Positions 1-45,644 of a stretch of DNA of 45,644 nucleotides are shown one piece after another. Each line of letters opens with the position of its first letter. Position 1 is the first letter of the stretch. The translations under genes and the position numbers were made by a program. This stretch comes from a virus: the IMG/VR virus record IMGVR_UViG_3300037420_001400; one strand, 5' to 3'. The notes under the pieces are model-generated. The model was not told the origin of the DNA and searched no databases. It saw nothing but the letters and a program-made list of their open reading frames with translations.

Positions 1-127
1 AGTCGGGGTGGCCAGATTAGGGGTTAAAACATGCTTTTAATTGATTTACAGACAATTAGATCGGTTATTCTGAATGTATGCTCTGACCAAGTTGGGGATT
101 AGTAATTGATTTTACATTCATTCGAGG
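1..127. repeat. Terminal direct repeat copy 1 (assembly overlap of a circular molecule)
   Basis: Bases 1-127 are identical to 45518-45644. The 127-nt length equals a common maximal assembler k-mer. The repeat includes the 3' end of ORF 99..560. Confidence 0.9.
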
Positions 128-560
128 TGATCCGCTGGGATCCATACCCGCTTCCATAACCAACCGTATCCTTATGCTCATATATCACCTGGCCATTCTT
201 TTTCACCTGCAGGAAGTTCCAGGTTAGTCCGGAATCAGACATGTATAAGGTGGTGTCTGTGGCGTTTTTAACAGAATAAGTGTAAACCCTGTATTTTTTG
301 TTAGGGTACCCTGTAAACGTGAAGGATATGGGGCAGTTTTTTAATGAATCAGTAGCCGACGTATTGTATTTTTTTATATCCATATTGTAAGTCACATTGG
401 TAGCAGACATTGTGCTTCTTAAATAATTCGATTCAATTCGCACCACATAAGTATCAATTGTGGAGCCACCAGGATTATTTGTTCCCGTTGAGGGGTTGCC
501 TTCCTTCTTCTTGCACGAGATTATAAAGAAAAGCATTGAGAAAACGGCTATGTATTTCAT
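99..560 (-). CDS. Lipoprotein (prophage cargo; possible superinfection-exclusion factor)
   Basis: The N-terminus MKYIAVFSMLFFIISC is a signal peptide plus lipobox Cys. It is the last gene of the repressor operon and overlaps 557..1330 by 4 nt. A minus-strand terminator follows on the circular map. Confidence 0.65.
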   Translation of the reverse strand: MKYIAVFSMLFFIISCKKKEGNPSTGTNNPGGSTIDTYVVRIESNYLRSTMSATNVTYNMDIKKYNTSATDSLKNCPISFTFTGYPNKKYRVYTYSVKNATDTTLYMSDSGLTWNFLQVKKNGQVIYEHKDTVGYGSGYGSQRITSNECKINY

Positions 561-1330
561 GATTCAGTATTTATTTCAGTCAATGGGGCAGCATTTTCTA
601 TCACCGGAACGACAACGGTCTTCTTTAGCTTCTCCTTTTTTGCCCGGTGAGGTTTGATATTATCTATATTCATGGACTCAGTAATAATCCGCTTTATCGA
701 ATTTTCAATGTCGGTTTCCTCAAACTTCGAATCGTATTTTTCTTTCAGGAGCTTCTTGATGTGTCCAACTATCTGAGGTGAATATAACAGGCCGGCAATC
801 GTATGGGGATCGAGCGCATGTGTTTTGTTCCATAGCGCTTCCATTCCTTTGCTTTTTATAGCGTCCTTATGTAGGAATTGCAAAAGATCAACTGCCTGTT
901 TCATGTTGCAACCGGGTCCAATTTCAATCGCGAAAACCTTAACAGACTCAATTGGCTTATTGAATAATATCTTATAGAGCTCGAATGTTTTTCCGTTGGT
1001 GAGCAACGCCCACTCAACCCCCTCATTTGCTCCGTAGTTGATGGTTTGCCTTAGATGGCTTTCATTTAGCTTTAATGACAAAGCTTTTACCTCAACAAGG
1101 AAGTGGCGAATTCCAGCTACTTGAATCATGTAGTCAGCGTACGTTCCTTTGATCATGTATTCAGTTCTTATTTCCTCTATTGGAGTATACCCAAGAACGT
1201 CTGACAGGAAGCAGTTTATAAGAATTCGGGTTCCGGACTCATCCAGCTCGGATAGGTTATTACTGAAGTACTTTTTAATGTAGGCTTTTATTGCCTGGGC
1301 TAACTTTTCTTGTTTTACTAACGTAAGCAT
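557..1330 (-). CDS. HsdR_N-like (type I restriction R-subunit N-terminal type) PD-(D/E)xK domain protein, stand-alone
   Basis: ADYMIQ..FLVEVK..Q..NYG..EWALLTNG..FELYK fits the D / ExK / Q / TNG core of HSDR_N-type nuclease folds. The C-terminal ~120 aa are unassigned. Confidence 0.6.
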   Translation of the reverse strand: MLTLVKQEKLAQAIKAYIKKYFSNNLSELDESGTRILINCFLSDVLGYTPIEEIRTEYMIKGTYADYMIQVAGIRHFLVEVKALSLKLNESHLRQTINYGANEGVEWALLTNGKTFELYKILFNKPIESVKVFAIEIGPGCNMKQAVDLLQFLHKDAIKSKGMEALWNKTHALDPHTIAGLLYSPQIVGHIKKLLKEKYDSKFEETDIENSIKRIITESMNIDNIKPHRAKKEKLKKTVVVPVIENAAPLTEINTES

Positions 1331-1341
1331 GGAATTGTTGG

Positions 1342-1530
1342 TTAATTTAATTGTTCTTTGGTTAATTTAAGAAGATCTTTTTTGACTCGCCATTCCAGGC
1401 GCTTGTTCAGTGCAATGTGTTGGCGCAGAACGCATGCTAATTGCTCCTCTAATTCTATAACTAATCTATACTTGTTGGCCGGACCCGCATTTTCACTTTT
1501 CGCTTTCATGGGTCTATTTTTAGCAAACAT
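1342..1530 (-). CDS. Hypothetical small protein (repressor operon)
   Basis: 62-aa ORF, co-directional, lying between the repressor and the nuclease-like gene. Predicted helical and charged. Confidence 0.4.
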   Translation of the reverse strand: MFAKNRPMKAKSENAGPANKYRLVIELEEQLACVLRQHIALNKRLEWRVKKDLLKLTKEQLN

Positions 1531-1577
1531 ATGTTATTTTTCGATCCGTGTCTAAATTTTGTGTAAATTTTTCCACA

Positions 1578-1970
1578 TCACGCAGTGGATTTTTTATGAA
1601 TAAATTTCAGCGTTCCATCTTTCAATCCCTGATTAACAAGTGTTTGGTAGTTTTTATGATCCTCTTTAATCAAATCGAACGCATCAGCTAATGTGTCCGT
1701 CGCCCTTCCCAGAGTTTCGTGTGCCTTTGTAAGTGTTTCAATTATCCGAAACAAATCCTCCTTTGTAATTTCCTCCTCGGCATCTATAGTTTCTTGTAGT
1801 TGAGGTATCGCTTTTGACATTGAATCAATATAGTGCAACGGAACCTCATTCTTTTTATATAGTGAATAAATTGTTTGCTCTGGAATACTTGATATTTCAG
1901 AGATTTCCTTGACCATTTTTCCGCTGTTTCTAACAACCTTATGTAATTCTTTACCTGTCATTATGAACAA
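1578..1970 (-). CDS. CI-like repressor (HTH DNA-binding protein)
   Basis: HTH-like segment MVKEISEISSIPEQTIYSLYKK. It is divergent from a Cro-like gene across an operator-rich spacer and heads the leftward lysogeny operon. The start may be the ATG at 1961. Confidence 0.6.
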   Translation of the reverse strand: MFIMTGKELHKVVRNSGKMVKEISEISSIPEQTIYSLYKKNEVPLHYIDSMSKAIPQLQETIDAEEEITKEDLFRIIETLTKAHETLGRATDTLADAFDLIKEDHKNYQTLVNQGLKDGTLKFIHKKSTA

Positions 1971-2074
1971 TGAAACTATAAATTGTTAATAAATAACTAT
2001 ACAAAACTATTGACAACTACAAAAAACTATATACATTTGTGTTCACAATAATGATAACAAATATATAAAAAATT
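1971..2074. promoter_or_regulatory. Genetic-switch region: divergent -7 boxes plus a phased AACTAT operator array
   Basis: AACTAT(A) occurs at 1974, 1995, 2005, 2015 (AACTAC) and 2025, the last four with an exact 10-bp period. Plus-strand TAcaTTTG is at 2032-2039. Minus-strand TAgtTTTG (plus CAAAACTA) is at 2002-2009. Confidence 0.6.
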
Positions 2075-2278
2075 ATGACAACGATAAAACCAGAGGTCAT
2101 TGCCAAGATCCAGGAAAGCCAAAAGGCTAAAAACCGGTTGGCTTACGAACTAAACAAACATAGCGTAACCATAGATCGATATTTAGAGAACAACGATGAG
2201 ATGTTGACTACTAAAACTGCCCTCCTTGCAATTAGCGAAGAATTGGGCATATCTGAATCTGAAATTATTAGCGCATAA
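2075..2278 (+). CDS. Cro-like HTH regulator
   Basis: 67 aa with an HTH-like LAYELNKHSVTIDRYL segment. It is the first gene of the rightward operon, 36 nt downstream of a TAnnTTTG box. Confidence 0.55.
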   Translation: MTTIKPEVIAKIQESQKAKNRLAYELNKHSVTIDRYLENNDEMLTTKTALLAISEELGISESEIISA

Positions 2279-2281
2279 CCC

Positions 2282-2533
2282 ATGACCGAGATTCTAACCA
2301 CCTTAAAGTCCATCGAAAAGATCCTGCTGCAGCAACAGGGTCCGTATGCCAAGACAGAGGAGGCGTTATCCCTTCTCGGTTTGGAAAATTCGCGGGATCT
2401 GACATATCTATTCAGAGAGGGGCACATAAACAGGTATCCACGAAAGGGCGGGTACGTCTACAAGAAATCGGAACTGCATGAATGCGCTGAGCGATTGAAC
2501 AACAGAGTAATTGTACTCCCCAAACACAAATAA
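2282..2533 (+). CDS. Excisionase-family / MerR-type HTH DNA-binding protein
   Basis: EEALSLLGLENSRDLTYLFREGHI..YPRKGGYVYKKSEL resembles excisionase-type (HTH_17-like) domains common in Bacteroidota mobile elements. Confidence 0.5.
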   Translation: MTEILTTLKSIEKILLQQQGPYAKTEEALSLLGLENSRDLTYLFREGHINRYPRKGGYVYKKSELHECAERLNNRVIVLPKHK

Positions 2534-2670
2534 CACAATCATAGTAATAGCAATCGACAATATAAATAACCAATAAACGATATGGAAACAACAAAACACA
2601 CGCCGGGGCCTTGGACTGTAGGTCATAAAGGAAACGTAATAGCACATGGGGGCAACATCACAATAGCTAA

Positions 2671-2909
2671 AACGGGATTCGGAAATCTGGGGCAAAAATT
2701 GGGAGCAGCCTGAAGTGGCATCCGGTCTCCGTTCCTTTCTTATGCAAAGGGTGGATAGATCCAGTTTTAGTAGAGTCAATGATGGGGTTCCCTCCGGATT
2801 GGATATTGAAACCTTTAAGCATTCACTTTTCGGATACGGAAACGCAATAGTTCCGCAGGTGGCACTACAAATATTTAAGGCAATAGAACAATACGCACTC
2901 AACAAATGA
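2671..2909 (+). pseudogene. C-terminal remnant of a C5-cytosine DNA methyltransferase, frameshifted
   Basis: The frame ending at 2850 reads ..VESMMGFPPDW.. (the MGFPxDW signature). The next frame (2715..2909) reads ..GYGNAIVPQVALQIFKAI.. (motif X, GNAhxP). No N-terminal catalytic motifs lie upstream. Confidence 0.5.
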
Positions 2910-3109
2910 AATTCATCCTCCCCGACCCAACCATTGACCACGCGCCTACTCCCGTTGAGATCACGGAAGAACAATGTGCTGAGTGCGGATACATCGGTTA
3001 CATAGCAGAACAATCGTTTTGCAGGGTGTCGAAGGAGTGGTACGTGAGCAAGGAGTTGATGGTGTGGGATGGAGTGTGGAGATGTGTTGAACATAAAAAT
3101 GAAAAGTAA
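2906..3109 (+). CDS. Hypothetical Cys-containing small protein
   Basis: 67 aa with CAEC..C..C/H spacing. Its stop overlaps the next start (TAATG). Confidence 0.5.
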   Translation: MKFILPDPTIDHAPTPVEITEEQCAECGYIGYIAEQSFCRVSKEWYVSKELMVWDGVWRCVEHKNEK

Positions 3110-3417
3110 TGTTTACAGTAAGAGATAAAATATTAAACGCCATACTTGCTCAGGCAAGACCTTACCACACGGGAGCAATCGTCGTTAATGAAGATGCCGC
3201 AACGGATGAAGTTATGAATCGATTGGAGCCGGAGCTGAAGCGATCTGAACTATTTGATGAAATGAAGGCTGCTCTTGAGGAAATTAAAGAAACTCATCTT
3301 TGGTTGTGGGAGAAGTGCGACAGAGGACAGATTGATCACACGGACTTCTTCAATCGTAACGCGAATTCCAACAAAATGGTAGAGGATGTATTAAACAAAG
3401 CCAACGCAATAAAATGA
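3109..3417 (+). CDS. Hypothetical protein
   Basis: Early-operon ORF with a 4-nt overlap onto the next gene. Confidence 0.55.
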   Translation: MFTVRDKILNAILAQARPYHTGAIVVNEDAATDEVMNRLEPELKRSELFDEMKAALEEIKETHLWLWEKCDRGQIDHTDFFNRNANSNKMVEDVLNKANAIK

Positions 3418-3602
3418 CCACAACCGAACAATACCAGATCATCAACGACGCGATACTGTTGCTGACAAGGCGTAAGATCGAAGCCAATAAGAAGTTCACT
3501 GAATCAGTTGGCGGATGTCTACCCCTTACCCAAACAGTCGAGATCGAAAAGGAATGCAACGAAGGGATTAAGTTGTTAGAGAAAATAAAAAAGGAACTAT
3601 GA
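3414..3602 (+). CDS. Hypothetical protein
   Basis: Early-operon ORF with ATGA-type overlaps on both sides. Confidence 0.5.
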   Translation: MTTTEQYQIINDAILLLTRRKIEANKKFTESVGGCLPLTQTVEIEKECNEGIKLLEKIKKEL

Positions 3603-3904
3603 GCGAACAACTTTCTCCACAGCAAATAAAAGATGTAGCCGTTCTGATGTACAAGGGCCATACCCAAACGTCTATAATGGCTCATACTGGTTTGTCCTTA
3701 GAAGACGTTCGCAGGGCTCAGATACTTTGCGTATCGAATCCATTCGAGAAAGAGAGATCGGGCAATATCACATACCACCACCTCGAAAAACTTGAACAGG
3801 ATTTGTTTAAGGCAATCGATAAGCTACAAAACGGAAGGTGCGGTTTCAAGGACATAGACGATTACGCGGAGTTAAAACACAGATACGTACACGCATTATT
3901 ATAA
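3599..3904 (+). CDS. Small HTH protein (sigma-70 region-4 / LuxR-like helix-turn-helix)
   Basis: LSPQQIKDVAVLMYKGHTQTSIMAHTGLSLEDVRR resembles region-4-type HTH. A candidate transcription regulator. Confidence 0.35.
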   Translation: MSEQLSPQQIKDVAVLMYKGHTQTSIMAHTGLSLEDVRRAQILCVSNPFEKERSGNITYHHLEKLEQDLFKAIDKLQNGRCGFKDIDDYAELKHRYVHALL

Positions 3905-3924
3905 ACCAATAAACCAACAACAAG

Positions 3925-4188
3925 ATGAATATCGAATCGGAAAACTTCACAATCAAGCTAACACACGGCGAGTTGTGGTCAATCGCGTGGGACATTAAAC
4001 GCTCCCTGCTTCACGATGTAGCCAATCACTGGGTTAGACATCAATCATCATTTGAAAGAGACGAGTCTAACAAAATAGGAATGATCAGGCAAATGTATTA
4101 TGCCCTTGGTCGCCCTGATATGTACGATGCGGTAATGGCGGAGGCAAAGAAAATAATCGAAGAATATAATAAAAACCAACAAAAATAA
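3925..4188 (+). CDS. Hypothetical protein
   Basis: 87-aa ORF in the early operon. Confidence 0.55.
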   Translation: MNIESENFTIKLTHGELWSIAWDIKRSLLHDVANHWVRHQSSFERDESNKIGMIRQMYYALGRPDMYDAVMAEAKKIIEEYNKNQQK

Positions 4189-4192
4189 ACAG

Positions 4193-4702
4193 ATGGAAAC
4201 CAACCAACAACACAAGACCCATTGGAAGAAGCTGCACAACCCGGATTACCTCGGGGCGTACAGTCTCGATCTGAACGGTAAATACATCGAGCTGAACGTT
4301 TTGATCGAATCGGTTAAAAACGAGATAGTGGAGGGGCCGGACGGAAAGAAAGACGATTGCATTGTTGCGAAACTGAAAGGACAAAAGCCGATGATCCTGA
4401 ACGCAACAAACTGTAAGACCCTTACCAAACTGTTCAGCTCTCCGCATATCGAGGACTGGTATAACAAAACCGTAACGGTATACGTGGCTAAGATCAAAGC
4501 ATTCGGGGACGTTCACGATGCGCTGAGGATCAAAACAACCTTGCCTGTGGTAGAGCTGCCTGAGTTCACGCCTAAGCACGAACGTTGGAAAGGTGCCGTT
4601 ACCGCGCTCAAAGCAAAGAACACCACTATAGCAGAGATCCGGAAAAACTTTTCCCTATCCGATGTGAACGAAGCAATCTTAAAAGCGGAGGCCGGACTAT
4701 GA
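4193..4702 (+). CDS. Hypothetical protein adjacent to the recombination exonuclease
   Basis: 169-aa ORF whose stop overlaps the exonuclease ATG at 4699 (ATGA). No motif recognised. Confidence 0.55.
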   Translation: METNQQHKTHWKKLHNPDYLGAYSLDLNGKYIELNVLIESVKNEIVEGPDGKKDDCIVAKLKGQKPMILNATNCKTLTKLFSSPHIEDWYNKTVTVYVAKIKAFGDVHDALRIKTTLPVVELPEFTPKHERWKGAVTALKAKNTTIAEIRKNFSLSDVNEAILKAEAGL

Positions 4703-5502
4703 AAGAGTTTAAAATAAGATGTTCCGCTATCGGTGAAATCATGGCCGGGCAGATCGGGTTAACCGAAGCGCAGGCAAAATACCGTTCCGAACTACTGGCC
4801 CGCACAAAGCCGCTAACGGATAAGATGCAATCCGATTTGGCTGATCTTAATGCCAGGTTCGCACAGAACGAATTGCCGCAGTCCGCAAAAACGTATTGCC
4901 TCAACTGGATCAAAGAACAACTATACCAAAAGCGCAAAGATTTTTCCAGCAAGTTCACGGAGAAGGGCATATTGATGGAATCCGAAGCTATTGAATTCTG
5001 CTCCGAGCAATTGGGTTGGGGCATGGTATCGAAAAACACAGAAAGCTTTGAAGACGCTTTTATGACCGGAGAACCCGATGTTATTTTGGGCGAATCGGTT
5101 GAAGACATCAAATGTTCATGGGACTGCTTCACCTTCCCGCTCTTCCATAACGACTGCGATCAGGCTTACTACTGGCAACTACAAGGCTACATGTACCTGA
5201 CCGGTAAGAAGAAAGCAGGCGTTAACTATGTGCTTATGGACGCGCCGGAACAGATCGTAGACATCGAATCCAAAAGGGAGGCATACGCATCAGGTGAAAT
5301 GGATGTGACAACCGAACTGTGGGATTCTGTTTGCGCCCGGATGAGTTATGCTGGAATCGATCCGAAGCTGAGACACAAGCGTTACGCTATTGAGTTCAAC
5401 CAGGATGCGGTGAATTCGGTTTGTGAACGGGTGGAACTGTGCAGGCAGTATATAGGCCGGATAATGAAGACGCTGGAATTGGAAGGAGTTATTAATTCAT
5501 AA
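4699..5502 (+). CDS. YqaJ / lambda-Exo-like PD-(D/E)xK recombination exonuclease
   Basis: RCSAIGEIMAG.., GEPD..VEDIKCSW (D..ExK) and YYWQLQGYMYLTG match YqaJ-type viral recombinase exonucleases. Start chosen at ATG 4699, coupled to the upstream stop. Confidence 0.75.
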   Translation: MKEFKIRCSAIGEIMAGQIGLTEAQAKYRSELLARTKPLTDKMQSDLADLNARFAQNELPQSAKTYCLNWIKEQLYQKRKDFSSKFTEKGILMESEAIEFCSEQLGWGMVSKNTESFEDAFMTGEPDVILGESVEDIKCSWDCFTFPLFHNDCDQAYYWQLQGYMYLTGKKKAGVNYVLMDAPEQIVDIESKREAYASGEMDVTTELWDSVCARMSYAGIDPKLRHKRYAIEFNQDAVNSVCERVELCRQYIGRIMKTLELEGVINS

Positions 5503-5523
5503 AACAAAACAGGAGGAAATAAG

Positions 5524-5736
5524 ATGAGTAATTCAGTAATAGGAAAATTTGCAGTTGTAATTCCGACAACGGAACAAATAGGAATGGACACTTGGCGAGA
5601 CTCCGTTAAAGTGCTGGTGCTAGATACAAACCTAACATTCGACCAGATTGTTGAAGAGGCAAGGAAAGTATCAAAGGGAGTGAAAGTAGAAGTGTTACAA
5701 TTCACAAATCTGCTCCTGCCTGAATCAATTCAATAA
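5524..5736 (+). CDS. Hypothetical protein
   Basis: 70-aa ORF in the early operon. Confidence 0.5.
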   Translation: MSNSVIGKFAVVIPTTEQIGMDTWRDSVKVLVLDTNLTFDQIVEEARKVSKGVKVEVLQFTNLLLPESIQ

Positions 5737-5930
5737 TGCTGCCCCTCTCCCACTCCATAAAACTCCTCCGCGTTCACGATCCTGAGAAGGAATTGCAGGA
5801 CGCAAAGGCTCAGATAGCACGATTGGAGAAGACTATTGCAGGTAAGGATGCCACGATTACTGCGAGAGGAAACGAGGTGAACAGGTTGAAATTGGAGATT
5901 GCGAAACTTAAAGATATGTTGAAGAGATGA
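5736..5930 (+). CDS. Hypothetical coiled-coil protein
   Basis: 64 aa with a heptad-like charged sequence. Overlapping junctions on both sides. Confidence 0.5.
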   Translation: MLPLSHSIKLLRVHDPEKELQDAKAQIARLEKTIAGKDATITARGNEVNRLKLEIAKLKDMLKR

Positions 5931-6259
5931 AGCGGACCGAGAGCAAAATTCAATCCGAGATCGTGAAATACATTCGCCTGTTATATCCGAGGTCGATTCT
6001 TTTCAGCGTGCCAAATGGTGGAAAAAGGAATGTAGTAACCGGTTCCATATTAAAACGAGAGGGCGCAATGCCTGGTGTTTCGGATCTGGTTTGGATATTC
6101 AAAGGAGTGGTTTATTTCTTCGAGGTTAAAACAGAAAAGGGGGCCCAGTCTGAGTCTCAAAAAGAATTCAGAGATATGGTAATTGTTCAGGGATTTGATT
6201 ATACAATTTTAAAATCTACGAAGGATTTCGACTCCTTCATTAAAGAAAAAGGATTATGA
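5927..6259 (+). CDS. VRR-NUC domain nuclease
   Basis: ESKIQSEIVKYI..PNGG..GVSDL..FFEVKT..G..S..Q fits the VRR-NUC PD-(D/E)xK pattern. Confidence 0.75.
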   Translation: MKRTESKIQSEIVKYIRLLYPRSILFSVPNGGKRNVVTGSILKREGAMPGVSDLVWIFKGVVYFFEVKTEKGAQSESQKEFRDMVIVQGFDYTILKSTKDFDSFIKEKGL

Positions 6260-6999
6260 TACTTATTGGTAGCAGCGCAATACGACACTATTATCCGGAA
6301 TTTAAAAGGGTTCCTAAAGATATTGACTATGTGGTTAATTCGGATAGTAAAATGAAATCGGCAGACGGAATAGAGTATTTAATTAACCCTGTAATATATA
6401 AAAGGTATGCGCCATTTGTGAACACCGTTATATCGGCTAACGACCTCACTACTCTAAAGGCTTCACATTTGTTATGGAATATAAATTGGGGAAAACACAT
6501 GTTCGATTTGCAGTTTCTTCTTAGTAAGGGCCATAAAATAAACGAGGATCTTTTCTTTCGATTATACGATCAATGGAATGTGCTTCATTCAAAAAACAAA
6601 AGAAGTGATCTGAAGATGTCGAAGGAGGATTTTTTCGATAACGCAATAAACTACAATGAAAGCGAGCACGACGACCTGCATAAAATTATTAACCCGAATC
6701 CAATTTACACCCGGATTCTAAAAGACGGAGAGGAGGTAGAATTATGCGAACTTAAATACCAAGCCCTAACAAGGGATGAAAAGTTGGATTTAGTTAGAGA
6801 AGAGGTGATGGTTATGGCATATGAAAGATATAGGCGCTTTGGATACAAGATAGCTTATGTACGTATGCTGAAGAAATTTATAATCAGCCACGCGCCAATT
6901 TTCACACTGATATTCATTCTTGAAAATTACGTTGAATTATTAAAACCAAAAACAGACTTTATTAAAACAATAGAAAATGAACTTACAACAACTAAATGA
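6256..6999 (+). CDS. Putative nucleotidyltransferase-fold protein
   Basis: N-terminal GSS (aa 5-7) followed by DID (aa 22-24) resembles the GS..DxD signature of Pol-beta-fold NTases. The rest is unassigned. Confidence 0.35.
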   Translation: MILIGSSAIRHYYPEFKRVPKDIDYVVNSDSKMKSADGIEYLINPVIYKRYAPFVNTVISANDLTTLKASHLLWNINWGKHMFDLQFLLSKGHKINEDLFFRLYDQWNVLHSKNKRSDLKMSKEDFFDNAINYNESEHDDLHKIINPNPIYTRILKDGEEVELCELKYQALTRDEKLDLVREEVMVMAYERYRRFGYKIAYVRMLKKFIISHAPIFTLIFILENYVELLKPKTDFIKTIENELTTTK

Positions 7000-7543
7000 T
7001 TGCTTGGCTGACATTGGAGTTCTAAGGAGAACTCGAACAAAAAGAACCGTTGAACATGAAGTAGACGGGGAAACGCAAGGGGATGAAGGTGTCGCTTATG
7101 AAATATGCCCACTTCCTTTTGATGGATTATTCGCTAAAATCAGAGTAACTACAGACAGCTATGGAAGCAGAGAGTCGGTTTCAGGTATTGAGTTTGTAAG
7201 ACCTGTTTCCGAAGAGGTAACAATACATGAACCGAGTAAATCTGAGGATTCCACCCTGCTGGAATTATTGGACAATCTGAAAAATTATGATGGAGATGTT
7301 TACGAACTCATAGACTCCCTCGATTCTAATGATCTAACTGAAAAGTTTGGAGAGGTTGTTATTGTAGATGAAGCTGGAAACTCTGAAGGCGGAGGCGAGT
7401 ACTCCCACTACATTTTTCATTTCAAAGACAAGGGTGTTTATATTAGGGTGACAGGGTGTTACACCTCTCACCATGGAACAGACTGGAATAATGACTGGAC
7501 CATTGTAAACCCGAAACAGGAAACAGTAACAGTATACAGATAG
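6977..7543 (+). CDS. Hypothetical acidic protein
   Basis: 188-aa ORF with a D/E-rich central part. Last gene before a plus-strand hairpin with a T-run. Confidence 0.5.
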   Translation: MNLQQLNDCLADIGVLRRTRTKRTVEHEVDGETQGDEGVAYEICPLPFDGLFAKIRVTTDSYGSRESVSGIEFVRPVSEEVTIHEPSKSEDSTLLELLDNLKNYDGDVYELIDSLDSNDLTEKFGEVVIVDEAGNSEGGGEYSHYIFHFKDKGVYIRVTGCYTSHHGTDWNNDWTIVNPKQETVTVYR

Positions 7544-7548
7544 AAAAT

Positions 7549-7576
7549 CCGGGGTGTAAAAAGCCCCGGGTTTATT
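7549..7576 (+). terminator. Rho-independent terminator-like hairpin
   Basis: CCGGGG (7549-7554) pairs with CCCCGG (7564-7569), followed by GTTTATT. It lies just after the stop of 6977..7543. Confidence 0.5.
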
Positions 7577-7603
7577 AACCCAATAAAACACTAACCGAAA
7601 AAC

Positions 7604-8443
7604 ATGGCATTAAGAGATCAACCGTATCTACCATTGTATGTGCAGGATTTTTTGACTGATGAGAAGTTGGCAGAGTGTTCCGCTGCGGCAAATGGAGTAT
7701 ACATTCGTCTCATGTGCCTTATGCACAAATCAGATCAGTACGGATCTATTTTGCTAAAGCAAAAGTACAAGCAAACATCCGAGCCAATTAAAAATTTTGC
7801 TACTCAGATTGCTAAACAAATGCCTTTCGATTTCCATACCGTGGCGAGATCACTTGAGGAATTAGTGAACGAAAAAGTTCTGCTAATGGAGGGTGATATT
7901 CTAACCCAAAAGAGAATGGTAAAGGACAATAAAATCAGTGAGTCCAGAGCAAAAACAGGTGCTAAAGGCGGGGCTAAAACAGCCAATAAATTTGCTTCAA
8001 AATTTGCTAAAGCAAAAAGTCAAGCAAACACTGAATATGAAAATGAAGATGAATTTGAAAGTGAAGATGAAGATGATTTAAGAAAAGGGGGTGCGGGGGA
8101 AAAACAGGAGCCTGAAATGCCATTCAACTCTGTCGAGTTCAAAGTTGCATGGTACGGATGGAAAAGTCATTTGGTAGACAAGAAATCCCCATACCAAACA
8201 TTTTCTGCCGAGCAGGGAGGGCTCGATTTGCTGTTGGAAATTGCCGGTACGGATGAAAATAAAGCCATTCACACGCTAAACTATTGCAGGAAACAGAACT
8301 GGAAATCATTACACCTTGACAAAGACTATGGAAAAATTTCAAAGACAAAACCAACCTTCAACGAACACCTACAGGCCGCATCGGAGGCCCGGGAACAATC
8401 CGACGAAATGTTAAAAAAATACGCTAAGAGCAAAGAACAATGA
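7604..8443 (+). CDS. DUF1376 (YdaU-like) replication-associated protein
   Basis: N-terminal PYLPLYVQDFLTDEKL..GVYIRLMCLMH fits the DUF1376 signature. It is followed by K/A-rich and acidic low-complexity tracts. Confidence 0.6.
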   Translation: MALRDQPYLPLYVQDFLTDEKLAECSAAANGVYIRLMCLMHKSDQYGSILLKQKYKQTSEPIKNFATQIAKQMPFDFHTVARSLEELVNEKVLLMEGDILTQKRMVKDNKISESRAKTGAKGGAKTANKFASKFAKAKSQANTEYENEDEFESEDEDDLRKGGAGEKQEPEMPFNSVEFKVAWYGWKSHLVDKKSPYQTFSAEQGGLDLLLEIAGTDENKAIHTLNYCRKQNWKSLHLDKDYGKISKTKPTFNEHLQAASEAREQSDEMLKKYAKSKEQ

Positions 8444-9315
8444 GCAATCTAACCACCATACCAACGCAAGGAATGTACCTTCAACCCAACGAGGTTAAAG
8501 CAATCGCAAAGGTAAATTTGGAGCTTCGCCCATTCGTTGAGAACAAGAATAGCCCAAAGGTTTTTGAGGCTCCGGTGCTGGAAGCAACCCAATTTATCCG
8601 GGACCAGGTTCAGATTTCCATGCACCGGGGAGGGCTGGTTGATCTCACAAAGCAGGCGGCCGCGATCACCTCAGTAGCAACCGGAGTTTACGAATACATC
8701 GTCCGGTCAAAGTACAAGCACGTGACATTTGCGGAAATGGCAGACGCTTTTCTGCGGGGCGGTGCGGGCGAATACGATACTGACAGCCGCAAACTTTTCG
8801 GGTACGGCGTGGACAGGTTCACCCAGTGCATACGGTTCTACATGGAATCAGCTTCCAGGGAGCATGCAATGAAAAAATGGATTAGCGAAATAGAATCCCC
8901 GTCCACAGAAAAACCGGTTGCCGACCTTTTCAAAATAAACCTTGCTATTTGCCAGAACTTTTTTGAACTATTCGACCCCTCGACCCCTAAAAAATACAAA
9001 TCGGTTTATGCTCACGATTCAGATGTATTCCATTTGCCCTCACTGTTCGATTTCCTGCGTTCAAATTACGAATTCAGTATAAGTGATGCCGGGCAAGAAA
9101 CAATCCTTAAAACGGCTAAAATCGAATATAACGAGTATATCAAAAAATCGGGCCTGCAAAAGTCGGATCCGGGAAAATGGCAGACGTTGGTAGAATCGGT
9201 TAAGCTCGGAACAAACGTTACGTTCGATTTCAGTGTAAAGACTGAGGCACTGAAATACATATTTACAAAAATGAAAGAGAAAAACAAAACCCTTAACGAC
9301 CTGAAAAGAAGATGA
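8440..9315 (+). CDS. Hypothetical protein (replication-module position)
   Basis: 291-aa ORF with a 4-nt overlap to the DUF1376 gene. No Walker motif seen. Confidence 0.55.
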   Translation: MSNLTTIPTQGMYLQPNEVKAIAKVNLELRPFVENKNSPKVFEAPVLEATQFIRDQVQISMHRGGLVDLTKQAAAITSVATGVYEYIVRSKYKHVTFAEMADAFLRGGAGEYDTDSRKLFGYGVDRFTQCIRFYMESASREHAMKKWISEIESPSTEKPVADLFKINLAICQNFFELFDPSTPKKYKSVYAHDSDVFHLPSLFDFLRSNYEFSISDAGQETILKTAKIEYNEYIKKSGLQKSDPGKWQTLVESVKLGTNVTFDFSVKTEALKYIFTKMKEKNKTLNDLKRR

Positions 9316-9599
9316 AACTATTAAAATTATTCATACCAAAAGAAAAACAGCAGATTGTATCTGAGTTATCCGAGTCAGATACTAAAACATTAATGATCCC
9401 TAAAGACAGCGCGCAGGCTGTTCAGGAGTTAAAAAGCTATACTGTAAAATGGGAAGTTCAGGCAAATGGGTATATGAGCCGTAACACGTACCACAAGGTT
9501 TTTATAAAGATAGAAGACGTTGACGAGTTTAAGAAACAATTGAAACACAGCGCTGATTTCATTGGTGCCAGTATTTGGATTGAAGACTATGAGAATTAA
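9312..9599 (+). CDS. Hypothetical protein
   Basis: 95-aa ORF with a 4-nt overlap onto the upstream gene. Confidence 0.55.
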   Translation: MKLLKLFIPKEKQQIVSELSESDTKTLMIPKDSAQAVQELKSYTVKWEVQANGYMSRNTYHKVFIKIEDVDEFKKQLKHSADFIGASIWIEDYEN

Positions 9600-9628
9600 C
9601 CCAAACCCATTAACCCAAAATAATTAGT

Positions 9629-9871
9629 ATGAATCACAAAATTATTGAAACAAACTGCAAGTTGCCCGATGTGCTTCTTTACCGGCACAGAAACGAAGAT
9701 GGGGACGAACAGGTTATTATTCAGGCTATAGGCACCATCGACGACACAGACAACACGTTTGCCCAAGAGCCTGTAACATTTGATAACGAATATTCAGCCC
9801 AGAGATTCATAACAGACTATAGCAAAACGTCTGCCGAATTGTGGTGCAAACAGCAAGCGATAACATATTAA
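9629..9871 (+). CDS. Hypothetical protein
   Basis: 80-aa ORF in the early operon. Confidence 0.5.
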   Translation: MNHKIIETNCKLPDVLLYRHRNEDGDEQVIIQAIGTIDDTDNTFAQEPVTFDNEYSAQRFITDYSKTSAELWCKQQAITY

Positions 9872-9883
9872 AACCAACCAACC

Positions 9884-10021
9884 ATGACCAAAGAACAACT
9901 GATCGAGGAGATCAAAGCGGGGAATATTACTACCATAAGCCAAATAGCTTGTAAATTGGCTCAACATGAAGCGGTTGAAAGATACACCGGCAACAAAGAG
10001 AAGGGAGGTAATAATGAATAA
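9884..10021 (+). CDS. Hypothetical micro-protein (45 aa, below the ORF-track cutoff)
   Basis: ATG at 9884, TAA at 10019-10021. It fills the gap between neighbours, and its stop overlaps the next ATG (10014) by 8 nt. Confidence 0.35.
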   Translation: MTKEQLIEEIKAGNITTISQIACKLAQHEAVERYTGNKEKGGNNE

Positions 10022-10385
10022 AGAAATATGGGAAGGGAACATGTTAATTGCTGAATTTCACGGGTGGAAACGAGCAACGGATAATACTGGTAGAGGATTA
10101 TGGAATTACCCAGATTGGGATAAAGAGCATTGGGATTCATACCAGTTTGCTTACCATAAATCATGGAATTGGTTGATGAAAGTAATTGATATTATATCTA
10201 TTCAGTTTGATGTAAGAATTACATATATGTCAGAAGCTCTACATGTTACTTACATAGAGCGAAGAGATGTTTTTGATAACGAAATATCTTCAATGGGAGG
10301 CATGAAGCCTATTGAAAATACGTGGCATGCCGTAGTTAATTTCATTAAATGGTATAACAAACAACCTAAATATAAATCAAAATGA
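10014..10385 (+). CDS. Hypothetical protein
   Basis: Start taken at the internal ATG 10014 (MNKEIWEGNMLIAEFHGWK..) of ORF 9966..10385, so that it does not overlap the upstream micro-ORF. Confidence 0.5.
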   Translation: MNKEIWEGNMLIAEFHGWKRATDNTGRGLWNYPDWDKEHWDSYQFAYHKSWNWLMKVIDIISIQFDVRITYMSEALHVTYIERRDVFDNEISSMGGMKPIENTWHAVVNFIKWYNKQPKYKSK

Positions 10386-10948
10386 CCTTATACGCTCCCC
10401 TAACCCTACGATCCGTCAACAACCAACTGATGGTTGCGGGTCATACCGCGCCTGAGCCGAACAATAAAATTGTCGCAAACCCCAAAATATATAAGGAAAT
10501 TCATGATCATTGGCTCGCCTCCAAAATCGAGCTGCCAGTTAGTGAGGGTTCAAGAAAAGAACTTGAATCGTCAGCTCAGAAAATATCTTTCAAAAGATAT
10601 AAAAATGATCCTGAAAAATATTTTTATGACCTTCTAAAAACAACAGGCATCGACATCAGTGAGCTGGCAGGTAGGATTCGGATTGAAGGCATAAAAACTA
10701 AATACTTGTGCGAAGGTTGCAGTGGTGACGATAACGGAGATCCTTGCGCTGAACGATGTGGAAAGATTGAAAAACAGATTACCCTCCTACCCGAGAAGGA
10801 AGAGGGGCAGGACACAACCAGGCTGGATGTTATTGATTTTATAAACGAATGGACCAGCAACAAGGGCTATACGAATATTCCAAGATCAAGATTTGATGAT
10901 TTCATTAAAGACTTTATAAAACAATTCACCATAATCAAAAACAAGTAA
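10382..10948 (+). CDS. Hypothetical protein with Cys cluster
   Basis: 188 aa with CEGCSGDDNGDPCAERC, a possible zinc site. 4-nt overlap with the upstream gene. Confidence 0.5.
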   Translation: MTLYAPLTLRSVNNQLMVAGHTAPEPNNKIVANPKIYKEIHDHWLASKIELPVSEGSRKELESSAQKISFKRYKNDPEKYFYDLLKTTGIDISELAGRIRIEGIKTKYLCEGCSGDDNGDPCAERCGKIEKQITLLPEKEEGQDTTRLDVIDFINEWTSNKGYTNIPRSRFDDFIKDFIKQFTIIKNK

Positions 10949-10949
10949 G

Positions 10950-11207
10950 ATGAGATATTTATTAAATCTGAGGATTTGGAGGATACAGTTTCAGATAGAA
11001 CCCAAATGGCATATGACATTTACGTTAAAGTTGTTTGTTGTGGGCTTTGAGATAAAAGGAGTACGATTCTATTATTGCAAACAAAAGGATTTGGGAAAGA
11101 TCATTTGGCTTTTCAACCTTGGAAATAAATACTGGGAAATGAGAGACTATCACGGCACAGGAGAACTTAATAAATGGAAGTATAAAAATCATAAATCAAG
11201 CTATTAA
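10950..11207 (+). CDS. Hypothetical protein
   Basis: 85-aa ORF, tightly packed in the operon. Confidence 0.45.
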   Translation: MRYLLNLRIWRIQFQIEPKWHMTFTLKLFVVGFEIKGVRFYYCKQKDLGKIIWLFNLGNKYWEMRDYHGTGELNKWKYKNHKSSY

Positions 11208-11211
11208 TCCC

Positions 11212-11685
11212 ATGAGCAACAACAAAACACATCTGCAAGAGGCAATACAAGCAATAATTTATAAGTCAGAAGTCTTTAAAGATCTTACTGAAAGAGAAAG
11301 AACAATTGCTATAGCAGGATTTAAAGCCGGTGCCCAATGGCAACAACAGAACCGGGTGGATGTAGATTTAGACAAGCTTAAAAAACAGTTTGATGAAAAA
11401 ATAATTATTCCTGCATTAAACAGAGCCGTAGAGTTAGGCGTTTCGGTTGAAGTTCACACTAAAGATGTTTGGGAGGAAATATTGTCTATATTTCTACCCC
11501 ACCTCCAACAACCACAGGGGGATGCGATTGAGTTTTTCAAATGGATGGAAGAAAACACCGATCCTCAAAAGCCAATCGACAGTATGTATTATTTCTATGA
11601 AAACGAGAAGTATTATGAACTCGACGAGCTTTACGAAATGTTCAAATCCCAACCACCAAAGCAGAAGGAGGGGATCAATGATTAG
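11212..11685 (+). CDS. Hypothetical protein
   Basis: 157-aa ORF in the early operon. Confidence 0.55.
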   Translation: MSNNKTHLQEAIQAIIYKSEVFKDLTERERTIAIAGFKAGAQWQQQNRVDVDLDKLKKQFDEKIIIPALNRAVELGVSVEVHTKDVWEEILSIFLPHLQQPQGDAIEFFKWMEENTDPQKPIDSMYYFYENEKYYELDELYEMFKSQPPKQKEGIND

Positions 11686-11911
11686 GATACCAATCGAAAG
11701 ATTGCCAAATGAAACGAGACGGGTCGAAGGGCATAATTACAGAATAAGAAAAGGTAGTTATGAAAAGTATTACGTAGAGGAGTTTGTAATATTCACTTAT
11801 TATTTAATAAGTTGGTGTAGAATATTCGGACCCTTCAAGACAGAGGCAGAGGCGAATAAATATAAATGGTGGGACAAGAAGAACATACCAAGTGAATTCA
11901 AAATCAACTAA
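11678..11911 (+). CDS. Hypothetical protein
   Basis: Internal ATG 11678 (MIRIPIERL..) of ORF 11447..11911. It overlaps the upstream stop by 8 nt. The longer N-terminal extension would lie inside 11212..11685. Confidence 0.5.
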   Translation: MIRIPIERLPNETRRVEGHNYRIRKGSYEKYYVEEFVIFTYYLISWCRIFGPFKTEAEANKYKWWDKKNIPSEFKIN

Positions 11912-12053
11912 CCCCAAACCCCTCCGCGTCCGCTGCACCGATCGCAAACAGCAGTTCGTTCTGCCCTCTCCCGAATGTAACGGCATAGGACAACCTTACA
12001 GGTGTAGTGAGTGCGGGAGGAGATTAATTAATAAAAACCAAAAACAGTAAATT

Positions 12054-12392
12054 ATGATTCCTGAATACATGATAGACTTTGCAAAGCAATTGGAGATTTA
12101 CATTAACTCTGATTACTACAAAAATCAAATTTCAATTGGCGCATTCTCAACCCGGTTTAGAAAATTCTTTTTAGAAAATGAAAGAGCAAAAGACCTGCTG
12201 TTTATGATTGATGTTCTTAACGGCGAAACGGAAGAGAAAAATAAATGCCTGGATCTGCTCGAAAGTTTATCAAATGGTTTTCAGTTGCGTTTAGATAATG
12301 AGCCTGAAACAATTGATAAAGGCGACTTTTATATGATGCTTGAAGTAAATGATTGCTTACGGGAAAACGGACGACTAAGAGAAGAACAATAA
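12054..12392 (+). CDS. Hypothetical protein
   Basis: 112-aa ORF in the early operon. Confidence 0.55.
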   Translation: MIPEYMIDFAKQLEIYINSDYYKNQISIGAFSTRFRKFFLENERAKDLLFMIDVLNGETEEKNKCLDLLESLSNGFQLRLDNEPETIDKGDFYMMLEVNDCLRENGRLREEQ

Positions 12393-12428
12393 CCAAAACC
12401 CCTCCCGAGGGTATCGGGGAGAGAAGAT

Positions 12429-12905
12429 ATGAGAAAAAATAAGTTCTTTCATCAATCCGAAAAGCAAGACTGGGGAACCCCTCAATATATTTTTGATTCT
12501 CTTAATAAAGAATTTGGATTTACAGTTGACGTATGTGCCAGTGCAGAAAATAAAAAATGTAATAGATTTTTTTCGATAGAAGACGACGCATTAAAAATGG
12601 ATTGGTCAAAGGAAGTATGCTTTATGAACCCTCCCTATAATAGGTGCGATGAATTCATGGAAAAGGCGTGGACGGAAAGTAAGAGAGGCGCTATAGTTGT
12701 GTGCCTAGTACCGGCAAGATTGGACGCTTCATGGTGGCATAGGTACGCCATGAAAAGCGAGATAAGACTGTTTGTTCAAAGACTTGAATTTGACGGGCCA
12801 AAGAAAAACAGAGCCCCGTTTCCAAGCGCAGTTATTGTCTTCAGGCCCCCTACATTTATTTTATCAACAATTGAATTGAGACGATCGGATTTTAGAAAGA
12901 AATAA
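12429..12905 (+). CDS. Phage Dam-like DNA N6-adenine methyltransferase (orphan)
   Basis: DWGTPQYIF..FGFTVDVCA..NPPY..VCLVPAR.D..WW..RL.F matches the small phage N6A methyltransferase family, including the NPPY catalytic motif. No partner endonuclease is present. Confidence 0.85.
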   Translation: MRKNKFFHQSEKQDWGTPQYIFDSLNKEFGFTVDVCASAENKKCNRFFSIEDDALKMDWSKEVCFMNPPYNRCDEFMEKAWTESKRGAIVVCLVPARLDASWWHRYAMKSEIRLFVQRLEFDGPKKNRAPFPSAVIVFRPPTFILSTIELRRSDFRKK

Positions 12906-12921
12906 TTCCCTAACTTCGCTT

Positions 12922-13278
12922 ATGATCACCAAAGAATCAATACGCCCTGGTAACCTGATCCTATTCGATCACAACGAATACCGCAAGCCACCTAAACCAG
13001 GATTGCGGGGTATTGTCGAAGAGGTCCACGAAGACGGTGTGCTATTCAAGGGTGGATTCAAGCGCAGGTTTGATCAGCTTTCAGGCCTAGAATTAACCGA
13101 CGACCTCTGGCAAAAGTTCGGGCTTGAGTTGGTGAACAGAGTACATGAAGATGCCTGGTATCATGCTGGCAAAGACCTGTTGTGTAGGCAGCAGTTCAGG
13201 TGTGTGCATGATTTACAGAACTGGTTTGAGGATAAGGTTGGGGAGAAGTTGGGGATAAAGGTGGGCCCGAACAATTGA
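12922..13278 (+). CDS. Hypothetical protein
   Basis: 118-aa ORF in the early operon. Confidence 0.55.
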   Translation: MITKESIRPGNLILFDHNEYRKPPKPGLRGIVEEVHEDGVLFKGGFKRRFDQLSGLELTDDLWQKFGLELVNRVHEDAWYHAGKDLLCRQQFRCVHDLQNWFEDKVGEKLGIKVGPNN

Positions 13279-13390
13279 TGCCATCAGAGAATAAATAACA
13301 AAGCCCATGCGGATGATCGGCAAATATACTGTACGTCGTTCCGCTAGGCAGATCCCGGGGGCCAATTCCGGGGTTTAAAAAATTAATATC

Positions 13391-13708
13391 ATGAAATTTA
13401 CCATAAATAAAAATATTACAGTTAAGGAGGAAATAGAGGTTGATCTGCCATATTATTTCAAGCACGATTTTCATACTGATTACACAAGCAATGTCGTATA
13501 TGGAAGAATAACGGAAGACGGTGTTTTAGAAGTAACACATACGAAATATGACAATAAGGATAGGTTTGTTTATGAAATCGAGTTCGACGAAAATATAGAT
13601 ACTTCAAGTTTCAAAAAAGAATATATTTCATCGGAAAAAGAATTTGAATATGCGCTAAATAAATTGGAAGATTTTATCAAAAAGCAAACCCAATCCCCAC
13701 TAAAATAG
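13391..13708 (+). CDS. Hypothetical protein (last rightward early gene)
   Basis: 105-aa ORF. It is followed by a ~170-nt stretch without convincing coding potential. Confidence 0.5.
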   Translation: MKFTINKNITVKEEIEVDLPYYFKHDFHTDYTSNVVYGRITEDGVLEVTHTKYDNKDRFVYEIEFDENIDTSSFKKEYISSEKEFEYALNKLEDFIKKQTQSPLK

Positions 13709-13878
13709 CGCGGTCATTTCTTCAACACTATCTCCGATTACATGATGGAGGTTGAGGCAGCTATTCGGAAAAGCAAAGACGTATCCGAACCAATCATAAC
13801 AATTCACGATGTCGAATAAAAAACAACCCCAGCTCTTTCGAACCGGGGCAGGCCTAACGGAACCACGTACCGCCGGAG

Positions 13879-14040
13879 CTAACGATCATCCGTACTGGCT
13901 TTTAATATTACATCAACCGCATCATTGCACTCTTTGAGCTTATCAGCAGGCACGCGCCGGTAAAGCACAACGGTGTCTTTTTTTGGACGACCTGGACCAG
14001 GTTTGGCAGGCCGATTGAATTTTCTTTTATCGATTTTCAT
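13879..14040 (-). CDS. 53-aa basic protein with AT-hook-like GRPKK arm (paralog of 15955..16116)
   Basis: Hand translation: MKIDKRKFNRPAKPGPGRPKKDTVVLYRRVPADKLKECNDAVDVILKASTDDR. It shares the pattern VPA.K.KE...AV..IL with the other 53-aa ORF. Below the ORF-track cutoff. Confidence 0.45.
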   Translation of the reverse strand: MKIDKRKFNRPAKPGPGRPKKDTVVLYRRVPADKLKECNDAVDVILKASTDDR

Positions 14041-14046
14041 CTACCC

Positions 14047-14076
14047 AAAAACCCCGCTACCAGTTACGGAGCGGGG
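14047..14076 (-). terminator. Rho-independent terminator (minus strand)
   Basis: CCCCGCT (14052-14058) pairs with AGCGGGG (14070-14076). On the minus strand the hairpin is followed by TTTTT (plus-strand A-run 14047-14051). A second hairpin, CGAGG/CCTCG, lies at 14081-14099. Confidence 0.55.
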
Positions 14077-14116
14077 CGGTCGAGGCTTGCGAAACCTCGC
14101 GAGAAACGCAAGGGGT

Positions 14117-14374
14117 TTATGAATTAACGGATGTTCCTACATGATAATAAGTTCTGATTCTTTTCTCGGTTGTTACAACCGTCTTGCCTTCAAATATCTC
14201 AATTATACCTTTGTTCTGAAAGGCAAAGTTATTTAGTAACGAATCCATTTGTTCCGGTGAGCATGTGCCGGCAAAATTTAAAGAATCTGACCCGTGCGCT
14301 TGGTCCATAATACGAACAATGGATATATTCATCAATGCTGATTGTTCTAATTTTTTTAATGCTGCTTTGTTCAT
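14117..14374 (-). CDS. Hypothetical protein
   Basis: 85-aa ORF, divergent from the GIY-YIG gene and followed by hairpins. Confidence 0.5.
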   Translation of the reverse strand: MNKAALKKLEQSALMNISIVRIMDQAHGSDSLNFAGTCSPEQMDSLLNNFAFQNKGIIEIFEGKTVVTTEKRIRTYYHVGTSVNS

Positions 14375-14481
14375 TTTGCGAGGTTTTAAAGATCAGCTTC
14401 ATTGCTTATCTGGATACAAATATACGGCTATTCTGAATTATTGCAAGCGGAAAACTATTTTTTTTGCTAAAACATTGATTA

Positions 14482-14503
14482 TTTAACATTTACAAATGTT
14501 AAA
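14482..14503. promoter_or_regulatory. Perfect 22-bp palindrome (operator-like)
   Basis: TTTAACATTT-AC-AAATGTTAAA has 10-bp perfect arms and a 2-bp spacer. It sits in the divergent spacer immediately upstream of the GIY-YIG ORF. Confidence 0.5.
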
Positions 14504-15088
14504 ATGTGTATCTTTAAAGAAAAAAACATGTTTTTGCGCCCAAAAGAATACGCCAAAATGAAAGGCATATCTTATCACCGGATATTAATAAAGATAAGAA
14601 GGAATCAGATAGACGAAAAGTACCTCCTCAGGTTGAATAGATATCAAACAAAAGTGTCGATTGAATATGAATATGAGCCTCTAAAGTACAAGAAAAAAGA
14701 GAAGCCTTTTAAAGACACAATTGTGTTTGAAGAAAAAACCGATAATAAAGAGAAACAACTTATTGAAATAGATTGCATATATATGATCGAAAATATAACC
14801 AAAAAAAGAGCATATATTGGCATGAGTGGGCACTATGAAACCCGCATATCAAGTCATAAAAGCCTTCTTGAATTAGGCAAACACGCATGCGTTGAAATGC
14901 AAAAAGATTATAGCAATGGAGATGAATTTGTTTTTGTTTTACTTGAAAACAATAGCGAAAAAGAGAATCGAGAAAGAGAAATTTTTTACATCGAAAAATT
15001 TTCGCACACTCATTATTTGTACAATGTGTCAAACAATAAGCTAAGATCTAAGCGGCACTTTAATGCTAAAAAACAAAACCTAAAGTAA
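14504..15088 (+). CDS. GIY-YIG nuclease with N-terminal HTH-like domain (free-standing homing-endonuclease-like)
   Basis: CIYMIENITKKRAYIGMSGHYETRISSHK..H..E..YN fits GIY-YIG (GIY.. YIG.. R.. H.. E.. N). N-terminal LRPKEYAKMKGISYHRILIKIRRNQI is HTH-like. The start may be ATG 14528. Confidence 0.65.
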   Translation: MCIFKEKNMFLRPKEYAKMKGISYHRILIKIRRNQIDEKYLLRLNRYQTKVSIEYEYEPLKYKKKEKPFKDTIVFEEKTDNKEKQLIEIDCIYMIENITKKRAYIGMSGHYETRISSHKSLLELGKHACVEMQKDYSNGDEFVFVLLENNSEKENREREIFYIEKFSHTHYLYNVSNNKLRSKRHFNAKKQNLK

Positions 15089-15658
15089 GGCGATAATTAC
15101 TCCGATACCCACGCTGATCCCAGCAATCACCCTATTTCTCCTAACCTTTTTACCAGCCTTTTTCAAGTCCTTTTTTGCCGTTTCCAGCCCTTTCTCCTGT
15201 TCCTGTATAATCGAGTCCTTTAGCCCTAATTGTTCGTGCTGGATGGATATAACGGATAATAGCGCCGTATCCCTTCGTTCCTGGCTGGCAATGATGGAAT
15301 CGTTAACGGCGTTGAGTGAGTCGCAGGATTGGGCAAGGTTCTCGAATTTGACGAAGAGATCCCGGCAACCAACGGTATCAGCGGGGGTAACGGAATTATG
15401 AATCTGAACGTAATGGGTTACGACCTTCTGCTTTACGGATTTCAGGCTGTCAGCGCGTTGCTTTTCGGATCCAGCCTTCCGGTGTTCAACCTGTAGATTC
15501 GCTTCCAGACTGGCTATTTTGGCTTTGTGCAGAGCTATACTATCCGTATACATCTGTTGCCCCGAATCGGTATCACCCGACCCGGAGCATTTACCCAGTA
15601 GGAAGGCCGCTGGAATTGCCAGAAGGAAAGGCCATAATCTTAATTTTTTAGTTTTCAT
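15080..15658 (-). CDS. Membrane coiled-coil protein with N-terminal signal/lipobox-like Cys and C-terminal TM (unimolecular-spanin-like topology)
   Basis: N-terminal MKTKKLRLWPFLLAIPAAFLLGKC, a long charged helical middle, and a C-terminal hydrophobic VIAGISVGIGVIIALL. Confidence 0.4.
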   Translation of the reverse strand: MKTKKLRLWPFLLAIPAAFLLGKCSGSGDTDSGQQMYTDSIALHKAKIASLEANLQVEHRKAGSEKQRADSLKSVKQKVVTHYVQIHNSVTPADTVGCRDLFVKFENLAQSCDSLNAVNDSIIASQERRDTALLSVISIQHEQLGLKDSIIQEQEKGLETAKKDLKKAGKKVRRNRVIAGISVGIGVIIALL

Positions 15659-15691
15659 AATCAGTTAGTTACGTTATTTTAACAATATTAA

Positions 15692-15723
15692 TTTGTATAT
15701 ACGAAATAAGTACTGTATATTTG
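15692..15723 (+). promoter_or_regulatory. Bacteroidota-type promoter (TTTG ... TAtaTTTG)
   Basis: TTTG at 15692-15695 and TAtaTTTG at 15716-15723, about 20 nt upstream of ATG 15744. Confidence 0.5.
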
Positions 15724-15743
15724 CTCTATCAAAATCAAATGAT

Positions 15744-15962
15744 ATGAATTATCAAGAATTATTACAAGATCAATTTTCAAGCGAGATAAACAGCGTGGCG
15801 AGGTACGCAAAGAGTATCGGCTTTAATCCAGAGGCGGACTGTTTTATGACTCTTATGCGTAGGTGGTTAGAAGAAGGCAGGAAGTCGACCTTGTTTATTG
15901 AAGAAAACAAATCAGAGATAATAAAGACAATGAAGTTTTTTATAAAAAATGGCAATGGATAA
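15744..15962 (+). CDS. Hypothetical protein
   Basis: Internal ATG 15744 (MNYQELLQ..) of ORF 15693..15962, chosen because the promoter box lies inside the longer version. Confidence 0.5.
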   Translation: MNYQELLQDQFSSEINSVARYAKSIGFNPEADCFMTLMRRWLEEGRKSTLFIEENKSEIIKTMKFFIKNGNG

Positions 15963-16116
15963 AAAACCTAAACGAGCGCCAGGGGGCGGAAGGAAATTGA
16001 AATACGGAGAGCCAGTTAAGCTGGTTCCCTTTAAGTGTCCCGCCTCAAAAGTAAAAGAATTCAGAATCGCTGTAAATGCAATACTTAATTCGTATGTCAA
16101 AGAACTTAATAGCTAA
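15955..16116 (+). CDS. 53-aa basic protein (paralog of 13879..14040)
   Basis: Hand translation: MDKKPKRAPGGGRKLKYGEPVKLVPFKCPASKVKEFRIAVNAILNSYVKELNS. Same length and shared core with the minus-strand 53-aa ORF. It overlaps the upstream stop by 8 nt. Confidence 0.45.
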   Translation: MDKKPKRAPGGGRKLKYGEPVKLVPFKCPASKVKEFRIAVNAILNSYVKELNS

Positions 16117-16288
16117 AGGCCAAATATGGCAATCAGTAAACTACCGAGGGGAACCGACCGGAGAGCTCGTTGAAGTGTATGGACTTGGGTCTCGATGGGT
16201 CAAGTGGGAAGTAATAACGTCCAATACAATCATAAAGAGCCACGCTGCCCACTGGTGGTTCTTGCAATTCCACAGGCCCCTAAAATAA
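16094..16288 (+). CDS. Hypothetical protein
   Basis: ORF 16076..16288, with the likely start at ATG 16094 (MSKNLIAKGQIW..). Confidence 0.45.
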   Translation: MSKNLIAKGQIWQSVNYRGEPTGELVEVYGLGSRWVKWEVITSNTIIKSHAAHWWFLQFHRPLK

Positions 16289-16579
16289 CTACACAGCAGG
16301 ACTATCGTTATCAGCAGGGGGAGTGGGCGTAGTTTCATTCTTTCCATTTTTTACTTCAGTGATAAATTTGATAAGCTCAGGTATGGTGACCAATCCGAGG
16401 CACACAAGGGCAAACATTTGCCATGCGTACAGGGCGTGCAGTTGGGCAGATTCTGGAATGAGCTTCACCGTGATATAAATGCCAGTCACGATCGCAACCA
16501 TTGCGGAGATCTTGCGGCCGGAGAACCCGTCTTTGTTTGCCTCGAAGGATTGGAAAAGTTTTGTAATCAGTTTTTTCAT
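16289..16579 (-). CDS. Two-TM small membrane protein (holin-like)
   Basis: Start at internal ATG 16579 (MKKLITKLF..). Two hydrophobic spans (ISAMVAIVTGIYITV; MFALVCLGLVTI) and a polar C-terminal tail. Lies downstream of the amidase gene. Confidence 0.5.
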   Translation of the reverse strand: MKKLITKLFQSFEANKDGFSGRKISAMVAIVTGIYITVKLIPESAQLHALYAWQMFALVCLGLVTIPELIKFITEVKNGKNETTPTPPADNDSPAV

Positions 16580-16676
16580 ATTGGTATTTGTTGTATATTT
16601 GTAGTGGCCATGAGATGCGTGTATAACCAAAGCGGCTGATCACAATATCCATAAATGGAGCTAGGCCGACCCATTT

Positions 16677-16701
16677 AAAGCCCTTTAACCGGGGCTTTTT
16701 T
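16677..16701. terminator. Hairpin with plus-strand T-run, abutting the amidase stop codon
   Basis: AAAGCCC (16677-16683) pairs with GGGCTTT (16692-16698), followed by further Ts to 16701 on the plus strand. A second hairpin, AAATGG/CCATTT, lies at 16653-16676. Confidence 0.4.
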
Positions 16702-17311
16702 ATTTCAATCCCTTCAGCATCGTTATCAATCCTGTCTGCGGACTCATATCGTTTTTATCCTTCCTGTATGATACATGCGTATAGATACCCGCCTTACCGC
16801 TCAGTGCGTCCGTAGAAATATCCCACATATCCGAACGGTAATCAGTTGGGATATTGAACTTGTCGGCAAGGAATAATACCAGCTGCCGGAGAGATTCAAC
16901 CTGCGCCGCGTTGTATTCGTGGTAGTATTCGTAGCCACGGAATTTCTGCATCTGTACAACCTGATTGGCGGGAACCTCTTTGTTCACGTAGTTGTAATAC
17001 TGGCCGTCCTTTTCGATCAGTTGCCCCCAATTGCATACCTCAATGCCGATGCTTTCCTTGTTCAACTTCAGGTTGGAATCGGTCTTTAGGCCCAGGTGAT
17101 AGGCCCAGTCCTCCGGCTCGAATGCTTTATAAACGGTGCCGTCTCCGTCAATAACATAAGCCGTGCCCACCTTTTCCGGGTTGAAATTCCAGCCGTGAAT
17201 AGCGTTCTTGGCACTCGGACCACCTGCGGTATGATGCAGCACGATCTGCTTCTTTGGTTGCGGATCTTGGAAGTATTGATCTGCGTCTAGGAGGTTGTCT
17301 ATGATGGTCAT
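16700..17311 (-). CDS. N-acetylmuramoyl-L-alanine amidase endolysin (Amidase_2 / PGRP-type)
   Basis: IVLHHTAG, IGIEV and YTHV.. fit T7-lysozyme-like zinc amidases. 4-nt overlap with the upstream holin-like gene. Confidence 0.85.
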   Translation of the reverse strand: MTIIDNLLDADQYFQDPQPKKQIVLHHTAGGPSAKNAIHGWNFNPEKVGTAYVIDGDGTVYKAFEPEDWAYHLGLKTDSNLKLNKESIGIEVCNWGQLIEKDGQYYNYVNKEVPANQVVQMQKFRGYEYYHEYNAAQVESLRQLVLFLADKFNIPTDYRSDMWDISTDALSGKAGIYTHVSYRKDKNDMSPQTGLITMLKGLK

Positions 17312-17514
17312 GCAAATATTTTATGTTCAACTTTTTCGAGCCTTTCCTCGATTGCCTCACGTTTCGCCGACTCCGTAGCGATGGTTGTTTTGATCTCATT
17401 GATATCTGCGCTCATCTGCATCAGTGCCTTCACGGCGAGTCCGCCAATGAAGGCGAGCAAGGAAAGAAACACTGGCATTGCCCATAATAGGATAGTGTAA
17501 ATAGTTTCGTTCAT
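17308..17514 (-). CDS. Holin-like single-TM protein
   Basis: 68 aa with an N-terminal TM (ILLWAMPVFLSLLAFIGGLAV) and a charged coiled C-terminus. Translationally coupled to the amidase. Confidence 0.6.
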   Translation of the reverse strand: MNETIYTILLWAMPVFLSLLAFIGGLAVKALMQMSADINEIKTTIATESAKREAIEERLEKVEHKIFA

Positions 17515-17526
17515 AGGTATTATTTA

Positions 17527-17997
17527 TTAATCTTCCCCGTTCTTCTTTTCTTTCAAGAGCAGTTTAATTGACAATACGATCGAGAAGATGAACGCGCACA
17601 GCAAAGACGATCCGGCCCAGGTTGGTACTACAATAACATTGCTTTCGGCGCTGTATTCAACGGACTGGGCAGATGCCATTCGAGCGCCAGGGTTTTCTAT
17701 TAGCGCCCGGAGTGTTGCAATGGAATCAGTAAGGCCGCGAACGTAGTCGATGCTGATGGAGTTTGGGGACAATATGAGGGTGTCAACGCTGGTGAAGTCT
17801 ACGGTGTCTGAATAGAAATTTGTCCGGGAAGTGTCAATGTATTCTTGTAGGTTGTAGAAGATTCCAGGGTTAGTTCCCCACTCTACTTGTAGAGCTGCGG
17901 TTTCGGCCTGCGGTGGCAGGGCGTTAACAGAGTAATTTTTTTGTGCGCTGATGTTAATTGTAATCAGTAGCGCTGCGATTGAAAGGGTTTTTTCCAT
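17527..17997 (-). CDS. Secreted/anchored protein with N-terminal signal peptide and C-terminal TM (lysis accessory or spanin-like candidate)
   Basis: The signal-like segment is MEKTLSIAALLITINISAQ. The C-terminal hydrophobic segment is SSLLCAFIFSIVLSIKLLL. It lies immediately upstream of the holin gene. Confidence 0.4.
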   Translation of the reverse strand: MEKTLSIAALLITINISAQKNYSVNALPPQAETAALQVEWGTNPGIFYNLQEYIDTSRTNFYSDTVDFTSVDTLILSPNSISIDYVRGLTDSIATLRALIENPGARMASAQSVEYSAESNVIVVPTWAGSSLLCAFIFSIVLSIKLLLKEKKNGED

Positions 17998-17999
17998 GG

Positions 18000-18176
18000 T
18001 TATTTATTTTTTAAGGGATAATTGTTTTTTACTTCTCCTGAAACTCCATCGTAGCTGTGAAACTCAACCATTCCGTCGAGTTCACCGCCTATATAATAGA
18101 TGTTGTATTTATCTACATTGATGCCGCCTTCTCCAAAAACAGGCTCATATTTTATTTCACAGTATCTTTCGTTCAT
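18000..18176 (-). CDS. Hypothetical 58-aa protein (below the ORF-track cutoff)
   Basis: Hand translation: MNERYCEIKYEPVFGEGGINVDKYNIYYIGGELDGMVEFHSYDGVSGEVKNNYPLKNK. It exactly fills the gap between 17997 and 18178. Confidence 0.4.
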   Translation of the reverse strand: MNERYCEIKYEPVFGEGGINVDKYNIYYIGGELDGMVEFHSYDGVSGEVKNNYPLKNK

Positions 18177-18177
18177 A

Positions 18178-19359
18178 TTATGGGCGTTTAAATCCTAATT
18201 GCCACGAAACAGTTACACTTGCTGGGTTTGTTGTTGCCCACGTAGCACAAGCCCATCTAAATTCAATGTAATCAGACGTTGTACCGGCTATATTAAATGT
18301 TTGTGTATATGTCGTCACAGTAGTATTGTTTACAACAGAACTACTAATTGTTGTAAACGAGGAGTTGTTTATCCCAACCGAAATCGTAGAAGTTTCATTG
18401 CTTCCGGCTGTTTGTACAAACGTTACGCGGGCAGATACCAATGTGCAATTCTCCGGAAAATATATCGGACTAGCGCCACCGGCTGTACTTGTTGTTATGG
18501 CAAGAGATCTGCATCCGAAAAAATATGTTGCTCCATCTGCAGGGTTTCCAACTGCGCCGGTTTGGCCTCGGAGATAGAAGATGTTTGAAGTGTTATCTAC
18601 ATAATCCGTCCCAGCTGTAGCCAGAGAAACAATACCTGATCCGTCCGCTTTTAAAATTCCGTTTATAGTTCCGGCGCCCCCATAATTTGAACCTATCACG
18701 GTGCCTTGCCAAACCCCTGTTCCTATAGTTCCGAGTGTTGTAATAGAAGATTGGCCCGCATAAGTGGCCGCTATGTCAATTACGCCTGCAGTAATTGTAA
18801 TTCGGTTAGTGGTTCCTGAATAAGATAACGCATCAATTTGATCCTGAATATTGCTTGTTGCTCCTGACAGGTATCCTAACTCAGTAGGTGTTACAGGGCT
18901 TGAAACAAGATTTTTAGACGCGTCGAAATATGGAACAGTTGATGCGGTGGCCGTGTTGAAGTTATATAACGGGGAGTTGAAGTTGATAATGGCATTGTGG
19001 TTGATCAAACATTTAGTATCATCCAAAAGAAACTCCCCTGCGTTGTTTGGTCCTTCAAAGGCGAGATCTGCATATTGCCCATCTCCGAAATCCAGATAAG
19101 AAGCCCCGTCCTCGCTGCTTAAATAGTTTAACCCCTCAAAATAAATCACTCCTGAGTCCTGAATAAACCCACTGTCAGAAAAGTTGGTACCATCCCAATA
19201 TGGAATGGCACCAGCTGTAAGTGAGCCAGAATTTAAAATACCCGCCTTCAGATCGGCGAAAGTTATTTTCTTGGTAACTCCAGATTGAACAATAGCAAAC
19301 AGGTCCGGACTCACCGGAACGGAGGTAGCGCCTAATTGACTTATCTTCTTGTCTGCCAT
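18178..19359 (-). CDS. Tail fibre / receptor-binding protein
   Basis: N-terminal KISQLGA..PDLFAIVQSGVTKKITFADL is typical of phage tail-fibre N-termini. The body is G/S/T-rich. It sits at the distal end of the tail module. Confidence 0.6.
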   Translation of the reverse strand: MADKKISQLGATSVPVSPDLFAIVQSGVTKKITFADLKAGILNSGSLTAGAIPYWDGTNFSDSGFIQDSGVIYFEGLNYLSSEDGASYLDFGDGQYADLAFEGPNNAGEFLLDDTKCLINHNAIINFNSPLYNFNTATASTVPYFDASKNLVSSPVTPTELGYLSGATSNIQDQIDALSYSGTTNRITITAGVIDIAATYAGQSSITTLGTIGTGVWQGTVIGSNYGGAGTINGILKADGSGIVSLATAGTDYVDNTSNIFYLRGQTGAVGNPADGATYFFGCRSLAITTSTAGGASPIYFPENCTLVSARVTFVQTAGSNETSTISVGINNSSFTTISSSVVNNTTVTTYTQTFNIAGTTSDYIEFRWACATWATTNPASVTVSWQLGFKRP

Positions 19360-19472
19360 TATACTTTAACAATCTTCAGGGCATAAGTTGTCCCGTTATT
19401 AACTAAAACGAGCCTTAGAATGTCTTCAGCAGACAAATAAGGCTCGCACGAAATTTTTATATTATATGCCAT
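19359..19472 (-). CDS. 37-aa protein carrying one copy of a CxxLSxEDhL..G..YAL repeat module
   Basis: Hand translation: MAYNIKISCEPYLSAEDILRLVLVNNGTTYALKIVKV. 1-nt overlaps at both ends (TGATG, TAATG). Confidence 0.45.
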   Translation of the reverse strand: MAYNIKISCEPYLSAEDILRLVLVNNGTTYALKIVKV

Positions 19473-19687
19473 CAGGTCACGTCTATAATGTTTATGGCTT
19501 CATCTGCCTGGTTATACACAAGCATCAGAATATCTTCCCAGGTTATACCATCTGCACACTGAGCAGCGGGAGTAAAACCAACAGCTGACAACTCATTAAC
19601 CGCAAGGGCATAGTTGCCGGCACCATCCGTTCGAACCACCTTTCTGAAAAAGTCTTCCGGGCTTATATTTAATCCGCATTCAGCCAT
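19472..19687 (-). CDS. 71-aa protein with two copies of the same repeat module
   Basis: Copies are CGLNISPEDFFRKVVRTDGAGNYALAV and CADGITWEDILMLVYNQADEAINII. Confidence 0.55.
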   Translation of the reverse strand: MAECGLNISPEDFFRKVVRTDGAGNYALAVNELSAVGFTPAAQCADGITWEDILMLVYNQADEAINIIDVT

Positions 19688-19944
19688 TAGGTTGTTTGAG
19701 ACATACGAATAGCGATATCTCCGTTCGCATCGAGACAGAACAGATTCCTGAATTCATTCAGAAGCTCTTCCTCTGAGTTAATACCACTGCCGCAGTCAAT
19801 GCCACTGCTGCCAGCAACCGGATTGACTTTGTGTGTTCTGAGGTATTTCTTACCACTTGCCTCTTCACCGATACATCCGGAAAGGAGTTCCCAAAACGTT
19901 AATTGGGATTTATTGCAATCTATTGCGTTGTCGTTTGCTGCCAT
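19687..19944 (-). CDS. 85-aa protein with two copies of the same repeat module
   Basis: Copies are CNKSQLTFWELLSGCIG..YLRTHKV and CGSGINSEEELLNEFRNLFCLDANGDIAIRM. Confidence 0.55.
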   Translation of the reverse strand: MAANDNAIDCNKSQLTFWELLSGCIGEEASGKKYLRTHKVNPVAGSSGIDCGSGINSEEELLNEFRNLFCLDANGDIAIRMSQTT

Positions 19945-19955
19945 TGTTGTTTATT

Positions 19956-20531
19956 TTATTGATTACGCATTGCATCAGTGATAACTGACGGCTGCCTTTC
20001 AGGGGTGAAATCGTTTTTCCATTTTACAGTCCATGGGAACAGGATAAAATCTCCGTAGTTCCTTGAGATGTTCAGCTTGATTTTCAGCTTTGCGTTGCGG
20101 ATGCCATCGTTGCCGCCGAACAGGAGGCCGTCTCTGGTTTCAAACCATACACGCTGGCTACCGGTGTTACACTCCAATGAGCGAAGCGCGTCGTGGTTTA
20201 CCTGATTGGTCTCATCAATGTCACCCTGGATGATGAAGTCTTTAACCCCATCTTTTACGCGGCCACCGGAAATCTCTTTTTCATTGTCAGCCACAGGGGG
20301 AAATTCTCCAATAACACGCAGGGCGCGTATTTGATTTGCTCCAGCTCCGGATTGGCTCAATCGTGAATCCCATTCAAGGGGATCTGCAGCGTTCGCGAGT
20401 CCGTTTCCGTCCTCATCATTTGTGTAATATACGTATGCAATCTCCGCGTTGTTTATTTCCGGGTTACACTCATCAAATTGATGAGCCGGTAAATTACTGG
20501 TACAGTCTACGGGACAAATTGGTAATGACAT
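19956..20531 (-). CDS. Virion structural protein (tail/baseplate region), function unknown
   Basis: 191-aa ORF in the tail module with its own upstream intergenic region carrying repeated motifs. Confidence 0.5.
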   Translation of the reverse strand: MSLPICPVDCTSNLPAHQFDECNPEINNAEIAYVYYTNDEDGNGLANAADPLEWDSRLSQSGAGANQIRALRVIGEFPPVADNEKEISGGRVKDGVKDFIIQGDIDETNQVNHDALRSLECNTGSQRVWFETRDGLLFGGNDGIRNAKLKIKLNISRNYGDFILFPWTVKWKNDFTPERQPSVITDAMRNQ

Positions 20532-20578
20532 GGGATTGAATTTTTACCAAATTTCCAATGTATAAAACAGGGGGTCAA

Positions 20579-20653
20579 TCGCAATTTGCAACAACGATTG
20601 AATGAATAGAATTTACAAAGGATTCAAGGATTATTTTGTTGCAATTTGCAACT
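20579..20653. promoter_or_regulatory. Two copies of the 12-mer GCAATTTGCAAC exactly 60 bp apart (regulator-site candidates) plus a -7-like box
   Basis: GCAATTTGCAAC occurs at 20581-20592 and 20641-20652. Its reverse complement occurs at 44174-44185. The minus-strand GAaaTTTG box lies ~20 nt upstream of ATG 20531. Confidence 0.55.
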
Positions 20654-21056
20654 ACTCGCAACAGCTTGTTTTTACAACCTGATCATCCTGCTCAAAGGTC
20701 ACTTCCACGGTAGCCATGCAGTCGTTAAACGTGTCTTCCCAATTAACATTAACCTGAACGTTACGAATTTGAGATTGATAAAGGCCATTGGTGTATCCGA
20801 TTTTAATATCGTCATGCATGGTCATAATCTCCAATGCGTTAATGATGTGCTCGGGGGCCACTATTTCAAATTTGTAGGTCTTTTTAAGGCTTTCAAATTC
20901 CTTCACGAATACTCCGTTATCATTCTCAAACCCTTCCTCAGTCTTGGTGTACTCGGGTTTTACGATGATGGTATCAAGGAACAATTTGTTTTCAAACGTT
21001 CCACCGTAGTATATGCCGCCCAAATCGCAGCTATTTTTCCATGTGAGCTTTATCAT
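20652..21056 (-). CDS. Virion structural protein, function unknown
   Basis: 134-aa ORF with a 4-nt overlap to the upstream tail gene. Confidence 0.5.
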   Translation of the reverse strand: MIKLTWKNSCDLGGIYYGGTFENKLFLDTIIVKPEYTKTEEGFENDNGVFVKEFESLKKTYKFEIVAPEHIINALEIMTMHDDIKIGYTNGLYQSQIRNVQVNVNWEDTFNDCMATVEVTFEQDDQVVKTSCCE

Positions 21057-21913
21057 GAGTGTAATAGTCCAAAGTTATCTTCTTGTAATAATTTGTCGCC
21101 GTCCTCCTGCAGTATGTAATTTGTACCTGATGTTTCGAAAGCATTAGATATGTATATCGGTTCTGAGTAATGGGTAACTCCATCAATAACCATTTGAGAG
21201 TAAAACATCCCGCATGGTAGGTCAATGAGGTCGCCATTATAAATAATATTCTTATAATCACCCATGGTCTGAATAGATAACATAGATACATCAAGCGGGA
21301 AGGTGCATTGATCATTTAAGAGTGTCCATGATGTTATAGATGTCGCTGAATCAACCTTGTACTGAAATGGAAGCAGGGCATCATTCCCGCACATCAACAG
21401 GAACCCACAAACCTTATCGCATGGCGAATTGTTTTCACTTATTTTTCCTTCGTTATTGTACCATGCCCAGGCAGAATAAACGGGAAATATCGTTTGAGCA
21501 AAATCGGGGTCTGGCAATGAATCCATGACCGTAAAAAGCTCAGAGTAATACATGAACTCGCCCTCTTCATTCGTGTAGGTTACCTTTATGTAGTACGTTC
21601 CGCATGGGATACTGTCCTTAAAGGTTCCGCCATTAAAAGTTAGATACGTGGCTACGTCTTCAATGGTCGTCACATCAATTGACCCAAGCAAATCAATATC
21701 ATAAAACAGCATATCATCGGCTGCACAGATAACTTGAAATTCGGTAATCTCAGTTGAAGGATCTGGATCTGTTTTAATCTGAAACGGTAGTATCGTGGAA
21801 TACGGGCACAGAAGGGTATAATTGCAAATTGCTTCGCAATTCTTCCTGAAACGATTCTGTTTATCCAGGTCGTTGTAAAAAACAAAAGCTGTATTTAGTT
21901 CGTCAAATATCAT
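21053..21913 (-). CDS. Tail/baseplate protein with internal two-fold duplication
   Basis: ..ILPFQIKTD..PCGTYYIKV..YYSELFTV and ..LLPFQYKVD..PCGMFYSQM..HYSEPIYI are homologous halves. The C-terminal ILQEDGDKLLQEDNFGLL motif is seen in tail proteins. Confidence 0.5.
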   Translation of the reverse strand: MIFDELNTAFVFYNDLDKQNRFRKNCEAICNYTLLCPYSTILPFQIKTDPDPSTEITEFQVICAADDMLFYDIDLLGSIDVTTIEDVATYLTFNGGTFKDSIPCGTYYIKVTYTNEEGEFMYYSELFTVMDSLPDPDFAQTIFPVYSAWAWYNNEGKISENNSPCDKVCGFLLMCGNDALLPFQYKVDSATSITSWTLLNDQCTFPLDVSMLSIQTMGDYKNIIYNGDLIDLPCGMFYSQMVIDGVTHYSEPIYISNAFETSGTNYILQEDGDKLLQEDNFGLLHS

Positions 21914-24557
21914 GCAGTAGTGTTGCTTCCAAAGTGTTATCTCTCAGGGAATACGTCATTTCTTCTACTTCTCCCTCTCCCACTTGGGTTGTAATGAGGT
22001 CCGTAACGGGGTTAAGATACTCGTCGCAGCAGTAAGGGAACCTTATCTTATCCTGCTTCTTTGTTCTCTTCGCCGTTATGAATGCGGTCACTTCATTGTT
22101 CATCATTCCTTCCAACAATACCCTTTCGTAACGGTGATAATTATAGTGCAGGTTTGCCCAGCTCAAATGCATATTAGGCTTCGTCAGTCCTGACAAAAGG
22201 CCTATTTCAGATGAGATGGTATACGTACTGCCAACAAGATCATTTACCAGGAGCACGAATCCGGTTTTCTCAATCGCATCTGGTTCGTTGAAAATATACT
22301 CGATGTCAGTCGTGATGTTGCCGGGTGCGTGATTCAGTATATTGCTTTTTGAATCCTGGTTTACACAAGCACTATCGTAGCTTATTTCAGCGCCAACGAA
22401 ATCAGTCGTTTGCGCCTCGCTCCATTTGTACCGCTCATATTTAGGCATCTTTTCCTTTTCATAGAAATAAATGCCTTTACCGATTATGTACTTGAATTTG
22501 TCGGCAGTCGTTAGATCGTAGTTTGGGTTTGCTGTTCTACTAAACCAGCTTACGTGTTCAAGCCGCAGGTTGCCGTTCTCAATTAACCAATACACCTGGA
22601 AGATCTCCCTTAGCATTAGCATAAGATCGTTAAATGATAGCATTCCTCTTGTTGCCGGCTGACTCGCTCCCGGATTTATGATATCCGACTTTTGCGCCAT
22701 CATAAGGTGCATTAGCCTGTTGGGTTCCGCAGTAACATAATTGATTCCGGGTGAATAGTGAGGTGTATCTCCCGGGGGGTTCATCTCAAAGAAGTCGCTC
22801 TGTACCTCAGTCAAACCGCACGCCTCCGAATACAAGCCAAGAACATCAATCAATAGCCTGTTTTGATCGTAAACAATCTCTGTTCCATCGGGCGGGCACC
22901 AGAAAAACGAAGGCTCTCCTGTTCCACTACAGTCGGTTATCATTATGAAATTACAGCCGCAATTGATTGTCTCTTTCACAGATACCAATGAATCAGCCCC
23001 AACGGTATTATCCCAATCAACGGTAATTGTTCCCGTTCCCTGACCTGACGCTATTGTCCCGTTTTGAACCGTCCATACATAGGTTGCCCCTGGTCTTGTT
23101 GGTATATCGTACTGTATTCCGGATGCATTGGGACAAACCGAAACAAGCCCGTTTATATCGGGCGTTACGGCCGCGTTTGATATGGACACATCGATGGATC
23201 CGTTTATGTTTGAACCAACCAAAGTTGTTGTATTATCAGCAGAGAAAGACACTGTAACGTCACCGCTCGACCCGTCGCCGAAATCTATTTCTACCGTATC
23301 TGTGCCCTGTCCTCCTACTATGGTTGCGCCCGCTGTTACCGACCAAAGCACGTCAACCGTAAAGTTCTCAGGAAGAACCGGCATGGAGTAAAATACAGTC
23401 TCCTGATTCTTACAAACTCGGATAGGGCCGGCCGGGTCCTGCGAAATAACGGTTGGTGTCAAACTACCAGCATCCTGCACCGTAATGTTTTTTGTGACAG
23501 CCGCAGCCGTAGAGCATATGGTTGTTTCAATTACCTGCAGTGTAACGGTTCCCGTGTTGGTAAACTTTACCGTAACGGTATTTGTTCCCTGCCCCGATAT
23601 AACAGAAACGAAGGTTCCGGACCACACGTAAGAAGACCCGGGGTTATTTCGAACCGTGAATGTATACTCTTCATCATACCCGGAAATCGAAGCAATGGCC
23701 TCGTCATAACCGATTATTACAGGTGTTGTTGGTGTGTTTGTTCTTGTAACTGGTAAATTTTTAGTCCTTGGAGGGAAGTCAGGCATGAATCCGCCCGATC
23801 CATCATCAATACAGTCGCCAGGAGCTACATCCGGGTTTGGGTTATTCGCGTATACGATTACAGGAGTACGTACGTATGTCGCGAAACCTGTGGTTGCGCA
23901 GTCGTTAGATAGTAGTACCCATGTTCCCCCTGGGTCTTGCGGCAATCCAGCCAAACACGACACCAACAGCCTTTCCCTATAATAAATACTCGTCCAAGCT
24001 CCGTCGATCTCTTCCGTGTGGAATAAAAGCCAGCCCCCACCGGGCGGCAGACTACCCGAGCAGGCCCCGGATGTATCCCGACAGGTGTAAAATTCGTAAT
24101 CGGTTACGATGGTTGTACTTGTAGTAACTATGGGTGATGCATCCAGAATATTTTGCTCAACCTCTCCGTTCTCAATCATGCACCTGTATTCATCATCGGG
24201 CAAAATATCCGTAAATTCTACAGAGCAGCGATCTATATTCCATTTGCCGGAGGTTACGGTAAAATATCCCATCCACCAGCTTTCAAAAGCTTCGTTTCCG
24301 CATGATCTGTGAATATCAATGGAAATTTCAAGGCACCTATCCAGTCCGTCTTCTATGTTTTTGAAATAGGTATAATCTGTAATAGGCGAACCGGGTACTT
24401 CTGTCCTATTAGTAAATACGAGGGACCCATTGAACTTCCTGCGGAAAAACAATTGCCCGTTCTCCTTTTGGTAATTGATCGTCCCTTCCTTAAAATTCAA
24501 AGGAAAGACTTCAACCGGAGGCTGGGCATTATGTGTTATGTAAAACCTGTACCTCAT
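21903..24557 (-). CDS. Large distal tail protein with three Ig/PKD-like GQGT repeats
   Basis: 884 aa, directly downstream of and overlapping the tape measure gene. Three ~80-aa repeats (aa ~279-535) share Y.W...G.I.SGQGT..ITV. Confidence 0.6.
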   Translation of the reverse strand: MRYRFYITHNAQPPVEVFPLNFKEGTINYQKENGQLFFRRKFNGSLVFTNRTEVPGSPITDYTYFKNIEDGLDRCLEISIDIHRSCGNEAFESWWMGYFTVTSGKWNIDRCSVEFTDILPDDEYRCMIENGEVEQNILDASPIVTTSTTIVTDYEFYTCRDTSGACSGSLPPGGGWLLFHTEEIDGAWTSIYYRERLLVSCLAGLPQDPGGTWVLLSNDCATTGFATYVRTPVIVYANNPNPDVAPGDCIDDGSGGFMPDFPPRTKNLPVTRTNTPTTPVIIGYDEAIASISGYDEEYTFTVRNNPGSSYVWSGTFVSVISGQGTNTVTVKFTNTGTVTLQVIETTICSTAAAVTKNITVQDAGSLTPTVISQDPAGPIRVCKNQETVFYSMPVLPENFTVDVLWSVTAGATIVGGQGTDTVEIDFGDGSSGDVTVSFSADNTTTLVGSNINGSIDVSISNAAVTPDINGLVSVCPNASGIQYDIPTRPGATYVWTVQNGTIASGQGTGTITVDWDNTVGADSLVSVKETINCGCNFIMITDCSGTGEPSFFWCPPDGTEIVYDQNRLLIDVLGLYSEACGLTEVQSDFFEMNPPGDTPHYSPGINYVTAEPNRLMHLMMAQKSDIINPGASQPATRGMLSFNDLMLMLREIFQVYWLIENGNLRLEHVSWFSRTANPNYDLTTADKFKYIIGKGIYFYEKEKMPKYERYKWSEAQTTDFVGAEISYDSACVNQDSKSNILNHAPGNITTDIEYIFNEPDAIEKTGFVLLVNDLVGSTYTISSEIGLLSGLTKPNMHLSWANLHYNYHRYERVLLEGMMNNEVTAFITAKRTKKQDKIRFPYCCDEYLNPVTDLITTQVGEGEVEEMTYSLRDNTLEATLLHDI

Positions 24558-27370
24558 TTTTTGCGGATGATCCGTATTTTATCCCCTTTCTTAATCACTT
24601 TCGTTCCGTCCGGAAGTATCTTGTCTTCTGGCTTATTCTTGTAATGCTGAAAGAACTTATTAATGTTCTTATTGGTAGATTCCATAGCTTTTAAAAGCCT
24701 TTCGGGACCCTCTGTTTTTTGCTGATTGTACTTTGCCTGATCTACGCTTATTTCATTCAGCACCTCCCTGTTGAAGGTGACACCTGTACCTGATAACAGT
24801 GGGGATAGATCCTGAAAAGTCAAGTGTGAATAGTTGTCGGTGTGCATTGCCTCCAATAATTTCCTGTGCTTTTTAGTGGTTTTGGCAGTGCTGACAAATT
24901 CCTGACCATGAACCGAACCAGCCACTTCATCGACACCGTAGTCACCTGTATACCCACCTTCCTTGAAACCTTGGTTAATAGCCTGCACCGCTTTTGCTTT
25001 TGCTGAAATAAATGCTCCAAGCATTAATGAGATAGTTGCAATTGCCAATGGTACGCCAACAAATGGGATTGCAGAGAACGCCTTGAATATCTCCGTGGAC
25101 GACGTAACCAGATCGCTAACCTGCGTTGCTGAATCAATTGCTAATTGAGCCAAAGCGAGCTTCTTTTTTTCCTCCTTGATTCGTTTCTCGTTTTCCAGCG
25201 CAGATTGTTTGGCGGCCTGTTCGTCTGCTATTTGAGATTTAATTGCATCAACGTTGTTGGCCAAGCCGTCCTTTTGAAGTTTCAACTCCTCTTCTAACTG
25301 CCGCTGTAAATCATCTATATTCTTGTCTCTTGAGTCCGCCGCCTCATCATTCAGTTTCAGTTGTTCGTCAAGCAGTTTTGTTTGTTCGGATATCTGACTG
25401 GTGAAGAATGTTTTCAACTGCTCTCCGGCCTTATTGAGACCTGCCTTCACTTTTTCCAGCTCCGCATCGGTTATGCCCAATAGTTTTGCGAGTGAAGAAG
25501 GCTGTTTATCAGCAAAATCCTTTTGCAGATCCGCAATCTTCTGCAATGTTTCCTGCTCAAGAATTACCCTTTGATCATTGGTAAGCGTGGTGTTTTGGAG
25601 AATGAAATCCCGTTCAGATTCCAGCGCCTGTACTTCCGAATCAAGTCTTTCTTTGCTGCCCTCTTTGGTTAGCAGAACCTTTGCCTTATTGGCTTCTGAA
25701 AGTGCTTTTTGATTTGCATCTACCTGTTGGTTAGCAAAATCAAGCGCGGCTTGATTCGCTTCCTCCTGATCCTTTTTGGATTTTTCGTAGAACGCCTTAT
25801 TTTGGGCTAATAGCTTATCGTTGGCCTCTTTATCTATTTGGTTCCTGATAATTCCGAATTGCTTCTGCTGCTCTTCGCTAAGCTCAAAACTACGATCGAT
25901 AAGTTTTCCCTTTTGAATGAGAGATTTTTCAAGCGCATCTATCCCCTCCTGATTCAACTTTCGTTCCGCTTCTATTCTCTCTGAACCAGACAGGGATTGA
26001 ATTTCAGCCGCCCGAGCTTTTTCTCGTAGGGACTTAAGCGCGTCCTGAAAATCTTTTTCTGCTTTCAGGAATTCGTCGCTGGCTTCTTTTTGTTTTCTTT
26101 TCCTGTCTTCCGCAGCTTTTTTGTCGGCCTCCGCTTGGATTTTTAAACGCTCCGCTGCAGTTTTTAATTGGTTGGCGTTTAATTTATCCGACTCCTCCCG
26201 GATCGTTTCTATGTTCTTGAAATAAGTAACTTGTTCTTCTGTGTATCCGGTTAGAGCGCTTGTAATGGATGTGCCCAAATCATCCCAGAACCCACCGGCC
26301 TCTGCTAATTTGCCTTTTGTTTCGTTCTTTATCTCCTGTAGTGCAATTCTGTTTCGCTCGGATAGATCACGAAGCTTACCCTCTGTTTCGGTGAGAGCGC
26401 CGGATAAAACAAGCTGCTGAGTCTTAACCTCTTCGAGCGCAATAATGTACTCGTTGTATGCATCCCGAAGCTCCTTTGTTTTTATAATGGTTCCATCAAT
26501 AGCCCTGGACCTCTCCTCTTCAGCTTTTTTTGCAGATTCGGTCTGCGATATGTAAGTCACAACAACCGCCGCCAGAGCAGCAAGAGCAGCGATTAGAATT
26601 CCAATAGGATTAGAATTCATTACTAAATTCAGTATCCTTTGTGAGATAGTTAGCTTTGCGTTGGCTGCGGCTTGTGTGTTTTTAGCAGCAGTTAATGTTG
26701 CGACCTCAATTGATTCAGCTCCAGTTAAAAGTATTTGCGCTTTTATCTGAGCATTAATCTTTGAAAGCTCCAGTACATTTAGCTTGTTAAGGATAATGAT
26801 TTTTGCCTTGCCTAATTCATCCTTGGTGTTGGCTAATTGTTGCAAGCCAGATAGCAATCCCTGTGCTGCCTGCACTTTGAGAAGAGTCTTTTCCAGCTCT
26901 TCGCTTCTCGCGCCCGTTAAAGCTATTGCAGATTGAGTAACAGTAAAAGCGCCCGCAACAGAAGATGCCAAACCGAGGAATGTTTTTGCTACCGCATCAG
27001 GATCAAGCGCTGCAATCGCTTCTTTCAAGTCTTTCAGGTCCGCCTTCTTCTGCCCGGCCAATGCAATGTTTTCGGCCCACTTTTCGGTTCCTTCTCCAGC
27101 AGCCAGTGCGGCCGCCTCAAGTTCCTTTATCTCTTTCTTAAGCTGCTGTGTTGCGCTTAGTATCTTCTTTTGGTTTTCAGATGGCTTTGGGTTGGCTATT
27201 TCATCGTTCGCTTTTTTAGCAGACGCGGCCACATCATCCAAACCCTTTTTTATATCAGATGAAGTTTTTTTGGCAGTTGTTGATACCTGCGAAAGTGTAT
27301 TCGCTGTTTCATTTAGTGCATTCTCGGCACTGGTATTATCGCCCGTTATTTTTAGTACTACCTCTGCCAT
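24554..27370 (-). CDS. Tape measure protein
   Basis: 938 aa, largely coiled-coil and Ala/Lys/Glu-rich, with internal hydrophobic segments. Lies downstream of the frameshifted chaperone pair. Confidence 0.85.
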   Translation of the reverse strand: MAEVVLKITGDNTSAENALNETANTLSQVSTTAKKTSSDIKKGLDDVAASAKKANDEIANPKPSENQKKILSATQQLKKEIKELEAAALAAGEGTEKWAENIALAGQKKADLKDLKEAIAALDPDAVAKTFLGLASSVAGAFTVTQSAIALTGARSEELEKTLLKVQAAQGLLSGLQQLANTKDELGKAKIIILNKLNVLELSKINAQIKAQILLTGAESIEVATLTAAKNTQAAANAKLTISQRILNLVMNSNPIGILIAALAALAAVVVTYISQTESAKKAEEERSRAIDGTIIKTKELRDAYNEYIIALEEVKTQQLVLSGALTETEGKLRDLSERNRIALQEIKNETKGKLAEAGGFWDDLGTSITSALTGYTEEQVTYFKNIETIREESDKLNANQLKTAAERLKIQAEADKKAAEDRKRKQKEASDEFLKAEKDFQDALKSLREKARAAEIQSLSGSERIEAERKLNQEGIDALEKSLIQKGKLIDRSFELSEEQQKQFGIIRNQIDKEANDKLLAQNKAFYEKSKKDQEEANQAALDFANQQVDANQKALSEANKAKVLLTKEGSKERLDSEVQALESERDFILQNTTLTNDQRVILEQETLQKIADLQKDFADKQPSSLAKLLGITDAELEKVKAGLNKAGEQLKTFFTSQISEQTKLLDEQLKLNDEAADSRDKNIDDLQRQLEEELKLQKDGLANNVDAIKSQIADEQAAKQSALENEKRIKEEKKKLALAQLAIDSATQVSDLVTSSTEIFKAFSAIPFVGVPLAIATISLMLGAFISAKAKAVQAINQGFKEGGYTGDYGVDEVAGSVHGQEFVSTAKTTKKHRKLLEAMHTDNYSHLTFQDLSPLLSGTGVTFNREVLNEISVDQAKYNQQKTEGPERLLKAMESTNKNINKFFQHYKNKPEDKILPDGTKVIKKGDKIRIIRKK

Positions 27371-28036
27371 TTGATTTTATTCTCTTTTTGTATGCCCTAA
27401 CAATCGCGTAAAACTCGAAAACATCTTTCCCCATTAAGCTGTCATAGTCTGCGGATCTTCCATCTGCTATCTCCCAAACTAAATTTGTCCACTGCTGGTA
27501 ATTCCTGTCTATAGCTACCCTTGTGTAGACCTGTTTTTCTACATCTTTATGACTTCCTCCAAAGAAGTCTGGATAAGCTCGTTGTAAATCTCCTTGAAGC
27601 CGGCGATAGAATTTATCGCTAATTGAAAAAAAGGGGTTATGTCCAGGCCCTCCGCTTCCCAATCCTTCAGTTTCTTATCTACCATGTCCTGGTTGATAAT
27701 CTTCCGGTCCTCGTCTTTCTCGTTCACAAACAACGCGGCCAGCTCAAGAGCCGGAATCCGCTTGTCTTCGGTGATCTTAATTCCATTTAAGGCATTATGT
27801 GCAATCACGGCGACATCTGCCAGTTTCTGCTTATTGCACAGCTCGAATATGTTTTGCATGGCTCTATACATTCCTGCAAATCCCGTCTGGTATGTTAGCT
27901 CGATCTGAAGCTTTTGATACATCATGAACCTTTCCTGAGATATTGACTTCTCAATGAAATATTCCTTTCCGTTCGCCATAAACGAGCCGACGTTTAGATC
28001 GATTACCTTTAACGGTATACCTTGTTTATCATCCAT
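27336..28036 (-). CDS. Tail assembly chaperone, -1 frameshift fusion product (gpGT-like, ~233 aa)
   Basis: The 0-frame reads CCT TTT TTT CAA. A -1 slip on T TTT TTT continues as TCA ATT AGC GAT (..PFF|SISDKFY..), the frame of ORF 27336..27662, which has no good independent start context. Confidence 0.7.
27539..28036 (-). CDS. Tail assembly chaperone (gpG-like, 0-frame product)
   Basis: Start at internal ATG 28036 (MDDKQGIPL..). Sits immediately upstream of the tape measure gene and contains a slippery T7 run near its 3' end. Confidence 0.7.
   Translation of the reverse strand: MDDKQGIPLKVIDLNVGSFMANGKEYFIEKSISQERFMMYQKLQIELTYQTGFAGMYRAMQNIFELCNKQKLADVAVIAHNALNGIKITEDKRIPALELAALFVNEKDEDRKIINQDMVDKKLKDWEAEGLDITPFFQLAINSIAGFKEIYNELIQTSLEEVIKM
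27626..27632 (-). other. Slippery heptanucleotide T_TTT_TTT for the programmed -1 frameshift
   Basis: Plus-strand A7 run at 27626-27632. Codon phase checked by hand against both ORFs. Confidence 0.7.
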
Positions 28037-28323
28037 GTAAAAAATATTGTGAGTGAAACAAAAAATATGTGATTCCCGATTGAGTATAAAACCATTTCTA
28101 TAGAGTGTGGGGTTGTAAGGCAGAAGAATAAATAGATCCATAACGCCATCTGTCCTGCCACACATTTATAGCACCCAATCAGTGGTTTAAACAACCATTC
28201 GGGCAGCCTGTTAAGCAGTTGGTATAGCCCATTAAAAACCATTCCCGGTTCGGTCAGGACATCCGAATACACGTAGGCGACAATCGCTATTTTAAGCGAC
28301 AAGATGTATAAGCTAAGATCCAT
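28009..28323 (-). CDS. Integral membrane protein (3-4 TM; KPLIGCYKCVAGQMALW motif) inside the tail module
   Basis: Start at internal ATG 28323 (MDLSLYILSLKIAIVAYV..). Several hydrophobic spans. Overlaps both neighbouring genes. Confidence 0.5.
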   Translation of the reverse strand: MDLSLYILSLKIAIVAYVYSDVLTEPGMVFNGLYQLLNRLPEWLFKPLIGCYKCVAGQMALWIYLFFCLTTPHSIEMVLYSIGNHIFFVSLTIFFTWMINKVYR

Positions 28324-28930
28324 TGTCAATGCAGTTTTCGGGCAAGCTGCCAACCCAATCGTTAATACATTTGTATGGTAATCTGAATTTCACACTGAAG
28401 TTCATGGCGTAATAATCGTAGGGGTAAAGAAGGTATTGGTTCACCTCCTCTGAATAGGAATATTTTGAGAATATTGCAGATGTTTTGGATTCTAATCCGG
28501 TGCACCTGATCTGTATCCTCGTAAAATCCCCGCTATTGAAGGTGTCGGATCGTATGGTTTTTAGAACTGCAGCTATAGCCAAATGACTAACGGAACAGGT
28601 AGTCTTCCCAAGTCTCTGCAAATTCAGCCAACCAACAAGGCGGAGCTTTGCTTCGAAATCAAAAGAAGACTGGTCCTGTGCCGATATCGCAACGCCCATA
28701 TCCTCGAAATAATGAATGGACTTGTATTTTGAGTTTGGAACCAGGTCGGTATATTTCCCGCCAACACAATCTTTTTGGGTTACATCACAATCAACCGGGA
28801 ATGACTTAACAATGGTTCCCTTATCAGTGGAATCCTGCCTACGAACTACCCGAACTGCACCTGCCACCCTATCCATGAAGGCGAGACCTTCGATTTGGCC
28901 CTTGATTATTTTGGCTATTTCTGAGTTCAT
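28313..28930 (-). CDS. Virion protein (candidate tail tube or tail terminator, by position only)
   Basis: 205-aa ORF between a neck-like gene and the chaperone region. No motif recognised. Confidence 0.3.
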   Translation of the reverse strand: MNSEIAKIIKGQIEGLAFMDRVAGAVRVVRRQDSTDKGTIVKSFPVDCDVTQKDCVGGKYTDLVPNSKYKSIHYFEDMGVAISAQDQSSFDFEAKLRLVGWLNLQRLGKTTCSVSHLAIAAVLKTIRSDTFNSGDFTRIQIRCTGLESKTSAIFSKYSYSEEVNQYLLYPYDYYAMNFSVKFRLPYKCINDWVGSLPENCIDNGS

Positions 28931-29400
28931 GATCCTAATTCTTCGTTTACGATGTCCGCCACATCCTGCAGGTATGCGTCCATCATTATTTTTTCTTCCG
29001 CCTTACTTACCCGGAGTACATCCCCGTAATGTTCGCTGTTATAGTTTATTTTGTTCTGAGCAAACTGATCGGTTCCGCCAAGCGTTACGGTATACTTTCC
29101 ATTCTGAATTTCTCTCTTTGTGATGTTCAGCTTTCTGAGCATATCCCCGGTAAATACAAGACGGTTCGGTGTTACGTTCAGTCCTTTTTTTATCCTTCTT
29201 TTCTCGTATCTGGCACTGTAATCAGGAAAAGCAACCTCGTTACCTGATGCATCCACATTTAACCCCTCCTGTGTCACCCGCGCCCGCATAAGAGCCTTCT
29301 GATTTAAAGCCCTTTCATCAATGAGATTGGGAAGCGCTGTATTTAAAGCGTCAAGCGCCTTATCCATCTTTTGCTTAAACTCTTCCGGTGTTAGTGCCAT
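28927..29400 (-). CDS. Head-tail joining / tail-completion protein (HK97 gp10-like)
   Basis: ..FPDYSARYEKRRIKKGLNVTPNRLVFTGDMLRKLNI.. resembles the conserved core of gp10-type neck proteins. Position is downstream of the capsid genes. Confidence 0.4.
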   Translation of the reverse strand: MALTPEEFKQKMDKALDALNTALPNLIDERALNQKALMRARVTQEGLNVDASGNEVAFPDYSARYEKRRIKKGLNVTPNRLVFTGDMLRKLNITKREIQNGKYTVTLGGTDQFAQNKINYNSEHYGDVLRVSKAEEKIMMDAYLQDVADIVNEELGS

Positions 29401-30524
29401 TACGAAAAGATTCCTACTTTAACCACATCATCAAAGTCGTTACAGGTCAGGCAATCGTTAGCCTTCCAGTTTATATTGTCGGATAGATACGATATCCGGT
29501 TCTGATACTCTTTCAGGTAATTGTTTCGCTTACCATACAGTGCCTCCCTTTCCATCATGGTATACCTGTTCAGGTTTCCGGTAGAAAGTATTTCATCAAT
29601 CACAATTGCGGCTGCCCGGTATCTTACAGCGTATGCCATTACATAGGCCAGTTCGTTCCCCTCATAATCAAATACGTTTTTACATATGAGGTCAGAGGTT
29701 TTGCAGATAAATTTTGCGTCCAGGATGATCCCATTCAGATATTCAGACGTGCCCCAATTCTCCCGGTACGAAATATCGTTCCCCTGGATGCCCGTAATCA
29801 TAATGTACTCGCTCCACCTGTCCTTTTCGTATGATTTGTAAACCGGATTTGCTGTGTTCCAGTAGTACTTATAATTGGCGGAGCTGCACCCGCATGATCC
29901 TCTGACATCTTTTGGCTTCATTCCACTTACCGAATAGATCAGGTAATATTGTGGGTTCTCCCCGGTATCATCCGACATTACAAGTTCTACCGGGGTTGGT
30001 AAATCATACCACTGAAACTTATTGGCAACCGATGTAACTGAAAATGTGTGGATCGGATCCGGGCTCACGTTGTCGTAAATTTCTATATCGAACGTGTTAG
30101 CCTGATCGAACGCAAGCCCGATTCGATTGATCGTCATAACCCCGCTAATGATGTTGGCACAGTAAATACGTACGCCTCCAAAAGCACCTGTAAGCGTAAG
30201 GGAGTTTTTGAATTTTGAGCTTCCAACTACACCCATAAAAGGATGCCTCTTTTGCTTGTATTTTTGGGCAAGAGAGGCCATTAAATCGGACTTGAAATAT
30301 GTAGTTCCGTTTGTCCTGGCCCTGGAAAGAATGTCCCATAAGGACCCGGATTCACAATCAGATGCAGAATCAGCCATGTTAAGCGTTAACCCTTCGATCT
30401 CATCAAGATAAATCCCGCTATCGGATACATTCGCATCCGTCGGTTTATAGTCATCGAAGCATTCGCAATTAGTTTGTGAAAGTCCGATTATATTGGTTAG
30501 GCAATCTGAGGCTGGTTGTGACAT
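29400..30524 (-). CDS. Cys-rich virion protein, function unknown
   Basis: 374-aa ORF directly after the capsid gene and terminator. About 11 Cys by my count, including CEC, CGC and CLTC pairs. Confidence 0.5.
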   Translation of the reverse strand: MSQPASDCLTNIIGLSQTNCECFDDYKPTDANVSDSGIYLDEIEGLTLNMADSASDCESGSLWDILSRARTNGTTYFKSDLMASLAQKYKQKRHPFMGVVGSSKFKNSLTLTGAFGGVRIYCANIISGVMTINRIGLAFDQANTFDIEIYDNVSPDPIHTFSVTSVANKFQWYDLPTPVELVMSDDTGENPQYYLIYSVSGMKPKDVRGSCGCSSANYKYYWNTANPVYKSYEKDRWSEYIMITGIQGNDISYRENWGTSEYLNGIILDAKFICKTSDLICKNVFDYEGNELAYVMAYAVRYRAAAIVIDEILSTGNLNRYTMMEREALYGKRNNYLKEYQNRISYLSDNINWKANDCLTCNDFDDVVKVGIFS

Positions 30525-30535
30525 GTTGGTTTAAT

Positions 30536-30564
30536 AAAAAAGGGCTGGGTTAAATTCCCAACCC
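30536..30564 (-). terminator. Rho-independent terminator/attenuator after the capsid gene
   Basis: Minus strand: GGGTTGGG-AATTTAA-CCCAGCCC (one G-U pair) followed by TTTTTT. Lies between the capsid stop (30588) and the next start (30524). Confidence 0.65.
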
Positions 30565-30587
30565 TTTCAGTTCAAAGTATTTATTGA

Positions 30588-31592
30588 TTACTCACAGTTG
30601 AATTTCAACACTCCTGTGTTGTTCAGGTTACATCCTACCGGATTACGGAAGATGTCAGCCTTGGTTTGGATGGACCAGTTGTGCTTGATGTCGTCACCCG
30701 AACAAGTAACCTTGTAGGTAACATCATAGAACACACCCGGTAGGTTCTTCGATTCAACACTGTATTTTAATCCAACGTTTGCGCCGAAATCTTTTGGCGA
30801 GGTTGGCCAGTATGCTTTCGAGGCAAAAGCAACCGCGTTACGGTCGATCAGGAAAGAAGATTTGTCCGGGGAAAGAACGCTGTCCACATTGAACACATCC
30901 CAGTATGAGTGGAGGGTTTTCATCTTCGCTAACTGATCCTTCATATCGGCGTTCATATTGTTTTTATCCGCATTGAAAGCGGCCTCAAACAGGTTGTCGC
31001 CGTTCAAAAGGAATGCATCACGGAACTTGTTTTTCTTCATAACCAGCGCGAAGTAGCCGAACAGGTTGGCGTTCCAATACGCTGGTGCCACGCTCGTCTC
31101 GAAGCCTGATACAACACCTTTTCCGCCATTGTATGCGTTAACCCCCTTGAATGACTCAAGGCGCTCCACGGTCTTTTCCGCAAGGTATTCGTCCAAGAGT
31201 TTCATTTTTCGCATCATCTGAACCGCGATCACCTCCTCTTTGGAGAACATGGATGTACGGAATGTCTTCTCGTCCACCGTGAAGCCTACTTTCTTGCAGA
31301 GCGTCAATGTGTGTGTATCGCAAGATGCTTCCGCTTCTGCTCCACCTACCGTACATTCTGTACCGCAATCTTCGAGCGTTTCGTCACAATCCTTGATCCA
31401 AGCGATCTTGATCGTGTTGTCCTTCTCCGGTGTTTCAAGGTCCGGAAACCTTACTGTTTGTTCGGTTCTGATCGCTGTCAATGCTTCTACATCTGCGATA
31501 AAATCCTTTTTGTACGCTGCATCTGCCCACATATTATCGGCCTTGAGCTGCACTTCCGCTAACTCGGCACATGAAAATTGTCCTGCTGACAT
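30588..31592 (-). CDS. Major capsid protein
   Basis: 334 aa, immediately downstream of a scaffold-like gene and followed by a terminator. Assignment is by position and size. Contains a 5-Cys cluster at aa 69-100. Confidence 0.6.
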   Translation of the reverse strand: MSAGQFSCAELAEVQLKADNMWADAAYKKDFIADVEALTAIRTEQTVRFPDLETPEKDNTIKIAWIKDCDETLEDCGTECTVGGAEAEASCDTHTLTLCKKVGFTVDEKTFRTSMFSKEEVIAVQMMRKMKLLDEYLAEKTVERLESFKGVNAYNGGKGVVSGFETSVAPAYWNANLFGYFALVMKKNKFRDAFLLNGDNLFEAAFNADKNNMNADMKDQLAKMKTLHSYWDVFNVDSVLSPDKSSFLIDRNAVAFASKAYWPTSPKDFGANVGLKYSVESKNLPGVFYDVTYKVTCSGDDIKHNWSIQTKADIFRNPVGCNLNNTGVLKFNCE

Positions 31593-31607
31593 GGTTGTTT
31601 AATTTTT

Positions 31608-32507
31608 TTAGTTATTACTGGCTTCCTTTGCTTTTGCGTACGCCTCTTTGATCATGTTCTTTTCCTCAATTGTTTTGGTTTTGTCGAACAAGGCAGCGGT
31701 GTACTCTTCATCGTTTTTAGGAACTGTAATATTCACAGGAGTTACTTTCTTTTTTGGGTCATCGCCATTTCCGGCGTTTTTCTTTGGGTCTGCAGCGTGG
31801 AAATCGTAATACTTTCCGGCTGTGTCCTTTACCATCTTTTCGAGGGTAACGACTTTACCGTATGTATCTTCAATCGCTTTACCATCTTTCAGAACCAGAA
31901 TTCTTTCTCCCTGGATCTCGAAATCGTATCCCTGAAATCTCTCTACAAACAATTCTTCCTGCGCTTTTCTTTTCACCGGATCAGATGAAAGAACAGGATT
32001 CATTTTGTGGAAATACTCAAGAACGGATGTCGAAACCTTTCCAAAAGTTTCCTTTTTATTCAGTTCCTTTTGGAATTGGCTTAATTTCGTTTCGCCATCA
32101 GCTTTCGCGGCCTCAATAGCCTGATCTTTTTCTTCAAGCCAGGTTAGAACCTTTGGGTGCTTTTTCAGCTCGTCATCGGTTAATTCCCCTTCCTTCTTTG
32201 CTGTGTTGGCGTAATCGAGAACCAAATCAATTCCCTTTTTGTCGGACTTGTGCCCGGTCTTTGCCTTGAAATCGCTCTCAAACTTCGACAACACCTCCGA
32301 TTGGGCTTTTTTGTAACCATCATCAAATGCTGTTTTTTGAGATCCTGATTTCAAGTCAGAAACACGTTTAGCGAACAGGTCTAAGACCGTTTGCTTTGCG
32401 TCGTCCTTCATTGATCCATCCTCGTTAAAAAGTGAGGCTACTCCATTTTCGTCAAGATTTAAAGTCTCTGACAGGACTCCAGTAAAAATTTCTTTTATCT
32501 CAGGCAT
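31608..32507 (-). CDS. Scaffolding protein
   Basis: 299 aa, K/E/D-rich with predicted helical character. Sits directly upstream of the capsid gene. Confidence 0.5.
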   Translation of the reverse strand: MPEIKEIFTGVLSETLNLDENGVASLFNEDGSMKDDAKQTVLDLFAKRVSDLKSGSQKTAFDDGYKKAQSEVLSKFESDFKAKTGHKSDKKGIDLVLDYANTAKKEGELTDDELKKHPKVLTWLEEKDQAIEAAKADGETKLSQFQKELNKKETFGKVSTSVLEYFHKMNPVLSSDPVKRKAQEELFVERFQGYDFEIQGERILVLKDGKAIEDTYGKVVTLEKMVKDTAGKYYDFHAADPKKNAGNGDDPKKKVTPVNITVPKNDEEYTAALFDKTKTIEEKNMIKEAYAKAKEASNN

Positions 32508-32686
32508 TATTTCTTTGATTGGTTTCTCTTCTTGTGGACCTCTACGCTCAATTGTTTTAGCTCAATTGGCTTACTGTCCTCTACAATCTCATATTTGCCA
32601 GCTAATCCCTTGGCAACAATCTTTGATTCAAAATCCATTGCTGTTACCTCAAAGGTTCCGCCGTGCTTTTTGTTCCGAATCACCAT
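32507..32686 (-). CDS. Hypothetical 59-aa protein (below the ORF-track cutoff)
   Basis: Hand translation: MVIRNKKHGGTFEVTAMDFESKIVAKGLAGKYEIVEDSKPIELKQLSVEVHKKRNQSKK. TAATG overlaps at both ends. Confidence 0.45.
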   Translation of the reverse strand: MVIRNKKHGGTFEVTAMDFESKIVAKGLAGKYEIVEDSKPIELKQLSVEVHKKRNQSKK

Positions 32687-32943
32687 TAGGCTTTCGGTTT
32701 AGGTCCCGGTTTTGCTTTTGTCTTCAGGTCGCCGGTTAAAGATGGATCAACAATCTCCTCATCATTTGGTTCTGGAGGATCCTGGGTTTTTTGCTTGATG
32801 ATCTGCACTTCTGGTGGTGTTGATGCTACGGCCTGAAATCCCTCCGTGCGTTTTTCTGCTACCATTGTGTTCCAAACTTCTTGTACGATCCAGCCTTCTA
32901 TACCGTTTTTTGTAACTTTTTGATGAGTCCTCGACTTGTCCAT
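32686..32943 (-). CDS. Hypothetical protein (first gene of the scaffold/capsid transcription unit)
   Basis: Start at internal ATG 32943 (MDKSRTHQK..). The C-terminus is Pro/Lys-rich. Confidence 0.5.
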   Translation of the reverse strand: MDKSRTHQKVTKNGIEGWIVQEVWNTMVAEKRTEGFQAVASTPPEVQIIKQKTQDPPEPNDEEIVDPSLTGDLKTKAKPGPKPKA

Positions 32944-32978
32944 TTTTTTGTGATTGTTGGTTATGAAAATTGTTAACA

Positions 32979-33052
32979 CAAAATTCGTTTGATAGTGGGT
33001 AAATAAATCGAATACCGTTGTGGTTTTGTAGCCAATACCGTTGTGGTTTTGT
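32979..33052 (-). promoter_or_regulatory. Late promoter unit 3: GAATTTTG box + N26 + CCACAACGGTA (two tandem copies of a 19-bp repeat)
   Basis: Plus-strand CAAAATTC at 32979-32986. AATACCGTTGTGGTTTTGT at 33011-33029 and 33034-33052, a perfect direct repeat with a 23-bp period. Confidence 0.55.
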
Positions 33053-33090
33053 TAGCGATTTAATAAATTTGGTGAACCAAAAAATAAACT

Positions 33091-33327
33091 ATGAAGGCTC
33101 AAACATCCGAAAACCAAAAACCTGAAAAGAAGGAGAAAAATTATTACAACATTCCAAAGGATCAGGAGTATGTACATGGTACATGGACCCTTGAAGGAAA
33201 CGCGGCCTTAATCGCTAAACAAAAGAGGGACGAAATAAAAAGGACGAAAGGAAGCTGTGGTTATAAAAGAGCTATTAACGCGCTTCTTTGCGAGTTATAC
33301 AATTTGAAACACGGAAACGCGGCTTAG
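33091..33327 (+). CDS. Hypothetical small protein, opposite-strand insert in the head module (moron-like)
   Basis: 78-aa ORF on the plus strand between leftward late genes. Convergent 4-nt overlap with 33324..34220. Confidence 0.5.
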   Translation: MKAQTSENQKPEKKEKNYYNIPKDQEYVHGTWTLEGNAALIAKQKRDEIKRTKGSCGYKRAINALLCELYNLKHGNAA

Positions 33328-34220
33328 TTGAACATGTCGGGCCGGTATCGCTTCGCTAATGAATCGCTGATGTAATCAATCGAGTGCCGGCAATTAAAAC
33401 CACCACAATCTACCAATGGATTGTAATCGTTCTTATCTGCCATTGGTCCGTTGTCGCTACCAATTAAAGACTTCCATTGTTCGGCCTCCTGGGTGGTAAA
33501 ACACTTTCCGTCTCTTTTCACGCAGAACGGGCGGCTTGTTTTGATTTTGCCGCCCTGGTAAATAAAGAACTGCAGATCCAATCTCTCCGCAAACTTCATC
33601 GATGTTGTTCGATCAAATTGATTATACGTATCATGCATGTGCTGGTTGAAATGCCTGACAAGTCCCCCGTCTACATTGGGGTTTCCAACGATTGTTTTTT
33701 CAAGTGTTTTAACCAAATCAGTAACCGGCTTTTTATTCGTTATTCCCTTTAGGATCTTGTCCTTTATGGAATTTTTCAACGACTCATCAGATATTAAACG
33801 ATCAAGATAGCCTCCCTTTACTATCTCGTCCTTTGAATTAAGACCAACCCGTTTTGACATGAAATCCTTGACCTCCTTTTTCACCGAATCGAACCTTTTC
33901 GGGGTTGTGTCCTCTGCAACCACCCGGAAATAATCGCCATTCAGAGAAGCTATCTTTGCAAGGTCGGCACTGAATTGCTTCAGTATGTTAGTATATTCCT
34001 TTTTATTGAAGTCTTTGTAAATAGCATCGATGTCAGATGCGAGATTCAGGTTCTTTCCGGTAGAATTAATTGATCCACCATCCAGCTCCAAATTGCTTAT
34101 AACTTTTCGGTATATCTGGTCATACAGCTTCTTTTCGGCCGCAGATATATGCTTTCGCATAAAGGCCTGGCGCTGCCTTATGAACTCCTGTTTAAGGTCA
34201 GATATTTGAGATCTGGTCAT
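33324..34220 (-). CDS. Minor head protein, Mu F / SPP1 gp7-like
   Basis: The C-terminal ..CGGFNCRHS.. motif and the position right after the portal gene fit Mu-F-like head morphogenesis proteins. Confidence 0.7.
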   Translation of the reverse strand: MTRSQISDLKQEFIRQRQAFMRKHISAAEKKLYDQIYRKVISNLELDGGSINSTGKNLNLASDIDAIYKDFNKKEYTNILKQFSADLAKIASLNGDYFRVVAEDTTPKRFDSVKKEVKDFMSKRVGLNSKDEIVKGGYLDRLISDESLKNSIKDKILKGITNKKPVTDLVKTLEKTIVGNPNVDGGLVRHFNQHMHDTYNQFDRTTSMKFAERLDLQFFIYQGGKIKTSRPFCVKRDGKCFTTQEAEQWKSLIGSDNGPMADKNDYNPLVDCGGFNCRHSIDYISDSLAKRYRPDMFN

Positions 34221-36067
34221 TCTTCAGTTTGTCCGAATGGAAGAGCAACGGCCGGTTCCTGGGTTCCAATAAGCTCAATTAGGGCCTGGACCTTTGAGGT
34301 AACAATTTCCTTTTGCTTTGCATGCGTCATCATGTAGAAATTGGGTCCTATATTTTCGTCCTCTTCAATATCCGTGAATATATTGTCGAAGTTGGCCCAC
34401 AGAATAGTGTTTTCCTTAGTGGTCTTGTTGTTGCTGATGATGTATAAAATCTCAACGTCCGTTTTGTCAGAGAACGGATAGAACTTAGATTTTATACGAA
34501 TCTTAGCCAGTTCGTCCGGCTTATCGATAAATTGGGCCTCTGCTATATCATTGCTCAATTCCTTTCGAACATATCCCGGTGCGTTGCTATCGTTTGCCAA
34601 CTTCAGTTCTGCCAGCAGCTCAGATACTGTTTTGAACTTAAAATCTTTCGGGAACTGGTGAATAATGATGGCATCCGTAATGTCCACATAATAAGCTGAT
34701 GTTTTTGCGATCTGCTTGTATACATCGCTGAACTTTTGAGCATACGGAAACAACGTATCGTATACCGATTCGAGACTTATTTTCTTTTCGGTAGCAGTGG
34801 CGGCCACCTCTGTTTGTGAGAAGATTTCGGAATTGAACACCGCATGCTTTACCTCGTTTTTAAGCTGCAGTATGTATTCATTCTGGAACTTAACAAGATC
34901 TATTGGCGGATGCGCATAGTAAACGAGCTTTGACAGGTCTTGCATGTCCTCGTCCTTTGGCGGCATTCTTAGGATAACAGCATCCTGCGCGGTCGAGTGA
35001 ATTGCTACTCCTGTACCATGGCACCGGCCGCAAACCGTTCCATCGGGAGTCATTCCTCCTACGCAGGTTATTGTTTCGCTTTTTCCCATGCACCTGGGTC
35101 CGTAAGCAAACTTCTGCGGAAAGGTGTGAAGCGCCATTGTCAAATCAAACTCAGAAACGGTTTTAACCGATTTCATCAAGTACGCCATCCCATCGTGAAA
35201 AGGATTTACGCAGGTAGCCCCATCTGTTACAAGATCGCTTTTGTATCCAACCCTGATTGCCGGGACCGTCTTTGATTTATGGTTGAATTCCTCAACAATG
35301 TACAGTTCTTTTTCATTGGCCCTAAACAGTGTTAATTGCTGCTGTATATTATCTACCAATACAGATAATGTCGAGTACTGCCCAATAACAGTTCCGCTGT
35401 ATTCATCCAATGATACCTGAGAGAATTTGAGACTGTATTCAGGACCGTATATTGTGTATGTCCATCCCTGAACAATTCCAGTTCCCGATACAACAGCGAT
35501 TGGCAGGCGAACAATCAACCATTCGAGCGCGTTGTTTTTGTAAAAAAAGTTAATCACATTCTCACTCGGAACCTCGAACGCCCTCGGTTTTGGAACTTGA
35601 GACATCGCTCCGTTTACATCCGGGGCCTCGTCAAATTCAGTTACGATAAAGGCATTGGGATCAGAAAAAGACAGTTCGGTAAACCTGGTTTCAAGGTATT
35701 TATCCAGTGACTTTTCACCCCAAAACCCTTCAATAGCATCAAAAATACGGGTTGCCTTATCAGAGGAACTTTCACTGAAATCGATCTTTTTTGCGATGTT
35801 GTTTGTTCGACCAACCTTATAGAATGGGTTCATTATGGCCGCGCAAATAGCCGGCGTAATAGGTTGTGTTATTCTCTGCCTTTGCTTGAAAAGATCCAGG
35901 TCTTCCCGGCGAACGAACTGATGAAGCAGCTCCTCGAATCCCTCGCCCGTAATCAGTGTTTTGTATTTCTTTGCAAGCTTTACAGTGCGTTCGTAATGTT
36001 CGTGCTGAAGCTTGTTTACAACGGTATCCTGAATGGCAATATATAAATCCGGGAGGGAATAAGGCAT
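34217..36067 (-). CDS. Portal protein
   Basis: 616 aa from internal ATG 36067 (MPYSLPDLYIAIQ..). Lies between terL and the Mu-F-like gene. The longer ORF to 36259 would run through the promoter region. Confidence 0.65.
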   Translation of the reverse strand: MPYSLPDLYIAIQDTVVNKLQHEHYERTVKLAKKYKTLITGEGFEELLHQFVRREDLDLFKQRQRITQPITPAICAAIMNPFYKVGRTNNIAKKIDFSESSSDKATRIFDAIEGFWGEKSLDKYLETRFTELSFSDPNAFIVTEFDEAPDVNGAMSQVPKPRAFEVPSENVINFFYKNNALEWLIVRLPIAVVSGTGIVQGWTYTIYGPEYSLKFSQVSLDEYSGTVIGQYSTLSVLVDNIQQQLTLFRANEKELYIVEEFNHKSKTVPAIRVGYKSDLVTDGATCVNPFHDGMAYLMKSVKTVSEFDLTMALHTFPQKFAYGPRCMGKSETITCVGGMTPDGTVCGRCHGTGVAIHSTAQDAVILRMPPKDEDMQDLSKLVYYAHPPIDLVKFQNEYILQLKNEVKHAVFNSEIFSQTEVAATATEKKISLESVYDTLFPYAQKFSDVYKQIAKTSAYYVDITDAIIIHQFPKDFKFKTVSELLAELKLANDSNAPGYVRKELSNDIAEAQFIDKPDELAKIRIKSKFYPFSDKTDVEILYIISNNKTTKENTILWANFDNIFTDIEEDENIGPNFYMMTHAKQKEIVTSKVQALIELIGTQEPAVALPFGQTEE

Positions 36068-36078
36068 TTCTTTTTTAG

Positions 36079-36139
36079 CAAAATTATTCCACAAAGCCGC
36101 GGAAACAGGTTGTACCGTTGTGGTTATTTTGTATATTTG
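36079..36139. promoter_or_regulatory. Late promoter unit 2 (leftward TAATTTTG + N26 + CCACAACGGTA) and a divergent rightward TAtaTTTG box
   Basis: Plus-strand CAAAATTA at 36079-36086, TACCGTTGTGG at 36113-36123, and plus-strand TAtaTTTG at 36132-36139, 4 nt before ATG 36144. Confidence 0.55.
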
Positions 36140-36143
36140 GTGG

Positions 36144-36347
36144 ATGGCCAAGAAAAAGAAATGCGCCGGAAATGGGCACATTATTAGGGCATGGATATCT
36201 GACCGATCCACTAGTGAGGTTTTATTAAACTTGCTCCCTAAATCATGCCCACCCCACATCTACGACAATGCAAAGGTTGTGTTTCGTGACGGTGAATTAA
36301 AAACACTATCCAAATGCGCGTATTGCGGGTTTGAATTAATATTTTGA
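36144..36347 (+). CDS. Small Cys-containing (zinc-ribbon-like) protein, opposite-strand insert
   Basis: Internal ATG 36144 (MAKKKKCAGNGH..CPPH..CAYCGF). Plus strand, between portal and terL. Confidence 0.45.
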   Translation: MAKKKKCAGNGHIIRAWISDRSTSEVLLNLLPKSCPPHIYDNAKVVFRDGELKTLSKCAYCGFELIF

Positions 36348-36350
36348 AGT

Positions 36351-36803
36351 ATGCTTACATCAGAATTAAGACGCGGGAATATCGTCGCTAAAATAGATCG
36401 ATCAAATTATGTTCATATTCCAATCTATAATATTCCATTTGTGATAGAGGGAATTGATGCTTTCGAGGTTGAGGTTTATAGGTTAGGGGAAAACCCAGTT
36501 CAAACCAAAGAGTTTTTTAAATTCTCGAATAACGATATATGTGGCATCCCACTCACCGAGGAATGGTTGTTGAGGTTGGGAGTTAATAGGCAAACATCGA
36601 ATCATCACACCGTGTACCACAACGATAGGGTTTTGTTTCAACTATATAACGGAGCTCTGGTAATTGAGGGCATAAGTATGCCACTGAAATTAGAATATGT
36701 CCACCAACTCCAAAACCTATATTTCGCCTTGACGGGCGAGGAGCTTATTCCTAATCCGGCTTATAAAGACTCGGAAACGCGCCAACAAGGAAGTACCTCA
36801 TAG
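36351..36803 (+). CDS. Hypothetical protein, opposite-strand insert (moron-like)
   Basis: 150-aa ORF. Its last 53 nt overlap the 3' end of terL convergently. Confidence 0.5.
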   Translation: MLTSELRRGNIVAKIDRSNYVHIPIYNIPFVIEGIDAFEVEVYRLGENPVQTKEFFKFSNNDICGIPLTEEWLLRLGVNRQTSNHHTVYHNDRVLFQLYNGALVIEGISMPLKLEYVHQLQNLYFALTGEELIPNPAYKDSETRQQGSTS

Positions 36804-38238
36804 TATCGCTTGTATGACCGTACTTCTCGAATGTCTGCCCAGTCCTCTCATCCTTGACTTTCTCGATCAGCTTGCCCCCATCCGGACCTTCTTTCAAGAA
36901 CTCAAGGTCCTTTATCAGGTTTTTGCATTTGGTCCCAATAACAATTTTCAGGTTAGGAAATCCACCCTCGAATATCTTATTCACAAAGTCCCTACTCCTT
37001 ACCACTGAAGGATTTCTTTTAATCACCCGGTCGCTATTGTCGTTAAGATATGGTTTAAGGACCTTCTCCAGCTGCTCGAAATTGTGGGTATCGCTTACCG
37101 TTGATCTCGATTTTCCCGATGCGTCACCGTAGTAAAACAGCGCCGACTTAATTCGTCCATATTCCTTTATCGGAATCATAACTCGCCCTTCGAAATGCTT
37201 ACACAGGGCCTCAGTTTTATTGTTTGGAGCTTCAAGGCATATCTCATCAAAAGCTCTTATCTCGTAGATATCACCCTCTTTTACTATTTGCCAGCAGGTC
37301 ATTGTTATGTACGGAACAACGTTAAAGTCAAGGCTTATATGGATAGGAACCCCTTCTACAATTCCAATATCCTGGCAGTGACCCAACCTATTAAACGAGC
37401 TAAACATTTCCCCTCCCGATTTGGCAATTGGAGATCCGTAAATAAGCATGTCGATTTTGTCCTTGTTGCCGGCAAACTCTTCCATTTTACGCTGAATGAA
37501 TCCTTTCGGCAGGTTCTCTTCATTATGCCATGTGCTGCTAATAACCGCCAACTTATCCTTTGTTTCCAGCTTGAAATAATCCGTCTTACTAAAGATCTTC
37601 TGACTGATCTCGTCGTACAAATCGGAAAGACCAAACCACTCGTTGAGCCAGTACACCTTTGCGGGTGACGTGAAAATGTATAGGGGATTGTAGCCCTCAG
37701 TTGTAACTTTTGGATAATCGTATACAACTCCGGCGGCATCTACATACATTGCCTTTTGTCGCATCCTCCAAATGATAACCTCCTTTACCGCTTCTTCTTT
37801 TGTGTCCTTAGTTTCATCCAGCATGGCCCAACCTAATTCCGTTCCGTCAAGCACCTTGTAATTGTCGAGGGAGGCGGTAAAGATTAAGGCGCCATTATCG
37901 AACGAAATAGTATTCTTGTAAGATTCGAGAGGCTGCCCGTGTCTTTTGAAGTGAGCGGGAGGTATTATATTTGTAACATAGTGAACGCCATTTTTCCAGC
38001 CGAACACATCATGCCAGGTTTCGAATACGCGCTTTAACGTGGACTTTGATAGCTGAGAATAGGTGTTAGCCGCTATAAGACCAACGGCATTAGGAAAGTT
38101 GATAACGAAATCAGCAGAACCCAAAGCGATGCCGTGCGTCTTACCACTACCAGCCCCAGCCAAGAATAGGTTTAGGTTCTTAGTCGAGGAAAGTATATCG
38201 TGTTGCGGTGCAGATACATTTATTTCTTTTGTTTCCAA
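36751..38238 (-). CDS. terL: Terminase large subunit
   Basis: Walker A LAGAGSGKT, Walker B-like AMLDET, and a C-terminal nuclease-type ..GHTSDTMRY.. motif. 495 aa. Confidence 0.9.
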   Translation of the reverse strand: METKEINVSAPQHDILSSTKNLNLFLAGAGSGKTHGIALGSADFVINFPNAVGLIAANTYSQLSKSTLKRVFETWHDVFGWKNGVHYVTNIIPPAHFKRHGQPLESYKNTISFDNGALIFTASLDNYKVLDGTELGWAMLDETKDTKEEAVKEVIIWRMRQKAMYVDAAGVVYDYPKVTTEGYNPLYIFTSPAKVYWLNEWFGLSDLYDEISQKIFSKTDYFKLETKDKLAVISSTWHNEENLPKGFIQRKMEEFAGNKDKIDMLIYGSPIAKSGGEMFSSFNRLGHCQDIGIVEGVPIHISLDFNVVPYITMTCWQIVKEGDIYEIRAFDEICLEAPNNKTEALCKHFEGRVMIPIKEYGRIKSALFYYGDASGKSRSTVSDTHNFEQLEKVLKPYLNDNSDRVIKRNPSVVRSRDFVNKIFEGGFPNLKIVIGTKCKNLIKDLEFLKEGPDGGKLIEKVKDERTGQTFEKYGHTSDTMRYFLVGAFPSLYKPD

Positions 38239-38483
38239 ATCTTATCCATTTCATCCTTTACTAAAACAGAGTTTTTGTCAATGCCGCAGTTTTTTATATC
38301 CATAACTAACTTCTTTTGCTTTCTGAACCTAATTAATTCATCAATGCTAATTTCATCAAGGTAATTCTTGAGGTTCTCTATAATAATATCGCAGGCCTTT
38401 AGATGGCAGTATGACTTGCATGAATAAATAATATTTACAGCTTTTTCAAAAATCGGGGAATATGTTATTTTTTTAGCGCTCAT
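38220..38483 (-). CDS. Hypothetical protein (last gene of the glycosyltransferase island)
   Basis: 87-aa ORF. TAATG overlap with the upstream GT gene and 19-nt overlap with the terL start. Confidence 0.5.
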   Translation of the reverse strand: MSAKKITYSPIFEKAVNIIYSCKSYCHLKACDIIIENLKNYLDEISIDELIRFRKQKKLVMDIKNCGIDKNSVLVKDEMDKIWKQKK

Positions 38484-39235
38484 TATTTTATTACCTCCTT
38501 ATCAAACCAAGGGTGATCCATCATTAATTCCGGTAATTCGTTCCTGTTAAATGGTTTTGGGTTCCACGTATCCCTGCAGGTTGGGTGAACATCCATAACG
38601 GGCGGGAAAGGTTTATACTTTTCTTCAAACCATCGTTGCTTTGGCAGTATCCATTCCTTGCTGTGCCCGTGAATACTTATCTTATACTCGATGTCCTCAA
38701 AACGCCTTGCATAACCGAAATGCCAAACCTGGTTAGTTGGCTTATCGGAGTAAATCAATCCTGTTTTATTCGGGCCTATATAATAAATTCGCTCCTGCCT
38801 CATTGGATCATCACAGATGTAATTGAACGATCTCCACAAGTGACGCATCCAAACGAGGCACTTTTCAGATCTCTTTTCGTATACCTCCTGAATGAGTTCT
38901 TTCAGGTATTGTGTATTCCAAACCTCGTCCGAATCCAGAGCAACGACTATATCGAATTCATGCTTTCTGGCATAATCGAAAGCCGCGTTCCGGTGTTGGT
39001 TTTCCCTGAACCAGACCCCGTTGTGCCATACAACCTTATTCTTGTCATCATTACTCCATGCTTGTTGCTGCAGGCGTTCCCTTGTGTCCGAACAGGACAT
39101 TGAACTAACTGATCCGTGAGACGGTCTCGACGTATACAGTATAAGAATCTCATCTACACAGTCGTATACGGACCCGATAGCATATTTTAGGTAATCGCAC
39201 CCATAGTGCAGTGGTATGTAGGCGAGGACTTTCAT
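38483..39235 (-). CDS. GT-A fold glycosyltransferase (GT2-like)
   Basis: N-terminal LAYIPLHYGCDYLKYAIGSV.. and an ..ALDSDEVW.. (DxD-type) motif. 250 aa with no TM segment. Confidence 0.55.
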   Translation of the reverse strand: MKVLAYIPLHYGCDYLKYAIGSVYDCVDEILILYTSRPSHGSVSSMSCSDTRERLQQQAWSNDDKNKVVWHNGVWFRENQHRNAAFDYARKHEFDIVVALDSDEVWNTQYLKELIQEVYEKRSEKCLVWMRHLWRSFNYICDDPMRQERIYYIGPNKTGLIYSDKPTNQVWHFGYARRFEDIEYKISIHGHSKEWILPKQRWFEEKYKPFPPVMDVHPTCRDTWNPKPFNRNELPELMMDHPWFDKEVIK

Positions 39236-39468
39236 TAATTATTTGAAAACATTGTTTTGAACCCAAATACAATCCAGTATGGATTTTGTGTTTCATATCC
39301 ATAATTAGGCTTATATGTAGAATAGTTAACATCCGTAGTGAATCGAAAGAACTCAAATACAACTCCTACAGGGTTTTCGGTTGGAAGATCCTTAGCCACA
39401 TATCCAGTAACATAGTGATCGAATTTTTTCGATAGTTTTTTTCTGAGCAGTTCTAAAGGTTCATGCAT
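39235..39468 (-). CDS. Hypothetical protein in the glycosyltransferase island
   Basis: 77-aa ORF overlapping both neighbours. Confidence 0.45.
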   Translation of the reverse strand: MHEPLELLRKKLSKKFDHYVTGYVAKDLPTENPVGVVFEFFRFTTDVNYSTYKPNYGYETQNPYWIVFGFKTMFSNN

Positions 39469-40078
39469 ATTGCCCCCTTATTTGTTCGCATTGCTGCGGG
39501 GTTAAATATTTATCGATAGCGTGGCAGCCGAATGTTCCTAGTTGGAAAATTGATTCGCAACTGAATTTCTTACAGGCTTCTTTGTTGTAATGGCTGTGTG
39601 TTTGGTATAAAGCGTTTGAGAAAAACACGTCCTCGTTGCCATGTTTTGAGTAATCGTAAGGTCCATGCTTTTCGATTGCCTTTATCATTTCCGATTTCTT
39701 TCGGAAAGATAGACCTCCGTTACCTCCGTTTGATTGGAATTTCCATGGAGCGCCTAAGTACTCGTAGTTGAAAAACTCTTCGATGCCGGGTCTAAGTATT
39801 TCGCTGTCGTGCTGAAATATTAATATGTTTTCCTCATCGATTAATCCCCAAAATCCTAATATGGTTAGCAGCTTGTTATACAAATTCTGATCTATTGGCT
39901 CTTCAAGATCAACAAATGTGTATTTAAAGTCAGCCCGTGACAGCAATAAGTCAACCTGATCGCTACCGAATACATACAGCTTCGTGTAATACGGTAGAAA
40001 TTTAAGATGATTCTCAATTACCTGTTTCAAGTTGTTAAGCGGTCGAGTCTCTACTATGACGGCGGCTAATTCACTCAT
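39461..40078 (-). CDS. DUF5672-like putative glycosyltransferase
   Basis: ..ILIFQHDSEI..YEYLGAPW..GNGGLSFRK..NEDVFF.. matches the pattern I associate with DUF5672 proteins. Confidence 0.5.
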   Translation of the reverse strand: MSELAAVIVETRPLNNLKQVIENHLKFLPYYTKLYVFGSDQVDLLLSRADFKYTFVDLEEPIDQNLYNKLLTILGFWGLIDEENILIFQHDSEILRPGIEEFFNYEYLGAPWKFQSNGGNGGLSFRKKSEMIKAIEKHGPYDYSKHGNEDVFFSNALYQTHSHYNKEACKKFSCESIFQLGTFGCHAIDKYLTPQQCEQIRGQYA

Positions 40079-40839
40079 AACGTGGTTTTCAAAAGGTGTT
40101 TGTATTTGTCAACGTTCAGTCGCAATTCATCTGGGAAACTCTCATCAATCGGAACGATCTCAAACGAATACCCGCGGTTAAATAGGTCCTCATTCCTTTC
40201 CATCCTTGCGCGTATGTGATGCTCATTATTGTACTCCGGCAGATTCATGTCCTGGTGAGCAAAGGCGTTTATCTTCTCGCTTATCCGATCGGGTCCGCCC
40301 ATGTATGAGAAGTGCCAGCCCATTTTATCATGCACAATATCAGGTTCTTTTCCCCTCATCTCGTGAGGGCTCCAATATTTAAGATAATCGTACCTGAAAG
40401 CTTTAATGATCGTTTGTTCAAGGCTCATTTTGCAATTCAGGTGGTAGTAATAGTATTGCATAGGGAAGCCGGCAACACCTGATCCAATGGCTCCAAAATC
40501 AAACCCTTTTAAATTCGGCATCTCGTCTACATCCGAAACAATCACTATATCATCCGACTTTGCTCCATCACGTTCAAGACCATCCCGGATACTGTTCCTT
40601 TGAGCGAATTCATTACCCCATTCCCCTCGGCCGCCAAAGTCCATAGCAACGTGTACGATCTTTGGCAGAAACTTGGCGAACCGTTCCTTATTCTCTTCGA
40701 AGTACAGCGGCTTTTCCTTGAATGTAAATGTCTTTTTGCACTCCGCAATAACAAATTTATCCACATAAGGATCCAGCTCATTCAGCCGAATTTCAAGCAG
40801 ATCAAGTTCATTAAAGAATGTGAAGCAGTCGTAAATCAT
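40075..40839 (-). CDS. Glycosyltransferase family 17-like (bisecting GlcNAc-transferase family)
   Basis: MIYDCFTFFNELDLLEIRLNELDPYVDKFVIAE.. and ..GWHFSYMGG..KINAFAHQ.. are the hallmark GT17 blocks. Confidence 0.75.
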   Translation of the reverse strand: MIYDCFTFFNELDLLEIRLNELDPYVDKFVIAECKKTFTFKEKPLYFEENKERFAKFLPKIVHVAMDFGGRGEWGNEFAQRNSIRDGLERDGAKSDDIVIVSDVDEMPNLKGFDFGAIGSGVAGFPMQYYYYHLNCKMSLEQTIIKAFRYDYLKYWSPHEMRGKEPDIVHDKMGWHFSYMGGPDRISEKINAFAHQDMNLPEYNNEHHIRARMERNEDLFNRGYSFEIVPIDESFPDELRLNVDKYKHLLKTTL

Positions 40840-40848
40840 TTCTGTTTT

Positions 40849-40947
40849 CTATTTTAAGAAGTGTTCAACAATTCTGTAAACAATGGTTCCGAAATACATA
40901 CCGCACCATATAGGACTTGATATAAATCTGTATAGTTTATCCTTCAT
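40849..40947 (-). CDS. 32-aa hydrophobic micro-protein
   Basis: Hand translation: MKDKLYRFISSPIWCGMYFGTIVYRIVEHFLK. Its ATG overlaps the upstream stop (ATGA). Confidence 0.3.
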   Translation of the reverse strand: MKDKLYRFISSPIWCGMYFGTIVYRIVEHFLK

Positions 40948-41846
40948 ATCATTTTCATTAAGTCTTCAATTCTATTTCTCCACGTATGGTTAGCATGGAC
41001 GTGTAGGCTTCCAAGTTCTGCCATTTCCGCCCTGATCAGATCGTTTTCTATGAATGCATCTATCTTACTAAACAGCTCACTGAAATTATCCCACGTTTCG
41101 AGGTGCTTGCCGATTACAAACTCCCTTCCTATTCCTTGATAATTGTGACTAAGCACCATACGCCCCGATCCCATTGCCCTTAGCATTCGGTCTGACGTGT
41201 ATCTCGGATAGTCGAAGTGACTAAGGTTAATTGCAATCTTTGCTGCCCTGTACATTGATGCCTCGGCGTGTTGATCGGTAATAGACATTGTTCCGGATCC
41301 CCAACCGCTACCGTATACGCCAAACCTACTTCCGTATCGTTGTTTCAGGGAACGTACCATATCCTGCCTCATTTTACTGAGCGGAAACCCTCCCGGATTG
41401 TTGCCAAAGAACACTATTTCCGGCACATCAAACGCCTTTAGTCCATTCGGAGTGAATATCTTATCCGGCACACCGATCTGCAGATAATCGGATTTGATCC
41501 CATGCCTTCTGCAAATCTCTACATCGTACATGTTGGTGAATAAGGTCAGATGTATGTGCCGGCCCACGTCAATATACCATTGTGGAGTTGGAGCCCTTAC
41601 GTCTCCCGTCCAATTCACAATCTTAGTCTTTGCCGAAAGCTCCTTCATCATCCATGGCAGGACAATACCAGGCGTTTGTATTTGCATGAACACGAGATCC
41701 GGCGAATGCTGATCAACCAACGACCGTAACGCGTAGTTAACATCGCAACGATCCTTAGTGAAATCCCAATAAATAACATCCCCATGCAATGCTAATGCAT
41801 CACGAATATCGAATTGATTGCCGAGGGCTACTTGCAGGGTTTTCAC
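40944..41846 (-). CDS. CgeB-like (Glyco_trans_1_2-type) glycosyltransferase
   Basis: ..FFGNN..R..MV..L..RFGVYGSGW..YRAAKIAINLSH..YTSDRMLRAMGSG..L.. resembles CgeB-family GT-B C-terminal domains. GTG start overlaps the upstream stop (GTGA). Confidence 0.6.
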   Translation of the reverse strand: MKTLQVALGNQFDIRDALALHGDVIYWDFTKDRCDVNYALRSLVDQHSPDLVFMQIQTPGIVLPWMMKELSAKTKIVNWTGDVRAPTPQWYIDVGRHIHLTLFTNMYDVEICRRHGIKSDYLQIGVPDKIFTPNGLKAFDVPEIVFFGNNPGGFPLSKMRQDMVRSLKQRYGSRFGVYGSGWGSGTMSITDQHAEASMYRAAKIAINLSHFDYPRYTSDRMLRAMGSGRMVLSHNYQGIGREFVIGKHLETWDNFSELFSKIDAFIENDLIRAEMAELGSLHVHANHTWRNRIEDLMKMI

Positions 41847-41992
41847 AGATGTTTATTTATGAACTTTTCAAGATTGATGCACCAGTGAAAGATGATTAAT
41901 AAAACAGAAAGCTTCCATCCGAACCAGAAGACAGTTAGAACAAGCAGTAGCACATAAAGGGCTACGGTGAATATCGTTAGGTATTTTTTCAT
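41843..41992 (-). CDS. 49-aa two-TM micro-protein
   Basis: Hand translation: MKKYLTIFTVALYVLLLVLTVFWFGWKLSVLLIIFHWCINLEKFINKHL. 4-nt overlaps at both ends. Confidence 0.4.
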   Translation of the reverse strand: MKKYLTIFTVALYVLLLVLTVFWFGWKLSVLLIIFHWCINLEKFINKHL

Positions 41993-42594
41993 TCGTGCGG
42001 TGTTATCATTTTATATGGTTGCGGGACCCGGTTGCTTGGGTTGTAATTCCTCACACCAGAATTATGCAAGTGATAGGTCTTTATCGTTTTTGATGGATTC
42101 AGGACATTGTATCCTGCCACATGTGCCCTGTTTGCAATGGCATTATCGCAGCCAGCTATTCCCTGAAAGAAATCAGCATTCATTTTACGGGCTTTCCCCT
42201 TAAATGCCCATGTGTCCTGTGAATCCCATGTGTTGTGATGTTTGATATTGCCATTCTTATCAACATCCCAACGAGCTAAGGCAATGAAATCGTTATGCGT
42301 GTATTTGTTCAACAGGCCAATAGTTTCGTCCGTGTAGATGTCCGAATTAATCAGGACATTCCAATCATCCGGACCGGTCACTGAGTTGATGATGTCAAAC
42401 ATCGCATTATATGTTGGTCGGTAGTGGATCAAACAGTATGTTACATCGTTTATGGCCGGGAGTGGAAATCCATCATGTATAATGAATATGCGGTCAACAG
42501 ATGCGTTGGATCTGTTATTTCTAATGCACTTATCAATCTCATCCTGCCTTGCCGGAACTTTATCTACGTAATATGGGATAAACAGATTGATCAT
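41989..42594 (-). CDS. Putative glycosyltransferase-like protein (family not recognised)
   Basis: ..VLINSDIY.., ..SQDTWAF.. and ..GIAGCDNAIANRAHVAGYNVLNPS..YHLH.. recall a viral/bacterial GT-like family. Assignment is tentative. Confidence 0.35.
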   Translation of the reverse strand: MINLFIPYYVDKVPARQDEIDKCIRNNRSNASVDRIFIIHDGFPLPAINDVTYCLIHYRPTYNAMFDIINSVTGPDDWNVLINSDIYTDETIGLLNKYTHNDFIALARWDVDKNGNIKHHNTWDSQDTWAFKGKARKMNADFFQGIAGCDNAIANRAHVAGYNVLNPSKTIKTYHLHNSGVRNYNPSNRVPQPYKMITPHE

Positions 42595-42857
42595 TTATTC
42601 TTTACTACAAGCAGCCCAGATTTAATTTGGTTCTCCATGAACTGGCCCTGCACAACTATACGGCACCCATAACGGATCCACTCTGGAGATTCCAGGAAGG
42701 TATTTAGCGCGTTCTTAGCGGATTCAACGTCCAACCTGTCGAGGCGCTCGATCTCATCCTTTATTTTCTGTCTCTCATTAGCCTTGCGGTTCTCTTCCTT
42801 AATGAGGAGTCCTCTGCCAGATTGTTCTCTCTGTTTGATTGTTGGTTTCTTTGCCAT
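42591..42857 (-). CDS. Hypothetical basic coiled protein in the glycosyltransferase island
   Basis: Start at internal ATG 42857 (MAKKPTIKQ..), a TAATG overlap with the GT2 stop. Confidence 0.45.
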   Translation of the reverse strand: MAKKPTIKQREQSGRGLLIKEENRKANERQKIKDEIERLDRLDVESAKNALNTFLESPEWIRYGCRIVVQGQFMENQIKSGLLVVKNK

Positions 42858-43471
42858 TAATAGTCGATTTTTCCCGGGATGTGACACACCACATATTCCG
42901 GCGTTGATATTTTTGTGTAATTATTAGAAGCCCGTTTAAGGCTTTCCACGAATCCCCTGTCATCGTGACCATAACCTGCAGTGTCCCATTTAGCCTGCAA
43001 CGACCTCCTGTGAGCTATATTAGCCGTTCCGTGCTGGAATCGCTGGTTGATAAGTGCAGTCCTTTCGATTGTTCCTTTCGGGGTCATCACGAGATCATTG
43101 AACCAAACCCAATCGCTTTCCCCCAAATGCTCATCCAGTTTCTTCAGGTGATCAATACCCCAAAAGTCATCGGCATCCAAGTAAACAATCCATTCCCCCT
43201 TTGCCTTTGATATTCCAAAGTTCCTGCAGGCTCCCGACCACATTGGCTGTTTGGATATCAAATAGCATTCAATCTGCTTTTTTCTTGAATGAAGAGTTTC
43301 AACAATCTCAAAGGTCCTCTCACATCCATCCGCAATAATGATCATCTCCCAATCCTTATATGACTGACAAGAAACCGATTGAATGGCCCGGTCGAGCTTG
43401 TATTCCCGGTCACTGGCCGCGTTCTTGTACTCGCCCAAAAAGCACTGCATTATGACGGAGAACTTAGGCAT
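42857..43471 (-). CDS. Family 2 glycosyltransferase (GT-A, DxD)
   Basis: FSVIMQCF..AIQSVSCQSYKDWEMIIIADG.. and ..YLDADDFW.. are classic GT2 blocks. Its ATG overlaps the terS stop (TAATG). Confidence 0.8.
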   Translation of the reverse strand: MPKFSVIMQCFLGEYKNAASDREYKLDRAIQSVSCQSYKDWEMIIIADGCERTFEIVETLHSRKKQIECYLISKQPMWSGACRNFGISKAKGEWIVYLDADDFWGIDHLKKLDEHLGESDWVWFNDLVMTPKGTIERTALINQRFQHGTANIAHRRSLQAKWDTAGYGHDDRGFVESLKRASNNYTKISTPEYVVCHIPGKIDY

Positions 43472-43923
43472 TACTTCCCTTTTGTTTTAATGGAGAATTG
43501 GGTTTGGGAAACGTTCAGGTTTAGGTCGCCCGTAATTGCCTGTTCTACCTTGTCCCTCCATTTAGCCGGCTGCCGGTTCTTTAACCAAAAAATACAGGCT
43601 GTCGTGTCCGGCGGATAATGCTCTTTATATTTAATGATTTGCTCAGAACCCGATTTGGGATCAGCAAATATCTTAACGGCATCATGCGTGTAACCGGTTG
43701 CCCTGTGGTAAAGCTTTTCGGCTACATCTCCATCCGCCTCAAGTTTGCCCCTTTTTATGGACGCAAAAAACTCAGGATGAACCTTTTTCCAATTATTCAG
43801 CGTAGCAACAGTTACCTCAAAGAAGGCAGATAGCTCTTCATCTATTAGGCCCAATTTGCAAAGCCTTTCCGCTTGAGCACAGTACTCTTTACGGTAATCC
43901 GTCGGTCTTCCCTCCTTAGCCAT
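43471..43923 (-). CDS. terS: Terminase small subunit
   Basis: GRPTDYRKEY..ELSAFFEVTVATLNNWKKVHPEFF..IFWLKNRQPAKWRDK fits the HTH-type terS family. Confidence 0.8.
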   Translation of the reverse strand: MAKEGRPTDYRKEYCAQAERLCKLGLIDEELSAFFEVTVATLNNWKKVHPEFFASIKRGKLEADGDVAEKLYHRATGYTHDAVKIFADPKSGSEQIIKYKEHYPPDTTACIFWLKNRQPAKWRDKVEQAITGDLNLNVSQTQFSIKTKGK

Positions 43924-44152
43924 GTTCTGCAGTTCTTTGTGTTTCGAAATACTCCTTATTCATTCGGTTGTAGGTTGACAAAAGGGTGCGCAACTTCACA
44001 TTTTCTTCTGAAACCCCATGCTTTCGCATGAAGTTCAATACTGCCTTTTCGTTTGTTGCACCAGGAACATTGTCTTTCAGACTCGACACATAGCCAAAGA
44101 AGTAAGCGTCCGTGAAAGATCTTTTGTAAAGTTTGAAGATGTCTTTTGTCAT
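43916..44152 (-). CDS. Hypothetical protein (first gene of the late packaging operon)
   Basis: ORF 43916..44155, with the likely ATG at 44152 (MTKDIFKLY..). Overlaps the terS start by 8 nt. Confidence 0.5.
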   Translation of the reverse strand: MTKDIFKLYKRSFTDAYFFGYVSSLKDNVPGATNEKAVLNFMRKHGVSEENVKLRTLLSTYNRMNKEYFETQRTAEHG

Positions 44153-44157
44153 CAAGG

Positions 44158-44202
44158 CAAAATTATTGCCTCAGTTGCAAATTGCAATTGATACCGTTGT
44201 GG
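44158..44202 (-). promoter_or_regulatory. Late promoter unit 1: TAATTTTG + N26 + CCACAACGGTA, with the GTTGCAAATTGC 12-mer in the spacer
   Basis: Plus-strand CAAAATTA at 44158-44165, GTTGCAAATTGC at 44174-44185 and TACCGTTGTGG at 44192-44202. Confidence 0.55.
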
Positions 44203-44216
44203 GTATTTGTAGGTGG

Positions 44217-45380
44217 TTATTCCCCAAACATGGTCTTAATCGCCTGTCCGGTCTTTTTCTTGTTGAACTTGTTTTTGTACCTGAGCGTAGTGGAAAGCTT
44301 TTTGTGCCCAAGCAGAGCCATTAAGGTGAATGGATCCACGTCCTCGTTCTCTGCTTTATCTGTAAAGGCGTGCCTGGCCTTGTGGATGGATATTTTACGG
44401 CCTATGGCGAATTTAAGCCTCTCGGATATGTTCTTCAGGTTGTTGTTAATAACAGTATTAGCTGAGTCAATCACATCAATACATTCAGCTTCGCTTACCC
44501 AAGCAGTACGCTCCAAAATAGGGAACACATATTTCTTCGTGTTGAACTCCTCCTTTATTTCGGCAAGCAGTTTTTTGACCGGAGGCGATATGTACACCAT
44601 TTTTTCAGCTATGCTTTTTTTGGTCTTATTGGGGGTAAATGTAATGTGCTCCTCGTCAATATTTGACCACTGCAGCCGGCAAAGATCACCGAAACGCACC
44701 CCTCCGTTATAGTAGCTGATCAGATACATGAACCGGGCAAGTCGCTCATTATAGTTCGATAGCTTTACATCGCTGAAGGTCTTTGTTTCCTCTTCGCTGA
44801 GTCGGTCAATTTTTGTTTCCTCGGTTTTGAGCTTGAATTTATCGAATGGGTATTTGGAGGGGTCATACTTACCGTCGTTACGAGCTACCCTGATTATTGC
44901 CCGTAACTGCTCCATGTTCTTAGTGATCGTATTGATAGAATTACCACGCTTCAGGCACCAGGATTTATACGATTTCAGGTAAGAATAGTCTACTTCATTC
45001 AGTAGTGACCCGCTTTGGAACCTATCGAATTTGTTAATTACTGATTCCAGCTTTGAATAGTGCGTAACGCTGATTTCCTTTTTTACTTCGAGAATATAGC
45101 TCGACCAATAATCCTTAAGCTTTATTCCGTTCTCAAACGTACCGGATTTACCGGTTAGGTATATTCGCTCCGCTTCCCTCTCCTTGTCTGCAATAATCAG
45201 GTTATAGTCTGCGGCGGATGGATAAGCGGGTTTAACCCTTCCCTTTTTTTGATCCCAATGGTCGGGCCTTATTTTAATGCCTATGGATATCAGGCGCTCC
45301 TTTTTGCTGCCCAGGTACACCCGGGTAAAAAGTGACCCTTTTATTTCACCTTTCCGAACCTTTAAGATAGTGCTTACCAT
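44217..45380 (-). CDS. int: Tyrosine-type site-specific integrase
   Basis: C-terminal catalytic pattern ..HKARHAF.. (HxxR), ..LLGH.. and ..TLRY... The N-terminal arm-binding-type domain is typical of Bacteroidota integrases. Confidence 0.9.
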   Translation of the reverse strand: MVSTILKVRKGEIKGSLFTRVYLGSKKERLISIGIKIRPDHWDQKKGRVKPAYPSAADYNLIIADKEREAERIYLTGKSGTFENGIKLKDYWSSYILEVKKEISVTHYSKLESVINKFDRFQSGSLLNEVDYSYLKSYKSWCLKRGNSINTITKNMEQLRAIIRVARNDGKYDPSKYPFDKFKLKTEETKIDRLSEEETKTFSDVKLSNYNERLARFMYLISYYNGGVRFGDLCRLQWSNIDEEHITFTPNKTKKSIAEKMVYISPPVKKLLAEIKEEFNTKKYVFPILERTAWVSEAECIDVIDSANTVINNNLKNISERLKFAIGRKISIHKARHAFTDKAENEDVDPFTLMALLGHKKLSTTLRYKNKFNKKKTGQAIKTMFGE

Positions 45381-45381
45381 G

Positions 45382-45403
45382 TTGCTCTGACTTTGCTCTG
45401 ACT
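45382..45403. repeat. Tandem 11-bp repeat TTGCTCTGACT x2 (candidate integrase arm-type sites)
   Basis: Perfect tandem copies at 45382-45392 and 45393-45403, directly upstream of the int start. A third TGCTCTGAC lies at 79-87. Confidence 0.45.
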
Positions 45404-45491
45404 TTTACAACACGAATATACATAATCCTACATAACCGGGTAGAAGAATTTACGCCTTTGCGCTGCTGGTCCCACGCTGGAAGGCACGAAA

Positions 45492-45515
45492 AAAGCCACT
45501 TTTTACGGTGGCTTT
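45492..45515 (-). terminator. Rho-independent terminator of the repressor/cargo operon
   Basis: Minus strand: AAAGCCAC-CGTAAAAA-GTGGCTTT followed by further Ts. On the circular map it lies ~100 nt downstream of the lipoprotein gene stop (99). Confidence 0.65.
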
Positions 45516-45517
45516 CA

Positions 45518-45644
45518 AGTCGGGGTGGCCAGATTAGGGGTTAAAACATGCTTTTAATTGATTTACAGACAATTAGATCGGTTATTCTGAATGTATGCTC
45601 TGACCAAGTTGGGGATTAGTAATTGATTTTACATTCATTCGAGG
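45518..45644. repeat. Terminal direct repeat copy 2 (duplicate of 1..127)
   Basis: Base-for-base identity with 1..127, read directly. Confidence 0.9.

Follow-up and report, generated by a model that had tools for sequence, protein, structure and literature searches.

Why should eleven open reading frames, six of them glycosyltransferase-like, be placed between the small and large terminase genes of a phage? The window analysed here, that is, the whole stretch of 45,644 nucleotides, represents the genome of a temperate phage, circular and complete at 45.5 kb, whose host phylum is probably Bacteroidota, and the island occupies positions 38220-43471 on its minus strand. We propose that the island serves the late-expressed, stepwise glycosylation of virion proteins, with the head proteins as putative acceptor, a reading that we hold at about even confidence.

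The minus-strand order is terS, GT2a, an 88-aa ORF, a 201-aa glycosyltransferase (GT), a 49-aa ORF, a CgeB-like gene, a 32-aa ORF, a GT17-like gene, a DUF5672 gene, a 77-aa ORF, GT2b, an 87-aa ORF and terL; the features below lie on this strand unless stated otherwise. The eleven ORFs and all the start/stop overlaps listed in the original prediction, which had the island coupled into the packaging operon, were recovered, and the genes are tightly packed from terS (43471..43923; phrog_309, 3.5e-52) to terL (36751..38238; TTG start; phrog_2, 3.1e-15; Terminase_6N, 1.4e-4). Read from the sequence, TAATG junctions are found at 43471, 42857, 39235 and 38483, the first coupling the GT2a start to the terS stop, with ATGA junctions at 42591, 41989, 40944 and 40075 and a GTGA junction at 41843. 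The 77-aa ORF and the DUF5672 gene share 8 nt (39461-39468), the 87-aa ORF overlaps terL by 19 nt, and the only true gap in the terS-terL chain, of about 9 nt, precedes the GT17 gene. The chain begins with orf79 (79 aa; 43916..44155), which overlaps terS by 8 nt and whose homologues in relatives are no more than about 1.5 kb away from the GT2a gene; at the other end, the head module runs on downstream of the portal gene (34217..36259; phrog_7376, 1.4e-15). The 61-nt gap between orf79 and the tyrosine integrase gene (44217..45380; phrog_1, 1.6e-36; Pfam Arm-DNA-bind_5, Phage_int_SAM_5 and Phage_integrase) holds a candidate Bacteroidota -7 promoter box, TAATTTTG (44158..44165), directly before the orf79 start; it is suggestive by its position only, since chance alone would give 45 copies of the motif in the window and 42 are present. 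The packing leaves no space for promoters inside the island; a well-placed one was looked for and none was found, which is weak evidence. It is the gene packing that suggests late co-transcription of the island with the packaging genes: the transcript would probably start in the int-orf79 gap and extend from orf79 and terS across the eleven ORFs of the island to terL and the portal gene, and the TAATG, ATGA and GTGA overlaps would let ribosomes move from gene to gene.

All six candidate ORFs are glycosyltransferase-like, by family or by fold. The Pfam thresholds are passed by four of them: GT2a (42857..43471), a GT2-family GT-A enzyme (PF00535, 8.9e-16); the CgeB-like protein (40944..41846; GTG start), with a Glyco_trans_1_2 domain (PF13524, 1.3e-20); the GT17-like enzyme (40075..40839; PF04724, 5.1e-32); and the DUF5672 protein, a putative glycosyltransferase (39461..40078; PF18922, 1.2e-22). 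GT2b (38483..39235) has a sub-threshold match to PF00535 (1.5e-3), and the 201-aa ORF (41989..42594), whose family has no Pfam or NCBIfam model, gave no match in the Pfam search; both are assigned from confident AlphaFold (AF2) models (pLDDT 95.5 and 95.4, respectively; pTM 0.92), whose Foldseek matches in the PDB are mainly GT-A glycosyltransferases (SunS, SpsA, ppGalNAc-T, chondroitin polymerase), a few nucleotidyltransferases sharing the GT-A fold appearing lower in the lists. The expected motifs are all present in the translations, namely DADD in GT2a, NSDI/SQDTW in the 201-aa enzyme and an invariant DSDE in GT2b. Residues D101, D103 and E104 are invariant among GT2b homologues, and N83, D85, D127 and W129 among those of the 201-aa enzyme, in which an invariant NxD replaces DxD. 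As originally claimed, none of the six contains a transmembrane (TM) segment (maximum 19-residue Kyte-Doolittle mean ≤1.4), and a search of the whole genome found no gene for sugar-nucleotide synthesis, initiating phosphoglycosyl transferase, flippase or polymerase.

The island had been described as inserted, which does not hold in the sense of a recent acquisition. In GC, GC3, codon usage and tetranucleotide profile it is indistinguishable from the remaining genome, and it is kept in relatives whose terL is at most 78% identical (78% for L001 and L002); we therefore conclude that it is not a recent insertion. Core members of the island, defined below, were found at only three loci in 185,579 species-representative bacterial and archaeal genomes, all of them on phage-like or CPR/DPANN MAG contigs, and for five of the six window GTs NCBIfam has no matching bacterial family, so that the enzymes look virus-specific and not derived from a host capsule locus.

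The 201-aa GT has 4,175 cluster representatives at E≤1e-10, and its relatives were located at 321 IMG/VR loci, most of the 80 fetched carrying the same four enzymes (the 201-aa GT-A enzyme, the CgeB-like protein, GT2b and the DUF5672 protein). These form a conserved core cassette, which is new here. The window's core is common to L002/L021, L008/L009, L016, L017, L022 and L024, and the CgeB-like gene, whose homologues bear the JGI label 'spore maturation protein CgeB', comes immediately after that of the 201-aa GT, both in the window lineage and in several others. In relatives a GT cassette stays at or near the packaging genes while individual enzymes are exchanged: the variable slot occupied here by the GT17 gene instead holds a Methyltransf_24 enzyme in L008 and a 187-aa ORF in L002, L005 has five different GT-like ORFs upstream of terS, and in L004 and L006 a GT2a homologue directly follows the portal gene. 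The L050-type lineage is a large one, and each of its loci with sufficient flank has the order major head protein gene (phrog_10, 1.3e-40), cassette, head-tail adaptor Ad1. In L023 a single ORF separates the cassette from the major head protein gene upstream of it; in L028 the cassette is flanked by an MCP-like gene on one side and the portal gene on the other, and in L014 it is downstream of a Terminase_3 terL. Together these make no fewer than four independent positions among genes for the head or for packaging. The claim of a stepwise glycan on virion proteins is thus strengthened in part, by a core that lies shortly downstream of the major capsid gene in three other lineages and of terL in a fourth phage type; late co-transcription of the island is suggested by gene packing only. 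The retention of the cassette and its head-module placements would argue for virion glycosylation, as do the extra enzymes of relatives (Methyltransf_24, Hexapep, Sulfotransfer_2 and PS_pyruv_trans, i.e. methyl-, acetyl-, sulfo- and pyruvyl-transferases), which are of glycan-decorating types. Against it count L012, in which the cassette neighbours are replication and chaperonin genes and no head genes, and the head and tail proteins of the window phage, which have neither Ser/Thr-rich tails nor inserts relative to the GT-poor relative L004.

The integrase gene also counts against the virion reading. It lies about 0.75 kb from the island start, directly upstream of the packaging operon, so that in the prophage the island lies close to att and int, where lysogenic-conversion genes are classically located; the contrast initially drawn with att-proximal Gtr genes overlooked this. 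The main rival hypothesis, whose probability we consider rather low, is that the enzymes remodel the host envelope: the GTs would work at the inner membrane face on undecaprenyl-linked capsule, LPS or O-glycan intermediates begun by host enzymes, host machinery would export the altered glycan, and the altered surface would stop superinfection, or progeny sticking to debris, whether in the lysogen or at a late stage of infection. The island also contains a small conserved TM peptide (the 49-aa ORF, 41843..41992; KD19 2.48), with a TM-like ORF at the matching position in L008 and L009, which hints at a role at the membrane, and the weak NCBIfam/PHROG matches of GT2a are polysaccharide GTs (TuaG, WcaA, PglI, GtrB-like). 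The GT families of the island and the pyruvyl-, sulfo- and acetyl-transferases of relatives are just as characteristic of capsule and O-antigen loci, and morons, genes unconnected with virion structure, occur within the structural operons of other phages. The solubility of the GTs, originally taken to speak against host-surface modification, is a weak argument, since capsule and O-antigen GTs are, as far as is known, themselves mostly soluble or peripheral. Published readings of GTs in phage structural regions likewise prefer host-envelope modification, for the Gratiaviridae (PMC8008677) and for pelagimyophages (PMC7029224). However, the genome was searched and encodes no phosphoglycosyl transferase, flippase, polymerase or ligase; at least six GTs would make an essentially new repeat unit that the host export machinery would need to accept; and the genes are translationally chained within the packaging operon and form no separate unit. 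Moreover, the capsid-adjacent position is kept in lineages sharing no att context, cassette contigs are binned to hosts of very different envelopes (Bacteroidota, cyanophage, CPR and DPANN bins), and the cassette is nearly absent from cellular genomes. Gtr systems combine three components: a flippase, a bactoprenol-linked GT and a serotype-specific GT that is an integral membrane protein. GtrABC-type seroconverting prophages resemble the window phage in being temperate, in carrying GT genes near int/att and in a surface glycan change as a possible benefit, but the window GTs are without TM segments, are accompanied by no flippase and are chained into an operon that is probably late, and the GtrB-like PHROG match of GT2a, at 2e-6, is a weak one that covers the generic GT2 core.

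The terminase neighbourhood raises the further hypothesis, very improbable in our judgement, that sugars are added to hydroxymethylated phage bases around packaging and protect the DNA from restriction. DNA-modifying phage GT-A and GT-B enzymes are at times serial and at times near terminase genes (Pyle et al., bioRxiv 10.1101/2023.12.21.572611), and the GT block of L005 adjoins a ParB-DNA methylase gene pair. However, a scan of each early-region ORF of at least about 140 aa found no thymidylate-synthase-like hydroxymethylase, TET/JBP (5mYOX) or C5-cytosine methylase in the complete genome, whose DNA methylase is of Dam type only. The window thus differs from T-even phages and from the 5mYOX- and ThyS-linked systems in having no enzyme that makes a hydroxymethyl base, and GTs without hydroxymethylase/TET-type neighbours are unlikely DNA modifiers (bioRxiv 10.1101/2023.12.21.572611). 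The capsid-adjacent position in other lineages also fits poorly with a DNA target. To our knowledge, six GTs and the sulfo- and pyruvyl-transferases of relatives exceed every known DNA glycan pathway.

The five small ORFs interleaved with the GTs suggest another kind of acceptor, which might be a small phage peptide or protein, such as one of these ORFs or the phrog_10066 protein, a host cytoplasmic protein, or a lipid or free oligosaccharide with some other part in infection; we regard this as unlikely. Besides the 49-aa ORF, they comprise the basic 88-aa ORF (42591..42857), the 32-aa ORF (40849..40947; ATGA overlap with the CgeB-like stop), whose gene status is uncertain, the 77-aa ORF (39235..39468) and the 87-aa ORF (38220..38483), the 88-, 77- and 87-aa ORFs being without an assigned function. 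The 49-aa and 32-aa ORFs are not called by the public gene caller. A 150-aa phrog_10066 ORF, located on the plus strand (36351..36803) and convergent with terL, has homologues that recur within or beside the cassette in unrelated phages, and both modelled GTs have the peptide S-glycosyltransferases SunS and ThuS among their top PDB matches (SunS, ThuS and SpsA leading for GT2b). Such fold matches are, however, generic for GT-A enzymes, and the phage has no gene for an exporter or a peptidase. Of the small ORFs, the 88-aa one is kept in close relatives only, and the others lack conservation among the lineages that bear the cassette; no homologue of the 77-aa ORF and no counterpart of the 87-aa ORF was found in relatives. 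The phrog_10066 gene is sporadic (6 of about 65 L050-type loci) and is possibly an accessory gene or a mobile hitch-hiker.

For virion glycosylation, the nearest precedents lie outside the Bacteroidota phages, for which, as the original prediction surmised, no such island was found described in the open-access papers searched. According to Freeman et al. 2023, as cited in PMC11600133 and PMC11256854, tandem GTs and an O-methyltransferase modify capsid and tail-tube proteins of mycobacteriophages in the cytoplasm, the GT cassettes belonging to temperate and lytic siphoviruses of clusters F1, O and C2, with the O-methyltransferase in cluster O and the F1 genes near the right genome end (PMC11256854). 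The likeness lies in the tandem soluble phage GTs and in the methyltransferase that L008 also carries inside its cassette. As far as those accounts go, the differences are the number of GTs (six here, two to four there), the location inside the packaging/head operon instead of near the right genome end as in F1, the host phylum, and the glycosylation itself, which in the window phage is putative. A tblastn search of 50,697 deposited phage genomes with five of the six window GTs (GT2a left out) gave no mycobacteriophage match; these enzymes are therefore not close homologues of the mycobacteriophage GTs.

Some giant viruses also glycosylate their own particles: chloroviruses and mimivirus use their own cytoplasmic GTs and methyl-, acetyl- and pyruvyl-transferases to furnish capsid or fibril proteins with complex glycans. 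They have eukaryotic hosts and encode sugar-nucleotide synthesis genes, which the window phage does not. Among viral structures, the 201-aa GT matches proteins of Cedratvirus, Pithovirus and Mimiviridae best (TM-scores of 0.73-0.91, the highest with a Cedratvirus GT; 20-35% identity), which by analogy may count for virion glycosylation; we know of no characterised function for these proteins. The CgeB-like enzyme recalls Bacillus subtilis CgeB, which has been linked to the decoration of the spore crust, a large protein shell built inside the cell. The two have only the domain family in common, there is no sporulation context here, and we know of no biochemical definition of the reaction of CgeB itself.

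We hypothesise that the island is a phage-owned glycan-assembly pathway within the late head/packaging operon. Its six soluble enzymes, four GT-A-type (GT2a, the 201-aa GT, the GT17-like enzyme and GT2b) together with the DUF5672 and CgeB-like proteins, would draw on host nucleotide sugars, because the phage encodes no sugar-activation genes, and would assemble a hetero-oligosaccharide stepwise in the cytoplasm, with virion surface proteins, most likely those of the head, as acceptors. The 201-aa GT, the CgeB-like protein, GT2b and the DUF5672 protein would make a conserved core, the outer part being varied by the extras of each lineage, GT2a and GT17 here and methyl-, acetyl-, sulfo- and pyruvyl-transferases in relatives. 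The benefit could be a shield, or the stability or adhesion of the particles. The presence of the core cassette beside capsid genes in many uncultured phages suggests that sugar-coated phage particles may be commoner than known.

Eleven minus-strand ORFs lie at 38220-43471, between terS (43471-43923) and terL (36751-38238), and direct reading found every one of them at the coordinates, and with the overlaps, that the original prediction had described. The island genes are thus overlap-chained between the two terminase genes. We considered an ORF to encode a glycosyltransferase (GT) if it gave a significant family-profile match, or a confident GT-A or GT-B fold together with a conserved metal- or nucleotide-binding motif. 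Four of the six putative GTs scored above the Pfam gathering threshold, namely GT2a (42857-43471; GT2, 8.9e-16), the CgeB-like protein (40944-41846; Glyco_trans_1_2, 1.3e-20), the GT17-like protein (40075-40839; GT17, 5.1e-32) and the DUF5672 protein (39461-40078; 1.2e-22). The match of GT2b (38483-39235) to the Pfam GT2 model is sub-threshold (1.5e-3), and the Pfam search returned none for the 201-aa ORF (41989-42594). Homologues were gathered and structures predicted for the latter two proteins; the AF2 models have pLDDT values of 95.5 for GT2b and 95.4 for the 201-aa ORF, and their Foldseek matches in the PDB are mostly GT-A enzymes. The motifs NSD, SQDTW and DSDE, singled out in the original prediction, hold family-invariant residues in the homologue alignments, the invariant motifs being NxD in the 201-aa GT and DxDE in GT2b. 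The assignment of all six ORFs as GTs is therefore borne out by Pfam or by AF2 and Foldseek, with the proviso that DUF5672 is by definition a domain of unknown function, so that its GT status is argued from context only. An NCBIfam search gave a family-level name for none of the GTs, an exact-protein look-up of the GT17 protein returned no record, and a PDB sequence search with the 201-aa family profile gave only a chance match (E 0.66). Peptide glycosylation of the SunS type, as for glycocins, was considered and set aside, the fold match being generic and neither a precursor nor an exporter being conserved.

All six GTs are, as predicted, devoid of transmembrane (TM) segments. A 49-aa ORF between the 201-aa GT and CgeB-like genes (41843-41992, minus strand) encodes a strong TM peptide. 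A small single-TM ORF is kept at this position in close relatives, as in two of the loci fetched for comparison (L008, about 860-990; L009, about 3330-3460; L numbers denote such loci throughout), and small non-TM ORFs take its place in more distant ones.

The late minus-strand block reads int, orf79 (a 79-aa ORF, the first gene of the chain), terS, island, terL, portal, head, tape measure, tail and amidase, the identities of terS, terL and portal being supported by PHROGs matches; the early plus-strand block encodes an exonuclease, a replisome organiser and a Dam methylase. Among the head genes, those at 30588-31592 and 29400-30524 encode candidate capsid proteins, and that at 33324-34220 a minor head protein. 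Sigma-70-type promoter and terminator-like sites are no more frequent than in shuffled sequence, and the Bacteroidota two-box promoter pattern gave no useful match, its -7 box being no commoner than by chance; for the -7 box before orf79, the position alone is suggestive. The first 127 bases are identical to the last 127 (1-127 and 45518-45644, an exact direct repeat). Read as an assembly overlap, this repeat indicates that the genome is circular and complete, with a length of about 45,517 bp, and circular closure places a presumed attP region between int (45380) and the left-end genes. Two public read sets, SRR35147159 and SRR35148586, contain the identical genome in contigs of 45.5 kb, and a related contig is part of the Bacteroidota MAG JAZKBX010000105. 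The host probably belongs to the Bacteroidota, judging from the type of tyrosine integrase (Arm-DNA-bind_5/Phage_int_SAM_5 architecture), from the resemblance of TerL to those of Flavobacterium, Cellulophaga and Bacteroides phages, and from a syntenic 45.7-kb contig in a Bacteroidota MAG bin. A GTDB scan with the terL profile gave no match, and blastn of a 7.2-kb region against deposited phages gave trivial terS matches only. A look-up with the integrase, meant to reach a 51.9-kb contig with host flanks, led back to the 45.5-kb contig alone. Elsewhere in the genome, an 884-aa tail-region protein (21903-24557, minus strand) carries three PKD-like domains (PF19408, 5e-24), which make it a candidate carbohydrate- or surface-binding module, and a weak GIY-YIG ORF lies in the early region (14504-15088).

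The view of the GT genes as an inserted island, in the sense of a recent acquisition, is countered by their genome-like composition. The GC content (42.5%), the GC3 and the tetranucleotide distance of the island are inside the range of the genome, and its codon usage correlates with that of the structural and of the early genes at r = 0.86, the same value as between those two sets. Since this compositional test for foreign DNA was negative, we rejected recent insertion. The terS-GT-terL synteny is kept in relatives, among which single genes are exchanged. In L002 and L021, whose terL is 78% identical to that of the window, a 187-aa ORF replaces GT17; in L008 and L009, two contigs of one metagenome assembly, a Methyltransf_24 enzyme does so. 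L016 has the same arrangement as the window with an additional hexapeptide acetyltransferase and another GT2, and L017, from a Bacteroidota MAG, has a ten-gene island with two copies of the 201-aa GT. Relatives with 43-44% terL identity depart from this pattern: L005 has five different GT-like ORFs (two GT2, a DXD-type Gly_transf_sug, a borderline GT10-like and a sub-threshold GT7C-like ORF) upstream of ParB-methylase, terS and terL, and L004 and L006 have a GT2a homologue immediately 3' of the portal gene. Several other genes were observed at these loci. In L002, the closest IMG/VR relative, a nucleoside 2-deoxyribosyltransferase-like ORF (3571-3876; phrog_355, 7e-26) that is missing from the window lies just upstream of the island, and in L004 a GIY-YIG/NUMOD3 homing-endonuclease gene (2518-3138) separates the terS-like gene from terL. 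L005 has two overlapping ORFs (7685-8843) that separate its GT block from terS; one encodes a ParB N-terminal domain, the other an N6/N4 DNA methylase. Each matches phrog_498, a phage methyltransferase family, and the two look like a split or frameshifted gene.

Comparison beyond these relatives reveals a conserved core. An IMG/VR search with the 201-aa family profile gave 321 loci, and most of the 80 that were fetched unite the CgeB-like, GT2b, DUF5672 and 201-aa genes, in this order in a large lineage and in the cyclic permutation 201-aa, CgeB-like, GT2b, DUF5672 in others. The cassette adjoins the major capsid protein (MCP) gene in other lineages. In L050, terL, portal, head morphogenesis protein, protease and major head protein (phrog_10, 1.3e-40) genes precede it according to PHROGs; the cassette itself comprises CgeB-like, GT2b, DUF5672, a 184-aa ORF, the 201-aa GT and a GT4-like GT, and is followed by the head-tail adaptor Ad1, major tail protein and tape measure genes. 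The order MCP, cassette, Ad1 is found in all L050-type loci with enough flank. L023 has a different portal and MCP, and its cassette, partly in the form of multidomain fusions, follows the major head protein gene after a single intervening ORF. The cassette is located between an MCP-like gene and portal in L028, and 3' of a Terminase_3 terL in L014, where a sulfotransferase and a polysaccharide pyruvyl transferase accompany it; an extra sulfotransferase is present in L013 and an extra nucleotide-sugar epimerase in L097 (a 209-kb contig). L012 is the exception, with the cassette between replication and GroES/GroEL genes. Two stretches of this 81-kb contig (1-958 and 17383-19280) hold a TnpB/IS605 OrfB-like gene and the GroES/GroEL pair, and an HNH/NUMOD4 homing-endonuclease gene (13481-14068) lies within its GT cassette.

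A 150-aa ORF of the window (36351-36803, plus strand; phrog_10066, no Pfam match) faces terL in convergent orientation and shares 53 nt with the terL 3' end. Its homologues, with the conserved ends ELRxGN ... YVHQLQNLYFALTGxEL, lie within or next to the GT cassette of unrelated phages (L012, L014/L015, L017, L038, L046, L057, L067, L072 and L086). A PDB sequence search with this ORF gave no match; its sporadic occurrence resembles that of a mobile hitch-hiker or an optional accessory gene.

Five of the six GTs (all but GT2a) were compared by tblastn with 50,697 deposited phage genomes. No match was obtained for GT2b or the CgeB-like protein, the 201-aa GT matched cyanophage S-SKS1 and a 735-kb megaphage only, and the matches of DUF5672 and GT17 were confined to Synechococcus phages, megaphages and one fragment of a marine virus. 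Hence no cassette was found in cultured phages by this search of deposited genomes. The 201-aa family pattern has three loci in 185,579 species-representative genomes, one on a phage-sized Bacteroidota MAG contig and two on CPR/DPANN MAG contigs. The family has neither a Pfam nor an NCBIfam model, and a library of 1.84 billion proteins yields, at E<=1e-10, 4,175 cluster representatives for it, many being multidomain fusions of 500-1,200 aa, the longest with 1,222 aa. For the CgeB-like family, over 300 members are on record in metagenomes, and phage-sized contigs carry most of them. The best predicted viral structure matches of the 201-aa GT come from an uncultured phage, followed by Cedratvirus, Pithovirus and Mimiviridae (TM-score up to 0.91). 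Many uncultured tailed phages carry the cassette, ranging in size from siphoviruses of 33 kb to contigs of more than 200 kb, and one core member has giant-virus homologues. In L018, from a Candidatus Gracilibacteria bin (GC 26%), the 201-aa GT domain is inside a 971-aa ORF (194-3109) followed by eleven same-strand ORFs; this lineage may use an alternative genetic code, which makes table-11 ORF calls unreliable there.

DNA, host envelope glycans and virion proteins are the classic acceptor candidates for phage GTs. DNA is poorly supported and, in our judgement, very improbable: neither scanning the early genes with Pfam and PHROG nor the precomputed Pfam annotation of all called genes revealed a ThyA-like hydroxymethylase, TET/5mYOX or C5-methylase, and the sole methylase found in the window is of the Dam type. 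GTs without hydroxymethylase or TET-type neighbours are unlikely DNA modifiers according to the paper defining such pathways (bioRxiv 10.1101/2023.12.21.572611).

Remodelling of host envelope glycans is a serious rival that we nevertheless regard as unlikely. The island starts about 0.75 kb from int and so agrees in location, as distinct from expression, with Gtr-type seroconversion modules, which are found near att/int and are expressed from the prophage. Such modules comprise a GtrA flippase, a GtrB bactoprenol GT and an integral-membrane serotype-specific GT, whereas the GTs of the window have no TM segments, its genome encodes no flippase-like protein, and the sole link is a weak, generic GtrB-like PHROG match of GT2a. 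As originally predicted, no sugar-nucleotide, phosphoglycosyl-transferase, flippase or polymerase genes were found in the entire genome. A Wzx/Wzy or ABC polysaccharide locus is likewise disfavoured, as the window has neither a phosphoglycosyl transferase to start synthesis, nor a flippase or ABC transporter, nor a polymerase or ligase; host enzymes could substitute for these, and their absence therefore lowers the case for family membership without excluding the function. If host remodelling were true, the island would be an unusually large conversion module driven from a late operon.

We propose that the cassette glycosylates virion proteins, the best-fitting reading, to which we assign an even chance. 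It fits best because the island is tightly chained into the packaging operon, because at least four lineages that differ in their head genes carry the core next to capsid or packaging genes, because its distribution is virus-restricted, because the 201-aa GT is structurally linked to giant-virus proteins and because mycobacteriophages give a precedent. To our knowledge, covalent glycosylation of phage particles has been demonstrated experimentally in mycobacteriophages only (2023), where it alters antibody recognition; the five window GTs compared by tblastn gave no mycobacteriophage match. As acceptor signatures in the window proteins, neither Ser/Thr-rich tails nor Bacteroidetes D(S/T)(A/I/L/V/M/T) sequons nor inserts by comparison with the GT-poor L004 were informative. 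Some other acceptor is rather improbable.

Phage GT clusters and virion glycosylation are already known in kind. In the searchable literature on DUF5672, phage capsid glycosylation and GTs in structural modules, the cassette is nowhere described; the enzyme set appears to be undescribed, as do the four genes conserved as its core and the way in which these are nested within head modules in many uncultured lineages, one of them represented by a probable Bacteroidota phage. The observation itself is solid and has been extended by comparison, and from it we infer the function. It can tentatively be hypothesised, with somewhat less than even confidence, that a widespread virus-specific four-enzyme cassette coats capsids with complex glycans that are variably methylated, acetylated, sulfated or pyruvylated, and that capsid glycosylation is common and has been overlooked in environmental and Bacteroidota phages, instead of being peculiar to mycobacteriophages. 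The comparison defines a large GT-A family, with over 4,000 cluster representatives, for which Pfam offers no model and which is shared with giant viruses, and it provides a concrete, testable gene set of four core enzymes with swappable decorating enzymes. If virion glycosylation is true, Bacteroidota phages and hundreds of uncultured lineages would have glycan-coated capsids, which would bear on how stable phages are, how they adhere to mucus or polysaccharide matrices, how they are recognised by the immune system and how therapy is designed, and would change the annotation of virome GTs, now usually taken as host-surface morons or DNA modifiers.
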